64,000 nucleotides of DNA, taken from an uncultured Gammaproteobacteria bacterium (GTDB lineage: Bacteria > Patescibacteriota > Patescibacteriia > Magasanikbacterales > UBA922). The DNA is taken from positions 1,095,829-1,159,828 of the forward strand of contig OZ246405.1 of assembly GCA_965231005.1 (NCBI GenBank). Reading direction: 5' to 3'. Both the position numbers and the translations under genes were made by a program. This document shows, one piece after another, positions 1 to 64,000 of the stretch (the stretch's first letter is position 1; every line of letters starts with the position of its first letter). The notes below the pieces were generated by a model. That model was not told where the DNA came from and searched no databases. It worked only from the letters and a program-made list of their open reading frames with translations.

Positions 1-631
1 CACCTGGCCATATAGCCTTTGAAGAACCAAGTGTCCTTAGAATGGTGGTTGCGGCCCAGACAAAAAAGAATAATCCAAAAAACACCAATTGGATAAGCAC
101 TTCACTATCAAATATGCCAGAAAATTCAGATTCAGAAGGTGTATATTCACCTTGTGTTGCTTCAATAATACTTTCAACTCCTTGTTGTATTCCTGAACCA
201 AAATCGCCTTCTTTAAATTTTGGAATGATATCGTTTCGAATAATCACGCCAGAAAGTGCATCTGTTAAATTTCCTTCTAACCCATATCCAACTTCTATTC
301 TCACTTCTCTTTCATTTGGAGCAACTAACAAGAGTACACCATTGTCTAATTTTTTCTTCCCTATCCCCCATGCTTCAAAAAGATCTACAGCATAGTTTTC
401 AATAACATCTTCATTGAGACTATTTACTGTAACAACAGATACTTCTGTAGAATCACTTTCTTCAAATGCAGTAAGCCGATCTTCAATCTCTTGCTCAATG
501 GATTCTGGAATTACTTCGGCAAAATCAGTTACAAATCCAGATGGATTTCCTGGGGAAACAAAAGCAAAAACAGGTGAGCTGACAAGCACACCAAGGAGTG
601 TGACCAGGACACCTGTTTTATAGTTGAACAT
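1..631 (-). CDS. TPM domain-containing secreted protein (3' portion; gene runs off window start)
   Basis: Minus-strand translation from ATG at 629-631 gives MFNYKTGVLVTLLGVLVSSPVFA... (signal peptide) then ...GIGKKKLDNGVLLLVAPNEREV, a typical TPM/phosphatase-domain stretch; classic position downstream of lemA. No stop before window edge. Confidence 0.6.
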   Translation of the reverse strand, partial: MFNYKTGVLVTLLGVLVSSPVFAFVSPGNPSGFVTDFAEVIPESIEQEIEDRLTAFEESDSTEVSVVTVNSLNEDVIENYAVDLFEAWGIGKKKLDNGVLLLVAPNEREVRIEVGYGLEGNLTDALSGVIIRNDIIPKFKEGDFGSGIQQGVESIIEATQGEYTPSESEFSGIFDSEVLIQLVFFGLFFFVWAATTILRTLGSSKAIWPG

Positions 632-633
632 AA

Positions 634-1242
634 TTATTCACCAATGTTGAATTCGACTGCTGGAGCTTTGTCAGCACCAGCTATTGCTTCAAATAATACT
701 TTTTCAGATTCAAGACCAAACATTCCTACTAACCAGCGACCTGGGATTGCCTTTGCTTTAATATTGTATGCTCTTGTTTCATCATTGAATCGCTTTCTTT
801 CAACAGAAATTCTATTTTCTGTTCCTTCCAATTGATTTTGCAATGCTAAGAAATTTTCATTTGACCGAAGTGTTGGATAATTTTCAACTGTTGCAAGCAA
901 TCGTGTCAATGCAGAACTCAATTCTCCTTGAATATTTTGAAATTGTGCAAATGCTTCTGGGTTTGCAAGAATTTCTGGTGTGACGGTAAATTGACCAACT
1001 TTTGCTCGTGCATCAGCAACACCCTGAAACACTGCTCGCTCTTGTGAAGCAATTCCTTCAACTGTTTTTACAAGATTTGGAATTAAGTCGTATCGTCGTT
1101 GGTATTGATTTTCCACTTGTGCCCATGCCGTGTTTACGTTTTCTCCAAGACGAATAAATGAATTAAATGAACTCACGAGCCAAAGTGCAATAAGAACAAT
1201 AACACCAATGACTACGACCCATGTAAGATGTTGTTTCTTCAT
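634..1242 (-). CDS. lemA: LemA family protein (ORF extends to 1293; likely start MKKQHLTW at 1242)
   Basis: N-terminal TM helix followed by LemA-like region (NTAWAQVENQYQRRYDLIPNLV...). Start at 1242 avoids overlap with glyQS. Confidence 0.7.
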   Translation of the reverse strand: MKKQHLTWVVVIGVIVLIALWLVSSFNSFIRLGENVNTAWAQVENQYQRRYDLIPNLVKTVEGIASQERAVFQGVADARAKVGQFTVTPEILANPEAFAQFQNIQGELSSALTRLLATVENYPTLRSNENFLALQNQLEGTENRISVERKRFNDETRAYNIKAKAIPGRWLVGMFGLESEKVLFEAIAGADKAPAVEFNIGE

Positions 1243-1249
1243 ATTATAT

Positions 1250-2611
1250 TTATGTAAAAATACGTTTGTTAATATATGATTGTAATTCAGCAATAGTAAT
1301 GCTTTCTTGCTTCATTGTATCACGATCACGAACTGTGACAACATCTTTTTCAAGCGTGTCATGATCAATAGTAATACACAGTGGTGTTCCAATTTCATCT
1401 TGTCGTCTATAACGTTTTCCAATACTTCCTGTTACATCGAACTCACAACGAAATTGCTTTTGCAATGTTTCAAAAATTTCTTTTGCCTTTTCTGGCATAC
1501 CTTCTTTTTTCATAAGTGGAAGCACGGCAACATGGTATGGTGCCATATGTGGTGCGAACTTCATTACAACACGTTTATCACCATCCACTTCTTCTTCATA
1601 GTATGCACTTATGAGCATAGCAAGAAGTGTTCTGTCCACACCAAAAGTTGGTTCAACAACATGCGGAATGATCTTTCTTTTGTTATCATTTGGATCAGTA
1701 TATTCTAATTTTTGTTTTGAATGTTTTTGATGTTGTTGTAAATCAAAGTCAGTTCTATATGCAAGTCCCCATAATTCTTTCCTTCCAAAAGGAAAATCAA
1801 ACATAACATCTACTGTCTTCTTGGAATAGTGAGATAATTTTTCTTTTGAATGTTCATCTAAGCTTAATTTTGTTGTATCAATTCCAATACTCTCTGCCCA
1901 TTTCATTCTCCACTGCTCCCATTCATCAAAATACTTTTCCCATTCATTTTCCTCAACAAAATATTCTATTTCCATTTGTTCGAATTCAAGTGTTCTGAAA
2001 GTAAAATTTCCTGGAGTAATTTCGTTTCGGAATACTTTTCCAATCTGGGCAATACCAAAAGGAAGACGCATCCGAGTTGAGTCAAGAACATTTTTAAAAT
2101 TTACAAAAATAGCTTGTGCAGTTTCTGGACGAAGATAAATAACATGTTGTCCTTCTTCACCAACAGGAATCTCAAACATCCCACTAAACTGACGAGGTGC
2201 AGTAAGCTCATTTCCATCTGGACTTTTAATTTCCTTTTCTTTTATTATTTTTGCCAATTCATCTAATGGCTTTCCATCAACATCTTCCCCTGTCAATTCT
2301 TCAATAAGATGATCTGCTCTGTATCGTTTATGAGTCACTTTATCTTCAACAAGTGGATCATTGAACGTTTCTACGTGTCCAGATGCTTCCCACACTTTTG
2401 GATTCATAAGAATTGCCCCATCAAGTCCGACCATGTCACTACGTGATTCCACAACCTGCTTCCACCAATCATTTTTAATATTCATTCGTAACTGTGCACC
2501 AAGCGGACCATAATCCCAACTATTTGCCAGTCCACCATAAATATCAGATCCTGGGAAAATAAAACCGCGCCGTTTGCACAGTGAAACAATTGTTTCCATT
2601 GAAACTTCCAT
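1250..2611 (-). CDS. glyQS: glycine--tRNA ligase, dimeric alpha2 type
   Basis: 453 aa; N-terminus ...LCKRRGFIFPGSDIYGGLANSWDYGPLG... and class II aaRS core typical of GlyQS. Confidence 0.85.
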   Translation of the reverse strand: MEVSMETIVSLCKRRGFIFPGSDIYGGLANSWDYGPLGAQLRMNIKNDWWKQVVESRSDMVGLDGAILMNPKVWEASGHVETFNDPLVEDKVTHKRYRADHLIEELTGEDVDGKPLDELAKIIKEKEIKSPDGNELTAPRQFSGMFEIPVGEEGQHVIYLRPETAQAIFVNFKNVLDSTRMRLPFGIAQIGKVFRNEITPGNFTFRTLEFEQMEIEYFVEENEWEKYFDEWEQWRMKWAESIGIDTTKLSLDEHSKEKLSHYSKKTVDVMFDFPFGRKELWGLAYRTDFDLQQHQKHSKQKLEYTDPNDNKRKIIPHVVEPTFGVDRTLLAMLISAYYEEEVDGDKRVVMKFAPHMAPYHVAVLPLMKKEGMPEKAKEIFETLQKQFRCEFDVTGSIGKRYRRQDEIGTPLCITIDHDTLEKDVVTVRDRDTMKQESITIAELQSYINKRIFT

Positions 2612-2618
2612 ATTGGAT

Positions 2619-3170
2619 TTATACTGTTAAAATTTCTTTTTCTTTTTCTTCTCCTATCTTTTTGACTTCTTCATTATAATCCTTGACCATTTTGTCAAGC
2701 GAATCTTGAGATTTATACTTTTGATCTTCAGAAATTTCTTTTTCTTTTTCTGCCTTATCAATTTGTGATCGCACATCTTCACGAATTTTTCTAATACTAA
2801 TTCGACATTCTTCTAATTTTTTGTGCAATACTTTTATCAACTCTTGGCGTCTATCTTGTGTAAGCTCTGGCAATGGTAGTCGAATAAGCTTTCCATCATT
2901 AACAGGATTAATTCCTAAATCAGAATGACGAAGTGCTGTTTCTACATCTTGAATAAGACTCTTATCCCAAGGATCTACATTTAGCGTTTTGGCATCTTCC
3001 ACTGATATTGATGCAACTGCCTTTAGTGGCTGTTTTGCACCATACGCCTCCACAATAATATCCTCGACCAATGCAGGAGTTGCTCTTCCTGTACGCAGGC
3101 TTGCTATTTCGCTTTTTAGATGTTGAATTGACTTACTAAAGTTTTGTTTACTGTCTTCTATAATTTGCAT
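2619..3170 (-). CDS. frr: ribosome recycling factor
   Basis: 183 aa with RRF-like sequence throughout (…LVEDIIVEAYGAKQPLKAVASISVEDAKTLNVDPWDKSLI…). Confidence 0.85.
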   Translation of the reverse strand: MQIIEDSKQNFSKSIQHLKSEIASLRTGRATPALVEDIIVEAYGAKQPLKAVASISVEDAKTLNVDPWDKSLIQDVETALRHSDLGINPVNDGKLIRLPLPELTQDRRQELIKVLHKKLEECRISIRKIREDVRSQIDKAEKEKEISEDQKYKSQDSLDKMVKDYNEEVKKIGEEKEKEILTV

Positions 3171-3193
3171 ATAGGTATCGATGCGCTTATATA

Positions 3194-4291
3194 TTAATTA
3201 CTTGGTGGAATGGTAAAACCAAGGTAAAGAAAGTCCTTTTCAGGGTGTGCCCGAAGTACTGTAGGCACCTGACCTGAAGGTAATTTCTTCGTTGTCCAGT
3301 TTACACCACCATCGATACTTTTGTAAAATGTTGACCTACTAAAGTCCTTTAGTGTAGCTGCATAGTACATTTCTTTGTCATTCCTTGGATTAAGTGCAAA
3401 ACTATAGACATATACCGTTCCTGGAGGGGTAATTAGGTCAAATTTTTGCCATTCATTCCCTGCATTTGTTGAAAAAATAATACCGTATGTTGATAACCAA
3501 TAAACTGTGTTTGGTTTTGAAGGATGGAGAACAAATCCTCTATAATCTAAACCACCTGAAATACTTGAAAGAACATCTGTCAAATTAATCCATGATTGAC
3601 CACCATTGTCACTTCTGTGTAACCCTTCACTTCGCGTTGTAATATACAAACGATCTCTTTGGAATAAGTCTGCCTTTATTTCTACAAGAGAAAAACCAAA
3701 TCGTTGTATTGTTTGCCAGCTCTGTCCCCCATCTGCACTCTGAAGTAAGTCACCATTTGACTGCCCCATATATATTCTATATGGACTAAAATTTTCAAAG
3801 ACAAGTGATACTGCTGTCACACCACCACGGACTTCCCGATAAACTTCTTCATATGTTCGATTACAATCAACACTCTTGAAAATTTGTACACCATTTGAAA
3901 CATAAATGAGACACTTATCTTTTGGATGAACTGCAATTGAATAAACAAACCCATTATTTAGTGGTGCAAAGTCAGGTCGTTGCCATGTTTTTCCATTGTC
4001 ATAGGTATAGTACATTCCTTGTCCACGTGTTCCAACATACATTGTGTTTGGATCTTGTGGATCAGTATATACTCTATAAATATTTATATTTCCAATATTT
4101 TTGATTCCATCTGACTCTGGCAATGATGTAAGATGTGTCCAAGATTCTGCTTTATCTGCAGAAACAAATATTCCAGCTGGACCAGAAGTTACTACACCAC
4201 CACTTCCGTCATCAATACTTAAACAGCCAGCTCCAACAAAAAGTAAAACAGAAATAATAAGGAAAAAACGAGAAAAATTTATTTTAGTCAT
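3194..4291 (-). CDS. secreted BNR/Asp-box repeat beta-propeller protein (Ycf48/sortilin-like)
   Basis: Signal peptide plus at least six S-x-D-x-G-x-(T/S)-W Asp-box motifs (SADKAESW, DNGKTW, SADGGQSW, SDNGGQSW, TNAGNEW, SIDGGVNW). Confidence 0.5.
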   Translation of the reverse strand: MTKINFSRFFLIISVLLFVGAGCLSIDDGSGGVVTSGPAGIFVSADKAESWTHLTSLPESDGIKNIGNINIYRVYTDPQDPNTMYVGTRGQGMYYTYDNGKTWQRPDFAPLNNGFVYSIAVHPKDKCLIYVSNGVQIFKSVDCNRTYEEVYREVRGGVTAVSLVFENFSPYRIYMGQSNGDLLQSADGGQSWQTIQRFGFSLVEIKADLFQRDRLYITTRSEGLHRSDNGGQSWINLTDVLSSISGGLDYRGFVLHPSKPNTVYWLSTYGIIFSTNAGNEWQKFDLITPPGTVYVYSFALNPRNDKEMYYAATLKDFSRSTFYKSIDGGVNWTTKKLPSGQVPTVLRAHPEKDFLYLGFTIPPSN

Positions 4292-4302
4292 AGAAAATTA
4301 AC

Positions 4303-4360
4303 AATTAACAATTAGCAACTAACAATCCCTACTTAGCTTGTTAATTGCTAATTGTTATTT
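4303..4360. repeat. AT-rich inverted repeat (about 23-bp arms, 12-bp loop) of a dispersed family TTGTTAATTGCTAATTGTT
   Basis: aattaacaattagcaactaacaa ... ttgttaattgctaattgttattt are reverse complements with 2 mismatches. Same arm sequence recurs at 45688-45706; related copy at 25919-25960. Confidence 0.5.
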
Positions 4361-4368
4361 GTTTTTTG

Positions 4369-5331
4369 TTAAGGAATACATAACAATATTTGTTCAACCA
4401 AAAGACGTGGATGAACATTTTTTTCAATATAACGCAGTGCTCGCATAATCTGTTTTTCCATTTCAAGCACTTGTTCACGAGTCCAATTTGTTTTAACATT
4501 CACATCATGAATTACAAGATCAGTAATCCCTTGTTGTGAAAACCAAACATCGCGGACAAGGATACGCCAAAGTTGCAACACCGAATACATTTTTGTTCGT
4601 GTTGCGACATGATCTTTTTTGTCTCCAAACAATTCTTCGGCTGTTTTTATTTTATCAAAAAAAGGCATATTTAGAAAGCCGACAAACCGGTCAACTTCTT
4701 TTTGATAAGAAAGGAATGTATCTTCTGATATTGCCCATTGCTGAGCCAGGCCTGGAAGACCTCGTGAATATGCTGCATATGTCTCTGCCTGTTCCTTTTG
4801 AATACCTTGTGCCATGAGAGAAGAGGTGATTTCTGAACGTGACACAGAAAAAAAATATATTACTTGGCATCGAGAAAGAATCGTCGAAGGCAATGCATCT
4901 TCATTTGATGTTGTAAGAAATAGTATAGTTTTTTTTGATGGTTCTTCCAGTGTTTTTAACAGTGCGTTTGCTGCATTCACATTCATCTTTTCAGCTTCTT
5001 CAATAACACCAACTTTGTATCCATTTGGAATAAATGCACTTTTTGAAAAAAAAGCAATAAATGAGCGTAATTGTTCTATAGAAATATTTTTTTTGGTTTT
5101 TCCTGTCTTTTCATCCTGTTCTTGTTTGACTACATAAAAATCTGGAACCGTGTGTAACGCGTCTACTGATGTATCAAATACTGTTCCTGCGACATTATTT
5201 ATAAGCGTCCGCTTCCCAACATGTTCTGGTCCAACCAAACAATATGCATGAGCAAGACGATCATGTTTTATAGCTTGAGAAAAAAACTGTTGAATGGCAC
5301 TATGGCCAATGACTGATGACATAATACTCAT
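4369..5331 (-). CDS. holB: DNA polymerase III subunit delta-prime (AAA+ clamp loader)
   Basis: N-terminal ...AYCLVGPEHVGKRTL... Walker A-like P-loop and clamp-loader-like architecture, 320 aa. Confidence 0.55.
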   Translation of the reverse strand: MSIMSSVIGHSAIQQFFSQAIKHDRLAHAYCLVGPEHVGKRTLINNVAGTVFDTSVDALHTVPDFYVVKQEQDEKTGKTKKNISIEQLRSFIAFFSKSAFIPNGYKVGVIEEAEKMNVNAANALLKTLEEPSKKTILFLTTSNEDALPSTILSRCQVIYFFSVSRSEITSSLMAQGIQKEQAETYAAYSRGLPGLAQQWAISEDTFLSYQKEVDRFVGFLNMPFFDKIKTAEELFGDKKDHVATRTKMYSVLQLWRILVRDVWFSQQGITDLVIHDVNVKTNWTREQVLEMEKQIMRALRYIEKNVHPRLLVEQILLCIP

Positions 5332-5364
5332 AGGATAGCATACTGTTTGTATGCTCTCAATACA

Positions 5365-6471
5365 CTATCCAAGAAGAATAGCTGCGGTTTGTTCCCCACT
5401 TGTTTTCCAAGAAAAATGTTGTAAGCGTGCAGTACCTTTCTCGATCATGGCTAACCTTTTTGACTGATCTTCAAACACACGAAGAATCGCTTGTGCAATA
5501 TCATCAATGTCTAATGCATCAACATATTCTGCTGCACCACCACCAACTTCTTGCAAACTATTCCCCTTTGATGCAATAACTGGCGTCTCACATGCAAATG
5601 CTTCAAGAATTGGCAAACCAAAACCTTCATATAAACTTGGGAAAACAAATGCTGATGCCTCACATAACAATGGAATCACATCTTGTTGTTCAACCCAGCC
5701 AGGATGAATAATATCATCTTTATATCGATGAGATTGAATACAGTCTAAAACATCTTGATATCCATGTCCTGGCTTTCCTACAAGGACGAATTGTAAGTTG
5801 TCCCCAACTTTTGATCGCACAATTTCGAACGCTTGCAACATTCTTTTTGTATTCTTTTTTTCTTCCAACCGTCCAATAGAAAGAAGAAAAGGCTTTGTAA
5901 TATTGTATTTTTCTAAGACTTCACGTGTTTCTTGAACGTCTTTATTTGAATAAGAAATCTGATATCCATGAGGAACTATAGTAATCTGACTGTTCATATG
6001 ATTTGCACACGCTTCAAGTTCTGATTTTGTAAATTGGCTTGGAACAATGACCTTCCACAATCTTTTCACTGCGACCTTGGCAGACCAAAGAGAATACCAT
6101 CGCTCAAACCAGTTATAACTTTTTGGAAATGCCCTTGCAGCAACATCATGAACCATCATGACTGTTTTTTTCGGATGAATTAATGGGAAGACATGGGCAG
6201 GAATAAACAAAATATCTGGACGAGCAAATATCATTTCTAAACTTAGTCGAATCTGTGTCCAAAGCCGTTTTGGTGGCCAGTGAAGAACCTTTGACTCCCA
6301 ATGTTCAGGAAGATCTGCCAGTGTGCCTTGTAGCTTTTCTCGTGAATACAAAACAACATGCACGTGAGAAGGAATTGTCTGTTTTAACTCTTGAATAATA
6401 TGAAAAGCATAAGACTCAACACCGGTTTGTTGTGTTGTATTTGCACGACTTGCGTCTATACCTATGACCAT
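5365..6471 (-). CDS. glycosyltransferase family 4 (GT-B fold)
   Basis: C-terminal EGFGLPILEAFACETPVIAS motif typical of GT4 retaining glycosyltransferases; ORF extends to 6498 but MVIGIDAS start avoids overlap with ribD. Confidence 0.6.
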   Translation of the reverse strand: MVIGIDASRANTTQQTGVESYAFHIIQELKQTIPSHVHVVLYSREKLQGTLADLPEHWESKVLHWPPKRLWTQIRLSLEMIFARPDILFIPAHVFPLIHPKKTVMMVHDVAARAFPKSYNWFERWYSLWSAKVAVKRLWKVIVPSQFTKSELEACANHMNSQITIVPHGYQISYSNKDVQETREVLEKYNITKPFLLSIGRLEEKKNTKRMLQAFEIVRSKVGDNLQFVLVGKPGHGYQDVLDCIQSHRYKDDIIHPGWVEQQDVIPLLCEASAFVFPSLYEGFGLPILEAFACETPVIASKGNSLQEVGGGAAEYVDALDIDDIAQAILRVFEDQSKRLAMIEKGTARLQHFSWKTSGEQTAAILLG

Positions 6472-6475
6472 ACGA

Positions 6476-7588
6476 CTAGTATTCGTTGATAATACCACGA
6501 ACTTTTATATTGTTCCCGATCATCTCAACCTTCATCTGTTTTGTTTTTAATGACTGATCCAAATGTTCAATACCCTGTCCAGCAATTGCTCCTATTGAAT
6601 TTGTACCGCCAATAATTTTAGGAGAAATGTAAAAAAGAAATTCATCGACAACAAGTGGATCTGCAATTGTTTCATCATAAAATGAACCATGTACACCTGC
6701 TCCCCCTTCAACATACAGATGTTGAATATATTCTTTCCCTAAAAATTGAAGTAATTTTTTAATTGAAACTCTTCTATTCCCTAACACTTCTACTCTGAAT
6801 CCTTGTCTTTCAATCATTCTTCTTCGAGATGCTGATGCCTCTTCTGTGCAAATAAGGATTACATGTTTATCACGAAACACTTTTTTCTTAAGATCAAGAC
6901 GAAGATCTGAATCAATAATAACACGTGTAAGATTCTTTTTTGAAAATGAACCATGCGCAGCAAGTTCTGGATCATCTGCTAACACAGTTCCTGACCCAAC
7001 CAACACAGCATCTGCAATACTACGTTCTAGTCGTGCATCTGTTCTTGCCAGCTCGTTTGTAATCCATTTTGAATGTCCTTGTTTTGTTGCAATTTTCCCA
7101 TCAAGACTCATCCCAACCTTGAGACAAACATATGGCAAAGACGTTTGCATCCACTTAATATATGACTGATTTAATGAACGAATACGCTTGTACATTGGAT
7201 GAACAACTGAAACAGTATGAACATGAACACCAGTATTTGACAGTGCGAGAAGTCCTTTACCATTAACACGCTTGTCTGGATCGGTCATTCCAAAGACAAC
7301 ACGTTTAATACCAACAGAAGAAATCAAATCAGTACATGGTGGTGTTCGCCCATAATGCGAACATGGTTCAAGTGTTGTATATAATGTTGATCCTTGCACT
7401 GCGTGCTTCTTTTGAGCAGACTGGATGGCAACTACTTCAGCATGCTTTCCACCAACAGGACGAGTAAATCCTTCACCAATAACCTGGCCATCCTTTACTA
7501 ATACGGCACCAACAATAGGATTTGGAGATGTTGTCCCTATTCCGTTTTCTGCAATTTCAATTGCCCGTTGCATAAACCGTTGATCCAT
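6476..7588 (-). CDS. ribD: bifunctional riboflavin biosynthesis deaminase/reductase
   Basis: CMP/dCMP deaminase zinc motif HAEVVAI...TLEPCSHYGRTPPC followed by RibD C-terminal reductase domain. Confidence 0.8.
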   Translation of the reverse strand: MDQRFMQRAIEIAENGIGTTSPNPIVGAVLVKDGQVIGEGFTRPVGGKHAEVVAIQSAQKKHAVQGSTLYTTLEPCSHYGRTPPCTDLISSVGIKRVVFGMTDPDKRVNGKGLLALSNTGVHVHTVSVVHPMYKRIRSLNQSYIKWMQTSLPYVCLKVGMSLDGKIATKQGHSKWITNELARTDARLERSIADAVLVGSGTVLADDPELAAHGSFSKKNLTRVIIDSDLRLDLKKKVFRDKHVILICTEEASASRRRMIERQGFRVEVLGNRRVSIKKLLQFLGKEYIQHLYVEGGAGVHGSFYDETIADPLVVDEFLFYISPKIIGGTNSIGAIAGQGIEHLDQSLKTKQMKVEMIGNNIKVRGIINEY

Positions 7589-7596
7589 ATGTCCTA

Positions 7597-8802
7597 TTAT
7601 ACTTTTTTTAAAAGGTGCCCCATTTTATTTTTTTTTGTTTTTAGATAGTTACGATTTATATTATTTGGATTGATCTCAATAGGGACTTGTTCCACAATAT
7701 TCAAACCATATCCCTCAATCCCTGAAAGTTTTTTTGGATTGTTTGTCATAAGTCTAATATCACGTAGACCAAGATCAACTAAAATTTGGGCACCGACACC
7801 ATACTCTCTTAAATCGTCTAAAAAGCCCAAACGATTATTTGCTTCCACGGTATCAAGACCCTGTGTACGCTGTAATTCGTATGCCTTAATTTTATTAATT
7901 AAACCAATCCCACGACCTTCTTGTTTCATATATAAAATAACTCCTGAGCCTTGCTGAGCAATAGTTGACATTGCAGACGCTAATTGTGGACCACAATCAC
8001 AGTGGGCAGATCCAAATACATCACCAGTAAGACATTCCGAATGAACACGCACGAGTGTTGATTCTTGAGATATGTCACCTTTTACAAGTGCTATTTGTTC
8101 ACTGTCGTGAAGCAAATCTCTGTAAATACGAACCCCCCATTTTCCTGTTGAAGAATCAATAATTGTGTTTGCTTCTAATGAAATAAATTTTTCAGTTTTA
8201 TGTCGATATGCAATAAGATCTGCAATCGTAATAACAACAAGATTATGCTTTTGGGCAAATGGAATAATATCAGGAACACGCATCATTGAACCGTTGTCAT
8301 GCATAAGTTCACTAATAACAGCACCTTCGCGCAATCCTGCAAGACGACACAAATCTACTGAGGCTTCTGTATGCCCAGCTCGCCACAATACACCACCATG
8401 TTTTGCTCGAAGAGGAAATACATGACCAGGTCGAGAAAGATCTTGTGGCTTTGCATCTGGATGAATAGCATCTAATACTGTTTTTGCTCTATCTTGTGCA
8501 GATATACCTGTACTAATTCCCTTCACAGCCTCGATACTCACAGTAAACGGCGTTTCACGCTTTGATGTATTGTTTGATACCATTGGAGGGAGATTCAGCT
8601 CATCTGCGATTTCATTACTCAAAGACATACATACGATTCCGCCAGTATGACGAATAAAAAATGCCATCTTTTCTGGCGTTATATGCTGAGCCGGTATCAT
8701 AAGATCTCCTTCATTCTCTCTCCTTTCATCATCTAGGATGACAATCATTTCTCCACGCTGAATCGCTGCAATTGCTCGCTCAATTGTATGAAATTTGGAC
8801 AT
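7597..8802 (-). CDS. ribBA: bifunctional 3,4-dihydroxy-2-butanone-4-phosphate synthase / GTP cyclohydrolase II
   Basis: N-terminal DHBP synthase motif ...[13 protein letters not shown]... and C-terminal GTP cyclohydrolase II half; 401 aa. Confidence 0.8.
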
Positions 8803-8809
8803 ACACTAT

Positions 8810-9817
8810 TTACTTAGTCGCCATAATACTTCTCTTATAGTTATCAAGATTTTCCAATGCAACACCTGTTCCTTTTGCAACACACAGCATTGGTTCGTCT
8901 GCAATATAACAAGGAACACCTGTTGCTTGTGCAAATAACTCATCAAGATTTCGCAATTGTGATGAACCCCCTGACATGATAATCCCTTTATCCATAACAT
9001 CGGCAGATAATTCCGGCGGTGTTTCTTGCAAAACTTCTTTTATGGATTCAATAAGTCCATGCAAATCATTTTGCAATGCTTCTGTTGTGTCGTTTGATGT
9101 CACAGTAATTATTTTTGGCAATCCACTTATCATATCTCTTCCTTTTACTTCCATTTTCAAAGGATTGTCCATATACATTGCTGATCCTACTGCAATCTTT
9201 AAATTTTCTGCACTTCTCTCTCCAATAGCCAATCCATATTTTCGTCTGATGTATTCTGAAATTGAAACATCAAATTTATTTCCACCTATACGAACTGATC
9301 CTGATGATACTATTCCACCAAGAGAAATAACAGCAATCTCTGCAGTTCCACCACCAATATCAATAATCATGTGCCCGCTTGCACTTCCAATTGGAATATC
9401 TGCACCAATAGCAGCAACAATTGGTTCTTTAATAATGTATGCAGCACGCGCTCCTGCCATCATTGCCGCATCAATCACTGCACGTCGTTCTGTTGAGGTT
9501 ATTCCTGCAGGAACAGCAACCATAACCTCTGGACGGAAAAGACGAATACCACCAAGTGCTTTATTGATAAAATATCGAAGCATAGCTTCTGTTGTTCTGT
9601 AATTTGCAATCACTCCATCTTTTAACGGACGTTCAGCAACAATAGTATCTGGTGTACGACCAATCATATCTTTTGCTTCTACGCCAACAGCAAGAATCTT
9701 TTTATCATCTCGAGAGATTGCAACAACAGATGGTTCATTAATAACAATACCGCGTTTTGGTACATGAACCAACACGTTTGTTGTCCCTAGGTCAATTGCA
9801 ACTTTTTTTATAATCAT
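8810..9817 (-). CDS. mreB: rod shape-determining actin homolog MreB
   Basis: MIIKKVAIDLGTTNVLVHVPKRGIVINEPSVVAI... canonical MreB N-terminus; 335 aa. Confidence 0.85.
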   Translation of the reverse strand: MIIKKVAIDLGTTNVLVHVPKRGIVINEPSVVAISRDDKKILAVGVEAKDMIGRTPDTIVAERPLKDGVIANYRTTEAMLRYFINKALGGIRLFRPEVMVAVPAGITSTERRAVIDAAMMAGARAAYIIKEPIVAAIGADIPIGSASGHMIIDIGGGTAEIAVISLGGIVSSGSVRIGGNKFDVSISEYIRRKYGLAIGERSAENLKIAVGSAMYMDNPLKMEVKGRDMISGLPKIITVTSNDTTEALQNDLHGLIESIKEVLQETPPELSADVMDKGIIMSGGSSQLRNLDELFAQATGVPCYIADEPMLCVAKGTGVALENLDNYKRSIMATK

Positions 9818-9878
9818 CTAAAAAATTTATGGTACAAGAAAAATAATGATCCTTTGTGCTTCATTTGTTGTTTGTTCA

Positions 9879-11336
9879 TTATTTGAGCTTCACCTGAAAT
9901 ATCCTATCAAGAAGAAGGTCAGAATCGATATTATATACAGTATCTCCCCATTTTTCCTCCTTTTCTGCTGGTGTAGCTGATGTAATAGTTGTATCAAAAT
10001 CAAGGTCAAGCGTCAAACCATGAGCCCCAGTTCCTGCTTGTTTCTGAACAACAAATGTATACATACCCTTTTCAATACGCTTCTGAATGTCTGTAGGAAG
10101 CTTATATACAAATGTAACATCACGTTCCTGCCCTGGTTCGATTGATATAAATGAGCCAAACCAATCCTTTCCACCTTCATGCCCAATATCTACATCATCC
10201 AGTGTCGGCGTTGAATTTTTCTTGCCAATTCCGTGGACAGAAATAAGTTTTGAACCTTTTGGAACAAACACTCTTACATAAGATAAATACCGTGTTGTAC
10301 GCCAGTCAAAAGATCCATTGTGCGTATAATGCATTTGAGCACTGACAATGTATTCTCCATTGTCATTGCGAACCATTGTATATTGCAAATCCCGTTCCAT
10401 TGCATGGTCAGTTTTTAATGCTGCAAGATTCGCATCAACCCAGAGGAGGTAATCATCTTCGGTTTCAATGATTCTTCCTGCCCAGCCTTTTTCATCTATA
10501 AGTTTTTGTAATTCTTTGTTTTCACTTGAAACTAAAATATGTTTTTCGTTTGCGAGTGAAACTAATTCACTGAGAAATGTATCATAGTCAAGAAATGCTT
10601 TTGTTTTTATTTTTTGAAGAAGTGTTCTCATAAACGGTTCTAAAATTTCCTTTCTTCTTTCAAATGGAATACCTTTTTCTCTATACCCATATTCTACTTC
10701 GTACTCTAATTTTTCTGTGATATCTTTTTCAGTAAACGTAATATCAGCAACAGTCACTGGACCAATATGTTTGAGCATACGTTCAATCACTGTTGGTGTA
10801 ATTGCAATAACCGCATCAATGTCTTGTGCTGCAATACCCTCTTCACCTTTGTACAATTCCAATGCCTTTGCTGCAGATGCTACAAAATCTGGAGACCAAT
10901 TTGCATCACGGAAATACCAACGGTCAACACCAAGATGGTCTGTAATAGGCTGTGGTGGCACTGGCTTCCAATCCTTAGGAGTATTGCGGTCAATTGTTTC
11001 TGTACCTTCTACTCTTATAAGATTCATACTTCCCTTATCCATCTGAACAACAGCATAGGATCCAATAAAACCACCACTCGGTCGAAGCTCAGTATTATTT
11101 TGGAATAGTAAAAGATATGTACGAGACTCATCAAAACCAAGAAATTGTGGAACGAGTTTTAAAAAATCACCTGTTGCATCATTTGTATACTGTGTAATCA
11201 AATTTGATGACAAAATACTTTTTACCGAATGATTACTAATATATTGATATATCAATATTGCACCAACAATTGCTGCAAGCAAAAAAATACTAAGAACAAT
11301 TGGCCAGAGTTTTCTTTTTTTTCTTCTCAAAAACAT
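9879..11336 (-). CDS. DUF4012-like membrane-anchored protein
   Basis: N-terminal TM helix; internal ...NTELRPSGGFIGSYAVVQMD... stretch as I recall it from DUF4012 proteins common in small-genome bacteria; sits in glycosyltransferase locus. Confidence 0.45.
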   Translation of the reverse strand: MFLRRKKRKLWPIVLSIFLLAAIVGAILIYQYISNHSVKSILSSNLITQYTNDATGDFLKLVPQFLGFDESRTYLLLFQNNTELRPSGGFIGSYAVVQMDKGSMNLIRVEGTETIDRNTPKDWKPVPPQPITDHLGVDRWYFRDANWSPDFVASAAKALELYKGEEGIAAQDIDAVIAITPTVIERMLKHIGPVTVADITFTEKDITEKLEYEVEYGYREKGIPFERRKEILEPFMRTLLQKIKTKAFLDYDTFLSELVSLANEKHILVSSENKELQKLIDEKGWAGRIIETEDDYLLWVDANLAALKTDHAMERDLQYTMVRNDNGEYIVSAQMHYTHNGSFDWRTTRYLSYVRVFVPKGSKLISVHGIGKKNSTPTLDDVDIGHEGGKDWFGSFISIEPGQERDVTFVYKLPTDIQKRIEKGMYTFVVQKQAGTGAHGLTLDLDFDTTITSATPAEKEEKWGDTVYNIDSDLLLDRIFQVKLK

Positions 11337-11350
11337 AACAAATGTGTTAG

Positions 11351-12856
11351 TTATAAATTGCGTTTCTTTTGAGAAACATTGAATCCTAAATACTTACCAA
11401 ACATAAGATGCGTGACTGCATCGATAGCTGGAATCGCACTCATGAAAATAAGAGTAATTGGGAGAAGCGCCCACTGAAGGAGCATAATAATGTACCTGTG
11501 CGGTGGATGTGAATTTGGTCGTTTGGGAAGGAGTGGGAAACTAAAAAATGCAGAAAGCAACAAACCAAGCATAGATATGAGCATTAAATTCTGCAGCATA
11601 TGTGGTGTGTTAAAAAATAGTGCGGTTTGTTTGATCGCTCCTTCTGCCACCAACATTGGTAACCGACCAAGTACAGTAATCAAAAGAGCAACCACACACC
11701 ATGACCATTTCCCTTCCCATTCAACAAAAACCCATTTTATTTTTTTCCACAATGGAATTGCATTTCCTTTTTTCTTAAATTCCCACAATAAATATGGAAC
11801 ATGTTCAACACCCCATGCCCAACGACGCTGTTGTTTGTACAAATTTTTCATACTTTGTTTCCAAGAATCATCACGGACGGTATCCATTGATACAGGAATA
11901 TACATTGGTGTAACCTCGTACTCTCCATTGTATCGTAAAAGACATTGGTAAAAAATTCGTGAATCTTCGCTAACAATTCTTTTTTCATGAAACCCAGCAT
12001 CAACAATTGCACGAAAACTCATCGAATGAGATGAAAACGTTACAAGAGCATCTTGCCTTGCAAGTGACGTAAACATCCAAAATGTTGTTCCAAATGCCAT
12101 AATCCGAAGTACAGCTGGAGACTCCCACATATTATTGTTGTAGAGCGCAATTGGTTGGAATGAACTTCGTGTTGGATTTGGATGTTTGCAATACAAATAT
12201 GTTAAATAAGAAAAATAGTGCTCATGACATACCGTATCAATATCAAACATCGTACAAATGACGTTATCGTAGTTCCACCCTTTGTTATCAATATATGTTT
12301 TTATTTGTCTTTCAGCATAGTGTAAGTTAGATCCTTTTCCTGGAATTTCTCCTGAAAGACCAACTGGATGACATGTTCCCACTATGTCTGCAAACGAATT
12401 AGGAAACGCCTGTTTTGTTTTTTGCAAAATATCTAGATAATGTTCTTTTGTTTTTTCTTCTCCTGCAATAACAATCATTAACTTACTTCTGTCATATGTT
12501 GCTCGTGCAATACTTTCTATCGCTGTTTTAACCACTGCCCACTCTTCATTATATAATGTAAGAAATACAACATGATGCTTATCTTCCCATGAATCTACCT
12601 CATGAAATAATTTATCTTTCCAATCGATTTTTTTTGCTGTTGCATAACGCCGCCATGCAACATTCAAATAAAAAGAAAAATTAACTACTTTCAATACCCA
12701 ATAAATATCAAAAATAATAATAAAATAAATCATCCAAAGTGGTCGAATGAATGATAATACTATAGACAAAATCAGGGTTAACCAAATGGATAGCCCTGGA
12801 AGAATTTCATATAGTCTGTAACGCTGATAATCAGTAAGCATTAGGCTTGGATACAA
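11351..12856 (-). CDS. membrane-embedded processive family-2 glycosyltransferase (cellulose/chitin-synthase-like)
   Basis: Multiple TM segments, cytoplasmic GT-A region and QQRRWAWG, i.e. the Q(Q/R)xRW motif of processive beta-glycosyltransferases. Confidence 0.6.
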   Translation of the reverse strand: MYPSLMLTDYQRYRLYEILPGLSIWLTLILSIVLSFIRPLWMIYFIIIFDIYWVLKVVNFSFYLNVAWRRYATAKKIDWKDKLFHEVDSWEDKHHVVFLTLYNEEWAVVKTAIESIARATYDRSKLMIVIAGEEKTKEHYLDILQKTKQAFPNSFADIVGTCHPVGLSGEIPGKGSNLHYAERQIKTYIDNKGWNYDNVICTMFDIDTVCHEHYFSYLTYLYCKHPNPTRSSFQPIALYNNNMWESPAVLRIMAFGTTFWMFTSLARQDALVTFSSHSMSFRAIVDAGFHEKRIVSEDSRIFYQCLLRYNGEYEVTPMYIPVSMDTVRDDSWKQSMKNLYKQQRRWAWGVEHVPYLLWEFKKKGNAIPLWKKIKWVFVEWEGKWSWCVVALLITVLGRLPMLVAEGAIKQTALFFNTPHMLQNLMLISMLGLLLSAFFSFPLLPKRPNSHPPHRYIIMLLQWALLPITLIFMSAIPAIDAVTHLMFGKYLGFNVSQKKRNL

Positions 12857-12916
12857 AAAATATTATGCGCCTAATATAGCAGAAAAATTGGGAAATGTCC
12901 ACTTTATAAAAAGAAA

Positions 12917-13726
12917 TTATTTCTTCTTAAATGCGTACACAGGAAACCATGGTGCAGAAGGATCATTCCCATAATGAATCGCTTCTATTTGGAAAAATTC
13001 TTGTGCTTTCTTTTCAAAATCATCCTTTTGCATAACAGACAAAGATGGTTCATCAGTTTCAATAGAAAATGCTTTCATAATGAAATCATAGTCCTTTTGC
13101 TGAATCAAACCTTTTTCTTTTGCCTTATCAATTTCAATTGTTGCATCTCTTAAATCACACATGTTTTCCCCATTACGTTTACAACAATACAAGAACGGCA
13201 ACGTTGTTTCATACAAACTATACTTCCCTTCCCACTCTTTATAATGTCTTTCAAGTGCTTTTTCAAGATCAGTGTCTTCTGTTGGAAACAGCGCTTCTCT
13301 TCCAATAAATAACCCATCGTCTTTTAAATGGTTAACAATGTTTTGAAAAAATTGATCATACTGACTTGTGTGTAAAACACCCGGAACCCAATCACCAAAA
13401 ATAAGATCAAACTGCTTTCCTAAATTCATGGTTAACCAATTGTCTTCATAAAATGTTTCTTCTCCTTTGTGTTCCATTGGTTGTTTGGATAACACATGAA
13501 AAAATTCTTCAGAAAAATCTACAATATGAACATTCATGCCATTTTTATGAAGCATGCTACGAAATTCAACTGTTGAACCCAAAATAAGAACATCAAGTTT
13601 GCCTTCTTTTTTCTTTTCCAGTGCGTACTTTTCAAACCATGCAACTTCACTAGGCCATGGTCGTGCAGGTGCTGGAAGCTCTTTCCAATAATCTGCTTTT
13701 GTTTCTTGCCAATTTGCTTCTGTCAT
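12917..13726 (-). CDS. uncharacterised paralog family member 1 (Rossmann / class I SAM-methyltransferase-like)
   Basis: Shares with 14839-15663, 15665-16507 and 16518-17336 the motifs ARP(x)nW near N-term, hhILGSTxEFR (degenerate MTase motif I position) and DhhhGD (post-II like). Confidence 0.4.
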   Translation of the reverse strand: MTEANWQETKADYWKELPAPARPWPSEVAWFEKYALEKKKEGKLDVLILGSTVEFRSMLHKNGMNVHIVDFSEEFFHVLSKQPMEHKGEETFYEDNWLTMNLGKQFDLIFGDWVPGVLHTSQYDQFFQNIVNHLKDDGLFIGREALFPTEDTDLEKALERHYKEWEGKYSLYETTLPFLYCCKRNGENMCDLRDATIEIDKAKEKGLIQQKDYDFIMKAFSIETDEPSLSVMQKDDFEKKAQEFFQIEAIHYGNDPSAPWFPVYAFKKK

Positions 13727-13730
13727 ATAT

Positions 13731-14837
13731 TTATTCTTTACTACTTAATTTTTTTTCAAGCGATTCTTGTGCTGCACCAGTAATCCACCGAACAACTGAA
13801 GACACTCTCATATTTGCAAAATCATGTGACTCTTGTTTTTTTTCTCGGTCAACACGAGGATTGTTGTATTTCACAACACGAACACGTTCATGTCCAGCAG
13901 CTTGTAAAACCGGTGCAAATTCATCTGCTGCCTTTGGTGAAACATACTCATCTGGATGACCCCCCATAAATGTATCCGGAGTATAAAAGCTTGATTCAAG
14001 ATTTTTGTATGAAGTCCAATCACCAGCATACATTCTTTCTGAGTTTGCTTTCATTTGTTTCATATTTTCAACAGGATCAAGACATTCATGAACACCATTG
14101 TCTTTGATATAACCCAAGTACCCTTTGAATTTTTCGCCTGGCATAACTCCTTCACTATCAAGAGATCCATCTTCTTGGATTCTTCCAACTGCACCAGAGA
14201 GTGATACAACACGAGAAATCTTATCTACTAGTTCTGGATGTGATTTTGATAGATGTTCAAGTGCAGAATAAATATTGTGAACACCCATGGAATGACCAAC
14301 AAGATGAACCTTAGAAAATGCTTCTTGTAATCCAATAATGGCTGTTTCAACTTCATGCCCCCATGCTTCAAAAGAAAATGGTTCACCTAAATGATCTTGC
14401 CCATTTCCCTTTGCCCACTCTTGTTTTTTTGGACAATCAACAAGTCCTACAGCTGCACCACCTTCCATTTTGGTTCCATTGTGTCTAGAACCAAACACTG
14501 TAAATCCTTCTTTTACCAAGGCAGGTGCATACCGTGAATTGAGCCAACGAACTCCTCCACCAGGAACTCCTGGATTTAAAATAACAATCTCTCCATTACT
14601 TTTATCTGCATCTGGTAAATATAATTCACCTTCTATTTCTCTTCCGTCTGCTTCCACTTTTGTCCACACAACGTCTGCTTGGATTGGATCTCCGTTTTCA
14701 TCAACGGTTCTTCCTGATTCAAACGAAGCATCAATATTTACATGATCTCCAAGTTCTTTTAATCTTGCAGTAAGCTCTGGATTTAGTTCAAAAGAGGAAT
14801 CTTTCATCTCTCCTTTTGGTTTTATTTTTTCTGGCAT
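13731..14837 (-). CDS. alpha/beta-hydrolase (lipase/esterase-like)
   Basis: VHLVGHSMGVH nucleophile elbow (G-H-S-M-G); 368 aa; inserted between paralogs 1 and 2. Confidence 0.55.
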   Translation of the reverse strand: MPEKIKPKGEMKDSSFELNPELTARLKELGDHVNIDASFESGRTVDENGDPIQADVVWTKVEADGREIEGELYLPDADKSNGEIVILNPGVPGGGVRWLNSRYAPALVKEGFTVFGSRHNGTKMEGGAAVGLVDCPKKQEWAKGNGQDHLGEPFSFEAWGHEVETAIIGLQEAFSKVHLVGHSMGVHNIYSALEHLSKSHPELVDKISRVVSLSGAVGRIQEDGSLDSEGVMPGEKFKGYLGYIKDNGVHECLDPVENMKQMKANSERMYAGDWTSYKNLESSFYTPDTFMGGHPDEYVSPKAADEFAPVLQAAGHERVRVVKYNNPRVDREKKQESHDFANMRVSSVVRWITGAAQESLEKKLSSKE

Positions 14838-14838
14838 A

Positions 14839-15663
14839 TTATTTCTTTACAAATTTATATACAAAAGAACAATCAGCAAATAATGTATCATCTTGCAGCT
14901 GATCTGCAATAGTAAAGTATTTTTCAATAGCAACACGATCTTCTTCCCAATAACTTCCTCCACCAAGATTCCATGTTTTTCCTTTTGGCAACATATCTAA
15001 AAACCGTTCATAATATTCTTTCATGTTTGGTCGATCTATGTGTTTCTTCAATAGTTCAATAGTATCATCTGTTTTGGATTCACGATTTCTATGTGACAAA
15101 AAATTTAATTCAGAAAAGAAGTCACTGGTAGATTCATTTGAAGGCTCAATCTTTTCGTACTTTGAAATAAGCTCTTCTGGTGTATAAATCTTAGTTTCTG
15201 GAAACATGGTAATAATACGTGTAATGAGTGCGCCTGTTGCTTTGAGTAATCCAGCAATAGCTCCAAAAAGCTCATCTTGTTTATCAAAAGGAATGTTTGC
15301 TCGGATGTGATCACCAAATACTGCATCAAATTCTCCTTTTGGTAATTGTGGATCTAACCAGTTCCCCTGTACCCATGTTTCTCGTTCATGCGATTCTTTC
15401 ATAAGCGAAGACATTGCCTTTGTCATTTCTGTATTTATATCAAGAACAGTAACATGAATATTCGGATAGGTTGCCAACATATCGCGAACTTCTGGAGTTG
15501 AACCAAAAATAACAACCTTTGGCTCAGCAACACCAGCAATAGCTTCATCAAGAAATTGCTTATATTGTGTTACATTTTTTTTAGATGGATGAGGACCTTC
15601 TGTAAATTTTCCCCATGAATCTGCAAACTTTTTCCATGGGTCTGCGTAAATTTCTTTGCTCAT
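14839..15663 (-). CDS. uncharacterised paralog family member 2 (MTase-like)
   Basis: VVIFGSTPEVRDML and DAVFGD motifs aligned with paralogs 1, 3, 4. Confidence 0.4.
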   Translation of the reverse strand: MSKEIYADPWKKFADSWGKFTEGPHPSKKNVTQYKQFLDEAIAGVAEPKVVIFGSTPEVRDMLATYPNIHVTVLDINTEMTKAMSSLMKESHERETWVQGNWLDPQLPKGEFDAVFGDHIRANIPFDKQDELFGAIAGLLKATGALITRIITMFPETKIYTPEELISKYEKIEPSNESTSDFFSELNFLSHRNRESKTDDTIELLKKHIDRPNMKEYYERFLDMLPKGKTWNLGGGSYWEEDRVAIEKYFTIADQLQDDTLFADCSFVYKFVKK

Positions 15664-15664
15664 A

Positions 15665-16507
15665 CTATTTTTTCTTTAGCACGTATGTAGGATAACATTC
15701 AGAATAAAATGGTACATATTCTTGATCAATCCATTTTTCTTCAATGATAAAAAATTGTTCCAACCTTTTTTCAACAAATTCCTCTGGTGGATAAAAGAAT
15801 TCAAACTGAGTTTTATCTTTTCCAAGCAAACGAAACGGTTCAATTTGTTTTTCAGTTATTAACCCATCGTCATATAATTGTTCGACCAACGTAGCACAAT
15901 TTTTTATTGCAAGAACATGTGACTCATTCCGAGGAGTGCTTGCATAAACCATAGGACTAAACACTTTATAAAAAGAATGTTTTTCAAGATCTTCTTTTCT
16001 TTTTGTAACTTCTTCTCTAAGCGTTAGATATTCATATTTTTTTGGAATACCCCAGCACGTATCAATAAAAAGACTATCTCCATGCATGTGTTTTGCAATA
16101 TTTTGCAAATATACTTCGTTGTCCGTGTGAGTCACAATATTAAATGCAGCATCTGTAATAATGAGATCAAACTCTTTACCTAAATCCATTGTACGCCAAT
16201 CATCTTGAATAAATGTTTCCTTCTCAGCATAGTTATCTTTATGCTTCATTGCGCTTGAAAGAATATCATAATTGTCCTTACTAAAATCAACAATTGTCGG
16301 ATGAATTCCAAGATCAATACATACATCTCTAAATTCAGACGTTGATCCTAGAATAAGTAAGGAAAATGCATCGCCTTTTTCTGCGAATGCTTTTTCTATA
16401 TGTCCTTTAACAAATGCCAACCGAGCGGCTGTTGGTCGTGCAGGCGGTTCCCAATACTTTGCCCAACGCTCTGCAAAATCGATTAACCAATTTTTGTCTT
16501 TAGTCAT
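15665..16507 (-). CDS. uncharacterised paralog family member 3 (MTase-like)
   Basis: LLILGSTSEFRDVC, DLIITD motifs; 1-nt spacing to paralog 2. Confidence 0.4.
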   Translation of the reverse strand: MTKDKNWLIDFAERWAKYWEPPARPTAARLAFVKGHIEKAFAEKGDAFSLLILGSTSEFRDVCIDLGIHPTIVDFSKDNYDILSSAMKHKDNYAEKETFIQDDWRTMDLGKEFDLIITDAAFNIVTHTDNEVYLQNIAKHMHGDSLFIDTCWGIPKKYEYLTLREEVTKRKEDLEKHSFYKVFSPMVYASTPRNESHVLAIKNCATLVEQLYDDGLITEKQIEPFRLLGKDKTQFEFFYPPEEFVEKRLEQFFIIEEKWIDQEYVPFYSECYPTYVLKKK

Positions 16508-16517
16508 ATAATAGGAA

Positions 16518-17336
16518 TTATTTTTTTAAAGTAAGTTTTACAATAGGAATATGCTTTGCATACCAATCTTGTCCAATAATGTATGAATCAAGTTTGAAAA
16601 AATCTGAATAACTTTTGGAAAATATTTCTCTTAAGGGAATATTCATTTTGAAATCTCCAAGTGCATTCCAACGTTTTTCAAACTCCTCATATTCGTATTG
16701 AGTGAGTATACCGCTCTTATATGAGTCATGCAATCTTTCCTTACTTGTAGGACAATGCATGGTATCTTCTTCAAAATCATAATCTGACAACAATACTTCA
16801 TACCATACAGATGAAAACGGACTTTTGTCTGAGCGTTCTTCTCTGTACAATTTAAAAATTTCCTCGTGTGACATTTGATTATTATTCTCGCGAAGTGGTG
16901 TTTTCAAAAAAAGAATTGCATTTGAATTACAATGCCCTGCTATTTGAGAAAACATTTGTTTGTGATCTTTTACAGGAGTAACAGTCGTTGCAAGATCACC
17001 TAAAAACACATCAAATGTTTTATCAAAACCACTCATGTCGAGCCAATCTGAAACAATCAAATTATCTTCTGTATCTTTATGTGGTAATGATTCTCGCAGT
17101 CCTAAAAAATTTTCTTTACTATATTCAATACACGCATAGTTGATACCCAACTGCTGACATAAATCTCGATATTCAATTGTAGAACCAAGAATAGCAACTG
17201 CAAGATCACTATGTTCAGATTGCAATGAGAGAAGCTCTTTTTTTAGTAGGTCAATCTCATGAGAAGAAGGACGTGCAGGTGGCAAAAACAAATCCCATTT
17301 TTTTGCTACATCTGTTGTCCATTGGTTTGTTTCCAT
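16518..17336 (-). CDS. uncharacterised paralog family member 4 (MTase-like; ORF extends to 17414, METNQW start more likely)
   Basis: VAILGSTIEYRDLC, DVFLGD motifs; longer N-terminal ORF extension overlaps tsaB-like gene. Confidence 0.4.
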   Translation of the reverse strand: METNQWTTDVAKKWDLFLPPARPSSHEIDLLKKELLSLQSEHSDLAVAILGSTIEYRDLCQQLGINYACIEYSKENFLGLRESLPHKDTEDNLIVSDWLDMSGFDKTFDVFLGDLATTVTPVKDHKQMFSQIAGHCNSNAILFLKTPLRENNNQMSHEEIFKLYREERSDKSPFSSVWYEVLLSDYDFEEDTMHCPTSKERLHDSYKSGILTQYEYEEFEKRWNALGDFKMNIPLREIFSKSYSDFFKLDSYIIGQDWYAKHIPIVKLTLKK

Positions 17337-17349
17337 ATCACTATTTTCA

Positions 17350-17724
17350 TCAACCAATATTTGGCTCACCACTGTATGTAGCTGAAATGTATTTTCCTTC
17401 TTGCTGTGATTCAAACTTTGAAATAAGTTCTTGAGTATTCTTTAGATCATCTGATGAAATTGAGATGACGGGAATCTTATGTATATATACAAATCCATTC
17501 GCGACTGTTGTTGCAATCCGTGTACTTGTGAATCCACCTTCACCAACAACAACGGCAATACCTTGTACATCCTTTTTCTCAATCTTTTGCTCTGTCAAAA
17601 ATTCATCTATATAAAAAAGCAGATCACGATTTTTCGCATCTACTTGTTTTTCAAACACACTCTCTTTGTCGAAGAGAGTAAGCCGGACAATATCTTTTTT
17701 AGATGTATCAATTCCCAAAAACAT
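17350..17724 (-). CDS. tsaB: short TsaB-like protein (tRNA t6A37 system, inactive Kae1 paralog)
   Basis: MFLGIDTS...GIAVVVGEGGFTSTRIATTVANGF matches TsaB/YeaZ N-terminal half; only 124 aa. Confidence 0.45.
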   Translation of the reverse strand: MFLGIDTSKKDIVRLTLFDKESVFEKQVDAKNRDLLFYIDEFLTEQKIEKKDVQGIAVVVGEGGFTSTRIATTVANGFVYIHKIPVISISSDDLKNTQELISKFESQQEGKYISATYSGEPNIG

Positions 17725-17726
17725 AC

Positions 17727-18350
17727 TTAATTTGAAAATTTGTCAACCGCTTTTATATGCTTACCTTCAAACAGTGAAAATAAAAATTTATCAAGCACAT
17801 GTCGTCGGTCAAGAAATTCTTCTGGAGACATAATTGTATACCGGACTTCTGCATTAAAATCCTTTTCATGTTTTCCAATGATCTTTTGAATAGATCGATC
17901 TTTTAAATTTCCAACTAACAAAATATCACTCTTTGCATCGGTCTCACCTGTAAACCGACCTGTAAGGAGAAGGAGGTGAATGTCTCCTCCTTTCTTCTGT
18001 AAATCATCAATCAATTGCTGTTCACCAAGAACTTGCGCTTTCAGAAGAAGCTTGTGCATTTCTGGATAGAGCAATGCTTTTGTATTTAACACATAATATT
18101 TTCTAAGTGTTGACCCCATTGTATTGTCTTCCATCTTTTCTACAGACGTCTTTTTCTTGTCGACTGCTTCTTTTTCTACTTCAAGAATCAAATCACAATC
18201 AAGAAGAATTTTTAATTCTCTGCGAATCGCATTTATTTGTGTATCCAAAAGACGCTGCAGCTCTCGAACATAAAATGCTCTTTCTGGATCTTGATAAAAA
18301 ACCTTTAACAATTTTAGTCTTGTTTTTGAACCAAATAAGTGTTCAAGCAT
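17727..18350 (-). CDS. putative winged-helix DNA-binding protein
   Basis: N-terminal LFGSKTRLKLLKVF...YVRELQRLLDTQINAIRRELKIL resembles HTH/wHTH regulators; rest unassigned. Confidence 0.3.
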   Translation of the reverse strand: MLEHLFGSKTRLKLLKVFYQDPERAFYVRELQRLLDTQINAIRRELKILLDCDLILEVEKEAVDKKKTSVEKMEDNTMGSTLRKYYVLNTKALLYPEMHKLLLKAQVLGEQQLIDDLQKKGGDIHLLLLTGRFTGETDAKSDILLVGNLKDRSIQKIIGKHEKDFNAEVRYTIMSPEEFLDRRHVLDKFLFSLFEGKHIKAVDKFSN

Positions 18351-18484
18351 ATAGCGAATTATCTATTATCTAAAATCAATTATCCAAAATAACGACAAAG
18401 ACAGGCATGATTCCACATTTTTGTTTGGTACTTTAGAATGAAGTGTAGTATAATAATTGGGCTAGAAAAAGTCAAAATTCAGAT

Positions 18485-20728
18485 ATGAGCCATCTTGAGT
18501 TACAAGAATTCTTCGTCGAAGGAGATAGCCAAAAAAAATCCCATGTCCTCCTTCATATAACTGAACCAAGCACACCTAAGGAATTAGAGCGTGGGTATTT
18601 TTTTGCGCTTGCAGAAATTAATAATGGAACATTTGAGCATATTGAGCATCTTCAGAACATGATTGATGATCTTGAATCTGGATTTTATGCAACAGAACAA
18701 GCAACCGGTATTGAAGCGTTTGAATCAACACTGGAATATATAAATAGACGTGGGCACACAATTTTGCAAGGAAAAAATTTGCAAGTTAATTGTCTCATCG
18801 GAATTATCAAAGATAACACGCTTGCATTTTCACACCACGGAGACATGCATGCACTTCTTTTCTACAGAGGTGCAAAAGATACGCAAACAATGGATATTTT
18901 AAAAGATGCAAAAAACGATGCAGGATCTGGACAATTATTTTCATCAATTTTACAAGGAAAATTAAACACTGGTGATTTCTTCTTCATTGGCTCTCCGTAT
19001 GTAGAAGAATTTTTTTCATACGATAGACTCCAAAAAATTATAACAAGTCGTTCTGTAAAGCAAAGTACAGCACATATAGAAAAAGTATTGTCAGATGTGC
19101 ATGCAGAATATTCTTTTGGCGGGATAGTATTCCGTGTTTTAGCAAAACAACAAACACAACTAAAAAAGACAGCTGGAAAAGATGCATCTGCAGCATCGTT
19201 AAACAAGCTCATAGATTCACGCAAAAAAACAGCTGAGACACTTTCTCCACCACTCTTAAAACATCTTACACAGAAAATAAAAGGTTCACGAAACAAGAAA
19301 ACAGAAAGAATACGAAGTAAAAAAAGTGCACCACAGCATAAACCTGAAAGACAGCAAAAAGGAAAAGTTGAAACAAATTACCGGTATAGAGATGACAACA
19401 TGCCTGGACAGTCTTTTCTCAATACACTCCTTATTGGACTTGGTAGGGCTATTGTTGCTGGAGGTGTTGGTGCATACAATCTCATTAAAAAAATATTCAT
19501 GACACTTGCAAAGGGACTTGTTGGATTGTTTATTATTATTACAAATAAAAACAATAGTAGAAATGATGTAATTCAAACAATGCGAAAGACATGGAAAAAG
19601 AAAAAGGGACAATTTGAAGATCTTCCTATGATGAGCAAGATGCTCTTTGTCGCAACAATCATTGCAGGAATCATATTCATCTTAAGTATAGGGGTATTAA
19701 AACTAAAAGAAAACTATCAAGCAAAAACTCAGGCAGACAAAAATCTTGTCCAGGCAGTTATTGATAAAAAGGATGCTGCCGAAGCAAGTCTAATATACAA
19801 TGATCAAGAAAAAGCATTTACTCTTTTGAACGAAGCAAAAGAATTAGTTCAAACACTTCCAACAAATAAGAAAGCAAAACGCGAACAAAAAGAAACACTT
19901 GAAAAACAAATAGAAGATCTCATGATCGCAATAAGAAAACTTGAAATGATCTCACCTCAAGTACTTGTAAATATTACTGAACAATATCCAAATGCAAAAA
20001 CAACTTACATAGCACAAATTGATAATACACTGGTTGCATACGGTCCAAATGATAATAAAACATATAGTGTTGATGCTACGTCTGGTGCGCTTCAGGCAGC
20101 AGACCATGTTGGCGCGATAAAACTTGGAAACGCTACCACACCAAAAGAACAAGATACCATTGTATTCTTAAATAAAGAAAATAGTGTTGCAACATACAAT
20201 AAAAGTACAAAAACAGTCAGTGCAAAAGATATTAGTTTTCCTCTAGAAAATGCTTCAATTGTTGATGGATTTGTCTATAATGTTCGGCTCTATACTGTTG
20301 ATACTACAAACAACCAAATCTACAAGCACAACAAAACACAAACTGGATATGACAGAGGAACAACATGGTTGAAACAAGATGCGGACTTGAGTGATGCAAC
20401 TTCTCTTGCAATTGATGGAGACATTTTTGTCCTCAAGAAAAATGGAGAAATATATAAATTTGCAAAAGGAAACCAAGAATCATTCTCTGTTGCTGGCCTA
20501 GATCCAAAACTTGATTCACCAACAGAGCTATTCGCATACAACGATATTGATTACTTATATATTCTTGAACCAACGCATAAGCGGGTTGTTGTATTAGATA
20601 AAGAAGGAAAATTAGTTAAACAATATTCCTCAGATGCATGGAAAAATCCAACAGGTCTTGTCGTGAAAGAAGCCGGAAATACAATTTATGTCCTTGATGA
20701 CAATAAAATTTATTCATTTTCTCTTTAA
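18485..20728 (+). CDS. large membrane protein with N-terminal PP2C-like region and C-terminal beta-propeller-like repeats
   Basis: Segment CLIGIIKDNTLAFSHHGDMHALLF resembles PP2C ...vGDSRayL region; hydrophobic TM segments around residues 310-410; repetitive NxxY/ W-containing C-terminal blades. Confidence 0.35.
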   Translation: MSHLELQEFFVEGDSQKKSHVLLHITEPSTPKELERGYFFALAEINNGTFEHIEHLQNMIDDLESGFYATEQATGIEAFESTLEYINRRGHTILQGKNLQVNCLIGIIKDNTLAFSHHGDMHALLFYRGAKDTQTMDILKDAKNDAGSGQLFSSILQGKLNTGDFFFIGSPYVEEFFSYDRLQKIITSRSVKQSTAHIEKVLSDVHAEYSFGGIVFRVLAKQQTQLKKTAGKDASAASLNKLIDSRKKTAETLSPPLLKHLTQKIKGSRNKKTERIRSKKSAPQHKPERQQKGKVETNYRYRDDNMPGQSFLNTLLIGLGRAIVAGGVGAYNLIKKIFMTLAKGLVGLFIIITNKNNSRNDVIQTMRKTWKKKKGQFEDLPMMSKMLFVATIIAGIIFILSIGVLKLKENYQAKTQADKNLVQAVIDKKDAAEASLIYNDQEKAFTLLNEAKELVQTLPTNKKAKREQKETLEKQIEDLMIAIRKLEMISPQVLVNITEQYPNAKTTYIAQIDNTLVAYGPNDNKTYSVDATSGALQAADHVGAIKLGNATTPKEQDTIVFLNKENSVATYNKSTKTVSAKDISFPLENASIVDGFVYNVRLYTVDTTNNQIYKHNKTQTGYDRGTTWLKQDADLSDATSLAIDGDIFVLKKNGEIYKFAKGNQESFSVAGLDPKLDSPTELFAYNDIDYLYILEPTHKRVVVLDKEGKLVKQYSSDAWKNPTGLVVKEAGNTIYVLDDNKIYSFSL

Positions 20729-20917
20729 TAAAAAATCCCCCTAAACTTTTATGCTACTTGCTCAAGGTAGTATAAAAAATGAGGAATAGGTGGGATTTTT
20801 TATTTCCATTTGGGTAGCTACGCAGATGTATTCCTCCCTCTGCAAGCAGAAAGGAGGAGATGGAGGGTAACATACCTCATTCAAAATGAATGAAATAGGC
20901 TACACCAGAAAGACACC

Positions 20918-22255
20918 CTACTTTACAACAAATGAAACAGAACCATGATAGTTGTATGTTCCATCTTTCAGACCGACAAAGAAATCAAAAAACCAGTTAC
21001 CTTTCTTGGCACTGTACAGCGCTGGCCAAAAATAGGCTTGTTTCCATCCAGAGGCAAGGTCAATATGATTCCACCCAGTTGTCCATTCCCATTGATATGT
21101 CCCGTTTCGGTATGTTCTAATGCGAAAACGGTGATGTGCCCAGACATTGGTAATTTTCAAAAGAGAAAATACTGTCTCCCCCTCCTTGAATTCGTATGTT
21201 TCTCCGTTACACCAAAAGTTCCAATGTGGGTCTGGTCCACCAATTCCTTTGCACAATTTCACTCCTGAAAAGATGTATGGCTTTTTCGGACCGTCCTTTA
21301 CTTTCACCTCAAACGAGACACTATCGAGATAGTGGTATGATTGCTCATCAAATCCAACAAACAATTTAAACACCCACTTCCCTGCATGCGCATCGAACAA
21401 ACGAGGCCAGAATTGTGCATGTCGCCAACCAGAAATTGAATCAACCTTGTTCCAATCTGTAACATGATACCACTGAAATTTACCGTTCTTGTATGCTTCA
21501 ACTTTGAATCTATGACTGAGCCAGACTTCTTTCAGCGTTGCAAGAACCGTAACATCTGAATGTGGTTCAAATGTTTTTTTAGGATCTTTGCATTTTTGCA
21601 TCCAGTTTGTTTCTTTTCCACCGGCCAACTGTGTGCAGACTGCTGCCCCAACATAGGTGAATAGTGGCGTACTGTGTGCATAAATAAAATCCGAAGGATC
21701 TGTGTATTTATGAATCACGCCACTCTTGTACGAATATCCTGATCCAGGATACTGTTCAGTTGTAGCATCCACTCGAATTTCAAAATGCAGATGTGCTTTT
21801 CCCTTGTATATACCGTTTGCATCACCAATTTCACCAATCTTCTGTCTTTTTTTGACGATACTTCCAGCTTGCACAAACATGTTGCGCAAATGTGCGTACA
21901 GTGAGTTGATGAGACTCCCATTTTTCATCCTGTGATGGATAATGACGACATTCCCCCACTTTCCGTTCATATTCTTGGCAAAGACCACTTTTCCATGACC
22001 GATTGCGAAAACAGGGTCACCCAGGTCAGAACTTCCCCCACCAATACCATTCCAGTCTTCACCGAGATGGTACCCTCCATATGATGTGTTCAGTTCATGA
22101 AATCCCTGCGCGTTGTAGTATCCGACAGGATGCTGACACTGCGTGCCAACAGGAAAACAGAAATCCTCTGCAGTTGGATATTTCTCTTCAGCATCTGTGA
22201 CAGAAGAAATACCCAAGGTAATAAGAGTCGACAATACAATAGTAATGAATCGCAT
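20918..22255 (-). CDS. secreted M23 family metallopeptidase with duplicated C-terminal domain
   Basis: Signal peptide MRFITIVLSTLITLGISS; HxxxD ... HLHFE LytM-type motifs; two about 75-aa internal repeats (…HRFKVEAYKNGKFQWYHVTDWNKVD… / …HRFRIRTYRNGTYQWEWTTGWNHID…). ORF extends to 22300. Confidence 0.7.
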   Translation of the reverse strand: MRFITIVLSTLITLGISSVTDAEEKYPTAEDFCFPVGTQCQHPVGYYNAQGFHELNTSYGGYHLGEDWNGIGGGSSDLGDPVFAIGHGKVVFAKNMNGKWGNVVIIHHRMKNGSLINSLYAHLRNMFVQAGSIVKKRQKIGEIGDANGIYKGKAHLHFEIRVDATTEQYPGSGYSYKSGVIHKYTDPSDFIYAHSTPLFTYVGAAVCTQLAGGKETNWMQKCKDPKKTFEPHSDVTVLATLKEVWLSHRFKVEAYKNGKFQWYHVTDWNKVDSISGWRHAQFWPRLFDAHAGKWVFKLFVGFDEQSYHYLDSVSFEVKVKDGPKKPYIFSGVKLCKGIGGPDPHWNFWCNGETYEFKEGETVFSLLKITNVWAHHRFRIRTYRNGTYQWEWTTGWNHIDLASGWKQAYFWPALYSAKKGNWFFDFFVGLKDGTYNYHGSVSFVVK

Positions 22256-22431
22256 GACCTCTCCTTGCGATCTGTGTTGTAAAAAACATGAGGAGAACAA
22301 TATCTCCCCTCCTTGCCCATGACAGACCCTCCAAACAAGAAACGAAGATAATGAAAGTATGTGAACTGTAAAAAAAATTTATTGAAAGGTCAAATGAATG
22401 AGCAAAAAACGTACAAAATTAAACAAAAACA

Positions 22432-22460
22432 AAAATACCCTCATTTTTTGAGGGTATTTT
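22432..22460. terminator. rho-independent terminator hairpin downstream of rplL
   Basis: aaaataccctca-ttttt-tgagggtatttt, 12-bp perfect stem flanked by A/T runs on both sides. Confidence 0.6.
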
Positions 22461-22475
22461 GTTGATTGAAAACGA

Positions 22476-22928
22476 TTATTTCAATTCTACTTTTCCACCT
22501 GCTTCTTCAATTTGCTTTTTCAATTCTTCTGCTTCTGCTTTTGCAACACCTTCTTTAATTGTTGCAGGAGCTCCGTCTACCAATGCTTTTGCATCTGCAA
22601 GACCAAGACCTGTTGCAGCTTTTACAGCTTTGATAACAGCAATCTTATTGCCACCAACATCTGTAAGTTCAACATTGAATTCTGACTTCTCTTCTGCTGC
22701 ACCAGCGTCTCCACCAGCTGCAGCACCAGGAGCTGCCATCATCATTGCAGGAGCAGCTGCGCTTACTCCAAATTTGTCTTCAAGAATTGAAACCAATTCT
22801 GAAAGATCAAGTACTGACATTTTTTCAATCTCTTCTACAAGAGACTTGAATTTTGCAGGGACTTCTACGTCCTTTTTTTCTTCTTTTGCAGGAGCTTCTG
22901 CTACTGCTGTTGCTTGTTCTTCTGACAT
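22476..22928 (-). CDS. rplL: 50S ribosomal protein L7/L12
   Basis: 150 aa; Ala-rich hinge and C-terminal ...[26 protein letters not shown]...[19 protein letters not shown]. Confidence 0.9.
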
Positions 22929-22937
22929 AGTAATAAT

Positions 22938-23465
22938 TTATGCTTCTGATTTAGAATCTTTAACTGCGTTCAAAACAGTAACCAATCCACGCAAGTTACC
23001 AGCAAGTACATTTACAAATCCAGAAACTGGAGCGTTCAATGTACCTACAAGCTGTCCAAGTAACTGTTGTTTGCTTGGAAGCGCAGAAAGTTGTTTGACC
23101 TTTGCTGCATCAATGAAGTCTCCTTCGAGAACTCCACCAAAAATGGAAACAACTTCGTGGTCTTTTGCAAAGTCTGCAACAACTTGCGCTGCAGCAACTT
23201 CGTCACCCATTCCAAAGAATGTAGCAACACCACCTTCAAATGCTTTTGTGTCAACATCGATATCAACATTTTTTAATGCTTGGCGGATAAGAGTTTTCTT
23301 TGTAGCCAAACATGCAATGTCTTGTTCACGACATTTTGCACGAAGCTCTTCTGTTTCTTGAACAGTAAGACCTTGAAAGTTTGCAAAGACAGCTGATTTT
23401 GCTTCTTTCAGCTGAGTAGTCAAATCTTGAACTTGTTGTTCTTTTTGTAGGCGTGTTTTTGCCAT
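22938..23465 (-). CDS. rplJ: 50S ribosomal protein L10
   Basis: 175 aa; adjacent upstream of rplL in canonical order; L10-like sequence. Confidence 0.85.
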   Translation of the reverse strand: MAKTRLQKEQQVQDLTTQLKEAKSAVFANFQGLTVQETEELRAKCREQDIACLATKKTLIRQALKNVDIDVDTKAFEGGVATFFGMGDEVAAAQVVADFAKDHEVVSIFGGVLEGDFIDAAKVKQLSALPSKQQLLGQLVGTLNAPVSGFVNVLAGNLRGLVTVLNAVKDSKSEA

Positions 23466-23650
23466 AATATTTCAAACAAAAAATCTGTGGATACCACAGA
23501 CATACGAGCTTCTCACGACCTTGAGGTAGTCTTGCGACTACGAGATATGCCTCGGCAGGATATTAAGTCTTTCAACCCCTGCTGTCTTTGGTATATGTTT
23601 GTGCGTACAGTGTAGCAGAGGTGCTTTCTTTTGTCAAGTGTCAACCATAA
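23466..23650 (-). promoter_or_regulatory. rplJ 5' leader / promoter region (possible L10 autoregulatory leader)
   Basis: About 185-nt untranslated region upstream of rplJ with GC-richer, hairpin-forming segments, unusually long for this genome; no covariance check possible. Confidence 0.25.
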
Positions 23651-23709
23651 GGAGTTGCAAATAAGCTTAACCTAGTAATATAATATGACTATTCATTAAG
23701 AATTTAATT

Positions 23710-23940
23710 ATGTGGCAAGAAAAACATAACAAATTAGAAAAAGAGTTTGAGTTTAATAATTTTGTAGAGTCAATCGATTTTCTCAATAAGATAACTCCCC
23801 TTGCAGAAGAAATGAACCATCATCCAGATGTTCTTATTTATGATTATAAAAAAGTCAAAATTTCACTTTCTACACATACTGAAAATAAGGTGACTGAAAA
23901 GGATCATGAACTTGCAAAAAAAATTGATAGATTGGCATAA
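23710..23940 (+). CDS. pterin-4a-carbinolamine dehydratase
   Basis: 76 aa; EEMNHHPDVLIYDYKKVKISLSTH fits the PCD/DCoH signature E-x3-H-H-P-x5-Y...H. Confidence 0.55.
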   Translation: MWQEKHNKLEKEFEFNNFVESIDFLNKITPLAEEMNHHPDVLIYDYKKVKISLSTHTENKVTEKDHELAKKIDRLA

Positions 23941-24006
23941 TCACCTTTACAAAAAGGCTAACTTGTGCTTTACTATGTCTACTATTTTTCAAAATTTTTG
24001 TGCTTT

Positions 24007-25071
24007 ATGAATAGAGAACACATGCGAGGAATTTTTGATCCCAAGGCCGATTCCGCTCTTTCTTTTAAAGAATTGCAAGAAAAAAAAGATCGGTATGGTC
24101 GCTTTGATGCTGCAAAAGAAATTCCTCGAATTACCGAAAATTTTTTTGGTGTTAAACCAAAATCATTTTCTATTCTCGAAGGTACAGAAAACATGATAGA
24201 CCACTTAATTTATGTAGCAACGATTGAAATTGACGAAAAAGAAGAAGAGGTGATTTTGAGAATCAATGCAGACTCACAAAGTAATCCATACATTCATGTT
24301 GAAGAGGCTCTTTTTAAAACCTGGTCTGAAAAAGGTATCGCCTCTCCAAAAATATTTTCTGCTACCACACGCGAGCAATCTGGACTTGAATACGATGTTA
24401 TGGTTATGCAGCGAGTTGGAACAATGAATCTAGAAGAGCATCTTTCAAAACATCCAGAACAAGCAGCTGAATGGGCAAAAAAAAGTGGAATGTTCCTTGC
24501 AAGCATTCACCAAGTTGAAGCTCCAGGATTTGGACATCTAGATTCTTCTGCTGCAAAAGAAGGACATTTAGAAGGACTTGAACCAACATGGAAAGATGCT
24601 GTACTTACACGAACAACTGAAACACTTGAATTCCTAGTTACAGAAGGATTTCTTTCTGAAGAAGAAAAAAAACAAATCGAGGAGCTATTAGATGAATATA
24701 AGGACTTGCTGAATATTGAGAAAGGCGTTACGCTTCATGGAGATTTTCATAATGCAAACATTGTCATTGATGACAAAAAAAATGAAATAGCTTCTGCAGT
24801 TGACCTTTCTCAGACGAAAATTGGAGATCCTATATTTGACCTTGCCTTTTATGCAACCTATTATGATGGAGATAATTTGGAAGCTTTTCTAAATGGATAT
24901 TTTGGAGGTACACACAGACCTGCAGATTTTGATAAAAAAATGGTATTATATGATCTACGAATCCAAATGAGTAAAGCAAAACTACGCAAACGATTTGGAT
25001 ATGATGCAAAAATTCAACGTGCTATTGAACGTATTCACTATGACATCAAACAACTACAACAAGGAATTTGA
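24007..25071 (+). CDS. phosphotransferase family protein (APH/choline-kinase-like kinase fold)
   Basis: HGDFHNANIVIDD Brenner motif and downstream DLS...GDPIFD; ORF extends to 23965. Confidence 0.5.
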   Translation: MNREHMRGIFDPKADSALSFKELQEKKDRYGRFDAAKEIPRITENFFGVKPKSFSILEGTENMIDHLIYVATIEIDEKEEEVILRINADSQSNPYIHVEEALFKTWSEKGIASPKIFSATTREQSGLEYDVMVMQRVGTMNLEEHLSKHPEQAAEWAKKSGMFLASIHQVEAPGFGHLDSSAAKEGHLEGLEPTWKDAVLTRTTETLEFLVTEGFLSEEEKKQIEELLDEYKDLLNIEKGVTLHGDFHNANIVIDDKKNEIASAVDLSQTKIGDPIFDLAFYATYYDGDNLEAFLNGYFGGTHRPADFDKKMVLYDLRIQMSKAKLRKRFGYDAKIQRAIERIHYDIKQLQQGI

Positions 25072-25894
25072 AATCGCAAAAGATATAATTAAAAAAGTGG
25101 GAGCTTTTTTAATTTCCAATCGTAACAACATTACTGTTGTTAATAGAAAAGAAGGTTTTCGATCTTTTGATTTTTCTACAAGTCAAGATCTAGCAGCAGA
25201 AAAGATGATCGTTGATGCAATACACAAAACATTCCCAAACGACCAGATTCTATCAGAAGAGACATTGTTTGAGACTGATATGACTCAAGATCGCTTTTGG
25301 ATTATTGATCCAATTGACGGGACAAAAAGATATGCAAATGGAAGTGATGTTTACTTTGTCTCAATCTCTCTGTGCATAAACCATGTAATTGAATTTTCCG
25401 TAGTGTATAGACCGTCATGTGATGAATTGATTTCAAGCAGAAAAGATCTTGGTGTTACAAAAAATGGTGAAAAAATTATCTTGATGAACAAAGACCAGAA
25501 AATAAAAGACAGTTTGATTCATTTTGGATATCCGCATCATAGGTCAAAACAAGTCACTTCAATTTACCATACAATGAAAGATAAAATACTCCACGCATCA
25601 AGAGATACGCTTCGTTCTGCTTGTGCTGTATTTGACACTGTTGAACTCGCTGCCGGAGCAGCTGGCGCACATATACTTCCTGATACAAAGCTCTGGGATG
25701 CTGCCTTTGGCATTTCATCAGCAAAGGAGCAGGGATTAATAATTTCAGATCCATTTGGAAAACCACTCGATCCATTTAGAACAGTAAATGGAGAATCAAA
25801 CTTTGATGTAATATTTGCCAAACCACAGATCCACAAACCACTTATTGAAATCACGTCAAAATACTTTGAACAACTGAAAGACCTAAAACCTTGA
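25040..25894 (+). CDS. inositol monophosphatase family protein
   Basis: WIIDPIDGTKRY motif; ORF extends to 24995. Confidence 0.6.
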   Translation: MTSNNYNKEFEIAKDIIKKVGAFLISNRNNITVVNRKEGFRSFDFSTSQDLAAEKMIVDAIHKTFPNDQILSEETLFETDMTQDRFWIIDPIDGTKRYANGSDVYFVSISLCINHVIEFSVVYRPSCDELISSRKDLGVTKNGEKIILMNKDQKIKDSLIHFGYPHHRSKQVTSIYHTMKDKILHASRDTLRSACAVFDTVELAAGAAGAHILPDTKLWDAAFGISSAKEQGLIISDPFGKPLDPFRTVNGESNFDVIFAKPQIHKPLIEITSKYFEQLKDLKP

Positions 25895-26021
25895 CGAAAT
25901 GAGAAGAATCTTATATACTCTTCTCGTGTTAATTGTTAATAGTTAACTGTTAACTGTTGTTAATGGCTCGTTTCCGCCTACGTTCATCTCTATGCTTGCT
26001 TCGCTTCGCATAGGTTCACTT

Positions 26022-26083
26022 TGGCGGACACGCGTCTAGTGGTCTGCGGATGACTTCCTTGCGAAACATCCTGGCGACAGTAC
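26022..26083 (+). pseudogene. degenerate partial copy of tRNA-Glu (D-arm and anticodon-arm segments only)
   Basis: Shares gtctagtggt (26034-26043) and catcctggcgacag (26067-26080) with the tRNA-Glu immediately downstream, in same order; no T-arm or acceptor. Confidence 0.35.
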
Positions 26084-26090
26084 AATTTAT

Positions 26091-26165
26091 GGCCCGTTCG
26101 TCTAGTGGTTAGGACACCAGGTTTTCATCCTGGCGACAGGGGTTCGATTCCCCTACGGGCTGCCA
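26091..26165 (+). tRNA. tRNA-Glu (anticodon TTC)
   Basis: 75 nt GGCCCGTTCGTCTAGTGGTTAGGACACCAGGTTTTCATCCTGGCGACAGGGGTTCGATTCCCCTACGGGCTGCCA; 7-bp acceptor stem (one G-U), anticodon stem CCAGG/CCTGG with loop TTTTCAT, T-loop TTCGATT, encoded CCA. Confidence 0.8.
26148..26163. repeat. attL-like 16-bp direct repeat (3' end of tRNA-Glu) ttcccctacgggctgc
   Basis: Exact 16-mer repeated at 32024-32039; 18-mer with 1 mismatch at 32107-32124. Confidence 0.6.
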
Positions 26166-26190
26166 AGAAGGAACAGATAGAACTCTGAGC

Positions 26191-26215
26191 AGCCGCGCAG
26201 CAAAGCGCGGTTTTT
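26191..26215 (+). terminator. terminator-like GC hairpin after tRNA-Glu
   Basis: gccgcgc-agcaaa-gcgcgg followed by ttttt. Confidence 0.4.
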
Positions 26216-26290
26216 GGTTCCAGCTACACTCTTGCTCCCGGTAACCGCACGTTAGAACTCTGGCAGCCGACACCAGACATGCGATCGCCC

Positions 26291-26320
26291 TTGACAAGGT
26301 TGCACAAGGTTGGCTATACT
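26291..26320 (+). promoter_or_regulatory. sigma70-like promoter for island cargo operon
   Basis: TTGACA (26291-26296), 18-nt spacer, TATACT (26315-26320), about 8 nt before ATG at 26328. Confidence 0.5.
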
Positions 26321-26327
26321 TGCGGGC

Positions 26328-28382
26328 ATGAACAACTCTGACACAAATGATTTCATCATGATACAGGATGCGGCAGCATACCTGGACGTGAGCGCGAGCA
26401 CTCTGCGACGTTGGGAGGCAACGGGCAAGCTCGTGCCGGTTCGTCATCCACAGAATAGATACCGCTACTACAAGCGCTCTCAGCTGGAGCCGCTGCGCCT
26501 TGACTACACGCACGCGGAGCTCGAGGAGCCACATCGGCTCTTCTCGACGGCCATCGCGAAGATCGATGGCAACAAGAAGCTGCGTGATCCCCAGCAGGAG
26601 GCGCACAGCCACGTCCGCAAGCATTTCGCGACTTCGGATGCCCCCGCGATCCTGCAGATTCCGGTTGGCTGCGGGAAGACAGGGGTCATGGCCACACTCC
26701 CGTTTGGGGTTGCTAAGGGACGAGTGCTGGTTATCGTGCCAAACACCACGATTCGGGACGGAGTCGCCTCGGCGCTGAACAGTTCTAGTGCCAGGGCGTT
26801 TCTGAGGAAAGCGGAGGTCTTGTCCGACTTCTCGCACGGACCATTCCGGGCGATCCTGGATGGACCGAACGCGAACCTCTCCGACTGCGCAGACAGCCAT
26901 TTCGTCGTGGCGAACATTCAACAGCTGGCAAGTCGCGCTGACAGGTGGTTACCGCAGTTTCCGGACGACTTCTTCGACATGATCTTGGTGGACGAAGGTC
27001 ACCATAACGCCGCTCAGAGTTGGACGAGGGTGTTCGAGCGCTTTCCGAAGGCGAAAGTCGTCAGTCTGACGGCGACACCATTTCGCAGCGATGGGAAGCG
27101 ACTCCTCGGCGAGGTGATCTATCGCTACAGCTATACCCAGGCGATGCTGAAGGGCTACATCAAGCGCCTGCATGCCATCAACGCCTCGCCCCAGGAGATA
27201 TACTTTACCTACCGAGGTGATGAACGTCGCCACACTCTTGAGGAGGTGCTGGCGCTGAGAGAAGAGGCGTGGTTTCGCAGAGGCGTAGCCCTCGCGCCCG
27301 AGTGCAACAGACATATCGTCGATGCCAGCATTCATCGCTGCCTAAAGCTCAGGGAGAAGACCGGCCTCAAGCACCAGGTCATTGCGGCGGCTTGTTCGGT
27401 CGACCATGCACGGCAGGTGGAGGCACTCTACGAGCAGCGTAACTTCTCGACACGCTGCATCCACAGCAAGATGCCGGCGGAGGAGCAGGAGGCAGCGCTC
27501 CTGGCGCTTAGGAGCCGAAAGATCGACTGCATCGTGCAGGTGCAGATGTTGGGTGAAGGATTCGACCACCCCCCACTCTCCGTCGGCGCGATCTTTCGAC
27601 CCTATCGAAGCCTATCGCCGTTTATCCAATTCGTCGGTCGGATCATGAGGGTCGTGCACCAGGGGGACCCGGAGCATCCAGACAACAACGGCTACATCGT
27701 CTCGCATGTTGGACTAAACAACGATACCAACTGGGCCGACTTCCGCGAAATCGACCTCGACGACCAAGCTGAGATCCATCGCTGGCTCACGGAAAGTGAC
27801 ACAGAGTCGAGTGGCTCCGGAGAGGGCGGCCACGGGAGGAGGTTCGACGGTGGGATGGCGGTCGCAGACGAGGTAATCAGCCACTTCATCACACAGTCGT
27901 ATCTCGATCCGAACGACGACCGCGTCCTTGAGACGATTCTCAACCAGAAGATCCCTGGCACTCCATTCACGCTCAGCGCGCTCGTCTCGAAAGACGAGTT
28001 GAAGGCAAGAATGCTCGACGCCCAGAAGGAGCTGGAGCAAGCGCCGGTCCCCATCATTCCGCAACCACAGGACGTCCGCCGCACGACGAGACGCCGGGTC
28101 AATCAGCGATCGCGATCCGTCGCGAAACGGGTTCTTGATGACCTCCACCTCGGACTGCGCGGCCGTGAGGTCTCGAGAGCTGTGGCAGGTGCCGGGGGGA
28201 AGGCCAATCTCGACGCGCTGGTGGTTCTGATGAGCCGCGCAGTGAACGAGTACCTCGGAGTCGAGAAGGGTGGGCGAAGTGAAGTCCCAGGAGGCGCGCT
28301 TCAAGAAGTTTACGATCAGCTTGACGCACTGGGCGACCAAGTCAGGGACGAGGTCGCAGCTTCCATTTCAGAAAATAAGTAA
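26328..28382 (+). CDS. HTH (MerR/excisionase-like) domain fused to SF2 helicase (ResIII/DEAH-like ATPase)
   Basis: N-term IQDAAAYLDVSASTLRRWEATGKL HTH. Helicase motifs: I VGCGKTG, II ILVDEGHH, III SLTATP, V/VI QMLGEGFDHP ... FVGRIMR. ORF listed from 26310, but the -10 lies inside that start. About 230-aa C-terminal extension unassigned. Confidence 0.65.
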   Translation: MNNSDTNDFIMIQDAAAYLDVSASTLRRWEATGKLVPVRHPQNRYRYYKRSQLEPLRLDYTHAELEEPHRLFSTAIAKIDGNKKLRDPQQEAHSHVRKHFATSDAPAILQIPVGCGKTGVMATLPFGVAKGRVLVIVPNTTIRDGVASALNSSSARAFLRKAEVLSDFSHGPFRAILDGPNANLSDCADSHFVVANIQQLASRADRWLPQFPDDFFDMILVDEGHHNAAQSWTRVFERFPKAKVVSLTATPFRSDGKRLLGEVIYRYSYTQAMLKGYIKRLHAINASPQEIYFTYRGDERRHTLEEVLALREEAWFRRGVALAPECNRHIVDASIHRCLKLREKTGLKHQVIAAACSVDHARQVEALYEQRNFSTRCIHSKMPAEEQEAALLALRSRKIDCIVQVQMLGEGFDHPPLSVGAIFRPYRSLSPFIQFVGRIMRVVHQGDPEHPDNNGYIVSHVGLNNDTNWADFREIDLDDQAEIHRWLTESDTESSGSGEGGHGRRFDGGMAVADEVISHFITQSYLDPNDDRVLETILNQKIPGTPFTLSALVSKDELKARMLDAQKELEQAPVPIIPQPQDVRRTTRRRVNQRSRSVAKRVLDDLHLGLRGREVSRAVAGAGGKANLDALVVLMSRAVNEYLGVEKGGRSEVPGGALQEVYDQLDALGDQVRDEVAASISENK

Positions 28383-28388
28383 GAAACT

Positions 28389-28622
28389 ATGCCACAAATA
28401 AAGAATATTGCCCGTTCAGCGACGATTGACACAGCCAAGCGACAACGGTCGTGCAAGCGGTGTCGGGCAACGAAATCGATTGACGCGGGTTCGGACCACT
28501 TGGTGGTCCACGAAGCCCAGCGCGACTTCTACTACTGTCAGCGACACGCTATCGAGATCCTGGACACGGCAATCATTCATTGCCAGACCCTGAAGAAGCA
28601 GCTGGAGGCGGCTGCGATCTAG
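28389..28622 (+). CDS. small hypothetical protein with CxxC ... CxxH pattern (possible zinc ribbon)
   Basis: 77-aa ORF starting 7 nt after helicase stop; SCKRCRATKS ... YYCQRH; could be non-coding shadow in GC-rich DNA. Confidence 0.3.
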   Translation: MPQIKNIARSATIDTAKRQRSCKRCRATKSIDAGSDHLVVHEAQRDFYYCQRHAIEILDTAIIHCQTLKKQLEAAAI

Positions 28623-28663
28623 CTGGTCTTGCTGTGAATCGGCTCCAACGCGCGAAGAATCTT

Positions 28664-30109
28664 ATGACTACCGTCTCGGATTTCTACAACCTCAACCGCA
28701 GCCAGGGTGACCTGGATTTTGTGGACGTCGATATCTACGGCGATGTTCCTGTCTTTCTCGATCCTCGTGCCCTCCGACTACTCCCGACGCAGTGGGCCGA
28801 CCATTGTGTGAGCCTACTCCAGGACTTCTTCACCGTTGTACTGGGGCACATCCAAGCTGGGCGCGACCAGGCGGCTCGTTCATTGCTGGCAGCTCTGCGA
28901 GAGCCGAATGAGACTCATCTTGGGTTGTCCAAGGGCCGCTCTCAGGGCCGCGCGCTCGGCCGCACTTCCGCGTCACATGTGTGGGAGGCCCTGGCCAAGA
29001 GTTCCGCGGCTCGAAGTGGGCTTCTTGTGGACTTGGAGGACACCGTTCTGCTCGTCGAGGGCATTTCTTCGGACATCGTGTCTGACATGGCCACCAACAT
29101 AGTTCGAGGACCACTGATTGAGTACACCCAGGATGTGTGTCGTCAATTCGGAATCCCTCTGGTACCAGGAGTCGCATCGGGACCGTTGTGGAACCCGCAG
29201 ACTGGGCGCTGGGATCAAGCCTTGGTGGAACTACCCAAACCGCCAAGTGGAAGACTGCTGCTGATTCCGAAGGTCATCGTCAGGTACAAGCTCGACTACG
29301 ATGTTGGCGAATACTACCGACACTTCCTGCTCGAGCATCTCAAGATGGTCGAACTGCGGGCGAACTCCGAGCTCGTCGAACTACTCAGAGACGGCCGGCG
29401 CAGGGTCACCAAGAAGAAGCTGATCGAGAAGTACGGCAACTCCAAGGCCGCAGTCGTGCGGCTCACTCAGCGCTACCCACAGATTCTCGAGGACTACCGC
29501 CGTGCAAAGGACCGCGGTGTCTCTCCTCCACTAGAGCACGACACCATCGCCGATCTAACTCGGACACAGGAGCCGCAGTGGGACTCTCTGCTGAACGACG
29601 TTGTCACCAAGAATCCCGGCAGATCCGACGCATCAGCCTACCATGCTGCGGTTGAACGACTGTTGTCGGCATCCTTTTATCCAAACTGGACGAATCCAAG
29701 GAAGGAGGAGCCGCTTCACGACGGCAGGAAGCGGATAGATATTACATACACGAATATGGCCTCGTCGGGGTTCTTCTCTTGGCTGTCGAATCACCATCCT
29801 AGCGGCTCGATCATGGTTGAGTGCAAGAACTACTCGGGTGACCCGGCAAATCCCGAGCTTGATCAGCTGTCAGGACGCTTCTCCCCCAACAGGGGCAAGG
29901 TTGGCTTCCTGGTCTGTCGCTCTGTGCAGAACCGATCCCTATTCGAGCAGCGGTGCAAGGACACCGCCAGCGATGGTCGCGGGTTCATTCTCGTGCTCGA
30001 CGACGATGACCTGAGACTGATTGTCCAATCGAGGAAGGACGGAAATGCCAAGGTCGTTGACCAGATGCTTCACGAACGATTCGATCGGTTGGTTGGACTG
30101 GGGCGATGA
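28664..30109 (+). CDS. hypothetical protein with C-terminal PD-(D/E)xK-like nuclease motif
   Basis: ORF listed from 28580; MTTVSDFYNL start at 28664 avoids overlap. C-terminal RIDITYTN...(13 aa)...IMVECKNYS fits D...ExK restriction-endonuclease-fold signature, followed by Q..GRFS..GFLV. N-terminal about 330 aa unassigned. Confidence 0.45.
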   Translation: MTTVSDFYNLNRSQGDLDFVDVDIYGDVPVFLDPRALRLLPTQWADHCVSLLQDFFTVVLGHIQAGRDQAARSLLAALREPNETHLGLSKGRSQGRALGRTSASHVWEALAKSSAARSGLLVDLEDTVLLVEGISSDIVSDMATNIVRGPLIEYTQDVCRQFGIPLVPGVASGPLWNPQTGRWDQALVELPKPPSGRLLLIPKVIVRYKLDYDVGEYYRHFLLEHLKMVELRANSELVELLRDGRRRVTKKKLIEKYGNSKAAVVRLTQRYPQILEDYRRAKDRGVSPPLEHDTIADLTRTQEPQWDSLLNDVVTKNPGRSDASAYHAAVERLLSASFYPNWTNPRKEEPLHDGRKRIDITYTNMASSGFFSWLSNHHPSGSIMVECKNYSGDPANPELDQLSGRFSPNRGKVGFLVCRSVQNRSLFEQRCKDTASDGRGFILVLDDDDLRLIVQSRKDGNAKVVDQMLHERFDRLVGLGR

Positions 30110-30113
30110 GGGC

Positions 30114-31532
30114 CTACATCCACGTTGGCATGAGAGCAACTTCTAGTTCACCGCCGCTCCGTAGGCCAACGCTGCGAGCAACTGCGACGACTGCTTCCCG
30201 TCGCTTCGTTGCATCGTTGGCTCGCAGCATCTCGTCGATACCCTCAGCGAATTGCAGGAGCTGCGGTGTTTTCGGATCGTCGGCGTCGGGATCTCCACCA
30301 ACCGACTCCATCCACTCCACCATGCGTAGCGCTTCTCTGAGGCCCTGGTGCTCCATGCCGTAGAGCTCCTCGTCGACGTAGCCCTGCGCGTACTCGGTGG
30401 CGAGAGAGCGAAGTCGCTCTTGCAGCGTGCGTCGTTGTCGCCGGAGCTCGGCAACGCGCTCAGCCGATGACTTGTCGCGGTCCCGTTTCTGCTCACGCAA
30501 CTGCTTCTTCAGCTTCCGGATGACGGTCTCGGGGAGCTTCATCTCGAGCAGCTTGTCGACGACGGCTTGGTCAAGCTCGTCCGCCTTCCTCGCGAATCGA
30601 CAGAGCTTCGTGTGGCAGCGGTAGTAGCGGTACTTCTTGCCGCTCTTCTTGCGGTGCTCGGAGCCAACCAGGTTGCCGGCGCAACGCGGACACTTCACCA
30701 GGCCAGAGAGAAGGAACAGGTGTTTGCGCGGCTTGATACCGTGTCCACCACCTCGGACGGCGAAGACCTGCTGTGCGCGGGTGAACAGGTCCTTGGAGAC
30801 GAGAGCCGGGTATGACCCAGGAAAGACACCGACCTTGGTGACCATGAGCCCGTGGTAGAAGGGGTTCTGCAGGATCCTGCACCACTTGGTCGCGGCGATC
30901 TTGTTGCCGTACCTGCTGACCAGGCCCTTGCGGTACATGGCGTCAGCGAGTTCGGGGCTGGTGAGCTTCCCTTCGCTCCACAGCTCGAAGGCCTCGCGGA
31001 CCTTCATGGCCCGCGCCGGGTCGAAGACCAAGCGGCGGTTCTCCCAGAGGTAGCCAACTGGTGCTGGGCCGTTCCACAGGCCCTTCCTGAGCCGCTGCTC
31101 GAGGCTCTTGCGCACTTCGTGCGCCATGTTCGCGCTAGCGAACTCTGCGTTTGCAATCATAATATCTTCTGTAAATTGACCAGCGGGAGAGTCGTCGATG
31201 TGCTCAACAACGGAGTGGACCTTCGCACCGTGCTGTCGCAGCAGCGCGCGGTACACGTTGTACTGGTAGGTCCTGCGAGACAGGCGGTCGATCTTGTGCA
31301 CCAGGATGCCTGTGACGGCCGGGTCCTTCTTGACCCTCGCAATAGCGTCCAGCAAGCCTGGCCTCACGACGTTCTGCTTATAGGCGCTCTCGACGTCGGT
31401 GTAGTTCTCGACGATCTTGAGTCCGTGGTCATGCGCGTAACGCTTCATCGCGTGTAGTTGCGCTGGGATGGACAGCTCTCTGGCTGCCTGCGGGCCGGTA
31501 GAGACCCGCGCATAGGTTACGATATACATAGA
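30114..31532 (-). CDS. large serine recombinase (resolvase-domain integrase)
   Basis: N-term YARVSTGPQ...IPAQL catalytic-Ser resolvase domain (start MSMYIVTYARVST; ORF extends to 31562), recombinase domain, zinc ribbon CPRCAG...YYRCHTKLC, C-terminal coiled coil. Confidence 0.8.
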   Translation of the reverse strand, partial: SMYIVTYARVSTGPQAARELSIPAQLHAMKRYAHDHGLKIVENYTDVESAYKQNVVRPGLLDAIARVKKDPAVTGILVHKIDRLSRRTYQYNVYRALLRQHGAKVHSVVEHIDDSPAGQFTEDIMIANAEFASANMAHEVRKSLEQRLRKGLWNGPAPVGYLWENRRLVFDPARAMKVREAFELWSEGKLTSPELADAMYRKGLVSRYGNKIAATKWCRILQNPFYHGLMVTKVGVFPGSYPALVSKDLFTRAQQVFAVRGGGHGIKPRKHLFLLSGLVKCPRCAGNLVGSEHRKKSGKKYRYYRCHTKLCRFARKADELDQAVVDKLLEMKLPETVIRKLKKQLREQKRDRDKSSAERVAELRRQRRTLQERLRSLATEYAQGYVDEELYGMEHQGLREALRMVEWMESVGGDPDADDPKTPQLLQFAEGIDEMLRANDATKRREAVVAVARSVGLRSGGELEVALMPTWM

Positions 31533-31631
31533 CATTGTCTGGTTAGATGAGTAACCAGCCATCTTGCCAGAATCGCTGTTTTTGTGTAATATGTATCGTA
31601 TCTGAAAGCTGAGGCTCTGAGAGGTATCACA

Positions 31632-31650
31632 ATGAACACACCGTGTTCAT
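31632..31650. promoter_or_regulatory. perfect palindrome ATGAACAC-acc-GTGTTCAT upstream of recombinase gene (operator-like)
   Basis: 8-bp inverted repeat with 3-bp spacer, about 100 nt upstream of recombinase start on its promoter side. Confidence 0.35.
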
Positions 31651-31854
31651 TTGCATACCCCTTCCTGTGGATCGAGCTGTTTCCAGTTCTCTCCACTCGT
31701 CTCGGCTCAGGCACGTCAGCAAAAGACTACGCTGCAAGCAGCAGCGGGCCGTCGCGAGAGAGAGACTTCCGCGGCAGCGCCGGCAATTGATTACCAGTTG
31801 CTGCGTTCAAGCAGTTCCTCAGGAGGGTTCTAAACTCATGCCTACATGCCTGCG

Positions 31855-31891
31855 AAAAAATGAGTTGAGCTTTTGCTCAGCTCATTTTTTT
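31855..31891. terminator. terminator-like hairpin with flanking A/T runs (bidirectional)
   Basis: aaaaaatgagttgagc-tttt-gctcagctcattttttt; 11-bp stem with one G-U. Confidence 0.4.
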
Positions 31892-31900
31892 GTTGCAAGT

Positions 31901-31914
31901 AAGGGGAATCGAAC
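31901..31914. repeat. inverted partial copy of tRNA-Glu T-loop/acceptor core (gttcgattcccctt on minus strand)
   Basis: Reverse complement of aaggggaatcgaac matches tRNA 26142-26154 (gttcgattcccct) 13/13; not a functional tRNA (no T-stem pairing). Confidence 0.3.
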
Positions 31915-32023
31915 TGGGGATGGTAAGGGGCAGCGCCCCTTACATTTCTGGGGGTGACCGAGCGCAAGCGAGGACAAGAGGGGCGGAAGCCCCTATTGGG
32001 AGCGAGAATACGCGACGTGAGAT

Positions 32024-32039
32024 TTCCCCTACGGGCTGC
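32024..32039. repeat. attR-like 16-bp direct repeat of tRNA-Glu 3' end
   Basis: ttcccctacgggctgc identical to 26148-26163. Confidence 0.6.
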
Positions 32040-32106
32040 AGAAAGTAAAAATCCCGAGCTTGCTCGAGGATTTTTATTTTTAAAGCACGGACGGGGAAGA
32101 CACAGT

Positions 32107-32124
32107 ATTCCCCTACGGCCTGCC
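32107..32124. repeat. second att-like copy (attcccctacggcctgcc, 1 mismatch to tRNA 3' end)
   Basis: Matches tRNA 26147-26164 with g->c change; 68 bp after first attR copy. Confidence 0.45.
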
Positions 32125-32175
32125 GGCAGGCAGGGCTGCAGAGATAAAAAAATCCAAATTTATTTGGTTTTTTTA

Positions 32176-32203
32176 TTGACTTTTTCTCAAAAAATAGCAT
32201 AAT
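32176..32203 (+). promoter_or_regulatory. sigma70-like promoter TTGACT-16-CATAAT
   Basis: ttgact (32176-32181), cataat (32198-32203); 10 nt upstream of small ORF 32214-32420. Confidence 0.35.
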
Positions 32204-32213
32204 AGAAGTACCA

Positions 32214-32420
32214 ATGCTCATCCTGGAGGACCTCATGACAAAGACCAAGAAAAAAAAGCCGCCCCCCGGCCAAACTTGGGACCCACACGCACTGTTGCGT
32301 GCACGCCCTCCAGTGGATCCGGAACGAGAGGCGCTAAACAAGCGTCTGCGTGAAGCGATCCCTCGTGGGGCTGCCCAACCCGGCGGCATCATCTGCGACG
32401 AGCGCCCTCCTCAGGAGTAG
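32214..32420 (+). CDS. small Pro/Arg-rich hypothetical ORF (doubtful)
   Basis: 68 aa, no recognisable features; possibly a transcribed non-coding leader. Confidence 0.2.
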   Translation: MLILEDLMTKTKKKKPPPGQTWDPHALLRARPPVDPEREALNKRLREAIPRGAAQPGGIICDERPPQE

Positions 32421-32604
32421 GCGCCCGTACCTGCAATACTTTTGCGACGTTGTTCCCGAGCACCGGGAGCACTCATCGCACTCGCGGTGTACGGGAACAA
32501 CAAAAGAACATCTTATCTAAAGATGTTTTTTTGATTTATAACATTGACAAACCAAACAAAACATGAGATAAATACCCTACTTTCTCTCATCAAGAAAGCC
32601 TGTG

Positions 32605-32761
32605 CTGGGATGGCATAGGAACGCTCTTTCCAAAGGTTGGAACTTCTACTGGGATGGTAGTCGAGAGCTGAAACATTTTTCCCCATGATGAGCATACACG
32701 GGATGTGGATGTGGGGACGGGTGGTGGTTCAATCGAATGGATCACAGTATCTCTGGGATGG
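32605..32761. repeat. three copies of CTGGGATGG (32605, 32649, 32753) plus gggatgtggatgtgggg; iteron-like cluster
   Basis: Exact 9-mer three times within 160 bp in an AT-rich stretch upstream of ORF 32795-33676. Confidence 0.3.
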
Positions 32762-32794
32762 AGATAAGCCTGTAGTTTCACCAAAGAGGATGAC

Positions 32795-33676
32795 ATGTCA
32801 ACCACAACATTGACTTTCAACGAGGCCTGGAGCTCTGGGCCGCAAGTGTGGCTCCTGGAAGAAGGGAATGTCGGTGTCGAGCTGATGTACCTGTGGGCCA
32901 TGGGCCAAGCAACGTCACTGCAAGATCTGGAAGACCGGCTGATTGCCCGCTTCCCGAAAACCTGTCTGCTGATGCGCGACAACCACAAGGCGCTGCTGAA
33001 ATTCTGGACCGAACGGTACAAGCTGACCGCTCCGAGAACGAAGCATCCGCCAGAGGTGATCGAGCGGACACTGGATCGGTTCAAAGAATTGGCACTCGCC
33101 GGAACAAATACAGGGCGTAGGTCTGGTCTTTCGAAGTACTACATGCAAATCCTCAGCAAGGATACATGGGAGGAAAAGCCCCTGAGCTCCATGCATCGGT
33201 CTTCAGGCAAAACCCAATGCCTGGTGCCAGATAGATGGACCAAACGCAAAGTGTTTCACCCTCACTTCACTGCCTCAATGGGCAAACTCGGTGAGGTCGA
33301 TGTGAGGATCGCTCGTATCAGCGGACGAAGGAATCGCAAATTCTGGATCGGATTCTGCTTTGCACAGCGTGATCTGACTGCGCAGAAATGTGCAGAACTC
33401 CAGAAGTTGCCATTCACCCACTGGAGCGAAGCGACCATCCCGAGAACGGTTCTCAAAGTCGATGCTGCATTCGAGCTGATCATGTTCATGCCAGAAACAG
33501 CAATCGAGGCACGTATTCGTCAAACAGTGCGTGCAGTCAACTCGGGCCCCCTTTCTGACAATGCACGCTCTATCAAGTCATCCAAACAAATCGAACTGCT
33601 GCGTCAGATGAGCGACTGGCTCGAGGCGAACGGGATTCCGTGTACGTACCTCGAAGAAAATCGCATTGGGCTGTAG
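32795..33676 (+). CDS. hypothetical protein (293 aa, GC-rich)
   Basis: Long ORF with GC-rich codon usage, RBS-like aagagga 8 nt upstream; no recognisable motif. Confidence 0.4.
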   Translation: MSTTTLTFNEAWSSGPQVWLLEEGNVGVELMYLWAMGQATSLQDLEDRLIARFPKTCLLMRDNHKALLKFWTERYKLTAPRTKHPPEVIERTLDRFKELALAGTNTGRRSGLSKYYMQILSKDTWEEKPLSSMHRSSGKTQCLVPDRWTKRKVFHPHFTASMGKLGEVDVRIARISGRRNRKFWIGFCFAQRDLTAQKCAELQKLPFTHWSEATIPRTVLKVDAAFELIMFMPETAIEARIRQTVRAVNSGPLSDNARSIKSSKQIELLRQMSDWLEANGIPCTYLEENRIGL

Positions 33677-33896
33677 CTCAAAAACTCATCCCCGATACGT
33701 CGGGGGGGCAGGATGAGCCAACAACAGAACTCAAAGGAGATGGACACGACCTGCCCGTGTCCTCCCATACTGTTTCTTTAATAGAGGAAATAGTTAGGAT
33801 AAAAAACTACCACAAGCTGGTGGTTTTTTATTATCAGCAGCTTGCAAAAAAACAGTTTCACCATTATTATAAATCTACCCACACTTAACCAAGGAG

Positions 33897-34574
33897 ATGA
33901 ACGTGAAACATTCAAACGTTCTTTTCATTGCGATGGCTACAGCGTCGGTCATCCTTTTCACATCTTGCACTGGCAAAAAGGAAGCCACCCGGAAAACGGC
34001 AATTGTTGTCGAAACCACCCCAAGACCAAGAAAGCCAAATCCACCTCAACCGCCACCTTCCACTCCAAAATCACCCCAACCTCCACCAATCGACCTCTCG
34101 CAGTACAGGTACATCAAGACCGCCTGCACCACCTGTGGTTGCCCAAGAAGATACCTTGCACGCCAAGGAGATTCAGTGGTGTTGGTGACAGCAGCTGAAC
34201 TCAACAAAAATGCTCTCTGGAAGATCCACACAGGTAGCTTGAGAAGCAGGTCTGGACAATCGATCGCAACAACAGTCTTTGAACACTTTCGAGGCGGCTG
34301 TCTGGATTGGGGCAATGGTGGAACCTTGATCATCAACAGAGGAGGCTGCTTCAGAGCTTCAGGCACTCATTGGTCCCGAAGGACAAGACTCCCCAACCGT
34401 GCTCGAATCGGAGTTCAGGGGGCTGTTGGCTATCGAAGCTTTGGCAGCGGAAGATACGACAAGCACTACCTGGACTTTCAAGGACGTGGAAACTGTCACC
34501 CTTCTTTAATTCACGAAGATCGAGTGAATCGGAATACAGTCGGAGTATTTTGGCTGGTCCGAAAAGAACCATAA
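33897..34574 (+). CDS. lipoprotein with Pro-rich linker (hypothetical)
   Basis: Signal peptide with lipobox-like ILFTSC, then TPRPRKPNPPQPPPSTPKSPQPPP linker; AAGGAG RBS. Confidence 0.45.
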   Translation: MNVKHSNVLFIAMATASVILFTSCTGKKEATRKTAIVVETTPRPRKPNPPQPPPSTPKSPQPPPIDLSQYRYIKTACTTCGCPRRYLARQGDSVVLVTAAELNKNALWKIHTGSLRSRSGQSIATTVFEHFRGGCLDWGNGGTLIINRGGCFRASGTHWSRRTRLPNRARIGVQGAVGYRSFGSGRYDKHYLDFQGRGNCHPSLIHEDRVNRNTVGVFWLVRKEP

Positions 34575-34705
34575 GTAATCACAACAAGAACAACAACCCA
34601 CAACAGCGGCACCCTCCTCGGAGGCTCTGCCGCTTTTCTAATTAAAAAAGCTCCAAACCTGTTCAGATCTAAAGCTTTTTCCCCTTTTTCGTTTTTGCTT
34701 GTGTC

Positions 34706-36958
34706 CTATTTTGCACTCAGGCGGACCCTGCACCTCATTGACCAGATTTCTGCTCCAAAGACACTTCTATCCCTTATCGAAGGTTTTTTTCTTGCACCTA
34801 CGATATGCAGATTCAAAATATTTCCTTGTAGTTTTACATGCCCTCTCGGCGAACGAACTATGCCGAGTCCTTCAATCCAATCAGCCTGTGGAAGTCGTAC
34901 ATGGTCAACAATGCGTATCTTCTTTCCTGGCCTGAAACGGTAAAAACGAAGACTGCCAGCAAGCAGTTCAACAATCAAACGACGGTCAGGAATATATGCA
35001 ATATCCACATTTGCAAGTTCTGCTATAGACCGTGCATCCTTGCTCAACATATATGGAAATCCTAACGACTTCCTCAATGGAACAAAGCGGCCATTTTGAT
35101 ATTCTTGTGCGCCTACTCTAAAACCCCAGTCTTTCGATCGGACAACGTAGTATCCTGATCCTGTACTCCGGCTTGACGCTGGGCCAGTTGTGTCAGTGAA
35201 GAACATGTAGTACCACCTACCAATGTGCACAAGCGATGGCTGGCCTGCGCCATATGGATGGACAAGTGTGTTTCCCTGTTGTCTTTTTTGCCATGCATGT
35301 TGCAATCCCCTTTTTGGTGTGTCGTCAACACTAAAGACTTCGAGAACATTGCTCTTGTTCTTTACGACACCAAAGCCATGAGGATGACGCCCTGCCAGTT
35401 CTTCCCACTTCCCTCCTCTCCAAAGATTCTGTTCTATTGCCTTTACAGCACAGTCAGACCAGTGTTTGTTGCATCCTCGTGGAAATTGATACGTGTTGAA
35501 CAAGTGAACGCCATAACCTTGGAATGTCGCACGTACAAATAATTCAATACGTCCTTCTCCGCCTTTTGCCAAAGCAAGTGGTGGATGGAAACTGCGCACA
35601 GAGCCAGGATGATTTGCCACAGATGTATCAACGATCTTTGACCAGTGTTTGTTTTCAAAACGTTGATTCTTGCTTTGTCTGACTGTCCAAATAGTCCCTG
35701 TTCTGGTCAGTGCGAAGAGATGGGCATATCCTTTCTTACCCTGGATAGCCTGCACGTCGGTAGGTTTGTTTGGTACTTTGATTCTCTGCCAAGGTCTACT
35801 CCACTGCCTAGCCCAGCGACTGCCCGCAGGCCGGTTTCGGACTTTGTAATAGATGTGCCCATTTGTTCCTGTAAGTCCAAACAGAACAATACTATTACTA
35901 TTTCCAGGAGCATCTGGAACAATGCCAGAACAAACACGTGGTGAATGAAAGAAAAGAGCTTTCTGCTTAGGAACTGGGAGCAATCCCTGCCGTAGCATAC
36001 TCTCTTCCCTACCAAAAATCTGACCTGACCAAGTGCCGAACACATACACCTTTCCGTGCGCGTCGCTGTGAGCAACAACATCATGAATCGGAGAACCAAC
36101 AACATTCCAAGCGTCCTTGAACTGAAGCTTCCTTGCATGTCCAGGACTGTATGGATTTTGCCAGTTTGTGTACAGCGTGTTTGTACCCTTCTTGACTGCA
36201 TAGGCTTGGATACGACCATGCGAATGCTGTTTGTCTTGCCATGTTGCGAGTGCAAAATCACTTGCAAAAAAATTCTTTCGGATGTCACCAACATAGTGTG
36301 GACGTCTCTCCCACTTGCCAGATTCATCTCGTTGAAAGTAATGCAAGCGACTGTCTGCACTCAAACTGAATACAGCAACATCTTGCCAGACACGATCGCG
36401 CTGCGGATTGTAATGCTTCATCAGAGTTGCGACAAGTGGTGCATGATGCGTACCACCCAATCCAGCATGCCATGATGTCCACCCACCGTGCCCTTCAATC
36501 GTAGGTTGGTGACCTCGATTGAGAACTCGCTTGAAATGAAGGCTATTCGTTCTTCTTGCAATCCCGATCTTTGTTCCAGGGCCAAAGTTGTATCCACCAT
36601 ATGCCATGATGTATCCGGTCTTGCTAGTCGCAATTACACTCGGGTCACATGTGTGCATCCCGTCAAAGTGGCTCTTACTCGTTCTTTTTGTTGATCCAAA
36701 AACACGAACAGGGTTTGTCCACTTTTGTCCAGCATTCTTCTTGCTAAAACAGATCGCATCACCACTGTTTTCGCAGCACCACCACATTTTCAAGACGTTT
36801 CCGTCCCTCATGATAGTTGGTGCATACTGATATGCGGAAAACGACTTGTGAACTAGGACTGGTTTGTCACAGCCGAGAAGCTGGAAAATAGTCTCAGATT
36901 CCTGTGTCCACCCAAGCTGAGTGCTAAAGAGTATGAACAAAAAAAGTACTCGGTTCAT
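34706..36958 (-). CDS. large secreted hypothetical protein (possible beta-propeller)
   Basis: 749-756 aa; signal peptide MNRVLFLFILFSTQLGW; Trp/Gly-rich repeats; start preceded by AAGGGGGA SD shared with other GC-rich genes. Confidence 0.4.
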   Translation of the reverse strand: MNRVLFLFILFSTQLGWTQESETIFQLLGCDKPVLVHKSFSAYQYAPTIMRDGNVLKMWWCCENSGDAICFSKKNAGQKWTNPVRVFGSTKRTSKSHFDGMHTCDPSVIATSKTGYIMAYGGYNFGPGTKIGIARRTNSLHFKRVLNRGHQPTIEGHGGWTSWHAGLGGTHHAPLVATLMKHYNPQRDRVWQDVAVFSLSADSRLHYFQRDESGKWERRPHYVGDIRKNFFASDFALATWQDKQHSHGRIQAYAVKKGTNTLYTNWQNPYSPGHARKLQFKDAWNVVGSPIHDVVAHSDAHGKVYVFGTWSGQIFGREESMLRQGLLPVPKQKALFFHSPRVCSGIVPDAPGNSNSIVLFGLTGTNGHIYYKVRNRPAGSRWARQWSRPWQRIKVPNKPTDVQAIQGKKGYAHLFALTRTGTIWTVRQSKNQRFENKHWSKIVDTSVANHPGSVRSFHPPLALAKGGEGRIELFVRATFQGYGVHLFNTYQFPRGCNKHWSDCAVKAIEQNLWRGGKWEELAGRHPHGFGVVKNKSNVLEVFSVDDTPKRGLQHAWQKRQQGNTLVHPYGAGQPSLVHIGRWYYMFFTDTTGPASSRSTGSGYYVVRSKDWGFRVGAQEYQNGRFVPLRKSLGFPYMLSKDARSIAELANVDIAYIPDRRLIVELLAGSLRFYRFRPGKKIRIVDHVRLPQADWIEGLGIVRSPRGHVKLQGNILNLHIVGARKKPSIRDRSVFGAEIWSMRCRVRLSAK

Positions 36959-37134
36959 CATGTCCCCCTTTTTCATGAATGACCTTTACACCTTAGCAGA
37001 ACAGAAAGAGAAAATCCAATCTGAAAACTTTATAAAAAATTCATACTTTATTTGTAACAATTTCAATAGATATTCTTCCTTTTTAAAAGAATATCACCCA
37101 ACCAACCGCTCATTCACAATACAAGGGGGAAACC

Positions 37135-40100
37135 ATGAAAACCAGACTGTTCATTGCAGCATGTATTGCGCTGCATATCTGGGGCTGTTCAAACGGCGAA
37201 CACGAAAACGAAGCAGATGCAAAGGCTGACTTTGTCATTGGCGAAACAGCAAAAGGTGCCTGTGACGACAAAGAGCTGCCGAACAATACCAGAACCATCT
37301 TGAGCAAGTACTGCGCGGACTGTCATGGTCCGAACAGCGGGAAGCTCGGTGGATTTGGTACAGTGCTCGATGCAAAGGCAATGACGATTGGCGACAACGC
37401 GCTGGTAAAAGCTGGCAAGGTTGCTGAATCACGTCTGTTTACGAAGCTGAAAGCTGCTGGCGGGAACATGCCACTAAGTGCAGATGATCTGAGCAAGGAC
37501 GAAGTCGACACGCTGCGCGACTGGATTAACTGCGGCGCAGAGAGCTGGGACGAAGAATGCACAAGGAAATTTATTTCCAATGAAGAAATGCACAAGATAA
37601 TGGCAGATGACCTTAGCAGCCTTGCTGCTGAAGAACGGAAGAACATCCGCTATATCACACTCACGCACCTGTACAACGCATGTGTCAACCGAGACCAGCT
37701 GGATATCTATCGAACTGGCATTAGCAAACTCGTAAACAGCCTGAGCTGGACAAAGGGCATTTTCAAACCAGTTCCAGTAGGTAAATTCGGAACGATCTAC
37801 CGAATCAACCTGAGTCTGTATGGTTGGCTTCCAGGACAAACAAGCGAAAAAGGCATGTGGGAGCTCATTGAAAAGGCATATCCATACGGCTTTAAGGTTG
37901 AAAAAGGCATTGACAACGATTTTTCAGAGGTTGTAAGTCAGACCAAAACGAATACACCATACGTGCACGCTGATTGGTTTGCAAACCGTGCTGGAAAACC
38001 TCCACTCTATCACGCCCTGCTGAATCTTCCATTGACTGACACTGAGCTTGAAAAGGACTTCTTGAGTGTCGATGTTTTGTCGAATATCAAAAAGACAGAG
38101 CAAGGCAACAAAAACGCTTCTACGCGAGTAATCCGTGCTGCTGTACAAGATTCTGGTGTTTCAAACCACAACCGCATGATCGAACGTCATAAGTCAAAAT
38201 ATGGCTGGTACTGGAAAAGTTATGACTTTGCTGGCAGTGTTGGCAAGCAAGACCTTGAGCAAAATCCGCTCGGTCCAAACGAGACACCAGTAACTTTCGA
38301 ACATGATGGCGGTGAGATGATTTTCACGCTCCCAAATGGCCTTGATGGCTACTTGGTGACGAATGCTGCAAGTTGCAGGATCGACGTGGCACCAACTGCC
38401 ATTGTTTCTGATCCAAAAAGCCAGGACAAGGCTGTGCGTCCAGGAAGTTCTTGCATGGGCTGCCACTACAAGGGCAAAATTCCAGCTGCGGACTTTGTGC
38501 GTGATTCAATTACGAGCAAGAAGCAACAGTTTATCACCGAACATGGCCAGAAAGCATTTCAGGCGGTTTTGAACCTCTATCCGCCGAAAAAGGAGTTTTC
38601 TGCAGCGATCAATCAAGAGCAACAGGATTTCCTGAAACAGTTGGCGCTTGCTGGCGTTGATCCATCAAAGGATGAACCAGTCTCTGCACTGGCAAATTCG
38701 TTTGAAGATCAACTCGACAAGGTAAAGATCGCAGCAACGCTTGGAATTGATCCCAAGGAAATTGAAAACTTCCTCAAGTTCGACGCTGTAGCAAGTAGCC
38801 TGATCGGCTCAGTGCGTAAAGATGGTGAGACCATCCCACGAGACAAGTTCTGCACATACTTCTCTGCGATTCTGAACCAGAAGAATGGCACGTTCGCTGG
38901 CTACACACCACTGGCAGATGTAAAAGTTTGCCAGCCACCAAAAGACGTTGCTGGCTGTCTCCAAAACGAGTGCCTGAAAGATGCTGACTGCAATAGCAAA
39001 GACGAATGCACTGTTGGGAGCTGCAACATACAAAAAGGATGCGTGTTTACGCCTATTGCGAAGATATGCGATGATGGAAATCAGTGCACCACAGACAAAT
39101 GCATAACTGGAACTCCAAAAAAATGCACACATACACCTACTCCGAATGCAAGCTGCAATGCAGACAACAACGTTTGCACCAAGTTTGACTCGTGTTCGGA
39201 CAGCGGAGTTTGCAAAGCAGGAGAGCAAAAAGTCTGCCCAAAGCCAGTGAATCCATGTGAAAAACAAAAATGCGATTCGAAAATCGGCTGTGCAGTTGAC
39301 ATCTTGCCAAATGGGACAAGCTGCCCAGGTGGTCTTTGCCACTCTGGAAAGTGCGTACTAGCTGCAAAGCAAATAAGTGCAGGAGACCTTTTCACATGTG
39401 CAGTAACACTGAACGACACTGTTGTCTGCTGGGGTCTAAACAAATTTGGTCAGCTGGGAAATGGTTCAAAAGTGCTAAACACCTCAGTACCTGTTCATGT
39501 GAAGGGACTCACCAACGTAGAAAGCGTATCTGCTGGTGTATCACATGCTTGTGCTATTAAAAAGGACAAGACCCTGTGGTGCTGGGGTTTTAACAACTAT
39601 GGTCAACTCTCAGTGGGAAGCAACAAGGGCAGTCCAATACCAGTGAATATTCCATCTATGAAGGTAAATCAAGTTGGGATTGGAAATTCTCATACCTGCG
39701 CGCTAAACACCACCGGCTCTGTATACTGCTGGGGTGACAATTCCTACGGACAACTTGGCACAGATACGAAGGTGCTCAAAAACTCCCATAAGCCTGTCCT
39801 TGCGAGCAGTGGAATCGAACAAATAGCACTTGGTCCTCAACATTCTTGTGCCATTCAGTCTAGTAATGGCGTCTCCTGCTGGGGACGTAATCAATACGGA
39901 CAACTCGGCAATGGAAGTAAGGATGATACTCACATCACCTACAAGTGGAAAAATCTCGCTCTTCCTACATTTATTGATGCTGGATACCTAAATACCTGCG
40001 CAATAAAAAGTAATTCGTCGCTTTACTGTTGGGGAAGCAACATCCATGGAAAACTTGGTGTAGGGAGTACCAAGGCTGGCGAGGTGCTTACTCACGTCCT

Positions 40101-40428
40101 TGCAACCGCAGTTCCTACTGATGTGACAGACGTAAGTATTGGCCGACATCATGTGTGCGTGAAGACCAAAAAGAACAAATTCCATTGCTGGGGAAGCAAC
40201 AAAGATGGACAAGTAGGTTTCAATCCTCAATTCATTCACAAAAAGGAATTCCTCTTCCCACTGGCCATGGGATCTGGTAAACAGATATCGACTCGAAATT
40301 CACATACGTGTGCAATCATGGATGATAAGACGGTAAAGTGCTGGGGATTCAACTCTCTTGGACAAATAGGACACGGGAAAACAGGGGGAAGTGTTATAGG
40401 GCCGGTCCACGTATTGCCTCCGAAGTGA
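37135..40428 (+). CDS. giant lipoprotein: N-terminal CxxCH motif region, Myxococcus-type cysteine-rich repeats, seven C-terminal RCC1 repeats
   Basis: Lipobox IWGCS; YCADCHGP (heme-binding-like CxxCH); CxDGNxCTxDKC-type repeats (CDDGNQCTTDKC etc.); RCC1 blades (…CWGxNxxGQLGxG… seven times). Confidence 0.6.
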   Translation: MKTRLFIAACIALHIWGCSNGEHENEADAKADFVIGETAKGACDDKELPNNTRTILSKYCADCHGPNSGKLGGFGTVLDAKAMTIGDNALVKAGKVAESRLFTKLKAAGGNMPLSADDLSKDEVDTLRDWINCGAESWDEECTRKFISNEEMHKIMADDLSSLAAEERKNIRYITLTHLYNACVNRDQLDIYRTGISKLVNSLSWTKGIFKPVPVGKFGTIYRINLSLYGWLPGQTSEKGMWELIEKAYPYGFKVEKGIDNDFSEVVSQTKTNTPYVHADWFANRAGKPPLYHALLNLPLTDTELEKDFLSVDVLSNIKKTEQGNKNASTRVIRAAVQDSGVSNHNRMIERHKSKYGWYWKSYDFAGSVGKQDLEQNPLGPNETPVTFEHDGGEMIFTLPNGLDGYLVTNAASCRIDVAPTAIVSDPKSQDKAVRPGSSCMGCHYKGKIPAADFVRDSITSKKQQFITEHGQKAFQAVLNLYPPKKEFSAAINQEQQDFLKQLALAGVDPSKDEPVSALANSFEDQLDKVKIAATLGIDPKEIENFLKFDAVASSLIGSVRKDGETIPRDKFCTYFSAILNQKNGTFAGYTPLADVKVCQPPKDVAGCLQNECLKDADCNSKDECTVGSCNIQKGCVFTPIAKICDDGNQCTTDKCITGTPKKCTHTPTPNASCNADNNVCTKFDSCSDSGVCKAGEQKVCPKPVNPCEKQKCDSKIGCAVDILPNGTSCPGGLCHSGKCVLAAKQISAGDLFTCAVTLNDTVVCWGLNKFGQLGNGSKVLNTSVPVHVKGLTNVESVSAGVSHACAIKKDKTLWCWGFNNYGQLSVGSNKGSPIPVNIPSMKVNQVGIGNSHTCALNTTGSVYCWGDNSYGQLGTDTKVLKNSHKPVLASSGIEQIALGPQHSCAIQSSNGVSCWGRNQYGQLGNGSKDDTHITYKWKNLALPTFIDAGYLNTCAIKSNSSLYCWGSNIHGKLGVGSTKAGEVLTHVLATAVPTDVTDVSIGRHHVCVKTKKNKFHCWGSNKDGQVGFNPQFIHKKEFLFPLAMGSGKQISTRNSHTCAIMDDKTVKCWGFNSLGQIGHGKTGGSVIGPVHVLPPK

Positions 40429-40612
40429 AGATCAAGTAGCACACCACGCTCACGCGTTGTGCGCTCAACCAAACGAACGTGGACGACTGTTGCTTTTCGA
40501 AGCGACGGTCGTCCACTTTTTAATTTGATAAAAACTTTATATTCCATAATTGACAAAAATGGAAAAAAGCACTTATAGTTAAACTACAGAACTCAAACCA
40601 AGGGGGAAACCA

Positions 40613-42223
40613 ATGAAGAACGCTGTTCTTTTTACAATCTGCTGCCTACTTTTGACGCTCGGACCGAGCTGCAGCTCAAATAATCCAGTTTGCGACTTGG
40701 GTGATGTTGAGTGCAGAAGCGGTGGAAGGATGTTTTTTTGTAGAGTCTCGACAACTTCCAATGGAAACTTTTGGAAGTTTTCCCACACCTGTTCATCCAA
40801 GAAGTGCAAAAGTGCAACAACGTGCGCACCGAAGTCAACCAAAAAAGACGCAGGATCAACCCAAAAGCAGGACGGAAAAAGCACTGCAAAATACTGCGGT
40901 GACAGCATCTGTGAAACAAACGAAAGCTGCGAAACTTGCCCAAAGGACTGTGGAAAGTGTAAACCAAAATGCGGCGACGGAACATGCAACGGTCAAACAG
41001 AAAATTGCGCTGTCTGCCCACAAGACTGCAAGTGCAAGTCAGGAACCAAATGCAACAAAGCAAAAGGCATTCAAGCCTGCGTCTACGATCCAAAGTGCGG
41101 CAATGGGAAATGCGACGGTCAAACAGAAAACTGTTTCAACTGTTCCAAGGACTGCAAGTGTTCTAGTGGACAAATCTGCAGTCCGAAAAAACAAAGCTGC
41201 GTCAAACCATATTGTGGAGATGGTCTTTGCCGATCTTCTGATGGTGAACGGTGCTACAACTGCGAAGTAGATTGCAAATGCAGCTCGAGCTTGGTCTGCA
41301 GTAAGTCAAAGGGTGGATGCTGCAAACAAAAGACCTGTTCAAGCTATCCCAAAGGAATATGTGGAATCCAGTCAGATGGCTGTGACAGTACCATTTCCTG
41401 TGGATGCCCAAAGAACTATGTCTGTGGTCATAACAAGTGCAAGCTAAACTGTTCAGCACTCTGCAAAAACAAATGCGGTAAGCTGAGCAATGGCTGTAAC
41501 TGCGGCTCTTGTGGATACAACTCACTTTGCATCGGGAATGTTTGTAAATCATGCAAACCACTGTGCACTGGAAAATGCGGGAACTTTCTCGGCTGCAATT
41601 GTAGTATCTACAAAAAGTGTTCAAAGTGGTACCTCTGTGTACAAAACCAGTGCGTCAACTGCCAAGAGCTTTGCCTATTCAAAAACAAGTGGTGTGGTAA
41701 CTTCAGTGCTTGCGGCACCAACAAAAACTGCGTAAACAGCAAGTGCTCAAGTGGATACGTCTGCAAGTCAAACAAATGCACCAAAAAACCACCAGAGTGT
41801 TCGGGCGGTGCAGGCTGTGCCCCAGAAAAACTCTGCTGTGGCGGCAAGTGTAAACTTGCAAAGTTGCAGGACGACTACGGAAAGAACTGGATGTCCGCAA
41901 AGAGTGCATACTACAAGCAGACCATTTCAGGACAACTTTACCCATCCTCTGATGTTGACCTTTTTCAGGTAAAAGCGACTCTCTCTGCAAATGGAAAGAG
42001 CGTAATTCCAATTAAGTTAAAGTTCAACGGACCAGGACTGAACTGCACATTGAAGCGCAAGAAATATGGACCGAATAGTCCAGTAACGTACGCATCGTGC
42101 AACTACGCAAAGGCCTTTACTCCTCAGTGGGGATCAGGAAATGGCTACTACTACTATGTGGAGATTAGGAGCCAAAGCTCTTCTAAAAAAGGCTGCTGGA
42201 CACTGCAGGTCGTGAAAGGATAG
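40613..42223 (+). CDS. secreted cysteine-rich repeat protein with PPC-like C-terminal domain
   Basis: Signal peptide; three tandem about 42-aa repeats CGDGTCNGQTENCAVCPQDCKC / CGNGKCDGQTENCFNCSKDCKC / CGDGLCRSSDGERCYNCEVDCKC; many further CxxC units; C-term …SSDVDLFQVKA… beta-sandwich-like. Confidence 0.55.
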   Translation: MKNAVLFTICCLLLTLGPSCSSNNPVCDLGDVECRSGGRMFFCRVSTTSNGNFWKFSHTCSSKKCKSATTCAPKSTKKDAGSTQKQDGKSTAKYCGDSICETNESCETCPKDCGKCKPKCGDGTCNGQTENCAVCPQDCKCKSGTKCNKAKGIQACVYDPKCGNGKCDGQTENCFNCSKDCKCSSGQICSPKKQSCVKPYCGDGLCRSSDGERCYNCEVDCKCSSSLVCSKSKGGCCKQKTCSSYPKGICGIQSDGCDSTISCGCPKNYVCGHNKCKLNCSALCKNKCGKLSNGCNCGSCGYNSLCIGNVCKSCKPLCTGKCGNFLGCNCSIYKKCSKWYLCVQNQCVNCQELCLFKNKWCGNFSACGTNKNCVNSKCSSGYVCKSNKCTKKPPECSGGAGCAPEKLCCGGKCKLAKLQDDYGKNWMSAKSAYYKQTISGQLYPSSDVDLFQVKATLSANGKSVIPIKLKFNGPGLNCTLKRKKYGPNSPVTYASCNYAKAFTPQWGSGNGYYYYVEIRSQSSSKKGCWTLQVVKG

Positions 42224-42354
42224 ATCGCCCAAAAAATCAAACAAGGAGAAGAAAACACCAACGGTTCTGTCTTGGCAGAGCCAATGGTGTTTTTTCTTGT
42301 CAAAATATAAAAATCAAGGCATACTTGAGTAAGTTATTTTAGTAATTCCAACAT

Positions 42355-42825
42355 ATGGCAATAACAGCAAAGAAAAAAAGACAAGCTGCTGCCCAACGTG
42401 CAGCTCAGCCGAAAAAAATTTCAGAAAAAACAAAAAAATTTAACAAAGATAGTGCAGAAGAATTTTTACAAGCTGCAAGAGATGGACAGCCTTGGAAGCT
42501 CTCTTCAATTTGGCGGGTACGAAACTATTTAAAAAATGGAGGCCTTAACACAAAAGATATTGGAACAACAGAAGATGAACTCAAAGCCTTAAAAGAAAAA
42601 CTCATTAAAGAAGGAACAAAAAAAATGGAACAAGTCAGGCAGAACAAAGACGCAAGCCTTCTGGCAATTCTATCTGTCGATTTAAAAGAAGCAGGATATG
42701 ATCCTGAACTCATAGGGTCAACTGCCGCTGAGATGGATGAACTTAAAAGGGAATTTATTGAGAAAGAAGACAGAGAAAGAGAACAAAGGGAAAAAACAAG
42801 AGAAGGAGGAAGTGCTCGAAGATAA
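42355..42825 (+). CDS. hypothetical charged coiled-coil protein (host-like low GC)
   Basis: 156 aa, Lys/Glu-rich; low-GC codon usage unlike neighbours. Confidence 0.4.
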   Translation: MAITAKKKRQAAAQRAAQPKKISEKTKKFNKDSAEEFLQAARDGQPWKLSSIWRVRNYLKNGGLNTKDIGTTEDELKALKEKLIKEGTKKMEQVRQNKDASLLAILSVDLKEAGYDPELIGSTAAEMDELKREFIEKEDREREQREKTREGGSARR

Positions 42826-42849
42826 TAGAAAAAATACAGTATTGTAATG

Positions 42850-42880
42850 AAAAATCCCTTATTTATAGGGATTTTTTTCT
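42850..42880. terminator. rho-independent terminator
   Basis: aaatccct-tatttat-agggattt followed by ttttt. Confidence 0.5.
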
Positions 42881-42978
42881 TAAAAAGGAAGAAAGACGTT
42901 ATTGACCTTGACAAATCATTCAATTATGCTATAGTTAGCAGTCCACTTTTTGCTCAAAAAAAACCTGAGTTAACAGTA

Positions 42979-42997
42979 TTTTTGGAGTCTCCAAAAA
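42979..42997. promoter_or_regulatory. 19-bp palindrome tttttggag-t-ctccaaaaa (operator-like) upstream of 43138 gene
   Basis: Perfect 9-bp inverted repeat with 1-nt centre, flanked by gttaac on both sides. Confidence 0.3.
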
Positions 42998-43137
42998 CGT
43001 TGTTAACTCATGTTGCCGCTCGGCGATATGGGTCGCTTGCACAGGTTCACTGTGTAGGCATTTGAACACTACAACATAGGATCAGCTACTCCAGTCCTGT
43101 CCGGACTTGGAAAAGCACAGCTTCAAAGGGGGACCTC

Positions 43138-44463
43138 ATGAAGACAATCACCTTGATCGCAGCACTGACCTGCGCAATGATCATGGGCTGTACAGACAGC
43201 AGCAGTGTGGATGGCGACAGCTCGTCGAGTGCGAAGATCGACGGAGGATCAAGCGACGGTCACGTTTTCAACCCAGAAGACAGTGGCACCATCGACCAGA
43301 ACGATGCCGGCGAAAAGCAACCTGACCCGGGCGAATTCAAGTGGCCGTGCAAGGATCATGGCGACTGCGACAGCGGCCTTTGCGTTGACACACGGGGCGG
43401 TATGAAGTGCACCAAGACCTGCGTCAATGAATGTCCTGTTGGCTACGCTTGCAAGATAATCCAAGCGCCGGGTGGTGACAATGTGAATGCCTGTATCGAC
43501 GCGTTTCTGAACCTGTGCAAGCCGTGCACCAAGCACACCGAATGTGGTAAGAACAACAAATGCGTATCATGGGGCAAGGATGGCAGTTTCTGCGGACACT
43601 TGTGCTCGCTGGACAGCCACTGCCTCGCAGGCTACTCATGCCAAGACGCAGTGGACAAGGACGGCAAGGCCCTTGGCAAGCAGTGCAAACCCAAAAACGG
43701 CCAGTGCAAGTGCAGTCAGTTCGCGATCAACAACGAAGCCGAGACCGAGTGCTCGGACAAGGAAAAGTTCGCAAGCTGCAATGGTACGCGCAAGTGCACC
43801 ACTGGCGGTTTGACCGCATGCGACTTCGACAAGAAGGCAGAGCTTTGCAACAACCTTGACGACGATTGCGACGGCCAGACCGACGAAGAGCTGTGCGACG
43901 ACGGCAAGGAGTGCACGGTCGACAAATGCAAAGGCGGCACCTGCAGCAACGCACCCAAGACCGGCGGCTGCCAGTTCTCGAGCAAGTGCTTTACAGGCTA
44001 CTGCTCTGCAGGCGAATGCCTCAAGGGCAAGCTGGTGAAGTGCGACGACGGCAACCCCTGCACAAAGGACTACTGCGACAACAGCACAGGCTGTGAGAAC
44101 AAGCCAGACTCAGGCCAGAAGTGCGACGAAGACGGCAACCAGTGCACCACAGACGTTTGCAAGGACGGCAAGTGCAAGCACATCGGACACAGCAAGAAGT
44201 GCGACGATGACAACAAGTGCACCTTGGACGAAAAGTGCGAGCCGACCAAAGCAACATGCTCGGTGGTCACCAAGTTCAAGAACTGCCAAGACGGCAACGT
44301 CTGCACCGATGACCTGTGCAATCCCAAGACCGGCTGCTACACAACCCCTGCAAAGGATCCGGACGCGGCCAACGGCTGTCCCATCAACTTGCAGAAATGC
44401 CAGAAGAAGGTCTGCGCAGGTGGTGGTATCTGCAGCTCGGCTCCCATTCCTGGCTGCAAGTAG
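43138..44463 (+). CDS. cysteine-rich repeat lipoprotein (Myxococcus-type CxDGNxCTxDxC repeats)
   Basis: Lipobox IMGCT; repeats CDDGKECTVDKC, CDDGNPCTKDYC, CDEDGNQCTTDVC, CDDDNKCTLDEKC, CQDGNVCTDDLC; strongly GC-rich; AAGGGGGA SD. Confidence 0.55.
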   Translation: MKTITLIAALTCAMIMGCTDSSSVDGDSSSSAKIDGGSSDGHVFNPEDSGTIDQNDAGEKQPDPGEFKWPCKDHGDCDSGLCVDTRGGMKCTKTCVNECPVGYACKIIQAPGGDNVNACIDAFLNLCKPCTKHTECGKNNKCVSWGKDGSFCGHLCSLDSHCLAGYSCQDAVDKDGKALGKQCKPKNGQCKCSQFAINNEAETECSDKEKFASCNGTRKCTTGGLTACDFDKKAELCNNLDDDCDGQTDEELCDDGKECTVDKCKGGTCSNAPKTGGCQFSSKCFTGYCSAGECLKGKLVKCDDGNPCTKDYCDNSTGCENKPDSGQKCDEDGNQCTTDVCKDGKCKHIGHSKKCDDDNKCTLDEKCEPTKATCSVVTKFKNCQDGNVCTDDLCNPKTGCYTTPAKDPDAANGCPINLQKCQKKVCAGGGICSSAPIPGCK

Positions 44464-44574
44464 CTTCCCCAAACGATCCTATGTGTAGTGAACCCCACTT
44501 CGACCTGCTGGTCGGGGTGGGGTTCTATCTTTCTTACTCATTTTTTGCTATGATTAGTCAGAAATATAGAAACT

Positions 44575-45585
44575 ATGAATATTCTTGCAATTGAATCATC
44601 TTGCGATGATACATCCGTAGCATTAGTAAACTGTTCTGAAAAAGGAACAGTTATTCTTGCTGAAAAAACTGCAAGCCAAATTGATATTCACAAAAAGTAT
44701 GGTGGTGTTATTCCGGAAATCGCTGGCAGAAAACATGCTGAAGCAATCTTTCCTGTTATTGAAGAAGTAATGAACAATCAAAAAAAGCCAGATGCTATTG
44801 CTGTAACGTCTGGACCAGGTCTTATGACAGGACTTCTTATTGGCGTAGAAGCAGCAAAAATACTTTCCTATCTCTGGAATATTCCACTTATTTCAATAAA
44901 TCATATTGAAGGACATATTTATTCAACACTTCTTGGTGAAGAAAACAAAAAAATAGTATTTCCAGCAATGTGTCTTATTGTAAGTGGTGGACATACAGAG
45001 CTGATCTTAATGAAAGATCATGGTGACTATGAATTAATTGGAAAAACAAGAGATGATGCTGCAGGAGAAGCATTTGATAAAGTTGCAAAACTTCTTGGTA
45101 TGGATTATCCTGGCGGTCCACAAATTTCTAAAAACGCAGAAAAAGGAAATCCAACAGCAATCAACTTCCCTCGCCCAATGATTGATAGTGATGATTTTGA
45201 TTTTAGTTTTGCAGGATTAAAAACAGCAGTTCTCTATCACATGAAAGATAATCCAGATGCCAATGTTGCAGATGTATGTGCAAGTTTTGAACAAGCTGCT
45301 GTTGATGTACTTGTTTCCAAAACTGAAAAGGCAGTAAAAAAGTATAATGCAAAAACACTCATCCTTGGTGGTGGTGTTAGTGCAAACACAAAACTCAAAG
45401 AGTCTTTGCAAACAATAGTTGATGATTCCCAAATTTCTAATTTCCAATTTCCAATTTCTAAGTATGCTATGGACAACGCAGCAATGATTGGTGCTGCAGC
45501 ATATGAACATGCAAAAAAGAAAAATTTTACTCCTTGGAAAGATATTACTGCTGACTCAAACTGGAAAATCTATGAAAAAAATTAA
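44575..45585 (+). CDS. tsaD: tRNA N6-adenosine threonylcarbamoyltransferase
   Basis: MNILAIESSCDDTSVALV... Kae1/TsaD family; 336 aa. Confidence 0.85.
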   Translation: MNILAIESSCDDTSVALVNCSEKGTVILAEKTASQIDIHKKYGGVIPEIAGRKHAEAIFPVIEEVMNNQKKPDAIAVTSGPGLMTGLLIGVEAAKILSYLWNIPLISINHIEGHIYSTLLGEENKKIVFPAMCLIVSGGHTELILMKDHGDYELIGKTRDDAAGEAFDKVAKLLGMDYPGGPQISKNAEKGNPTAINFPRPMIDSDDFDFSFAGLKTAVLYHMKDNPDANVADVCASFEQAAVDVLVSKTEKAVKKYNAKTLILGGGVSANTKLKESLQTIVDDSQISNFQFPISKYAMDNAAMIGAAAYEHAKKKNFTPWKDITADSNWKIYEKN

Positions 45586-45718
45586 CAACTAGCAATTAAC
45601 AATTAACAAACTATGTGGGTACGGTTCCTGTCCAAAATATTTTTAAAAATTTATATAACAAATTCTAGTATAAAGAACCAACAAAAGTTGTTAATTGCTA
45701 ATTGTTTATTGTTAATTG
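45584..45718. repeat. inverted-repeat pair of the TTGTTAATTGCTAATTGTT family flanking about 85-bp AT-rich spacer
   Basis: Left aacaactagcaattaacaa (45584-45602) is reverse complement of right ttgttaattgctaattgtt (45688-45706) with 1 mismatch; right arm near-identical to 4338-4357. Confidence 0.5.
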
Positions 45719-46924
45719 TCATATATGACCAACCACATAGATAAAAGAATTTACCGCCTACTTATTTCACATGGTTTTTATGGTTGCACGAGAATTTTAA
45801 ACAATGTTTTTTTAAGTTTATACATTTGGAACCTCTCAAGTGGATTTCAGCCACTTGCAATTTATTTTTCCTCTTATTTATTTTTTCATAGTCTCTTTTT
45901 TCATCTTTGGGGATATGTTGTAAAACATGGACATACACATATTGTAAGATTAGTAGGACTTGTTGGAATGCTTGGCTTTTATGGATTTTTATTGTTTGTA
46001 AGACAAGATGCAATAAATCATCTTGTACTTCTTGGTCTTCTCCACGGAATCTTTGGATCAATGTACTGGCTTACCTACCACGTGCTTGTTTTTGATAGCA
46101 CTCATACAAAAAATAGAGCAAACTATTTGGGGATGGAAAATGCCATGTCAATCATTGTGAACGTGGCCACTCCGCTGATTGGAGGTTTTCTTGTCACACT
46201 AAATTTATTTGGTCTAGGATATGAAACCGTCTTTGCATTGTCAGGATTAAGTGTTCTTGCTGCAATTATTATTGGATATGTTACTCCACCAAAAACATAT
46301 TGTGGGCACCTTCATATGCGAGAAACATGGAACTTGGTACGAAAAGAAAAAGACCTTTTAAAAGTTTTTGCTGCACAATTTTTTAGTAATGTTGGATACC
46401 GAGGATCTCTTGATAAAATCCTCCTCTTTTTATTGTTCGATGTTTTACAAAAAGAATTTACCCTTGGTGGATGGCTTGCTGTATTTTCTGCAGTCGCAGT
46501 ATTTTCATCTTGGTACATTGGAAAACATTTGTCACCAGACAAATACAGAACTGCAATTATTTACTCAGGAATTCTTATGTTTGCATCGTTCTTTGCTCTC
46601 ATCGGAATACCACATATTGTAACGTATATTACATTTAGTATTGTAAAAGAAGTGCTTACACCATTTATTCGAATTCCACGACAAGTATATGGAAGAAATT
46701 TGATTCACATTTTAAACAATCACAACAAACATCGTATTGAATTCTTTATTATTCGTGAGTGGTTTGGTATTGGATTTGGAAGAATGTTTAGCTACCTCCT
46801 TCTTTTACCCATCGCTACGCTTGATGGACCAAATTTAAAAATTGTTCTTATTTTTATGGCACTCTCTATGGTTGTGGCACCATATATTCTCTCTAGAATA
46901 AAAACTGATTTAAAAACTGTATAA
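45716..46924 (+). CDS. major-facilitator-like polytopic membrane transporter
   Basis: 402 aa, about 12 predicted hydrophobic helices. Confidence 0.4.
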   Translation: MSYMTNHIDKRIYRLLISHGFYGCTRILNNVFLSLYIWNLSSGFQPLAIYFSSYLFFHSLFFHLWGYVVKHGHTHIVRLVGLVGMLGFYGFLLFVRQDAINHLVLLGLLHGIFGSMYWLTYHVLVFDSTHTKNRANYLGMENAMSIIVNVATPLIGGFLVTLNLFGLGYETVFALSGLSVLAAIIIGYVTPPKTYCGHLHMRETWNLVRKEKDLLKVFAAQFFSNVGYRGSLDKILLFLLFDVLQKEFTLGGWLAVFSAVAVFSSWYIGKHLSPDKYRTAIIYSGILMFASFFALIGIPHIVTYITFSIVKEVLTPFIRIPRQVYGRNLIHILNNHNKHRIEFFIIREWFGIGFGRMFSYLLLLPIATLDGPNLKIVLIFMALSMVVAPYILSRIKTDLKTV

Positions 46925-46930
46925 CTTTAC

Positions 46931-46959
46931 TTGACAATACAAAAGCTGCGCGCTAGTAT
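46931..46959 (+). promoter_or_regulatory. sigma70-like promoter TTGACA-17-TAGTAT upstream of prs
   Basis: ttgaca 46931-46936, tagtat 46954-46959; followed by AAGGGGGA SD before ATG 47030. Confidence 0.35.
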
Positions 46960-47029
46960 AGCGATAGTGAACCTTTTCAACCAAGCGGCCTGATTTTGCA
47001 GGCTGCTTTTCATTCCAAGGGGGAAATCC

Positions 47030-48019
47030 ATGAACGGTCTCAAAGTCTTCGGTGGACGAAGCCATCCTGAACTCACTGCGGAAATCGCTGGAATTCTCGA
47101 TGTCCCGGTCGGACGGAGTCGACTGGTTGTATTCAAGAATACGAACCTGCTGTTCCAATCTGAAGAGAATGTCCGCGAGTGCGACGTCTTCTACGTCCAG
47201 TCCTCATGCGAAGGTGTGGACGAAAACGGACACCCCTTCGAGAGCAACATCCTGGCCATGGAGACGCTCATCGCAGTTGATGCACTCAAGAGTGCATCGG
47301 CAGCACGCGTCACAGTCGTCCTTCCCTACTACCCGTACTCACGATCTGATAAGAAGGACAAGCCGCGAATCAGCATCACGGGCCGCCTCTTCGCTGACCT
47401 GCTCCAGACTGCTGGCGCGGACCGTGTCCTGACCATGGATCTACACTCCCCGCAAATCCAAGGATTCTTCCGGATCCCGGTCGATCAACTCATCGCAGCA
47501 CCGATTCTGTGTGATCATCTGAGGACCTGGAACCTCGACAACACCGTACTGGTCGCTGGTGATGCTGGCGAGGCAAAAGAGCTCGGTCGGTTCGCAAACC
47601 GTCTGCACCTCCCCATGGCCGTCGTGGACAAGCGCCGGTTTGGCGATGACGATACTGCGGTCGCCACGAACCTCATCGGAGATGTCAACGGCATGCGAGC
47701 CATCATCGTCGACGATGAAATCGCCACTGGTGGAACCATTGTCGAGGCTGCGCGTTTCCTGATCGACGAAGGAGCAATCGAGGTTGCTGTTGCATCCACG
47801 CACGCAGTCCTTGCGGGCCCTGCCATGAGTCGAATCAACGACAAGGACTCGCCGTTCAGCCGCATGGTGCTGACCAACACCATCCCGATGGGAGACAAGA
47901 GCTCGGACATCATCACGGTCCTGAGTGTTGCGCCCATGTTCGCAGAAGCGATCCGACGAATCCACGATGGCGACTCAGTCAGTGAGCTGCACGACAGCAC
48001 CAACGAACCCAAGGCCTGA
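47030..48019 (+). CDS. prs: ribose-phosphate pyrophosphokinase (GC-rich xenolog)
   Basis: VVFKNTNLLFQSEENVRE..., DLHSPQIQGFF, IIVDDEIATGGTI PRPP-binding motif; GC content visibly far above neighbours. Confidence 0.8.
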   Translation: MNGLKVFGGRSHPELTAEIAGILDVPVGRSRLVVFKNTNLLFQSEENVRECDVFYVQSSCEGVDENGHPFESNILAMETLIAVDALKSASAARVTVVLPYYPYSRSDKKDKPRISITGRLFADLLQTAGADRVLTMDLHSPQIQGFFRIPVDQLIAAPILCDHLRTWNLDNTVLVAGDAGEAKELGRFANRLHLPMAVVDKRRFGDDDTAVATNLIGDVNGMRAIIVDDEIATGGTIVEAARFLIDEGAIEVAVASTHAVLAGPAMSRINDKDSPFSRMVLTNTIPMGDKSSDIITVLSVAPMFAEAIRRIHDGDSVSELHDSTNEPKA

Positions 48020-48101
48020 ACTTCAAGGAACACAAAACCCGCCAGGTTTGCATGTCATTCGACGTGCGAGCCTGGCGGGTCTGCTTTTTTATATAAGAAA
48101 A

Positions 48102-51100
48102 TTATTCGTTCACTCTAGTTCTCCCCTGTCCTATAATTCCTTCCAACTTATTTTTTAAATCTTCTGTCCAATCAACCGACGACTGTGTACGAATCGTATT
48201 CGCTCCAACATTGATAAATACTTTGTATGGACCTGGATGCATGAAAAATAATTCCTTCAAAGCTTGTCCATTATCTTTTAGTTGATCTTTTGTAACTGTT
48301 AATGAAATTGTTTTTTCAGCACCAGGTTTTACTTCTTGCGATGCTTTTTTATATGATGAAAGATGTCGCTTTAATTGTTCAACTGTATCTGTTGACAATC
48401 CATGAACATTTTCAACAAAAATTTTATTGTCACCATCTTCTTTTGGAGTTTTTCCAACAACGCAAACTACTTTTCCTTCTTCCCACATATCTTTTGTTGC
48501 TTCAAATGTTTTTGGGAATACAAGAAGTTCCATTGATCCAGTTTGATCCTGCAGTGTTACAAACATCATTACTTTTCCTTTTTTAGTAATTTTTTTTGTC
48601 AGTTTATCTATTACACCACCAACAACAAGCCACTGATCTCTAGAAAAATCTTCTACATCTGCAAGAGGAACAACAATATCTTCCATAGTCTGCACAAACG
48701 GTGCAAACGGGTGAGATGAAACATATAAACCAAGTAAATCTTTTTCCCAAACTAATTTTTCATCCATTGTTGCGTTTGGTGCAGGATGTAATTTTACTTT
48801 ATTATCAAACGCAATATTTGTTCCTGCAAACAAACTTTCTTGACTACTTTCTTCTTGTTCTTTTCTATGACGAATAAATAACAACATTTGTTCAATATTT
48901 GCAAGAAGTAATCCCCTGTCATGACCAAAACAATCCATTGCTCCTGCACGAATAAGACTTTCCAATGATTTTTTATTTAAATCTTTGTCTCGAACACGCT
49001 CAAGAAGATCTTCCAGATGCTTGTACTGACCATGTTCTTTTCGTTCTCGATAAATAACTTCACAAATATGCTCTCCAACATTTTTAACGGCTGCCAACCC
49101 AAATCGGATACGGCCTGGTTCACCAGGCTTTGATACCATGGCAAAATTTTTAAAACTTTCATTTATGTCTGGAGGAAGCACTTCAATATTCATGCGACGA
49201 CATTCAGACGTAATCGCTGCAATTTTTTCTGCATCACCAGACTCAGCAGCAAGCACAGACGTCATATACTGCACAGGATAGTGCGCTTTCATGTACGCAG
49301 TTTGGTACGCCACAATTCCATAACTTGCTGCATGTGCTTTGTTAAACCCATACGCAGCAAATGGCTCAATAGCATGCCACATTTCATCGACCACAGACTT
49401 TTCCAATTTCCCATGTGTTTTACATCCTTGATAAAACTTTGCTTTTTGCATAGCCATTTCTGCAGGAATCTTTTTTCCCATGGCTTTTCGAAATTTGTCA
49501 GCTTCCATCCAGTCATATCCTGCAAGTTCAATCGCCGTAAGCATAACATCGTCTTGGTACACCAGTAGACCATATGATGCTTCTAAAATATCTTTTAATC
49601 TTGGATCAAAATATTTTATATATTCCGGATGATATTTTCTTCGAATGTATTCTGGAATAGATTCCATTGGACCAGGACGATACAAGGCAACCATGGCCAT
49701 AATGTCTTCGATACGTGTTGGTTTTAACTCTTTAATCCATCGTGTCATTCCTGAGCCAGCAAGTTGAAATACTCCCATGGTTTCACCACGAGAAAGCATT
49801 GCAAATGTTTGTTCATCATCGAGTGGTAAATTATAAATATCAATTTTTTCTCCAGTTGTTTTTTCTACAATTTCAACCGCATTTCCCAAAATAGCAAGAT
49901 TACGAATTCCAAGAAAATCATTTTTAAGCACACCTGCCGTTTCAACTGATTTCATTTCGTACTGTGTTGTAATTCTTTCACCTCCAGATTCACGTTGCAC
50001 GGGCGTAAAATCTGTCAGTGGTGTTGGAGAAATAACAACACCGGCAGCATGAATTGATGTGTGGCGTGCACATCCTTCTACTTTTACTGCTAAGTCAAGA
50101 AGTTTTTTTACATCTGGATTTGTATCATACAATTTTTTCAAATCTGGTTCTTCATTTAATGCCCGATTTATTGTCATTGGAAATCCTTGCGCGCCAACAG
50201 GAATCAACTTTGCAACTTGATCACAGAACGTGTAGGAAAAACTCAACACACGACCAACATCGCGAACACTTGCCCGAGCAGCCATGGTTCCAAATGTAAT
50301 AATTTGTGCAACTTTATCTTTTCCATATTTCTTTGTCACATATTCAATCATTTCATCTCTTCTATCATCGGCAAAATCAGTATCAACATCAGGAGGACTT
50401 GGACGAAATGGATTTAAGAAACGTTCAAACGGAAGTTTAAATCGAATAGGGTCAACTGTTGTAATGCCAAGAACATATGAAACAAGTGATCCTGCTGCAG
50501 ATCCACGAGTACTTTCAACAATTCCATTATCTTTTGCATACTTCACATAGTCTGCAACACAAATAAAGTATGGGGCATATCCTTTTGTTTCAATAATACC
50601 AAGCTCATAATCAAGACGAGTGGTAATTTCTTCTGTAATGTCATCATAATAATTGTTGACCAATGAATACGCTTGTTCACGCAAAAATTCATCATCTGTC
50701 TTTCCTTTTGGAATGTCAACTGGAGCAAAATGCCAATCGTTGAGTGGAATTTGAATATCAATACGATCTGCAATCTTTACTGTATTTTCAATTGCTTCTG
50801 GTACATGACGAAACCGTGACACAATATCTTCTGCTGTATTCAGTGAACGATCAATATGTCTATAATCATCTCTGTCTGTTTGTTGTACCTTCCATCCTTT
50901 TCCAATGCAGAGTAAAATATCTTGTGCGTCAGCATCGTCAGGATTAATATAATGCACATCACGAGAAACAATCATTGGGATTCCTGTTTCTTGAGAAATT
51001 GTAATTAAATCATTATTTACTTTTAATTGTCCCTCAACAGCAGGATGATCTTGAAGTTCAAGATAAAAATAATCTTTTCCAAAAATTTCTTCAAACTCAA

Positions 51101-51578
51101 CTGCTTTCTTTTTTGCCTCTTCATATTTTTCTTGCAAAAGGAGTTGTGGAATTTCTCCTGTGATATTTCCAGAAAATGCAATAATGCCTTTGTGATATTT
51201 TTTAAGAAGGTCACGACCTACACGCGGTCTATCACAAAAAAAACCATCCAAATGACTAATAGAGGTAAGACGCATCAAATTTTGATACCCTTCAAAAGAT
51301 TCAGCAAGAAGAACCAATTGATATAGGCTGTTATCTTTTTCAGGATCTTTATCCAAATGTCCACGAGGACCAAGAAATACTTCTGTTCCAATAATTGGCT
51401 TAATTTCTTCCTTAAGACATTTTTGATAAAATTCAATGGCACCATACATGGCACCTGTATCAGTAAGTGCAAGTGCTTTAAATCCACGTTCTTTTGCAGT
51501 ATCAACAAGACGCTTTACTTTTGTAAGGCCATTTAATAGTGAAAAATGTGAGTGGACATGAAGATGGACAAAATCCAT
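48102..51578 (-). CDS. dnaE: DNA polymerase III alpha subunit
   Basis: PHP domain MDFVHLHVHSHFSLLNGL..., polymerase core and OB fold; ORF extends to 51659. Confidence 0.85.
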   Translation of the reverse strand: MDFVHLHVHSHFSLLNGLTKVKRLVDTAKERGFKALALTDTGAMYGAIEFYQKCLKEEIKPIIGTEVFLGPRGHLDKDPEKDNSLYQLVLLAESFEGYQNLMRLTSISHLDGFFCDRPRVGRDLLKKYHKGIIAFSGNITGEIPQLLLQEKYEEAKKKAVEFEEIFGKDYFYLELQDHPAVEGQLKVNNDLITISQETGIPMIVSRDVHYINPDDADAQDILLCIGKGWKVQQTDRDDYRHIDRSLNTAEDIVSRFRHVPEAIENTVKIADRIDIQIPLNDWHFAPVDIPKGKTDDEFLREQAYSLVNNYYDDITEEITTRLDYELGIIETKGYAPYFICVADYVKYAKDNGIVESTRGSAAGSLVSYVLGITTVDPIRFKLPFERFLNPFRPSPPDVDTDFADDRRDEMIEYVTKKYGKDKVAQIITFGTMAARASVRDVGRVLSFSYTFCDQVAKLIPVGAQGFPMTINRALNEEPDLKKLYDTNPDVKKLLDLAVKVEGCARHTSIHAAGVVISPTPLTDFTPVQRESGGERITTQYEMKSVETAGVLKNDFLGIRNLAILGNAVEIVEKTTGEKIDIYNLPLDDEQTFAMLSRGETMGVFQLAGSGMTRWIKELKPTRIEDIMAMVALYRPGPMESIPEYIRRKYHPEYIKYFDPRLKDILEASYGLLVYQDDVMLTAIELAGYDWMEADKFRKAMGKKIPAEMAMQKAKFYQGCKTHGKLEKSVVDEMWHAIEPFAAYGFNKAHAASYGIVAYQTAYMKAHYPVQYMTSVLAAESGDAEKIAAITSECRRMNIEVLPPDINESFKNFAMVSKPGEPGRIRFGLAAVKNVGEHICEVIYRERKEHGQYKHLEDLLERVRDKDLNKKSLESLIRAGAMDCFGHDRGLLLANIEQMLLFIRHRKEQEESSQESLFAGTNIAFDNKVKLHPAPNATMDEKLVWEKDLLGLYVSSHPFAPFVQTMEDIVVPLADVEDFSRDQWLVVGGVIDKLTKKITKKGKVMMFVTLQDQTGSMELLVFPKTFEATKDMWEEGKVVCVVGKTPKEDGDNKIFVENVHGLSTDTVEQLKRHLSSYKKASQEVKPGAEKTISLTVTKDQLKDNGQALKELFFMHPGPYKVFINVGANTIRTQSSVDWTEDLKNKLEGIIGQGRTRVNE

Positions 51579-51745
51579 ATAAAAAGGCTTTAAATGCTTA
51601 AAAGGCCAAAAAGGCCTTAAAGGCATCCCTCCTATGTGTTTGTTCGAGTATAGTATCACTATTTGTTTTACGCTTCAACTGTTATGAAATTGACTCCAAA
51701 CCCCTTAATCCGATATACTAGTGTAACTATTTTTAACACGTCTAT

Positions 51746-52180
51746 ATGAAGAAAAATTCATTAATCCGAACCATTTATCTATATTTATTTGCAATGATTG
51801 GTCTTATTCTTATTGTGACTGCAACTGTAGATTTTATTGACATGGGACTTAAAGCATATATCTTTACGCAGGCTGAAGAAGAAGACCGACTCTACGAAAA
51901 AATGCCACCTATGGCACCAAGAAAAATTGCGAACATTGCATCTGAAGACAAAACAACTATTGATGGAAAACTTGAACTTACAGAAGAACAGACAGAAGAA
52001 ATTCAAACGTGGCTTGTAGAATACAAACAATGGAAGGAACGAAATGAAAAATTTGACAGAATTACATCTCGCAGACATAGAGACGCATCTCATAATCTTG
52101 CAATGCTCTTTGTTGGTATTCCTTTATACCTCTACCACTGGGCTGTTATTAAAAAAGAAACAAAAAGCATTTTAGGTTAA
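51746..52180 (+). CDS. hypothetical membrane protein
   Basis: Two terminal hydrophobic helices around a charged central region. Confidence 0.3.
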   Translation: MKKNSLIRTIYLYLFAMIGLILIVTATVDFIDMGLKAYIFTQAEEEDRLYEKMPPMAPRKIANIASEDKTTIDGKLELTEEQTEEIQTWLVEYKQWKERNEKFDRITSRRHRDASHNLAMLFVGIPLYLYHWAVIKKETKSILG

Positions 52181-52200
52181 TTAACAATATCATACTATCT

Positions 52201-52893
52201 ATGAAAAAAATAAACATCATTGTCATCTGTCTTTCATTACTCATGTTTGTGGGAGCAGGATGTGCAGGAGACGAACAAATTCAAAAAGAAACAAGTGAAT
52301 TGCCAAAAGATACTTCTGAAATGGTTGAAGATACTCATGAACAAGAAACTGATGAATCACACGATGACGATGAACACGATCCTGAGGAAGACAGTAAAGA
52401 CTCCAACAAAAAAGACAGCACTGTTAGCAATGAAAATACTGAAGGAAAAAAAGAAACTCCAACAGAAACAAAAGCATCTGAACCGATAAAAAAAGTAGAA
52501 GCACCAAAAACTACAGCAGCGCCTGCACAAGAAAATAAGCCAAAGGCTTCAAGCCAAAGGACTGATCCGTCTTCTGGCGGAGACCAACCTTCGGCTGGAA
52601 AAGAAGAGGTAAAGCAGCAAGTAAAAGAGTTTTCAATGACTGCAAAACAATGGGCGTTTGAACCAAAAACAATTACTGTAAATAATGGAGACAAAGTAAA
52701 AATGGTTATTAAAAGTATTGATGTGAATCATGGAATCAGTATTCCTGCATTTGGTATAAGTCAATTCCTCAAACCAGGGCAGACAGAAGTTATCGAATTT
52801 ACAGCTGACAAAGTTGGAACACATAATTTTTTCTGTAATGTGTCTTGCGGATCTGGCCACCCAAACATGAGTGGAAGTTTGATTGTAAAATAA
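52201..52893 (+). CDS. cupredoxin-domain lipoprotein with CuA-like centre (cytochrome oxidase subunit II-like fold)
   Basis: Lipobox FVGAGCA; acidic linker; C-terminal H(668)...FCNVSCGSGHPNMSG resembles CuA ligand pattern C-x-x-x-C-G-x-x-H-x-x-M plus upstream His. Confidence 0.5.
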   Translation: MKKINIIVICLSLLMFVGAGCAGDEQIQKETSELPKDTSEMVEDTHEQETDESHDDDEHDPEEDSKDSNKKDSTVSNENTEGKKETPTETKASEPIKKVEAPKTTAAPAQENKPKASSQRTDPSSGGDQPSAGKEEVKQQVKEFSMTAKQWAFEPKTITVNNGDKVKMVIKSIDVNHGISIPAFGISQFLKPGQTEVIEFTADKVGTHNFFCNVSCGSGHPNMSGSLIVK

Positions 52894-52910
52894 AGAATAA
52901 TCACACAAAC

Positions 52911-52940
52911 AAAAAATCCTCGTTTTTACGAGGATTTTTT
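52911..52940. terminator. rho-independent terminator
   Basis: aaaaaatcctcg-ttttta-cgaggatttttt. Confidence 0.55.
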
Positions 52941-53059
52941 GGTCTCTACTGTCCCACTCTACAGAGAGAAAAAGTAGTGAATGTGGTCCCCCGCGCTGCT
53001 GCGACAGGGAACCAATGGCCCAAGCCAAGAAAAGGAAAGTACGTGTTATTTCACCGACG

Positions 53060-53345
53060 TCTGGTGTATCGATCGTTGCCGGGTAATGACTATTTGAGTG
53101 CGCTACTCCTACCTACTGATGCCGTTTATTAGAACAGGTTGCGGCCAAACAATCCTCAGAGCAAAGGTCTGGCGACCTCCCCTTCCGGACTTGACAAGCT
53201 ACCCATCCCTTACACAGCCCAGGGCTGCGCATCACGTACTGACTCCATCCCCTCCGTAACGGGGCATTCACTGTCGACCAACACCAGTGGCCAACTCTTT
53301 GCCCCAGCTTCGAGCAAAGATACGGTGTTCAAAAAGAATATTTCT
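53060..53345 (-). ncRNA. ffs: candidate SRP RNA (ffs), boundaries approximate
   Basis: Minus strand reads GTCAAGTCCGGAAGG (complement of 53182-53196), 14/15 identical to domain IV consensus GUCAGGUCCGGAAGG with GGAA tetraloop; embedded in a 440-bp GC-rich hairpin-dense intergenic block in an AT-rich genome. Confidence 0.4.
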
Positions 53346-53477
53346 TCCTGTACATCGTATCTCTGCACTACTAGAAATGGAGTATACTTTTCCTAACTAG
53401 ACAAGGCAGTATAACACAAAAAAGCAGTCTTGTCAAGATCTGTACATGAATAATGATAAAATTTAGCTTATGTAAGC

Positions 53478-53501
53478 AAAAAATCCCCTTTCGGGGATTT
53501 T
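53478..53501. terminator. rho-independent terminator (bidirectional)
   Basis: aaaaatcccc-tttc-ggggatttt. Confidence 0.45.
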
Positions 53502-53504
53502 GTA

Positions 53505-53864
53505 TTATTTTTTCTTTTTTGTAGACTTTTTCTTTTTCTTAGATGAACTTCCAGAGCGTTTTTCTAATTCTTCACCAAGCTTTCCCACTACGAACTTTTC
53601 TACCAATCCACCCACAGCGCTGCTCATAAATCCCATTTTACTTGAGACATTATCAATTTTATCTCGAATAAATTGCACTGCTTCTGCAATGAGCTCAAGT
53701 TTGTCTGTAACATTTTCAATAATATCGTTGGCATTCTTTAATACTCGTGCAGCCTGATATAACAACCAGCAAAGAAATACAGTAAACCACACTATGGAAA
53801 GAGATAGAACAATGTAGAGTAGATCTTGAGAAGTATCAAACATACATCCCCCATTCATCAGCAA
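53505..53864 (-). CDS. hypothetical small membrane protein with Lys-rich tail
   Basis: One N-terminal TM helix, C-terminal KKKKKSTKKKK. Confidence 0.3.
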   Translation of the reverse strand: MLMNGGCMFDTSQDLLYIVLSLSIVWFTVFLCWLLYQAARVLKNANDIIENVTDKLELIAEAVQFIRDKIDNVSSKMGFMSSAVGGLVEKFVVGKLGEELEKRSGSSSKKKKKSTKKKK

Positions 53865-53921
53865 ACGCGACAGGCACTGATGATGTTAAAAATTTAGGTA
53901 TAGAAAGTATAGCACAAAATA

Positions 53922-54230
53922 CTATGCAATGCCATGACATGTCTTTAACTGCGTAATTTCTTTGTCATGACGGTCTATCGTTTCACTATGAGCAAATTGT
54001 TTCGCCATTATCCTATTAAAACGATTTTCAAATTTTGTAAACTTTTCACTGTGTTCTGCAACTATTTCTTCTATAGTATCAAGCCTTTCATCAAGGCGAT
54101 CAAACCGCTTGTCTTGTTGAGCAAACCTTTCTTCAATTTTTTTATCTTGCTGAGCAAACCTTTTTTCAATCGCTGTAATGAATATGTTAGTTTGACGATC
54201 CAATATGTTATTTATTTTTTCCTCCTGCAT
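53922..54230 (-). CDS. hypothetical coiled-coil protein with internal repeat
   Basis: IEKRFAQQDKKIEERFAQQDKRFDRLDERLD repeat units. Confidence 0.3.
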   Translation of the reverse strand: MQEEKINNILDRQTNIFITAIEKRFAQQDKKIEERFAQQDKRFDRLDERLDTIEEIVAEHSEKFTKFENRFNRIMAKQFAHSETIDRHDKEITQLKTCHGIA

Positions 54231-54331
54231 AATATTGTATATAAATGAATGAGATTTATACTGTAACTATCAATACTACATCCGTCAAACAAATCATAAA
54301 AAATACCTCAAAATTAAACAATCTGTTTAAT

Positions 54332-56764
54332 CTAGTCCCGAATTTCAGCATCAAATTTTTTCTTCAGTCCATCTTTTATCTTCTTTTCAATCTTATCGAC
54401 GTCACCAGTTTCAAGTGTTTTTTTGTCAGAACGAAATTCAATATGATAGGCAACACTTTTTTTATTATCACCAATTTTTTTGCCTACAAAAACATCAAAC
54501 AGTTCAACATTAACAACTAGCTCATTACTTTTTTTAATTTCATGAACAATATCTGCATGCTGAATTTCTTTTGAAACAAGAAACGCAATATCACGAACCA
54601 TGCTTGGATACATTGGAAGACGAGTGTACCCTGTATTGCTACTCAATAAATCAATAGCAGTGCTAAGATTTATTTGAACCATTGCTACGCGTGAACCGAT
54701 TCCAAATAATTCTTGAACTCCCGGATGCAACTCAGCAATCGTTCCAACCTCTTCGTCCCCAATATTCAAAATTGCATGTCTTCCAGGATGAACAAAAGGT
54801 ACTGTTGGTTTACTTGTAACAATATTTATATCTGCACCACTGTAACCAAGGGCTCCGCGCAATACTTCTGCAAGCGCATGGAATGGTGCATGGTTTCCCT
54901 TTTCCACAAAAACTATTCCCAACAATGTATCTTGCCTAGGCAGTTTTTGTTTTTTATTTGGCTGTGCAGTTTTTCCATCGTCTTCTTTTCGAAATACTTT
55001 TCCAATCTCAAATAGTTTTACAACATCATTGTTATGTTCATTCATTTCCACTTTTTCAAGAAGATTTGGAATAAGATGTCGACGGACATATGGACGATCT
55101 TTTGCTACAGGATTTTCTAACTCAAGATAGTCTTTTATATCAAGACCAATACGATCAATAGTCTGTGCAGATACAAAAGAATAATTCATTGTTTCAACAA
55201 AACCATGTGTATATGCAAGTTGTTCTTTTATTCTTCTTTCAAGAATTCGAACAGGATCAATTGCTGGAGGGACAATTGGAAAGGCTGGTAACACCGGCTC
55301 AATATTGTCATATCCATACATGCGAGCTACTTCTTCGACAACATCTTCTGCAATATGTATATCCTTTGTTGCTCTCCATGTTGGGACAGTAACACGCAGC
55401 ACTCCCCTTTTTGACTTCACACTAAATCCGAGTCGCTCAAGAATTGACACAACTTCTTTTTCTGACATCTTTTCACCAATGCGCTCTTCAATATATTCCA
55501 AAGAAACTTGAATTGGTCCTTGATCTAATGAAAAAGATGATTCATCAACAACATTACTACTTACCGAAGCACCAGAAACAAGTTCCTTGATAAGAGAAAC
55601 TGCTCGTTGCAAAGCTACTTCACAATTATTTGGATCAAGACTTTTTTCAAATCGTGAAGAAGAATCTGTTCTGACCCCCACTGCCACAGAAGTCCTTCTA
55701 ATATTCTTTGCATGAAAATTTGCAGATTCAAGTACGATGCTTACTGTTTCATTTGACACTTCACTATTAGCTCCACCAATCACTCCAGCAAGTGCAATTG
55801 CTTTTTTGTCATCTGCAATAACAAGCATATCTTTTGTAAGCTTTTGTTTTCCTCCATCAAGCGTTTCAATTGTTTCATTCTTTTTTGCAGGACGAACAAT
55901 AATATGATGACCAATCTTTGAAGCATCAAACGCATGCATTGGCTGTCCTGTTTCAAGCATGACATAATTTGTAATATCAACAATATTATTAATTGGTCGA
56001 ACACCAACTGCTTGCAATTTTGCTTGCATCCATGCTGGAGATGGTTCAATCGTGATACCGTCCATTGCAACAGCCATATACCGAGGACAGAGTTCCTTAT
56101 CTTTTACTGATGCAGACAGTTTTACTTTTTTTCCTTGTTTTATTTTTTCTAATTTCAATGGTTGTAATTTTTTTTGATAAAACGCAGCGATTTCTCTTGC
56201 CATACCATAGTGCCCCCACAAATCTGGCCGATGTGTCATTGATTTATTATCTATATCAATAACAACATCATCTTGAGAAAGTGCTTCCATAAGTGGTGTA
56301 CCAATCTCAAATTCCAAACCTGTTAAATCTAAAATTTCTTTTTCTTCTGCTTTTGGAAATAATTCACCGAGACCGATTTCATCTGAAGCACAAATCATGC
56401 CAAAACTTTCTACCCCACGAATTTTTGTTTTTGTTAGTTCCACTGGTTCACCCTCACCATGCCATTTTACTTGTGCACCAATCTTTCCAAGCGCAACATG
56501 CATTCCAATGCGTAAATTTGATCCACCACATACAACCTGCACTTGTTCATTTCCAATGTCAACATGACAAACTTGTAATTTATCTGCATCTGGATGTTTT
56601 TCAATTGTTGCAACCGCACCAACAACAACCTCATCTAACAAATCTCCAAGTGATGAAACACCTTCAACTTCAACTGTTTTCATTGTCAGTTGCTCTGCTA
56701 ACTCTTCTGGTGAAACACCATCCAAGTTTACATAATCTTGTAGCCAATTTTTGCTAAGTAACAT
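54332..56764 (-). CDS. pheT: phenylalanine--tRNA ligase beta subunit
   Basis: 810 aa; N-terminal tRNA-binding domain, B3/B4, B5 and class II-like core; adjacent to pheS. Confidence 0.85.
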   Translation of the reverse strand: MLLSKNWLQDYVNLDGVSPEELAEQLTMKTVEVEGVSSLGDLLDEVVVGAVATIEKHPDADKLQVCHVDIGNEQVQVVCGGSNLRIGMHVALGKIGAQVKWHGEGEPVELTKTKIRGVESFGMICASDEIGLGELFPKAEEKEILDLTGLEFEIGTPLMEALSQDDVVIDIDNKSMTHRPDLWGHYGMAREIAAFYQKKLQPLKLEKIKQGKKVKLSASVKDKELCPRYMAVAMDGITIEPSPAWMQAKLQAVGVRPINNIVDITNYVMLETGQPMHAFDASKIGHHIIVRPAKKNETIETLDGGKQKLTKDMLVIADDKKAIALAGVIGGANSEVSNETVSIVLESANFHAKNIRRTSVAVGVRTDSSSRFEKSLDPNNCEVALQRAVSLIKELVSGASVSSNVVDESSFSLDQGPIQVSLEYIEERIGEKMSEKEVVSILERLGFSVKSKRGVLRVTVPTWRATKDIHIAEDVVEEVARMYGYDNIEPVLPAFPIVPPAIDPVRILERRIKEQLAYTHGFVETMNYSFVSAQTIDRIGLDIKDYLELENPVAKDRPYVRRHLIPNLLEKVEMNEHNNDVVKLFEIGKVFRKEDDGKTAQPNKKQKLPRQDTLLGIVFVEKGNHAPFHALAEVLRGALGYSGADINIVTSKPTVPFVHPGRHAILNIGDEEVGTIAELHPGVQELFGIGSRVAMVQINLSTAIDLLSSNTGYTRLPMYPSMVRDIAFLVSKEIQHADIVHEIKKSNELVVNVELFDVFVGKKIGDNKKSVAYHIEFRSDKKTLETGDVDKIEKKIKDGLKKKFDAEIRD

Positions 56765-56767
56765 AGA

Positions 56768-57781
56768 TTAAAATTGTTTCAAAAATCTCAAATCACCACC
56801 ACGCAAATGGCGAATGTCTTCAATAGCATATTTGAGCATAACTAACCGATCAAATCCAATACCAAATGCAAGCCCCTGATATTCATTTGGATCAAGTCCT
56901 GCTTCTTTTATTACATTTGGATGCATGAGACCGCAGCCAAGCATTTCCATCCATTTTTCACATCCATCTGCATCTGTGTATTTAATATCTAATTCAAATC
57001 CAGGTTCAACAAATGGAAAATATCCAGGTCGCAAACGCACATCCATGTCCTTTCCATAAAAACCACTAATGAGTTCTTTCATAACACCAATAAGATGTGC
57101 AATCGTAATATGTTTGTCTACAATAAGTGCTTCAAATTGTTCAAATGTGTGTTCATGTGTTGCATCCAATGCTTCATTGCGAAATACACGTCCTGGATAT
57201 GCAATCCGAAGTGGTGCACCATATTTTTTCAAATGACGAACCTGCATATTCGAAACATGCGGTCGCATGCACCAGTCTTTGTTACTTCCTTTGATATAAA
57301 AAGTATCCTGACTATCTCTGGCAGGATGATGTGCTGGAATATTAAGCCCTTCAAAACAATAAAAATCACTGTCCAATTCTGGACCATCTTCTATCATAAA
57401 TCCCATGCGACGTGCAACACTTTCCATATGCCACATTGCCTGTGTAATCGGATGAACATGACCATATCCCCTTTTTGGAAACAATGGCTGAGTTACATCG
57501 ATCTTTTCAGTCTCAGCAATTGCATCCCATGCCTGCTTGTCTAACTCCTTTTTCTTTTGTTCAAGACCACCAAGCATGATTTGTTTAATTTCGTTTGCAG
57601 ATTTTCCAATCTCCTTTCTCATATCTTCTGAAAGATCTTTCATTTCTTTCATAACCAAACTCATTTTCCCAGTTTTGCGTGCAAAAAATTCTTGCTCAAG
57701 TTCTTCGAGTACATCAAGAGCACCAACGTCGTCAAGTTTTTGTAAAAATAATTCCTGAAGTTTTTTCAATTCGTCTTTCAT
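56768..57781 (-). CDS. pheS: phenylalanine--tRNA ligase alpha subunit
   Basis: Class II motifs incl. …FPFVEPGFELDI… and C-terminal …GFGIGFDRLVML…; ORF extends to 57814. Confidence 0.85.
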   Translation of the reverse strand: MKDELKKLQELFLQKLDDVGALDVLEELEQEFFARKTGKMSLVMKEMKDLSEDMRKEIGKSANEIKQIMLGGLEQKKKELDKQAWDAIAETEKIDVTQPLFPKRGYGHVHPITQAMWHMESVARRMGFMIEDGPELDSDFYCFEGLNIPAHHPARDSQDTFYIKGSNKDWCMRPHVSNMQVRHLKKYGAPLRIAYPGRVFRNEALDATHEHTFEQFEALIVDKHITIAHLIGVMKELISGFYGKDMDVRLRPGYFPFVEPGFELDIKYTDADGCEKWMEMLGCGLMHPNVIKEAGLDPNEYQGLAFGIGFDRLVMLKYAIEDIRHLRGGDLRFLKQF

Positions 57782-57786
57782 ACATC

Positions 57787-58956
57787 TTAAAACAATCCAG
57801 CAATGTCTCTCCATGTCACAACAATAATGAGTGCCATCAAAAGAAGAAACCCAAGAGTATGAGCTATCTGCTCATATTTCATAGGTACTGGCTTTTTTGT
57901 AATTTTCTCTATTATAACAAATAAGAGCCTGCCTCCGTCAAGCGCAGGAATTGGCAAAATATTTAGTGCTGCAAGACTAAGTGAAATAACCGCACTAATA
58001 TGGATTAAATAATTAAATCCTAACTTTGCACTTTGCCCAACAACATTTGCTATTCCTACTGGACCTGCAACATCAAATAATAGTCCTTGTCCTAAAATAA
58101 GATTTTTGATCAGCAAGAAAAACCCAATAAAAATATTTACAAGCATGATAGACGCTGCTGCAATTCCTTTTGGAATTGCTGTATACCATGGATATCTAAT
58201 AATTCCTGCGTCTGCTAAAACAATACCTAGCCGAGCTGTTTCTTCTCCTTCGAGAATTGTTGGTGTGACAGAAATATCAACCTGTTCTCCTGCTCGGTCA
58301 ATCTGAAGTGATAATTCTTCATTACTATGTTTTTGAACGTAGGCAATCATTTCATCACTATTTTTCACTTCTGTATTATTAATACGCAAAACTTTATCTC
58401 CAAACTGGATTCCAGCAACTTCTGCGGGTGTATCTTGTTGCACTTGCTGAATGGTGACAGCAGGTTCTTGTACAACAACAGCACTCTCATCAATACCACC
58501 TCGAAAATCTGTTGGAAGACCAAACATAAGTCCTACAGCAAGAAGAACAGCAGCAAGAAGATAATTCATTACAACACCAGCAACAAGAACGGCTGAACGT
58601 TTCCCAGCACTGTGATACATAAAACTATCTTTATCTTTTGCATCTTCACCATTCTCCCCTTTGATTTTTACAAACCCACCAAGTGGTAACCAGTTAAACG
58701 AGTAGAGTGTTGTTGGATATTCTTGTTCACGTTTTGCCCCACCGACCGTCTCATTCATCGAACTCTTTCCTTTTCCCCACACCAAGATCCATTTCTTTTT
58801 CTTAGGATCTCTATATATTCCACCCAAACGTGGTGGAAATCCAAGTCCAAATTCATGCACTTTCATGCCATTTTTCCGTGCAACAATAAAATGCCCCCAT
58901 TCGTGGGCAATAACAAGCACAGACAATACCGCCAAAAAAATAATCACTGTGATCAT
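57787..58956 (-). CDS. rseP: RIP site-2 zinc metalloprotease
   Basis: HEWGHFIVA (HExxH) in first TM region, PDZ-like central domain, C-terminal TM segments. Confidence 0.7.
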   Translation of the reverse strand: MITVIIFLAVLSVLVIAHEWGHFIVARKNGMKVHEFGLGFPPRLGGIYRDPKKKKWILVWGKGKSSMNETVGGAKREQEYPTTLYSFNWLPLGGFVKIKGENGEDAKDKDSFMYHSAGKRSAVLVAGVVMNYLLAAVLLAVGLMFGLPTDFRGGIDESAVVVQEPAVTIQQVQQDTPAEVAGIQFGDKVLRINNTEVKNSDEMIAYVQKHSNEELSLQIDRAGEQVDISVTPTILEGEETARLGIVLADAGIIRYPWYTAIPKGIAAASIMLVNIFIGFFLLIKNLILGQGLLFDVAGPVGIANVVGQSAKLGFNYLIHISAVISLSLAALNILPIPALDGGRLLFVIIEKITKKPVPMKYEQIAHTLGFLLLMALIIVVTWRDIAGLF

Positions 58957-59029
58957 AATTGATTTTTGTACCTCCTTATTATAAACTTAATAAATAAAGT
59001 ATCTCACATTTATTTGGTTATTTCAAGCT

Positions 59030-60430
59030 ATGAAAAGACGTGTTGGCCTTGAATTTGAATATCCTGTTATCCGCAAAGACGGCAAACCTGTACTCCAAAA
59101 AGAAATCAATAGATTATTCAATTTTTTTGCGTCCAAAAAATGGACAAAGAAGAAAGATCGATACACAAAGCAGATCATAGGTGTTTACAAAAAAACAAAG
59201 CACGGGACGTTTATGATCGATAATGATGGAAGTCCAGGAATCTTAGAAATAGGCACACCGCCTCACTATGACCTTTTCTCTCTTAAAAAAGAACAGGAAG
59301 GTATTATGAAGCATATCTTTTCTTTTTTAAAAAAAACCCACTCGCTACTTGGGTATGGAGTCAGTCCATTTACTGACCCTCACGATCTGACCATCGCCCC
59401 AAAAGGACATTACCCACACATGGTAACAATTGTAGATGATTTTGAATTATTTAGACCATACTATATTTTATCTTCTACACAAACAAATATTTCTGGATCT
59501 TTGCCAGAATTATTGAAAGCAGCCAATGTATTCTTTGCATTAAGTGGACCACTCGTATCTATTTCTGCAAACATTTCTGTGTACAATGGAAAAATCTTGC
59601 CTTTCAGAGATGCACGCGGAAGTTTTGCAGACAATTTTAAGAAAAAAGTACGCAGGACATACATTGACGCTGTTGGAATTCCAAACAAACCATTTGTATC
59701 TTGGAAAGAATATATGACATTCCTTTTTGATAGACCTGGACACCTTCTTTTAATTGATGGAGAGTTTTATGCAGTACATGATCATAAAACACATTTACTC
59801 GATGCATTGAAAAACAAAAAACCAATTCTTGTACAGCGACTTAAAAAAACAACTGACAAGAAAAAACCTAAGCGAGAAAAAAAGGTACTCAAGATACAAG
59901 ACCTATGGCTCATGCAAGCAATTCTTTGGACAGATATCCGCTTAAAATTTTCATTTAAAGAATCAATAAAAACAGAAGAATTTTTACAAGCACTTGAATC
60001 TGATGAAAAAACATTTGAAACATATTTAAAAAAGAATTTTTCAAATTACTATATAGAAATCAGACCAGTTACAACACAGCCAAAAAATGAACAATATGCA
60101 ATGCCTGCATTTTGCTTGGGACTTATGGAAGAGTTACATAAGGTTGAAAAAATTATTTATAAACACGACTGGACAGTTTGGAAAAAGATGCGTGTCGCTG
60201 GATATAAAAAAGGACTCCAAGCAAAAGTAAAAAACATTGAAGCAAAAAAACTATTAAAAAAACTTCTTGCAATTTCAAAAAAAGGATTGAAAAAAAGAGG
60301 ATATGGAGAAGAAATATTTTTATCTCCCCTATACAAAAGATTAAAACAACAAATTACTCCTTCTGAAAAAGCAGAAAAAATTCTTAGAGAAGAAGGGAAA
60401 GATGCATTTTTGGATTATTTGACACTCTAA
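59030..60430 (+). CDS. hypothetical protein, possibly GCS2-like carboxylate-amine ligase
   Basis: N-terminal VGLEFEYPVI resembles G-x-E-x-E motif of glutamate-cysteine ligase family 2; weak. Confidence 0.3.
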   Translation: MKRRVGLEFEYPVIRKDGKPVLQKEINRLFNFFASKKWTKKKDRYTKQIIGVYKKTKHGTFMIDNDGSPGILEIGTPPHYDLFSLKKEQEGIMKHIFSFLKKTHSLLGYGVSPFTDPHDLTIAPKGHYPHMVTIVDDFELFRPYYILSSTQTNISGSLPELLKAANVFFALSGPLVSISANISVYNGKILPFRDARGSFADNFKKKVRRTYIDAVGIPNKPFVSWKEYMTFLFDRPGHLLLIDGEFYAVHDHKTHLLDALKNKKPILVQRLKKTTDKKKPKREKKVLKIQDLWLMQAILWTDIRLKFSFKESIKTEEFLQALESDEKTFETYLKKNFSNYYIEIRPVTTQPKNEQYAMPAFCLGLMEELHKVEKIIYKHDWTVWKKMRVAGYKKGLQAKVKNIEAKKLLKKLLAISKKGLKKRGYGEEIFLSPLYKRLKQQITPSEKAEKILREEGKDAFLDYLTL

Positions 60431-60517
60431 AATTAAACAAGTTGTTTAATTTTATGCACTTTTTTGAACTTGATTTGACGTACTAAAAAGATAGGCTATA
60501 CTCAAATTGCAAAATAT

Positions 60518-60700
60518 ATGAAAAATATAACACTCAAATTTATTCCAAATTTACGACTCAGAAATGCGGTTGGAAAATTTTTGAATAAACTCTACGAGTA
60601 TAAGACCTTGTGGGACATAAGAAGATCGGAAAAAGAATACGAACGCGGGGAGTATTATTCACTTGAGACTGAGGAAGATTGGGATAGATTATTTGGTTAA
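60518..60700 (+). CDS. putative antitoxin partner of RelE/ParE toxin
   Basis: 60-aa ORF 18 nt upstream of toxin gene; no recognisable family. Confidence 0.3.
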   Translation: MKNITLKFIPNLRLRNAVGKFLNKLYEYKTLWDIRRSEKEYERGEYYSLETEEDWDRLFG

Positions 60701-60717
60701 ACTAAGATCAAGGAGGG

Positions 60718-60978
60718 ATGTATAAGATAGAATATTCAAAACAATTTTTAAGGTTAAGTAAGAAACTACCTAAAAACATTATAGACATAGCAAAACAAAA
60801 AACTATGATGTTGGCAAAAGATCCTTTTCATTCAGCCTTAAAAACTCATAAGTTACACGGTAAATTTAGAAAATATTTTTCATTTTCAATAAATTACGAA
60901 TATAGAATTGTATTCAAATTTGTTGATAAAAAGACATTATTATTTTTAAAAATTGGTAAACACGACATGTATGAGTAA
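60718..60978 (+). CDS. RelE/ParE family type II toxin
   Basis: 86 aa; …HKLHGKFRKYFSFSINYEYRIVFKFVDKKTLLFLKIGKHDMYE matches RelE/ParE C-terminal pattern. Confidence 0.55.
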   Translation: MYKIEYSKQFLRLSKKLPKNIIDIAKQKTMMLAKDPFHSALKTHKLHGKFRKYFSFSINYEYRIVFKFVDKKTLLFLKIGKHDMYE

Positions 60979-61315
60979 CTACACTATTTGGCACAACCCA
61001 CGTTGTACAAAAAGCAGACAAACACTTCAATTATTTAAAGACAATGGAATAGAACCAACTGTTCGATTGTATCTTGAAGACAATCCAACAAAAAAAGAAT
61101 TGCAAGAAGCTACTACCAAGCTTGGAATGCGTCCAATTGAATTTACAAGAAAAAAAGAAGAAGCATTCAAAGAAGCAGGGCTTACAAAAGATAGTAGTGA
61201 CGATGAAGTACTTTCTGCAATGGTGAAATATCCAAAACTTATTGAACGACCAATTGTTATAAAAAATAAAAAAGCAGTTCTTGGAAGACCGCCTGAAAAT
61301 GTGTTAAATCTATAA
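60971..61315 (+). CDS. ArsC/Spx/YffB family protein
   Basis: YTIWHNPRCTKSRQTLQLFKDNGIE… (CxxS/T redox motif region) typical of the ArsC/Spx family; start overlaps toxin stop (ATGAGTAA). Confidence 0.55.
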   Translation: MSNYTIWHNPRCTKSRQTLQLFKDNGIEPTVRLYLEDNPTKKELQEATTKLGMRPIEFTRKKEEAFKEAGLTKDSSDDEVLSAMVKYPKLIERPIVIKNKKAVLGRPPENVLNL

Positions 61316-61316
61316 A

Positions 61317-61344
61317 CAAAAAAAGCGCCTATGCGCTTTTTTTG
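61317..61344. terminator. rho-independent terminator
   Basis: aaaaagcgc-ctat-gcgcttttttt. Confidence 0.55.
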
Positions 61345-61466
61345 ATTACTAGACAAAAAGGTATGTGAGCGAACGAGACGATGATTGTGTTTTTCTCCTT
61401 CTTTGCTCCAGTGACCTTGTGACTTGTGGCGTCAGTGGGCCGTTGTTGTGGAGACGATGGTGGGTG

Positions 61467-61793
61467 TCAGTTCGAGTGCGGGTAGGTGGCCGAGTACTTC
61501 TGGAGCAGATGAGTCACCACTGCGATGAAGAGTGCAGCCATGCCGAAGAGAGCACCGACCACGAAGAAGCCGATGGCCCCCCAGAGCATCCACAGCTCGA
61601 ACGTGTTCGCCGGGACAGCCATGACCCCACAGCCCACATCGACCAGCTCAGCTCCGAGAGCCTCACGGGTCCACTGAGAACCGACCGAGATCGCCACGGC
61701 AAGGGCCGGAATGCCAGCCGTGAAGACCAGCCAGATCTTGACGCTCTTGGGCATGGGCGCTCGCTCGTACGTATCGTTCGTATTTTCGTTCAT
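61467..61793 (-). CDS. small GC-rich membrane protein (hypothetical)
   Basis: MNENTNDTYERAPMPKSVKIWLVFTAGIPALAVAISV…; two to three TM helices; lies in a 450-bp strongly GC-rich islet; plus-strand ORF here is an Arg-rich shadow. Confidence 0.35.
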   Translation of the reverse strand: MNENTNDTYERAPMPKSVKIWLVFTAGIPALAVAISVGSQWTREALGAELVDVGCGVMAVPANTFELWMLWGAIGFFVVGALFGMAALFIAVVTHLLQKYSATYPHSN

Positions 61794-61913
61794 GATTCCC
61801 CCTTGGAAAGATGTTTTTCCGTCGCGGATGCGACAGAGATTCGTTTTCGTTCGCTCAACCTTTTTGTCTAATAGATTGTAATAAACATAGTATAACAAAC
61901 CAATATAACACAA

Positions 61914-61937
61914 AAATCCCTTTTTGTCAAGGGATTT
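61914..61937. terminator. terminator hairpin downstream of phosphoglucomutase gene
   Basis: aaatccctt-tttgtc-aagggattt. Confidence 0.45.
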
Positions 61938-61974
61938 ATGCAAATTTTTTGCTTAAATGAGCCAAATTCCCGTA

Positions 61975-63381
61975 TTATTTCTCTATAAAATTCTTGATTT
62001 CAGTAAGCTTTTCTTCCATAACCCCTTCTTCCCACGCCTCAAGATTCAAACGCAATACTGGCTCAGTATTGCTTTTTCGCGCATTAAACCATCCCCAGTC
62101 AAATTCTAACCACAACCCATCAATATCAACTTGCTTTATTGCATTTGGAGCGTACTTCTCTTTTAGTGCTTCTAACATGCCATCTTTATCTTCTACTTCA
62201 AAATTTATTTCTCCTGAATGAAAATATTTTTGAAGTGGTGATAAAATCTGACTCATTGGTTTGTTTTCTTGAGACAATGTGCGCAACAGATATAGCAAAG
62301 ATAATTCAGTACATTCAATTTTATACATCTCATCAAAATATAAATGCAATGAAAGCTCACCACCAAATACAGCACCATTATCTCTCATCATTTTTTTAAT
62401 ATTAGTATGCCCGACAGGAGTAATGATTGTCTTTGCACCCGCACCTTCCCACATCTCTTTCGCAATCCTACTCAACCGTAGATCATACAACATGGTAGCC
62501 CCTGGATTATTTTTCAACACTTGCTGCCCGATTAATGTTACAACAAATGATCCGTCAATAACCTCGCCTTTTTCATTTACAGCACCAATACGATCTGCAT
62601 CACCGTCGAGTGCAAGACCAAGATCTGCGCCAACCTCTAAAACGTTTGCCTGCAAATCTTTTAATGTTTCTGTTTTTATTGGGTTTGCCTCATGATTTGG
62701 AAAGGTTCCATCTGGTTCAATAAATAAATATTCAACCTCAACCTGAGGTAATGATTTTAAAAGTCTTGGAAATGTTACACCACCCATTCCATTTGCGTTG
62801 TCTATCACTATTTTCATTGGCTTAATTTCCTTTGGGGAAATAAAACTAAAAATCCGCTCTTGATACAAAGGAAACATATCACGTTCTTCCAATCCACCTT
62901 TCTCACCTTCTATTACATCATATGTTTTATTCAAAATTGAATCACGAATTTCTTCCATGCCATTTACTTTTCCAACTGCTAACCCATTTCCCAGACATAA
63001 TTTAAATCCATTGTACTCCGAAGGATTATGACTTGCTGTGACGATAATTCCTCCAACATGTTCTTCTATATGAGCACATGAAAAATTAAATAATGGTGTT
63101 GTACATAAGCCGATGTCTACAACATCTACACCCTGTTCTTGTATTCCTGCAATAACTGCACGAGAAAACGGCATACTTGTCTCTCGCATATCACGACCAA
63201 CAACCATCTTTTTTCCAGTAAAATCCTGTCCTTGTTTGCGCAAAAAATCAACAAAAGCACTTCCAAGTGCATGAGCTAATTCTTCGCTTAATTCAGAATC
63301 TACAAGCCCTCGAATATCATACGATTTAAATATGTGTGATGGAATATCTACCATAGCAAATAAAGTTGAAAAATAAGTCAA
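61975..63381 (-). CDS. phosphoglucomutase/phosphomannomutase family protein
   Basis: GIIVTASHNPSEYNGFK active-site Ser signature; four-domain alpha-D-phosphohexomutase length. Confidence 0.75.
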   Translation of the reverse strand: MTYFSTLFAMVDIPSHIFKSYDIRGLVDSELSEELAHALGSAFVDFLRKQGQDFTGKKMVVGRDMRETSMPFSRAVIAGIQEQGVDVVDIGLCTTPLFNFSCAHIEEHVGGIIVTASHNPSEYNGFKLCLGNGLAVGKVNGMEEIRDSILNKTYDVIEGEKGGLEERDMFPLYQERIFSFISPKEIKPMKIVIDNANGMGGVTFPRLLKSLPQVEVEYLFIEPDGTFPNHEANPIKTETLKDLQANVLEVGADLGLALDGDADRIGAVNEKGEVIDGSFVVTLIGQQVLKNNPGATMLYDLRLSRIAKEMWEGAGAKTIITPVGHTNIKKMMRDNGAVFGGELSLHLYFDEMYKIECTELSLLYLLRTLSQENKPMSQILSPLQKYFHSGEINFEVEDKDGMLEALKEKYAPNAIKQVDIDGLWLEFDWGWFNARKSNTEPVLRLNLEAWEEGVMEEKLTEIKNFIEK

Positions 63382-63544
63382 CCTAGTATATACTGAAACT
63401 AAATCTATGTAAAACTGATCAATTTTAGATCAATATTTTGTGTTTAATAATTGGAAACCAGAAATCAGGGATCAGGGCTTTTTTAACATGCGTTCATTGT
63501 TAAATCCCTGGTTTCCGATTTCTGATTTCTAATCCCTAAATATC

Positions 63545-64000
63545 ATGAATCCAAAGCAATTTCTTGAAAATTTTTCAACCCATTTAAAAAATGTTATTGC
63601 AAAAAGCATTTCAGTTGCTGCAAATTTTCAACATGGCGCGGTTACACCTCTCCATCTTCTTTTAGCTATTTCACAAGAACATGGCTCTGTTGGTTCAGAA
63701 ATATTAAAAAAAATAAACCTTACATCAACACCAATACTCGATGAGCTTTCAACAATTCCAAAACAACCACACCAACTTCAGCAAAGTACAAAGGCAGCAG
63801 TTGCAACACTTCCAGAACTTAGTAAAGAAGCAAAACGTGCTCTTGAAAAAGCTATGCTTTTGGCATACGAGTATGAACATATTCATGTTGGAACAGAACA
63901 TTTACTCGCAGGACTTATCAATGGAAAAAATAAAAAAATTACAAATATATTGGAATCTGAAAAAATAAACCCACAAGAAATACAACAGCAACTAGAAATA
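63545..64000 (+). CDS. Clp ATPase N-terminal domain protein (partial, runs off window end)
   Basis: MNPKQFLENFSTHLKNVIAKSISVAANFQHGAVTPLHLLLAI… and second repeat …AMLLAYEYEHIHVGTEHLLAGLI… = double Clp_N repeat. Confidence 0.5.
   Translation, partial: MNPKQFLENFSTHLKNVIAKSISVAANFQHGAVTPLHLLLAISQEHGSVGSEILKKINLTSTPILDELSTIPKQPHQLQQSTKAAVATLPELSKEAKRALEKAMLLAYEYEHIHVGTEHLLAGLINGKNKKITNILESEKINPQEIQQQLEI

Follow-up and report, generated by a model that had tools for sequence, protein, structure and literature searches.

Three exact copies of the 9-mer CTGGGATGG upstream of a gene for a 293-aa orphan protein are, very probably, the loops of real RNA hairpins of the sense strand. Most likely, the triple is a docking platform for a putative RNA-binding regulator. 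The stretch that carries the repeats is best explained as the first 2.5 kb of chromosome beyond the outermost att scar of a tRNA-Glu gene, neither autonomous nor att-bounded. We hold this explanation, taken jointly with the reading of the repeats as hairpins of an RNA leader, with about even confidence. The stretch consists of three separate well-formed transcription units, each with a promoter, a Shine-Dalgarno (SD) box, an ORF and a terminator, and every product is an ORFan. The features are listed below by their positions in the window, that is, the whole stretch of 64,000 nucleotides that was analysed.

32176..32203, plus strand: promoter-like TTGACT-16-CATAAT for the small ORF, 10/12 matches, the best in the region
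32235..32420, plus strand: small basic ORF of 61 aa, an ORFan without family matches
32449..32533, plus strand: compound terminator, a GC-rich hairpin followed at once by an AT-rich hairpin and a U-run (fold statistics)
32544..32572, plus strand: candidate promoter of the 293-aa gene, TTGACA, 17 nt, (TGa)GATAAA, picked by eye
32599..32619, plus strand: hairpin 1, stem CCUGUGC/GCAUAGG (7 bp including G·U), loop UGGGAUG; dG -11.3, z = -3.9
32646..32660, plus strand: hairpin 2, stem CUAC/GUAG (4 bp), loop UGGGAUG; weak when taken alone, dG -3.0, z = -0.4
32700..32716, plus strand: G-rich element GGGAUGUGGAUGUGGGG (GGGATGTGGATGTGGGG) with two more GGAUG(U) motifs; local structure not significant
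32748..32766, plus strand: hairpin 3, stem UAUCUC/GAGAUA (6 bp), loop UGGGAUG; dG -6.3, z = -2.7
32785..32797, plus strand: SD box AGAGGA, which overlaps GGAUG number six (32788-32792); the start codon follows at 32795
32795..33676, plus strand: gene of the 293-aa ORFan, cytoplasmic, self-hit only
33799..33831, no strand: bidirectional terminator-like hairpin after the 293-aa gene
33842..33870, plus strand: promoter-like TTGCAA-17-TATTAT for the lipoprotein gene, 9/12 matches
33903..34574, plus strand: gene of a 223-aa ORFan lipoprotein (likely start GTG 33903)

Hairpins in the leader of the 293-aa gene

The 9-mer CTGGGATGG occurs exactly at 32605, 32649 and 32753. This is above background: the window contains four copies versus 0.35 expected, and 0/100 shuffles reach four. 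The additional motif noted beside the 9-mers was found as GGGATGTGGATGTGGGG at 32700-32716. The repeats had been described as bare direct repeats in an AT-rich stretch, and here the description had to be changed. Every 9-mer is the tip of a hairpin, and the repeats lie in DNA of 48-50% GC; only 32500-32600 is AT-rich.

The three hairpins have unrelated stems and the same loop, C-UGGGAUG-G. The stems at the three TGGGATG are 7, 4 and 6 bp long, versus 0-2 bp at the other seven TGGGATG of the window, and the joint chance of the three stems under a local null is 1.5e-7. In an empirical control, a stem of at least 4 bp was observed at just 6.8% of 278 unrelated instances of CTGGGATGG. There were four control pairs with both stems of at least 4 bp, and all of them had identical flanks, being plain tandem repeats. 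The motif family was also sought in viral contigs, where 139 pairs of 9-mers behave like chance or tandem coding repeats and not like hairpins.

The stems of the three hairpins show paralogous covariation: 87.5% of cells are paired, and five of the six variable pairs changed on both sides, that is, in a compensatory manner. Depending on the measure, 0-5 of 500 shuffles reach the observed values, and slid registers pair at 29-58%. The MFE structure of the whole leader includes all three hairpins. Hairpins 1 and 3 are individually significant, and the stability of the leader as a whole equals that of shuffles (z = -0.07). The G·U pairs exist only in the sense transcript, and the pattern is lost on the minus strand, which points to the sense transcript. 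Thus, the covarying complementary flanks, which work on the sense strand only, indicate that the 5' leader of the 293-aa gene forms hairpins as RNA.

This leader is about 215 nt long if transcription starts where the sequence suggests; the candidate promoter lacks the T at position 6 of the -10 hexamer that our scanner requires. Together with GGAUGUGGAUGU and the GGAUG overlapping the SD box, the leader has six GGAUG in 190 nt. Within these 190 nt there are six GGATG on the plus strand and zero on the minus strand, and the cluster is the densest in the 64 kb. Generic hairpins with GGA in the loop are common in this GC-rich DNA and their density is not discriminating, so that what carries the signal is the identical-loop triple together with the density of GGAUG. 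It is a single instance from one genome; no homologous loci were found, and hence there is no cross-species covariation. A search of 25500-45500 against Rfam (E <= 1) gave no match for the leader, tRNA being the only match. CAUCCCA, the possible kissing-loop partner, occurs four times in the window, none with a stem.

The original prediction had interpreted the 9-mers at the level of DNA. According to it, they could be a replication origin or binding sites for the 293-aa protein, within a mobilisable satellite or a decayed tandem integrant. In this reading the repeats would be iterons or double-stranded DNA operators, and the recombinase would come from the neighbouring island 1. We consider this very improbable; of the binding by the 293-aa protein, only a putative variant at the level of RNA survives. 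The three exact 9-mers are indeed far above chance, the segment adjoins an att-like repeat and a serine-recombinase island, and the 293-aa protein is basic (pI 9.6), so that a Rep or HTH function is possible. However, conservation is limited to 9 nt, the repeats are unevenly spaced (44 and 104 nt), and TRF found no tandem repeats. DnaA boxes TTATCCACA (<=1 mismatch) are absent from 32.1-34.7 kb, and their counts in the window are at the chance level. At 48-50% GC, the DNA around the repeats is not an AT-rich unwinding region. Binding of double-stranded DNA explains neither the complementary covarying flanks nor the one-strand pairing that depends on G·U, and the downstream gene has all six GGATG on its coding strand. 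In addition, there is no right-hand att, no remnant of a Rep, mobilisation or recombinase gene in six frames, and no circular or extrachromosomal copy in any collection.

Both orphan ORFs of the original prediction, those of the 293-aa cytoplasmic protein and the 225-aa lipoprotein, are present, and both are ORFans. These two proteins and a 756-aa protein encoded further downstream had self-hits only, both in k-mer/HMMER searches of 5.8 billion proteins and in an exhaustive phmmer search of 1.84 billion representatives, and none of the three matched anything in Pfam, PHROGs, NCBIfam, PADLOC or PDB. The 293-aa ORF is longer than expected by chance (0% of 300 shuffles) and has a coding-like pattern, GC3 > GC1 > GC2. 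As to a replication-initiator role, its product had no match of any kind in family, PDB and protein databases, and its single-sequence AF2 model (pLDDT 44.7) was too poor for fold comparison.

A candidate translational operator

The possibility that the hairpins are a candidate protein operator controlling translation falls a little short of even. A sequence-specific RNA-binding protein would recognise the GGGAU(G) motifs presented in the loops. The GGA of hairpin 3 (32756) lies 32 nt upstream of the GGA of the SD box, and the binder would bridge hairpin 3 to this SD-overlapping motif; the bridged protein would occlude the ribosome-binding site. The outcome would be post-transcriptional (translational) control of the 293-aa gene. 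The remaining sites would raise the local affinity, in a working mode as in Csr/Rsm-controlled leaders such as glgC.

One possibility is that the leader serves autoregulation, its ligand being either the basic 293-aa ORFan or the neighbouring basic protein of 61 aa. The arrangement would be similar to translational feedback by phage or ribosomal proteins, and a global Csr-like regulator would not be involved. Neither protein has a recognisable RNA-binding domain, a usable structure or comparative support, and we consider autoregulation unlikely. On the other hand, the motif within the 64 kb is confined to this leader, both proteins are basic (pI 9.6 and 10.0), and their status as ORFans would suit a regulator that was acquired along with its own private operator. 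All six sites lack the A-N-GGA that CsrA requires, a point in favour of another binder.

It is also conceivable, and decidedly unlikely, that no dedicated protein is involved and the hairpins are 5' stabilisers against RNases, SD-like ribosome standby sites, or a selectively neutral remnant of local duplication. The loops are rich in purines and resemble SD boxes, the stability of the whole leader is ordinary, and there is a single instance. However, GGGAUG matches the anti-SD poorly when the sequence is inspected. The 9-nt loop block is 100% retained beside diverged yet complementary stems, which implies selection on both the loop and the pairing; duplicates evolving neutrally would retain the same stems, as is seen in the viral tandem repeats.

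If the protein operator is genuine, it is a compact and easily tested motif, in which the 9-nt loop block can sit on any stem. The operator would then mark post-transcriptional control in a lineage without cultured or sequenced relatives and provide the first functional handle on an ORFan gene. More generally, before short exact upstream repeats are called iterons, their flanks should be examined for complementarity and covariation.

The tRNA-Glu locus and the GC-elevated block

The surroundings of the leader contain the following features:

26033..26080, plus strand: degenerate copy of the 5' part of tRNA-Glu, immediately before the functional gene (local alignment)
26091..26165, plus strand: tRNA-Glu (UUC), the integration target (ARAGORN; Rfam tRNA, 64 bits)
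26147-26164, plus strand: att-like copy 1, the 3' end of tRNA-Glu
26166..32022, no strand: island 1, 57-61% GC (Pfam, PHROGs, PADLOC; composition)
32023..32085, plus strand: att-like copy 2 with the tail GCTGCAGAAAGTAAAAATCC and an AT-rich hairpin (sequence comparison)
32107..32176, plus strand: att-like copy 3 with the tail and an AT-rich hairpin at 32144-32176 (sequence comparison)
34706..44463, no strand: the rest of the GC-elevated block (domain searches, ORFan searches, composition)

The repeat at 32107-32124 had been named the second att-like copy. The match was confirmed, as 17/18 positions agree with the 3' end of tRNA-Glu (26147-26164), but the copy is the third one, the others starting at 26147 and 32023. 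In copy 2 the core (32023-32040) has 16 nt identical to the tRNA-Glu 3' end. Copy 3 holds a 16-nt palindromic insertion CCTGCCGGCAGGCAGG. The tail and the AT-rich hairpin are common to copies 2 and 3, and the tRNA copy has neither. Copy 2 starts 84 nt upstream of copy 3, and the two extra repeats enclose just 66 bp. Copy 3 probably represents the native 3' end of the tRNA, displaced together with its terminator. In the 5' pseudo-fragment, CGTCTAGTGGT and CATCCTGGCGACAG are identical to tRNA-Glu by local alignment, and the fragment is apparently a scar of an earlier rearrangement at this place. Judging from the three 3'-end copies and this fragment, the tRNA-Glu gene was used for integration repeatedly.

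Island 1 contains genes encoding a MerR-HTH/ResIII helicase, a DUF8370/PDC-M36A-like protein, and a large serine recombinase (30114-31562, minus strand). Its relatives, sought for the right end, were one distant viral contig and distant plasmid matches in other contexts, and were uninformative. The tRNA-Glu locus thus has one small, plausibly mobile defence island and att scars.

No further att-like copy was observed anywhere in 32200-64000, and at relaxed stringency the best downstream alignments are at the background level. A faint candidate for a fourth copy, cTTCCCCaaACG at 44464, scores below background alignments and was rejected. The original prediction called the segment att-flanked, but it is bounded on the left side only, since no copy lies downstream of 32124. 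Without a right-hand att, nothing delimits an element. The end at 34650 was arbitrary as well, as the GC-elevated block runs on to approximately 44.5 kb.

The prediction that a recombinase is absent was borne out: there is no recombinase domain in any frame. A six-frame Pfam scan of 32041-34705 found no decayed recombinase, replication, mobilisation or packaging domains, with PHROGs, NCBIfam and PADLOC also negative, and the segment has no similarity to phages, plasmids or viral contigs. The same DNA was found solely as one identical chromosomal haplotype, in two metagenome samples and one genome. A search for the segment elsewhere or in a circular form produced no independent copy in any collection, which is weak evidence given the very thin sampling. 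With no right att, no mobility domains and no phage or plasmid match, the satellite or tandem integrant of the original prediction was not upheld.

The unit adjacent to copy 3 agrees with the original description. The promoter TTGACT-16-CATAAT is present at 32176-32203 with 10/12 matches, the number of promoter-like sites in the region being equal to the shuffle expectation. The small ORF is basic and Lys/Pro/Arg-rich (pI 10.0), with 61 or 68 aa. The 61-aa version starting at 32235 is likelier, as it has a GGAGGA SD box 6 nt upstream; the alternative start is 32214. The compound stem-loop is present too, the GC-rich arms of its inverted repeat being 21 nt each (32449-32469 and 32481-32501), and the AT-rich hairpin with its U-run at 32501-32533 abuts this repeat. 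The compound fold of 32405-32545 has dG -54 kcal/mol and z = -7.1, and 0/200 shuffles fold as well.

The lipoprotein ORF counted from ATG 33897 spans 33897-34574 and encodes 225 aa, and it is longer than expected by chance (0.3% of 300 shuffles). Its product has a signal peptide with the lipobox LFTSC, a Pro-rich linker, and a Cys/Trp-containing domain of approximately 150 aa. A β-trefoil guess for the C-terminal domain was unsupported, the single-sequence AF2 model (pLDDT 29) being unusable.

The GC-elevated block is approximately 12 kb long, consists mostly of lipoprotein and secreted-protein genes, and reaches the housekeeping gene tsaD, which starts at 44575. Beyond the flagged stretch it encodes a 756-aa secreted ORFan (minus strand), a 1097-aa RCC1/CTDC/cytochrome-c-like lipoprotein, a 536-aa Cys-rich lipoprotein, a 441-aa CTDC lipoprotein, and a 156-aa basic protein with host-like GC. 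The flagged DNA looks foreign by GC3, which is 0.47-0.65 versus approximately 0.2 in housekeeping genes. Across the block GC3 is heterogeneous, 0.23-0.75. The prs gene (47.0-48.0 kb), outside the block, is equally GC-rich and has the SD box AAGGGGGA of the block. The best explanation is that the block is a patchwork of horizontally acquired genes and not a second element.

From what is established on tRNA-targeting integrases, an array built at the 3' end of a tRNA gene terminates with its outermost repeat, and DNA beyond the last repeat should be older flank. Therefore the DNA past copy 3 would more simply be pre-existing flank. It is possible, albeit doubtful, that it is instead an old tRNA-Glu-linked island (32.1-44.5 kb or just 32.1-33.8 kb) that lost its recombinase and distal att, with copy 3 as the proximal att. 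The foreign composition (GC3 0.41-0.75 versus approximately 0.2), the ORFan-rich content and the scars of repeated events at the tRNA-Glu locus agree with such an island. The foreign look, the lack of a recombinase and the repeated use of tRNA-Glu may reflect an integrant of great age that has since decayed. In GC3, the small ORF and the 293-aa gene (0.62-0.65) exceed their right-hand neighbours (0.41-0.51), and so could be a separate, younger acquisition. However, no distal repeat is seen even at relaxed stringency, GC3 varies along the block, and the topology of integration at tRNA ends would make the DNA beyond the last repeat older flank. The equally GC-rich prs outside the block, with the common SD box, argues for piecemeal acquisition rather than for one element. 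A lost island concerns origin and is compatible with the RNA hairpins.

The flanking IMPase gene served to look for an empty site and relatives among GTDB genomes and JGI metagenomes; the best match had 36% identity and gave no synteny information. Exact-protein look-ups of the flanking genes returned the same haplotype only.

Comparison with known systems

Classical iterons are approximately 17-22 bp long and regularly phased, with an AT-rich unwinding element, usually DnaA boxes, and an adjacent Rep gene. The repeats considered here resemble iteron origins of plasmids and phages in being short exact copies upstream of a gene for a basic protein. However, there is no phased array of 17-22 bp units, no AT-rich element, no DnaA boxes and no recognisable Rep, and covarying complementary flanks have no place in the iteron model.

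In composite SCC elements at rlmH/orfX and tandem islands at tRNA genes, cassettes lacking a recombinase are bounded by repeats on both sides. This is similar to the situation at the tRNA-Glu locus in that att copies lie beside a serine-recombinase island and are followed by foreign DNA without a recombinase. The differences are that the right side is unbounded, the extra repeats enclose 66 bp, and GC3 differs.

The closest analogy of the leader is with Csr/Rsm leaders (E. coli glgC) and sponges (CsrB, RsmZ). CsrA targets contain GGA in the loops of short hairpins, and the dimer bridges sites 10-63 nt apart; the glgC leader has one loop site and one SD site (PMC7652899). The CsrA SELEX consensus is RUACARGGAUGU, and the CsrB repeat is CAGGAUG (PMC7652899). 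Similarly, the leader of the 293-aa gene has multiple GGA motifs on one strand, several of them in loops of short hairpins, and the stems presenting these loops are not conserved. The GGAUG overlapping the SD box is 32 nt from the GGA of hairpin 3, within the range of 10-63 nt, and GGAUG(U) matches the 3' half of the SELEX consensus, and also the CsrB repeat.

However, the A two nucleotides 5' of GGA is missing in all six sites, which read UGGGA (three times), CGGGA, GUGGA and GAGGA. The A of A-N-GGA is present in every CsrA SELEX ligand of E. coli and C. jejuni (ACA in E. coli), and without it these are not canonical CsrA sites. The loops are of 7 nt, or 5 nt if U·G closes, the usual length being 6. 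There is no Rfam match (E <= 1, 25500-45500) to the sponge sRNA families CsrB, CsrC and RsmX/Y/Z, and no csrA gene within the 64-kb window; csrA is present in only approximately 30% of bacterial genomes. It is thus improbable that canonical CsrA binds this leader.

A rather unlikely candidate is a previously undescribed RNA-binding regulator with the C-UGGGAUG-G triple as its operator. It could be the 293-aa ORFan or a divergent reader of GGA whose specificity has shifted, and a small-genome bacterium on a deep branch would have gained it along with its target. If so, the leader would represent a new protein-RNA recognition pair and not a Csr/Rsm site.

The transcription unit and its leader

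The DNA at 32107-34650 had originally been predicted to be an att-flanked satellite with iterons. The features listed in that prediction are largely real, but this is not what the evidence shows. It holds a transcription unit encoding an ORFan, and in the structured leader of this unit three hairpins have identical loops.

The promoter TTGACT-16-CATAAT is indeed at 32176-32203, and no other promoter-like site of this region is better. The small basic ORF is also present, its likeliest form encoding 61 aa from 32235 after a GGAGGA Shine-Dalgarno (SD) box. The compound stem-loop was recovered as an inverted repeat with 21-nt arms (32449-32501) abutting an AT-rich hairpin and a U-run; the two combined are very stable (z = -7.1) and read as the small ORF's terminator. 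Both larger ORFs, of 293 aa (32795-33676) and of 223 or 225 aa (from 33903 or 33897), are longer than expected by chance and have SD boxes. The product of the latter has a signal peptide and a lipobox. As claimed, the segment contains no recombinase. Between the two genes lies a 13-codon mini-ORF MDTTCPCPPILFL (33740-33781) with a perfect AAGGAG SD box and an overlapping stable hairpin (33742-33762). The string AAGGAGATGRAC of this region is found again at the lipoprotein start (33891).

Exact copies of the 9-mer CTGGGATGG occur at 32605, 32649 and 32753, as described. The window contains four copies against 0.35 expected, which is not background frequency. They do not fit the description of iterons, however: the repeats are 9 nt long and irregularly spaced, there is no tandem array, DnaA box or AT-rich unwinding element, and the stretch described as AT-rich has a GC content of 48-50%. 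Each of the three copies caps a hairpin.

Candidate promoter and hairpins in the leader of the 293-aa gene
32544-32572, plus strand: candidate promoter, TTGACA-17-(TG)GATAAA, found by eye; fails the scanner rule
32599-32619, plus strand: hairpin 1, CCUGUGC-UGGGAUG-GCAUAGG, 7-bp stem
32646-32660, plus strand: hairpin 2, CUAC-UGGGAUG-GUAG, 4-bp stem
32748-32766, plus strand: hairpin 3, UAUCUC-UGGGAUG-GAGAUA, 6-bp stem

The stems have no sequence in common. The joint probability of the three stems is 1.5e-7 under the local null distribution, whereas TGGGATG occurs seven more times in the window, flanked by stems of only 0-2 bp. Viral contigs served as an independent control: of 278 occurrences of the 9-mer, only 6.8% have a stem of at least 4 bp, and the four pairs in which both stems are this long have identical flanks and are simple tandem repeats. 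The hairpin evidence comes from one instance in one haplotype, with no homologues. When the three copies are aligned, 87.5% of cells are paired, and variable pairs are changed on both sides in five of six cases. Depending on the measure, 0-5 of 500 shuffles match the observed pairing values, and all slid registers fall to 29-58%. The minimum free energy fold of the whole leader includes all three hairpins. Taken singly, hairpins 1 and 3 have z = -3.9 and -2.7, respectively, and hairpin 2 is weak. The total folding energy of the leader is ordinary, as is the generic density of hairpins with GGA in the loop.

All six GGATG pentamers at 32600-32795 lie on the plus strand, in sense orientation relative to the 293-aa gene, and form the densest such cluster in the 64 kb. 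The G·U pairs in hairpin 1 and in the loop-closing pair are possible only in the plus-strand transcript, and the pattern is lost in the minus-strand fold. A protein binding double-stranded DNA would leave the stems, the covariation and the sense-strand pairing without a reason, and the reading of the repeats as iterons or other DNA sites is therefore disfavoured. The fourth exact CTGGGATGG (31463-31471), antisense within the recombinase gene of the adjacent island and without hairpin flanks, is probably a chance occurrence.

The tRNA-Glu locus

The chromosome is AT-rich (about 36% GC, with GC3 of housekeeping genes about 0.2), but the window is GC-rich between 26.1 and ~44.5 kb. At the left edge of this region is tRNA-Glu (26091-26165), the sole tRNA gene found in the window, followed by a mobile-looking island.

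26166 to ~32022: island 1, 57-61% GC, directly 3' of tRNA-Glu

The island encodes a MerR-HTH/ResIII helicase, a DUF8370/PDC-M36A-like protein (phrog_27295) and, on the minus strand, a large serine recombinase, and looks like a compact mobile defence cassette. In the ERR2281800 assembly, the contigs approaching from either side end within the island, at 26973 and 31084; heterogeneity in copy number or among strains may be the cause. TTAAC/TTAAT-rich motif blocks (GTTAATTGTTAATAGTTAACTGTTAAC...) were observed in two host intergenic regions, 25930-25966 and 45590-45715.

The att-like 18-mer at 32107 does match the tRNA 3' end, in 17 of 18 positions. However, it is the third copy and not the second, since a further copy lies at 32023-32040. 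No copy occurs anywhere in the window to the right of 32124; thus the segment is not att-flanked, and the end assigned to it at 34650 is arbitrary. Copies 2 and 3 have a common left edge of identity with tRNA-Glu, and both have the tail GCTGCAGA-A-TAAAAATCC and an AT-rich hairpin, which the tRNA copy lacks. Relative to copy 2, copy 3 has an extra 16-nt palindromic insertion CCTGCCGGCAGGCAGG (32119-32134), and this insertion may account for some of the 18-nt match to the tRNA end. A degenerate tRNA-Glu 5' fragment (26033-26080) precedes the functional gene by 10 nt. It is identical to tRNA-Glu in the D-arm CGTCTAGTGGT and in the stretch CATCCTGGCGACAG, and has a replaced anticodon arm. Thus the locus is a repeatedly used or rearranged, scarred integration hot spot. 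As is established for integrases of this kind, elements inserted at a tRNA 3' end pile up, with the tRNA on one side and the displaced 3' end that lies farthest out on the other. Given this topology, copy 3 with the AT-rich hairpin would most simply represent the native 3' end of the tRNA plus a terminator, and the DNA to its right a pre-existing flank.

The block between copy 3 and tsaD

This flank is foreign-looking yet heterogeneous, a patchwork and not one cassette, since its GC3 varies and the equally GC-rich prs gene lies beyond tsaD. GC3 equals 0.65 in the small ORF, 0.62 in the 293-aa gene, 0.41-0.51 in the next four genes, 0.23 in the 156-aa gene and 0.75 in the 441-aa gene. The housekeeping-type prs gene (47030-48019, 57% GC, GC3 0.67) lies between AT-rich tsaD/MFS and dnaE. 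It has the SD box AAGGGGGA in common with the block and the ribosome-binding context CAAGGGGGAAAnCCATGAA in common with the GC-rich 1097-aa and 536-aa genes; the 441-aa gene has AAAGGGGGA (sites also at 37116, 40593 and 43120). This suggests that prs and such genes were acquired singly from one type of donor and do not belong to an att-bounded island. Strong SD boxes precede most GC-rich acquired genes (e.g. starts 32235, 32795, 33903, 37135), whereas none is visible before IMPase, tsaD, MFS and dnaE, the AT-rich housekeeping genes inspected (four; starts 24995, 44575, 45716, 51659). Translation may be initiated in different ways in the two groups.

Further observations likewise favour a patchwork. 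Of the block's eight proteins, five are lipoproteins or secreted. Two unusual lipoproteins are encoded within 37135-42223: one of 1097 aa with a cytochrome-c-like domain, Dicty_CTDC repeats and an RCC1 propeller, and one of 536 aa with 79 cysteines and internal 126-nt repeats.

The domain and similarity searches also speak for a patchwork; less probably, the block as a whole is an ancient, fully decayed integrant. A six-frame Pfam scan of 32041-34705 found no recombinase, Rep, relaxase or other domain remnant, and PHROGs, NCBIfam and PADLOC gave no matches. Among 5.8 billion proteins, the 293-aa, 223-aa and 756-aa proteins match only themselves, as does the 293-aa protein among 1.84 billion representatives (exhaustive HMMER). 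Single-sequence AF2 models (pLDDT 44.7 for the 293-aa protein, 29 for the C-domain of the lipoprotein) are unusable for judging a Rep or HTH fold. The segment was also sought elsewhere, and the phage and plasmid collections contain no similar DNA. The window DNA is present, collinear and 99.99-100% identical, in a 1.23 Mb NCBI contig and two PRJEB17505 metagenome assemblies. Among GTDB representatives and JGI metagenomes the best identity to the flanking IMPase is 36%, and no closer host relative was found.

Candidate regulation and comparison with Csr/Rsm targets

Transcription from the candidate promoter would yield a leader of ~215 nt. It would hold hairpins 1-3, GGAUGUGGAUGU at 32700-32716, and an SD box with GGAUG (32788-32792). 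The latter and the hairpin 3 GGA are 32 nt apart. A putative loop-reading RNA-binding protein may repress, or otherwise tune, translation of the 293-aa gene; such a protein is proposed because the layout matches that documented for Csr/Rsm control. Alternatively, the leader may be a private operator to which one of the two basic proteins, of 293 or 61 aa, binds. If the motif is the operator of a new RNA-binding protein, the leader gains interest; otherwise its interest is modest.

In Csr/Rsm control, short hairpins whose stems are not conserved present GGA in their loops, another site covers the SD box, and the dimer bridges sites over 10-63 nt (PMC7652899). In both published SELEX experiments the A of A-N-GGA is found in every ligand, whereas it is absent from all six leader sites. 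The leader loops have 5 or 7 nt, compared to 6 in CsrA targets. None of the Rfam Csr/Rsm families matches the leader, no csrA is present in the window, and only about 30% of bacterial genomes carry csrA. For these reasons, the leader is not classed as a CsrA target. The leader of the 293-aa gene and the Csr/Rsm targets are alike in layout and unlike in defining sequence.

Follow-up and report, generated by a model that had tools for sequence, protein, structure and literature searches.

The locus between tRNA-Glu and tsaD

Within the 64-kb window, i.e., the whole stretch of DNA that was analysed, four long genes for exported proteins or lipoproteins lie upstream of the housekeeping gene tsaD. 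All four reading frames are intact and carry N-terminal hydrophobic leaders, in keeping with the secreted or lipoproteins of the first-pass annotation, and the cluster proteins were found on an NCBI contig of 1.23 Mb. Pattern searches for a lipobox ([LVI][ASTVI][GAS]C) returned near-canonical motifs in p441 (..IMGC, IMG/C) and in the small protein o225 (FTS/C), and a motif with an unusual Trp at -2 in p1097 (..HIWGC, IWG/C), whereas the leaders of p756 and p536 are of the Sec type and contain no canonical lipobox. The probable true start of p756 is the ATG at 36958, which gives a protein of 750 aa (p750) with its SD motif at the right distance.

The host genome has a GC content of 35%, and its TsaD is 61–68% identical to that of Candidatus Magasanikbacteria MAGs; together with the 1.23-Mb contig, this agrees with the small, low-GC genome described earlier and identifies the host, by its sequence, as a Magasanikbacteria-type CPR bacterium. 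In relatives, tRNA-Glu lies directly upstream of tsaD at a distance of <300 bp (seen by synteny in L008, L014, L022, L045, L006 and others) vs. 18.4 kb here, which places the cluster in what is, from gene order, a variable region and tRNA-Glu insertion hotspot. The insert comprises a 5.9-kb integrative element (element A) and a 12.4-kb mosaic (region B) of GC-rich genes interleaved with host-like AT-rich spacers, and the GC content along the window changes abruptly from 35% to 58% to 46%. In 80 related genomes, the 10 kb on either side of tsaD contain no homolog of the island ORFs, and neither mobility genes nor an integrase were found in region B. Absence from relatives combined with atypical composition, as expected of genomic islands, characterizes the inserted genes with the exception of p441, for which one further CPR contig, syntenic with the window, contains a counterpart.

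Table 1 Positions of the features at the tRNA-Glu–tsaD locus, in window coordinates
Feature	Position	Strand	Remarks
tRNA-Glu(UUC), integration target	26091-26165	+	ARAGORN, Rfam; synteny
Direct repeat copy 1, TTCCCCTACGGGCTGC	26148-26163	+	tRNA 3' end, attL-like
Element A, integrative	26166-32039	.	5.9 kb, 58% GC; adjoins the cluster, not part of it
MerR-HTH/ResIII helicase (element A)	26310-28382	+	
DUF8370/phrog_27295 protein (element A)	28580-30109	+	Rep-like
Large serine recombinase (element A)	30114-31562	-	Resolvase + Recombinase + Zn_ribbon_recom
Direct repeat copy 2	32024-32039	+	exact 16 nt, attR-like, then terminator-like hairpin
Direct repeat copy 3	32108-32123	+	1 mismatch, then hairpin
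o293	32795-33676	+	293 aa, no family match, GC3 0.62
o223/o225	33903-34574	+	small Pro-rich lipoprotein candidate (..ILFTSC); AAGGAG SD before GTG start
p756/p750	34706-36958	-	original ORF 34706-36976
AAGGGGGA SD motif of p750	36963-36970	-	
AAGGGGGA SD motif of p1097	37123-37130	+	
p1097	37135-40428	+	lipoprotein candidate, 1097 aa
p1097 PVC-type module	37267-38904	+	residues ~45-590; PSCyt1/class-I cytochrome-c-like domain + ~450-aa body
p1097 CxxCH motifs	37312-37326, 38452-38466	+	two, invariant
p1097 Dicty_CTDC-type Cys-rich stalk	38905-39360	+	residues 591-742; 36.3 bits, 2 stretches
p1097 seven-blade RCC1-like beta-propeller	39364-40404	+	residues 744-1090; Pfam; DNA repeats D2, D3
Terminator-like hairpin after p1097	40479-40516	+	
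Promoter-like TTGACA-18-TATAGT	40550-40579	+	11/12, upstream of p536
AAGGGGGA SD motif of p536	40600-40607	+	
p536	40613-42223	+	exported, 14.7% Cys
p536 repeats CG[DN]GxC..E.C..C..DC	40964-41341	+	three, 42 aa; DNA spacing 126 nt
p156	42355-42825	+	156 aa, Lys/Glu-rich, GC3 0.23; no SD, no leader peptide
Promoter-like TTGACA-16-TATAGT	42908-42935	+	extended TG, 11/12, upstream of p441
AAGGGGGA SD motif of p441	43126-43133	+	
p441	43138-44463	+	lipoprotein candidate, 12.7% Cys, GC3 0.75; conserved Cys-rich N-domain
p441 Dicty_CTDC repeats	43894-44322	+	about 5
Strong terminator-like hairpin after p441	44490-44525	+	16 pairs; right end of the GC-rich region
tsaD	44575-45585	+	host housekeeping gene, right flank

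The GC excess of the four genes over the host that had been reported before was reproduced (GC 0.46–0.57 and GC3 0.41–0.75 vs. host GC3 of 0.248 ± 0.08), while the intergenic spacers and p156 are host-like in composition. All four genes possess individual promoter-like sites and a common genome-specific SD motif, AAGGGGGA, which is shared with two further GC-rich genes elsewhere and absent from host genes. Strong SD motifs precede 7 of the 8 GC-rich genes outside element A vs. 2 of 35 host genes; element A has no SD motifs. That the CPR host otherwise starts translation without SD motifs and gave each of the singly inserted GC-rich foreign genes, among them the Planctomycete-type di-CxxCH cytochrome-like module joined to an RCC1 propeller, an identical strong G5 SD (AAGGGGGA) is a speculative and rather improbable reading of this pattern; if it were true, such domestication would point to a dedicated route of expression for acquired genes in a reduced genome or, alternatively, to one donor lineage that has gone unrecognised.

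Ancestry of the region B genes

The N-terminal half of p1097 is 37–40% identical to >2600 proteins, among which the taxon-named homologs belong to Gemmataceae, Pirellulaceae or Frigoriglobus. Its N-terminal ~545 aa align end to end with this PVC family and keep all invariant residues, including both CxxCH motifs and a Met-Pro pair. The genomic contexts of the best matches are not CPR-like, and no full-length homolog of p1097 was found. For p441, a full-length alignment was obtained with a Myxococcota-centred lipoprotein family (31–46% identity; about 80 positions are invariant, most of them Cys), whose named members all derive from Myxococcota or 'Deltaproteobacteria' and whose loci mostly have 60–74% GC. 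The protein resembles these Dicty_CTDC/MopE-related Cys-rich lipoproteins over its full length and in its lipoprotein leader; it differs from them in lacking a Pfam match to PF11617, the MopE copper-binding domain carried by many of its relatives, and in its location beside tsaD in a CPR genome of 35% GC. Informative homologs were found neither for p756 nor for most of p536, which has only its CGDGxC repeat in common with other proteins and is otherwise unique.

These comparisons support a foreign ancestry of the cluster genes. The first-pass annotation had regarded the cluster as a horizontal gain of architectures typical of large-genome bacteria, and the affiliation of the domain families with Planctomycetota and Myxococcota, the insertion at a hotspot and the composition speak for this view, but not for the arrival of one fresh block. 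The data do not support a single, recent transfer of one block because the spacers and p156 are host-like and because every gene has its own promoter-like site and the shared SD motif. Instead, GC-rich genes of foreign ancestry would have become embedded singly in host-like spacers, each equipped with a promoter-like site and a strong AAGGGGGA SD, and therefore look domesticated rather than freshly imported. Best matches within the host's own lineage, which would weaken the case for horizontal gain, were found in part, namely for p441 only: its counterpart P0132 (46% identity) lies between L10 and tsaD in a CPR contig that has nearly the whole gene order of the window in common. Deviating GC content does not date the transfer, since prs, a housekeeping gene at a conserved position, is as GC-rich here as p441 and is likewise GC-rich in two diverged relatives (L008 and L045), whose TsaD is only 63% identical to that of the window. 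From the p441 counterpart and the GC-rich prs of diverged relatives, part of region B may be old and vertically inherited.

These same observations, i.e., P0132 at the position of p441 in a nearly fully shared gene order and prs alleles that remain GC-rich over long divergence, together with the host-like spacers and the genome-specific SD of all four genes, could also indicate that the genes are long-resident, lineage-specific and fast-evolving native surface proteins, whose GC-richness is maintained and not a trace of import. We consider this unlikely for three reasons. Neither the P0132 contig nor any of the 80 related loci contains p756, p1097 or p536. The p1097 module occurs overwhelmingly in Planctomycetota and the p441 family in high-GC Myxococcota-type genomes. 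Over its conserved N-domain, p441 is about as similar to P0132 (46%) as to the members from Myxococcota (45–47%).

Protein architecture and a proposed role at the cell surface

The largest protein, p1097, begins with a PVC-type module that has the sequence features of class I cytochromes (CxxCH and a distal Met in a cytochrome-c fold; PF13442, PF07635), matching PF13442 with 27.3 bits while Pfam PSCyt1 does not score. The CADCH motif noted earlier near the N-terminus is present at residue 60, and a second CxxCH motif (CMGCH), which had been overlooked, lies at residue 440. The ~450-aa body of the module has no Pfam match and no significant structural match in the PDB. At the C-terminus, the seven RCC1 blades of the previous annotation were recovered by RCC1_2 in seven stretches (E = 3.5e-62) and by WD40_RLD (E = 2.7e-74), and the propeller exceeds the Pfam gathering thresholds of the RCC1-like families (PF00415/PF13540/PF25390), with 205 bits for RCC1_2 (cutoff 22), 156 for RCC1 and 251 for WD40_RLD (cutoff 150).

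Among PVC bacteria, the joining of PSCyt1 to a WD40 beta-propeller is an established architecture (PMC3542564), and PSCyt1/WD40 and PSCyt1/TPR proteins with the domains of Studholme 2004 are discussed in the same source. Like these proteins, p1097 consists of a module with both CxxCH motifs followed by a repeat or propeller domain. In contrast, its partner is a CTDC stalk plus RCC1 propeller, a combination absent among the 120 best matches, its host is a monoderm-type CPR bacterium and not a planctomycete, and its leader is lipobox-like.

Cysteine-rich repeats of the form CxDGNxCTxDxC had been assigned to three of the proteins. They were confirmed for p1097 (one strict copy) and p441 (five loose copies), but p536 has none. 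The Dicty_CTDC model (PF00526; 24-aa repeat, gathering cutoff 27 bits) matches p441 with 46.6 bits in four stretches and the isolated segment 591–742 of p1097 with 36.3 bits, although the whole of p1097 scores 26.5 bits, just below the cutoff; it does not match p536 or p756, the latter of which is not Cys-rich (1.2% Cys). The proposed TIGR02232 repeat found no match in any cluster protein (NCBIfam, E ≤ 0.01), a search in which HMMER filters can lose short-repeat models. The three tandem 42-aa Cys repeats attributed to p536 are borne out by CG[DN]GxC motifs at residues 120, 162 and 201, whereas its supposed PPC-like domain (PF04151) found no support: neither the whole protein nor its last 116 aa has a Pfam match at E ≤ 10, and no sequence match was found in the PDB. 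The exported orphan p756 contains split GH43-like blades (residues 50–127 and 575–594) around an all-beta insert of ~440 aa. An assignment to GH43 (PF04616) found no support, as there is no Pfam match and the likeness to a GH43-annotated protein is local, confined to these two segments (41% identity over residues 50–127). A weak WD40_RLD match (E = 0.012) was also observed in p756, and its AF2 model has a pLDDT of 33.

Taken together, our favored reading, to which we assign a probability of roughly two in three, is that the four intact exported proteins encoded in this variable region are products of foreign, domesticated genes and form a lineage-specific cell-surface binding set. In such a set, p1097 would be lipid-anchored at Cys18, with the PSCyt1 module followed by a disulfide-rich CTDC stalk and a distal RCC1 binding head. 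The lipoprotein candidate p441 and the exported p536 would represent disulfide-rich repeat proteins and p756 an exported beta-rich orphan with GH43-like blades. Presumably located at the surface, the four proteins together would bind a partner cell or an extracellular polymer. Attachment to a host, which we infer from the architecture, has a precedent in the minor pilin PilX2 of Saccharibacteria TM7x, a CPR episymbiont in which an RCC1 propeller acts as a surface module (PMC11623550). Both proteins are encoded by CPR bacteria and have a seven-blade RCC1 propeller, that of PilX2 residing on a surface structure that has been linked to interaction with the host; p1097, however, has no pilin N-terminus, combines a candidate lipoprotein leader with a cytochrome-like module and is likened to PilX2 by its architecture. 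The cluster is not a new kind of system.

A role in nutrient acquisition or redox metabolism appears improbable. It would make p1097 an extracellular di-heme cytochrome akin to FoxE-like iron oxidases, p756 a GH43-type glycosidase and the Cys-rich proteins metal-binding like MopE. The two invariant CxxCH motifs and the Met-Pro of p1097, the resemblance of its cytochrome domain to the FoxE iron oxidase, the GH43-like blades and the PF11617 domain of many p441 relatives are compatible with such a role, but neither does p441 itself match PF11617 nor p756 the GH43 Pfam model, and the distal RCC1 propeller on a CTDC stalk indicates a binding architecture. Furthermore, covalent attachment of heme depends on a Ccm or Ccs/Res maturation system, genes for cytochrome maturation or heme synthesis were not found within the 64-kb window of the 1.23-Mb genome, and CPR bacteria usually lack cytochrome-c maturation as well as heme synthesis. 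Consequently, the CxxCH module may be heme-free or have another role; if heme were attached, p1097 would place a c-type cytochrome at the surface of a bacterium whose lineage is believed to have none.

Element A and its borders

Element A represents a discrete and presumably young 5.9-kb integrative element inserted beside a tRNA and flanked by 16-nt copies of the 3' end of this tRNA. It displays the arrangement typical of tRNA-associated islands, i.e., a tRNA at one border whose 3' end recurs as a direct repeat at the opposite one, and the 16-nt repeat occurs in three copies in the window, a number reached in 0 of 100 shuffles. The repeat search did not find this arrangement for region B. Its recombinase is best described, from its sequence, as a generic large serine recombinase; an SCC-type (Ccr) enzyme was rejected on scores of 97 bits for CcrB (cutoff 900) and 68 for CcrA (cutoff 700).

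Like tRNA-associated and SCC-type islands, the locus is bordered by a tRNA, contains direct repeats of the 3' end of its target as well as a site-specific recombinase, is arranged in tandem, deviates in composition and is missing from relatives. It differs in that the recombinase is a large serine enzyme instead of the tyrosine integrase usual for tRNA-associated islands, that the repeats flank element A only and that the cargo region B has host-like spacers and no right-hand repeat. Elements A and B could nevertheless form one SCC-style composite island, in which the recombinase of A mobilises B in trans via the repeated tRNA-derived sites. The occurrence of the tRNA 3'-end sequence in three tandem copies, the position of A next to B at one tRNA and the distant similarity of the recombinase to CcrA/CcrB/XisF fit this scenario, yet we regard it as very unlikely. 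The right end of B lacks a repeat even at three mismatches per 16 nt, leaving a weak TTCCCC match (44467–44472); A has 58% GC and no SD motifs vs. a mosaic of 46–57% GC with G5 SD motifs in B; a p441 counterpart occurs on the P0132 contig in the absence of A; and the Ccr scores remain far below the cutoff.

An assembly chimera, in which GC-rich DNA of other community members was misjoined to the CPR contig, would account for the abrupt GC changes and the homologs in other phyla but is effectively refuted, as positions 31084–50428 recur unchanged in a run that was assembled independently and a third assembly shows 2 nt differences over 23 kb (three assemblies concurring on the junctions, with 0 and 2 mismatches), the tRNA-derived repeats lie exactly at the GC break, and host-like spacers and p156 are interleaved with the GC-rich genes. 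The third repeat copy may have been left behind by an earlier event or may have arisen by local duplication.

The insertion between tRNA-Glu and tsaD

The genes flanking the four exported-protein ORFs (p756, p1097, p536 and p441) are ordinary housekeeping genes (L7/L12, L10 with an Rfam leader, TsaD, Prs, DnaE, PheST, MreB, RRF and RibD/RibBA), and the 61–68% identity of TsaD to Candidatus Magasanikbacteria MAGs identifies the host as a CPR/Patescibacteria bacterium. Over a background of ~35% GC, the window contains one block of 58–59% GC at 26–32 kb and another of 46–57% GC at 32–44.5 kb. Relatives display the order L7/L12 - L10 - tRNA-Glu - tsaD - (prs) - dnaE, and under 300 bp lie between their tRNA and tsaD (fetched loci L008, L014, L022, L045, L006 and L007). 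In the window, 18.4 kb separate the end of the tRNA (26165) from the start of tsaD (44575). For the ten ORFs of this interval, no homolog occurs within ±10 kb of tsaD in any of 80 related loci. An assembly chimera could be rejected. Two ENA assemblies from different PRJEB17505 runs give identical gene order, one contig being 100% identical to the window across 31084–50428 and the second differing by 2 nt in 23.3 kb. Because these independent assemblies agree and the cluster proteins are also present on a 1.23-Mb NCBI contig, the junctions are not an assembly artefact.

The insertion consists of two parts, element A and region B. Element A is a discrete integrative element, separate from the finding described here. 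Its two borders each carry an exact copy of a 16-nt direct repeat (TTCCCCTACGGGCTGC, at 26148 and 32024) that reproduces the tRNA 3' end. Position 32108 has a third copy, which differs by one mismatch; three copies were reached in 0 of 100 shuffles. The element encodes a MerR-HTH/ResIII helicase, a DUF8370/phrog_27295 protein and a large serine recombinase, all without Shine-Dalgarno (SD) motifs, and its DNA had no megablast match among plasmids. The DUF8370 protein matches phrog_27295 strongly (PHROG, E=4e-141), though no match was found among INPHARED phages. It shows distant similarity to proteins encoded by small plasmids of Bacillus (4.5–15 kb) and Rhodococcus; given the relatives on Bacillus plasmids, it is possibly a replication protein.

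Directly upstream of the tRNA (26036–26090), the 5' two-thirds of tRNA-Glu recur in degenerate form (GTCTAGTGGT...CATCCTGGCGACAG), and the far side of element A (32024–32175) has two tandem ~84-nt units, each comprising the tRNA 3' end, GCAGA(A/G)A..AAAAATCC and a hairpin. These features suggest that integration, excision or duplication has happened here repeatedly. The acceptor stem of the tRNA is unlike that of relatives, yet the displaced repeat copies share its 3' sequence; import of the tRNA together with the island was therefore rejected, and the data are consistent with a native tRNA-Glu. AT-rich TTAACAATTAAC-type repeats are arranged as inverted repeats immediately to the left of the tRNA region (25927–25958) and immediately downstream of tsaD (45577–45717, with a 41-nt palindromic pair at 45580–45717); another copy lies at 4298. 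They may be host intergenic elements.

Region B contained no mobility gene and no right-end tRNA-derived repeat at ≤3 mismatches in 16 nt; the sole local-alignment match to the tRNA repeat, a 6-nt TTCCCC after the p441 stop, was treated as chance. At fine scale the region is a mosaic in which gene bodies have 44–59% GC, while the spacers at 36.9–37.1, 40.5–40.65 and 42.3–43.05 kb are host-like in composition, as is the gene p156 (GC3 0.23), one of three smaller ORFs lying among the four named ones. Another of these, o293, had no match in IMG/VR viral contigs.

Coordinates of the inserted segments, the four exported-protein ORFs and prs (window positions)
Feature	Position	Strand	Description
Element A	26166-32039		compact 5.9 kb, 58% GC; inserted in tRNA-Glu 3' end
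Region B	~32.1-44.5 kb		holds the four ORFs and o293, o225, p156
p756 ORF	34706-36976	-	756 aa
p1097 ORF	37135-40428	+	1097 aa
p536 ORF	40613-42223	+	536 aa
p441 ORF	43138-44463	+	441 aa
prs (PRPP synthetase)	47030-48019	+	SD AAGGGGGA at 47017-47024; conserved position between tsaD and dnaE

Architecture and predicted role of the four proteins

The four ORFs are present with the positions and lengths that the first-pass annotation had described, and their domain content could be refined. Of the three proteins said to carry a CxDGNxCT-type cysteine motif, two do and the third does not, and the motif corresponds to Dicty_CTDC; profile searches gave no TIGR02232 Cys-repeat match in p441, p536 or p756 and did not bear out the PPC domain assigned to p536. 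The CxxCH motif reported in p1097 is present, together with a second one that had been missed.

p1097 reads, from its sequence, as an anchor followed by a PSCyt1-type module, a disulfide-rich stalk and a propeller head. Within the PSCyt1 module, a body of ~450 aa recurs in thousands of Planctomycete proteins and is without a solved structural relative, which makes it a defined target for structural work. p536 is predicted to be exported and contains 14.7% Cys; in an exhaustive HMMER search its overlap with other proteins was limited to three CG[DN]GxC..E.C..C..DC repeats (residues ~90–240), and the remainder is unique. p756 is an orphan whose resemblance to other proteins is confined to two short GH43-like blades (residues 50–127 and 575–594); it had no match by sequence in the PDB or in IMG/VR viral contigs, and its single-sequence AF2 model reached a pLDDT of 33. 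p441, in which 12.7% of residues are Cys, is a candidate lipoprotein (..IMGC) with a Dicty_CTDC match of 46.6 bits.

Attachment to other microbes is the presumed lifestyle of CPR/Patescibacteria, yet their surface recognition molecules outside Saccharibacteria are largely unknown. The locus offers concrete, intact candidates for surface recognition in a Magasanikbacteria-type genome, i.e., a lipoprotein candidate with an RCC1 head and disulfide-rich repeat proteins. Judged from predicted features, the proteins most likely form a lineage-specific cell-surface set, for which a role in attachment would be plausible. For an RCC1 propeller borne by a surface structure, the minor pilin PilX2 of Saccharibacteria (PMC11623550) is a precedent, and the combination of PSCyt1 with a beta-propeller is a recognised architecture in PVC bacteria (PMC3542564). 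Variable-region surface proteins, the tRNA hotspot and the domain families were already known; the domain fusion is new.

Shared translation signals and the ancestry of the genes

The four genes share a translation signal that is missing from host genes in the window. The motif AAGGGGGA (hereafter G5 SD) occurs seven times in the window compared with 1.3 expected, a count reached in 0 of 100 shuffles, and six copies lie 3–5 nt upstream of an ATG, namely those of p756, p1097, p536, p441, prs and a 109-aa ORF. In p756 it serves the second ATG (36958), in agreement with the 750-aa ENA gene call. A strong SD precedes seven of the eight GC-rich genes outside element A, in six of them as the identical G5 SD; among host genes a strong SD core was found in 2 of 35, with any start codon in codons 1–60 allowed. 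Promoter-like TTGACA-N16-18-TATAG sites also occur at p536, p441 and prs, and strong terminator-like hairpins follow p1097 and p441. In the other fetched loci (2.3 Mb in total) the G5 SD occurs rarely, and P0157, a p441 homolog on a CPR-type contig, uses AAGGAG. The signal could reflect a common donor of the GC-rich genes or, alternatively, a compensatory SD matched to the anti-SD of the lineage.

Full-length homologs of p441 are 31–46% identical, and all named ones derive from Myxococcota or 'Deltaproteobacteria' MAGs; most of 80 loci of the family that metagenomes yielded have 60–74% GC. The best match, P0132 (46%), is encoded on a 142-kb CPR contig of JGI 3300072015 between L10 and tsaD, in nearly gene-for-gene the order of the window, and every island gene other than the p441 counterpart is absent from that contig. 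P0157 (41%) likewise lies near tsaD. In the conserved N-domain, P0132 (46%) is no closer to p441 than Myxococcota-type members are (45–47%). A metagenome scan with the p441 family recovered neither the P0132 contig nor a close relative (maximum identity ~42%). p441 may be older than the other island genes or may have been independently delivered to the same hotspot. P0157 (426 aa) is itself one of two adjacent Dicty_CTDC proteins in another CPR-type genome of 52% GC (L086/L087, 8001–9281, plus strand), the other being a 576-aa protein (6232–7962, minus strand); the pair has ~60% GC, above its surroundings, and lies a few kb from tsaD-dnaE. Within the window, a 460-aa M23-peptidase gene (20918–22300, minus strand) shows intermediate GC3 (0.40) and has AAGGAGGGGAG as SD upstream of its TTG start codon; in the P0132 contig, the corresponding position is taken by an M23 gene of only 133 aa.

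Taken together, phyletic distribution, composition, absence from relatives and location in a tRNA hotspot make a foreign ancestry of the building blocks, from distant large-genome phyla, well supported. This part of the horizontal origin proposed in the first-pass annotation stands. The data do not support one recent transfer of the genes as a block, since each of them sits separately in host-like DNA and they have genome-specific translation signals in common. Composition, moreover, cannot date the events, as illustrated by prs, which is as foreign-looking as p441 (GC 0.57, GC3 0.67, host-referenced CAI 0.34) and persists, GC-rich, at its syntenic position across deep divergence. Its GC3 exceeds that of TsaD in L008 (0.64 vs. 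0.33, with AGGGGGAAAATG) and L045 (0.76 vs. 0.45); enrichment relative to neighbours is absent in L015, L020, L025, L026 and L030. GC deviation in this lineage should consequently be read as a mark of foreign ancestry and not of recency.

The 109-aa ORF (61467–61794, minus strand) has two predicted TM helices and occupies its own isolated ~450-bp patch of 59–63% GC within DNA of 26–35% GC; its SD, CCAAGGGGGAATCATG at 61797–61804, is the same as that of the cluster genes and prs. Two small adjacent ORFs of 60 and 86 aa (60518–60978, plus strand) look by eye like a putative antitoxin and RelE/ParE-type toxin pair.

Follow-up and report, generated by a model that had tools for sequence, protein, structure and literature searches.

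Whole bacterial lineages, the Bacteroidota for example, initiate translation independently of the Shine-Dalgarno (SD) sequence, and the few genes that carry an SD there are special cases. In its canonical form, the SD sequence AAGGAGG is paired with CCUCCUU in the 3′ tail of 16S rRNA. Also pertinent to the locus described here are genomic islands associated with tRNA genes, integron cassettes, and xenologous gene displacement in situ, a concept reportedly owed to Omelchenko et al. 2003. We analyzed a 64-kb stretch of DNA (hereafter the window) from a Patescibacteria-like genome of roughly 35% GC and 1.23 Mb, about 84 kb of which was read. As in the Bacteroidota, its native genes, including those for ribosomal proteins and the leadered L10 mRNA, lack an SD, and the anti-SD is kept in a relative. 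The difference is that the SD-bearing minority here consists of foreign genes rather than of an autoregulated native gene. Like the canonical SD, the element preceding these genes is purine-rich, lies 4 to 6 nt before ATG, forms 7 bp with the 16S rRNA tail of a relative, and is followed by an A-rich spacer and an AAN second codon. It departs from the canonical SD in being G-centered, which creates a G–U wobble, at six of six sites, in carrying CC, AAA, and TCWTTC flanks that do not pair with the canonical 16S tail, and in being limited to foreign genes of an otherwise SD-less genome and lineage.

Our main reading, to which we assign a probability of roughly 0.55, is that a strong SD-type initiation region marks six horizontally acquired genes in an SD-less, Patescibacteria-like lineage. 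Only genes of foreign composition carry the motif, which is a clear mark of imported genes. It is an ordinary kind of feature in a clean example and does not amount to a novel type of system. The motif genes are built as independent transcription units: each has a consensus sigma-70 promoter embedded in AT-rich DNA, then a leader (about 25 to 200 nt), the SD, the GC-rich ORF, and finally an intrinsic terminator. Four of them occupy an insertion hot spot between tRNA-Glu and tsaD, one (prs) lies in the ancestral prs slot, and one (g61793) in a 0.5-kb mini-island. The features of the four genes in the hot spot, designated by their start positions and by codon-usage class (A or B, see below), are as follows.

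34706..36958, minus strand: g36958, 750-aa secreted protein with signal peptide (GC 0.46, GC3 0.41, class B)
36954..36982, minus strand: initiation region of g36958, TCATTC-atgaaa-AAGGGGGA-catg-ATGAA
37110..37139, plus strand: initiation region of g37135, TCATTC-acaata-CAAGGGGGAAACC-ATGAA
37135..40428, plus strand: g37135, 1097-aa lipoprotein (GC3 0.47, class B)
40479..40516, plus strand: intrinsic terminator of g37135
40550..40579, plus strand: promoter of g40613, TTGACA-18-TATAGT (11/12 matches), in AT-rich DNA
40593..40617, plus strand: initiation region of g40613, TCAAAC-CAAGGGGGAAACCA-ATGAA
40613..42223, plus strand: g40613, 536-aa Cys-rich lipoprotein (GC3 0.50, class B)
42908..42935, plus strand: promoter of g43138, TTGACA-16-TATAGT (11/12 matches)
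43121..43142, plus strand: initiation region of g43138, CTTCA-AAGGGGGA-cctc-ATGAA
43138..44463, plus strand: g43138, 441-aa lipoprotein with Dicty_CTDC-type Cys-rich repeats (GC3 0.75, class A)
44490..44525, plus strand: intrinsic terminator of g43138

The window contains six copies of AAGGGGGA-N3-6-ATGAA where 0.01 would be expected, and none of 100 shuffles yielded as many. By itself, AAGGGGGA is present in seven copies on the two strands against an expectation of 1.3. Every one of the six sites is situated 4 to 6 nt 5′ of the start codon of a GC-rich ORF, which places all of them within the range of about 4 to 9 nt upstream of a real start. Five of the start codons agree with ENA gene calls, and that of g61793 on the minus strand is backed by GC content by codon position. 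For g36958, which has in-frame ATG codons at 36976, 36961, and 36958, only the last is at a fitting distance from the SD, and the ENA contig gene call (750 aa) likewise begins there. The initial annotation had named five starts (36958 on the minus strand, 37135, 40613, 43138, and 47030), and the motif indeed precedes all five. However, the spacing that it described as the same proved similar but not identical (4 to 6 nt from the G-run to ATG), its five sequences were listed in an order other than that of the coordinates, and the set, although real, was incomplete in that a sixth site, ccaagggggaatcATGAA, is present at 61789-61804 on the minus strand.

The consensus of the six initiation regions is TCWTTC-(0 or 6 nt)-CAAGGGGGAAAYC-ATGAA, and their likeness reaches past the part that pairs with 16S rRNA (TCWTTC...CCAAGGGGGAAAYC). 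TCATTC is found in three of the six sites and CC before AAGG in four of seven. The pairing of AAGGGGG with CCUCCUU comprises 7 bp with one central G–U pair and has an energy of about −9.8 kcal/mol, where the tail is that of a relative (L209) and not the host's own. The 16S rRNA of L209, a distant relative whose TsaD is 47% identical, ends in GGATCACCTCCTTTCT, which is the canonical tail. Duplex energies are −9.8 kcal/mol for AAGGGGGAA versus −14.0 kcal/mol for AAGGAGGUG. A noncanonical anti-SD (CCCCC) is unsupported in view of the canonical tail of this distant relative. Complementarity to the tail and spacing from the start codon together identify the motif, as far as sequence can, as a genuine strong SD-type translation-initiation region. 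Its exact sequence is nevertheless not explained by simple SD function, because the center is G in six of six sites and the CC and AAA flanks are left unpaired.

Host genes present a different picture. The motif precedes none of the about 35 low-GC host genes in the window, and an SD core of at least 4 nt is missing from 32 of 35 low-GC genes, those for L10 and L7/L12 among them. Housekeeping genes had earlier been described as having short A-rich or weak ribosome-binding sites (RBSs), a statement that holds in a stronger form than was made. The low-GC genes with an SD core, together with a toxin-like gene, are given below; at most one low-GC gene of the window has anything near a properly placed SD.

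7588, minus strand: low-GC gene, AGGA 3 nt from ATG
57814, minus strand: low-GC gene, GTGA 1 nt from ATG
58956, minus strand: low-GC gene, AAGGAGGT 13 nt from ATG, which is too distant
60718: toxin-like gene, AAGGAGG just 1 nt from ATG

Among about 170 ORFs of relatives, 13 SD cores were counted versus 20 in a within-ORF control. Because neither the recipient nor its relatives use the SD, the motif is not a native signal. Leaderless transcription of host genes is unsupported, given that the positions of −10-like hexamers lack a sharp peak. In the literature, we found nothing on SD usage in Patescibacteria or on PRJEB17505. The locus shows cleanly, in a natural setting, that acquired and native genes can be told apart by translation signals as well as by base composition, and the uniform strong SD on imports is a practical marker for xenologs in SD-less Patescibacteria.

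The features of the motif gene prs and of its native upstream neighbors are as follows.

44575-45585 and 45725-46924, plus strand: native tsaD and MFS transporter genes (GC3 0.18-0.24), both without SD
46931..46959, plus strand: promoter of prs, TTGACA-17-TAGTAT
47010..47034, plus strand: initiation region of prs, TCATTC-CAAGGGGGAAATCC-ATGAA
47030..48019, plus strand: prs, ribose-phosphate diphosphokinase (GC 0.57, GC3 0.67, class A)
48037..48080, plus strand: intrinsic terminator of prs, 20-bp stem

The protein has the three Pfam domains of a class I ribose-phosphate diphosphokinase (Pribosyltran_N and Pribosyl_synth among them) and scores above the cut-offs of NF002320 (320.5 versus 297) and TIGR01251 (314.6 versus 113). 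It is 71 to 75% identical to proteins encoded on contigs of 61 to 69% GC, versus 44 to 45% identical to the products of the compositionally native prs genes of two relatives (L146 and L183). Its named matches are Myxococcales/Myxococcota. Unlike Prs, the TsaD and DnaE proteins are 58 to 69% identical to those of the same loci in these relatives. The GC3 of prs is 0.67 versus 0.2 for the host, and GC content climbs from the host level at about 46920-46960, across the prs promoter; the leader contains a hairpin at about 46984-47012. Both relatives have the order tsaD-prs-dnaE(-), and the window has tsaD-MFS-prs-dnaE(-), within an ancestral synteny of L10-tRNA-tsaD-(MFS)-(prs)-dnaE. As the initial annotation had proposed, tsaD and the MFS gene are native, as is dnaE, and all are in ancestral synteny. 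Its proposal that prs is a xenolog is likewise borne out by the identities to proteins of high-GC contigs and to those of relatives; judged from these affinities and from gene order, prs is a true xenolog that occupies the ancestral slot between tsaD/MFS and dnaE. The case resembles xenologous displacement in situ in that foreign prs, distinct in both affinity and composition, sits in the relatives' native tsaD–dnaE slot. It differs in that no flanking homology and no remnant of the native prs are visible. There is also no argG remnant 5′ of this prs, although its closest relatives show argG-prs synteny. Here a foreign copy of an essential nucleotide-metabolism gene would have taken the place of the native one at its original position.

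The remaining motif gene, g61793, and an element adjoining tRNA-Glu have the following features.

26091-26165: tRNA-Glu
30114-31562, minus strand: large serine recombinase
32024-32039: 16-nt repeat of the tRNA 3′ end, with a second copy at 32107-32124
61467..61793, minus strand: g61793, 108-aa membrane protein (GC by codon position 0.59/0.45/0.78, class A)
61789..61811, minus strand: sixth motif site, absent from the initial annotation, TCTTTC-CAAGGGGGAATC-ATGAA, preceding g61793
61930-61902, minus strand: promoter of g61793, TTGACA

An inverted repeat flanks the mini-island at 61.4 to 61.9 kb and no other motif unit. With its tRNA gene, repeats of the tRNA 3′ end, and recombinase, the segment 26166-32039 is a tRNA-associated integrative island, and its genes are foreign and have no SD. 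The likeness of the locus to tRNA genomic islands consists of this serine-recombinase element, bounded by tRNA 3′-end repeats, and of about 18 kb of GC-rich DNA between tRNA-Glu and tsaD that is extra relative to the relatives. Unlike in such islands, the motif genes all lie outside the repeats, and prs and g61793 are single-gene insertions elsewhere, each with its own promoter and terminator. Integron cassettes are similar in being single-gene units of foreign composition, several of them clustered. Nevertheless, an integron cassette array can be dismissed: neither attC-like repeats nor IntI are present (the only recombinase is the serine recombinase), and the units are scattered, every one with a promoter and a terminator of its own.

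The initial annotation had attributed the motif genes to a single donor lineage. Such a donor, with CCAAGGGGGAA as its usual RBS, could have supplied the genes together or repeatedly, with host genes now lying between them, and we regard this explanation as possible but doubtful. In its favor are identity that goes beyond the SD core, the SD-less state of the recipient lineage, the CxDDGNxCTxDxC Cys-rich repeats and similar lipoprotein signal peptides common to g37135 and g43138, and a Dicty_CTDC protein encoded next to prs on the contig with the second-best prs relative (74% identity). However, the codon-usage comparison that had been suggested as a check resolves the six genes into two classes rather than one: class B (g36958, g37135, and g40613) with GC3 of 0.41 to 0.50 and class A (g43138, prs, and g61793) with GC3 of 0.67 to 0.78. 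Between classes, correlations of relative synonymous codon usage do not exceed about 0.3 (−0.26 to 0.28); codon usage in class A correlates with that of the tRNA-Glu element, and class B shows a partial correlation with the host. Best-match phyla also differ, in that Prs is Myxococcota-like, the cytochrome-c/PSCyt1-like N-terminal half of g37135 (a protein that also has Cys-rich and RCC1 repeats) is Planctomycetota-like, with 35 to 40% identity to PSCyt1 proteins and no closer match, and g36958 is an orphan in homologue searches, these affinities being drawn from best matches. For g40613 there is no Pfam or NCBIfam match, and g43138 belongs to a large family, with best matches among 1.84 billion representatives that are just 41 to 47% identical. 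Moreover, none of the five sampled contig sets with prs relatives (L006, L009, L227, L229, and L231) has the motif before prs or its neighbors, so no sampled contig presents a donor with the same upstream signal. A scan of 185,579 species genomes gave >119 single matches among those listed, from many phyla, and IMG/VR viral contigs gave 11, each match being one site per locus, with no enriched lineage in either; the listed species genomes did not include that of the window. Finally, acs, g32795, and g32235 are GC-rich foreign genes of the same genome that have SDs other than the motif. The claim of one donor lineage is thus unsupported in its strict form. A common origin of the initiation regions, in one donor lineage or one vector, is plausible because their identity extends past the SD core.

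The presence of the motif in both composition classes would be expected if unrelated incoming ORFs, from whichever donor, had been fused to, or converted toward, one RBS segment of roughly 25 nt, sometimes with a promoter, in the recipient or a vector. The promoters are host-type and AT-rich, the block TTGACAA-N7-TTTTTGTGTTATA is common to two GC-rich units (53436 and 61930, both minus strand), and the CC and AAA flanks have no explanation in rRNA pairing. Even so, we consider this rather unlikely: no repeat boundaries, transposase, or recombination sites adjoin the segment, promoter-to-motif leaders differ in length and sequence (that of g43138 is about 200 nt long and has a 26-bp hairpin at 42962-43014), only about 14 to 25 nt are common, which is short for recombination, and the recipient lineage offers no SD-bearing template. 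Convergent selection in the recipient for a strong SD, an A-rich spacer, and an AAN codon on structured, otherwise poorly translated GC-rich mRNAs is a less probable alternative still. The start regions of motif genes do fold more stably than those of host genes (−8.8 versus −5.4 kcal/mol), and the shared block ends at codon 2 and coincides with the ribosome-contacting region. Yet GGAGG would bind better than the GGGGG core retained at all sites, neither the CC prefix nor TCATTC is expected from SD selection, and other foreign genes have different SDs or none. The extended element might instead be a cis-code for foreign genes and not a donor leftover, forming a separate translational channel or regulon for acquired envelope proteins and prs that operates, for example, only when the anti-SD is free or when a factor recognizes the nonpairing flanks; we think this very unlikely. 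A site for a trans-acting protein or small RNA controlling such a regulon would fit the conservation beyond the rRNA-pairing part and the secreted, lipoprotein, or membrane nature of five of the six products, but it is highly improbable, as no candidate regulator was found, the six initiation regions have no common fold, a search of the leaders against Rfam gave no match at E values up to 1, and prs is outside the functional theme. Although GC switches abruptly at gene boundaries, as would happen if reads of a GC-rich organism were joined to a low-GC genome, an assembly chimera is scarcely credible. The identical mosaic was assembled independently in ERZ930061 and ERZ930065, the proteins map to a 1,232,850-bp NCBI contig, the boundaries fall between promoters and terminators and leave units intact, and tRNA-derived direct repeats bound the neighboring element.

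Under the preferred reading of an SD-type region that marks acquired genes, the SD-bearing leaders would have been imported along with the foreign DNA, with SD-using bacteria as their source, since the recipient lineage, being SD-less, had nothing from which they could evolve or be copied. In class A units, GC exceeds the host level from about 80 to 150 nt upstream of ATG, which places their SDs inside the foreign segment. In class B, composition gives no grounds for assigning the SDs to foreign DNA, because the leaders are short and AT-rich. The promoters of motif units, like many of the intergenic stretches, have the AT-rich composition of the host, so at least part of each unit was assembled or remodeled in the recipient. 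Because the genes form two composition classes, their arrival would have involved two or more episodes or sources. Pairing of AAGGGGG with the CCUCCUU tail would draw ribosomes to mRNAs that have leaders and are more highly structured than those of native genes, which raises the question of how an SD-independent translation apparatus handles SD-led foreign mRNAs. A variant seventh site precedes another lipoprotein gene, g33897.

33884..33907, plus strand: variant site before g33897, CCAAGGAG-atgaac-GTG(AA), motif at 33889-33905

The five GC-rich genes had been described in the initial annotation as sharing a Shine-Dalgarno (SD)-type motif, and its core, AAGGGGGA, is indeed present a few bases before the ATG at all five of the listed starts. 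The core occurs seven times in the window versus 1.3 occurrences expected, and the longer pattern AAGGGGGA-N3-6-ATGAA occurs six times versus 0.01 expected. The spacing, which had been called equal, is so only approximately, with 4 to 6 nt separating the G-run from the ATG across sites. A sixth site, ccaagggggaatcATGAA (61789–61804, minus strand), precedes a 108-aa membrane-protein ORF, g61793 (genes are named by start position), and a variant, CCAAGGAG-atgaac-GTG, is located upstream of a lipoprotein gene at 33897/33903. Similarity among the sites runs past the SD core: TCATTC, TCAAAC or TCTTTC sits 0 or 6 nt upstream (TCATTC, with a background frequency of 3.3e-4 per nt, is found in three of six motif sites), and CC directly precedes AAGG in four of seven sites. 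The motif observation is confirmed and extended by these results. The motif genes, their codon-usage class and the signals of their transcription units are as follows (GC3, GC at third codon positions).

Start 36958, minus strand: g36958, secreted protein, orphan; class B
Start 37135, plus strand: g37135, lipoprotein with a PSCyt1-like domain, Cys-rich repeats and RCC1 repeats; class B
Start 40613, plus strand: g40613, Cys-rich lipoprotein; class B
Start 43138, plus strand: g43138, Cys-rich lipoprotein; class A
Start 47030, plus strand: prs; class A
61467–61793, minus strand: g61793, membrane protein; class A
40550, 42908, 46931 and 61930 (the last on the minus strand): near-consensus TTGACA/TAnnnT promoters in AT-rich DNA
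40479–40516, 44490–44525 and 48037–48080: strong intrinsic terminators

All six genes are foreign by composition and fall into two codon classes, with GC3 values of 0.67 to 0.78 in class A and 0.41 to 0.50 in class B. Codon usage of class A correlates with that of the genes of an integrative element at tRNA-Glu (r 0.32–0.73), and that of class B correlates partially with the host. Every motif gene forms a separate unit with its own promoter, leader and terminator, wherein the leaders are about 25 to 200 nt long and carry the motif at their end. The 5′ end of the ~200-nt g43138 leader holds a near-perfect 26-bp hairpin (42962–43014, 85% complementary). The public gene call for the ENA contig selected a 168-aa plus-strand ORF (61365–61871) opposite g61793; this call is probably wrong, since codon-position GC (0.59/0.45/0.78), promoter and terminator all favor the minus-strand ORF.

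The window has a GC content of ~35%, and its host genes lie within 1–25900 and 44575–64000. Housekeeping genes include frr, mreB, ribD/ribBA, dnaE, tsaD and those for ribosomal proteins L7/L12 and L10, the latter with a leader; DUF4012, DUF5671 and LemA proteins are also encoded. The genome is probably Patescibacteria-like. The earlier remark that housekeeping genes carry weak ribosome-binding sites holds, as no SD core of at least 4 nt lies within 22 nt of 32 of 35 low-GC starts, and no SD was found upstream of the L10 and L7/L12 genes, including on the leadered L10 mRNA. Across 13 loci of relatives, 13 SD cores precede starts versus 20 inside ORFs, and thus there is no upstream excess. The 16S rRNA of one distant relative ends in the canonical anti-SD GGATCACCTCCTTTCT. 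Judged from the SD-poor starts in the window and its relatives, the host lineage starts translation independently of SDs; the canonical tail suggests that the anti-SD is probably still present. An M23 peptidase gene of intermediate composition (20918–22255, minus strand; GC 0.42, GC3 0.39), which may be an older acquisition, has the SD-like GCAAGGAGAGGTC before its ATG. An AT-rich two-gene pair (60518–60978), neighboring an ArsC-family gene, is probably a mobile toxin–antitoxin module; its second gene encodes a HigB/YafQ-like toxin and has AAGGAGG 1 nt before its ATG.

In relatives located via TsaD (46–65% identity), the ancestral gene order is L10, tRNA, tsaD, (MFS), (prs) and dnaE (minus strand), with the tRNA adjoining tsaD. 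In the window, ~18 kb of GC-rich DNA separates tRNA-Glu from tsaD, and the following features lie at its tRNA end.

26091–26165: tRNA-Glu
26030–26088: degraded tRNA fragment, upstream of tRNA-Glu
First 5.9 kb after tRNA-Glu: integrative element (58–61% GC) encoding a MerR-HTH/ResIII helicase, a 481-aa protein of unknown function and a large serine recombinase
32024–32039 and 32107–32124 (one mismatch): repeats of the tRNA 3′ end, TTCCCCTACGGGCTGC, bounding the element

No SD was found on the genes of this element, and the motif-bearing cluster lies outside it, past the tRNA-derived repeats. A relative whose TsaD is 62% identical (locus L164, 32% GC) also carries a GC-rich 400-aa ORF (8040–9420) beside the tRNA next to tsaD; the ORF has a TTGACT/TATAAT promoter, a C- and A-rich leader of ~100 nt and GAGGA as its SD. 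Because this ORF is inserted at the same place, the tRNA–tsaD junction is a recurrent insertion site in the lineage. The prs gene occupies the slot that holds a compositionally native prs in two relatives (L146 and L183), to which it is 44 to 45% identical, versus 58 to 69% for tsaD and dnaE at the same loci. It is 71 to 75% identical to proteins on contigs of 61 to 69% GC with argG–prs synteny, and its named relatives are Myxococcales/Myxococcota. The proposal that prs is a xenolog is borne out by these far closer high-GC homologs, and we read the gene as a xenologous displacement in situ.

The initial annotation went on to assign the motif genes to a single donor lineage. The foreign nature of their signals and the prs xenolog stand, but one common donor is unproven, with both composition and homology against it. 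In its favor, the recipient lineage offers no SDs for copying, sequence identity at the motif sites reaches past the SD core, g37135 and g43138 have Cys-rich repeats and similar signal peptides in common, and a Dicty_CTDC protein adjoins prs on the contig of its second-best relative (74% identical). However, the proposed codon comparison yields two composition classes rather than one, and the homology signals of the motif genes differ or are absent. The motif occurs in none of the five contig sets sampled for prs relatives, and no lineage is enriched for it among the matches listed from species genomes or in viral contigs. Among those matches it occurs as a single site per locus, whereas the window has three within 10 kb, and ~1 Mb of relatives' loci contains only ~10 loose matches, none in a GC island. 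Moreover, the genome contains further GC-rich genes whose SDs have another sequence, namely AGAGAGGT for acs, AAAGAGGA for g32795 and GGAGGA for g32235. On balance, the motif does not act as an adaptor that all foreign genes of the genome share, nor is it demonstrably the signature of one donor.

The most economical reading is that the motif would be part of a plain, strong SD-led initiation region imported together with the motif genes, and it may have been kept because leadered, GC-rich mRNAs need an SD. The predicted duplex with the canonical 16S tail has a free energy of −9.8 kcal/mol for AAGGGGGAA versus −14.0 kcal/mol for AAGGAGGUG, and the start regions of motif genes are more structured than those of host genes (−8.8 versus −5.4 kcal/mol). 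No fold common to the six initiation regions was found, and the leaders of the motif genes match no Rfam family. Pairing with rRNA does not account for the G at the motif centre, for the CC and AAA flanks or for TCWTTC. These features point to initiation regions of common descent, whose source would be a donor lineage, a vector or reuse inside the genome, or else to a further factor. The case combines horizontally acquired genes whose translation signals have stayed non-native, next to an island linked to a tRNA gene, with in-situ gene displacement, and is a new example of phenomena already known.

Several GC-rich units without the motif were also noted. The acetyl-CoA synthetase gene acs, a xenolog of ~57% GC located ~7 to 9 kb left of the window start (L222, 17700–19900), resembles the motif-gene units in having a TTGACA...TATACA promoter, a short leader and a terminator, and its SD context is AGAGAGGT-atacc-ATG. 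The g32795 leader (~215 nt, within 32544–32794) follows a TTGACA...TAAATA promoter, contains three copies of CTGGGATGG and has no Rfam match. A small GC-rich ORF at 32235–32420 (plus strand) follows the tRNA-derived repeats and comes before the secreted-protein cluster. It encodes 61 aa with a high share of lysine and proline, starts at a GGAGGA-cctc-ATG site and is equipped with a TTGACT promoter and a terminator of its own. A ~457-nt stretch of GC 0.5 to 0.6 without a convincing ORF (52942–53398, minus strand), flanked by a consensus promoter (53436–53408, minus strand) and a bidirectional terminator, folds far better than its shuffles (z = −5.0); it has neither an Rfam match nor a homolog in the relatives' loci and may represent either a structured RNA or what is left of a foreign gene after decay.

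The 0.5-kb GC-rich mini-island with g61793 is enclosed by an inverted repeat (61347–61378 and 61846–61873; TACTAGACAAAAAGGT and ACCTTTTTGTCTAATA, 16 nt, 94%) that, allowing two indels, runs on into GAGCGAACG. No such repeats surround the other units. A third similar copy at 61916–61931 overlaps the g61793 promoter. This promoter (61902–61930, minus strand) and that at 53408–53436 (minus strand) serve two unrelated GC-rich units and have in common the block TTGACAA-N7-TTTTTGTGTTATA, which suggests promoter reuse.
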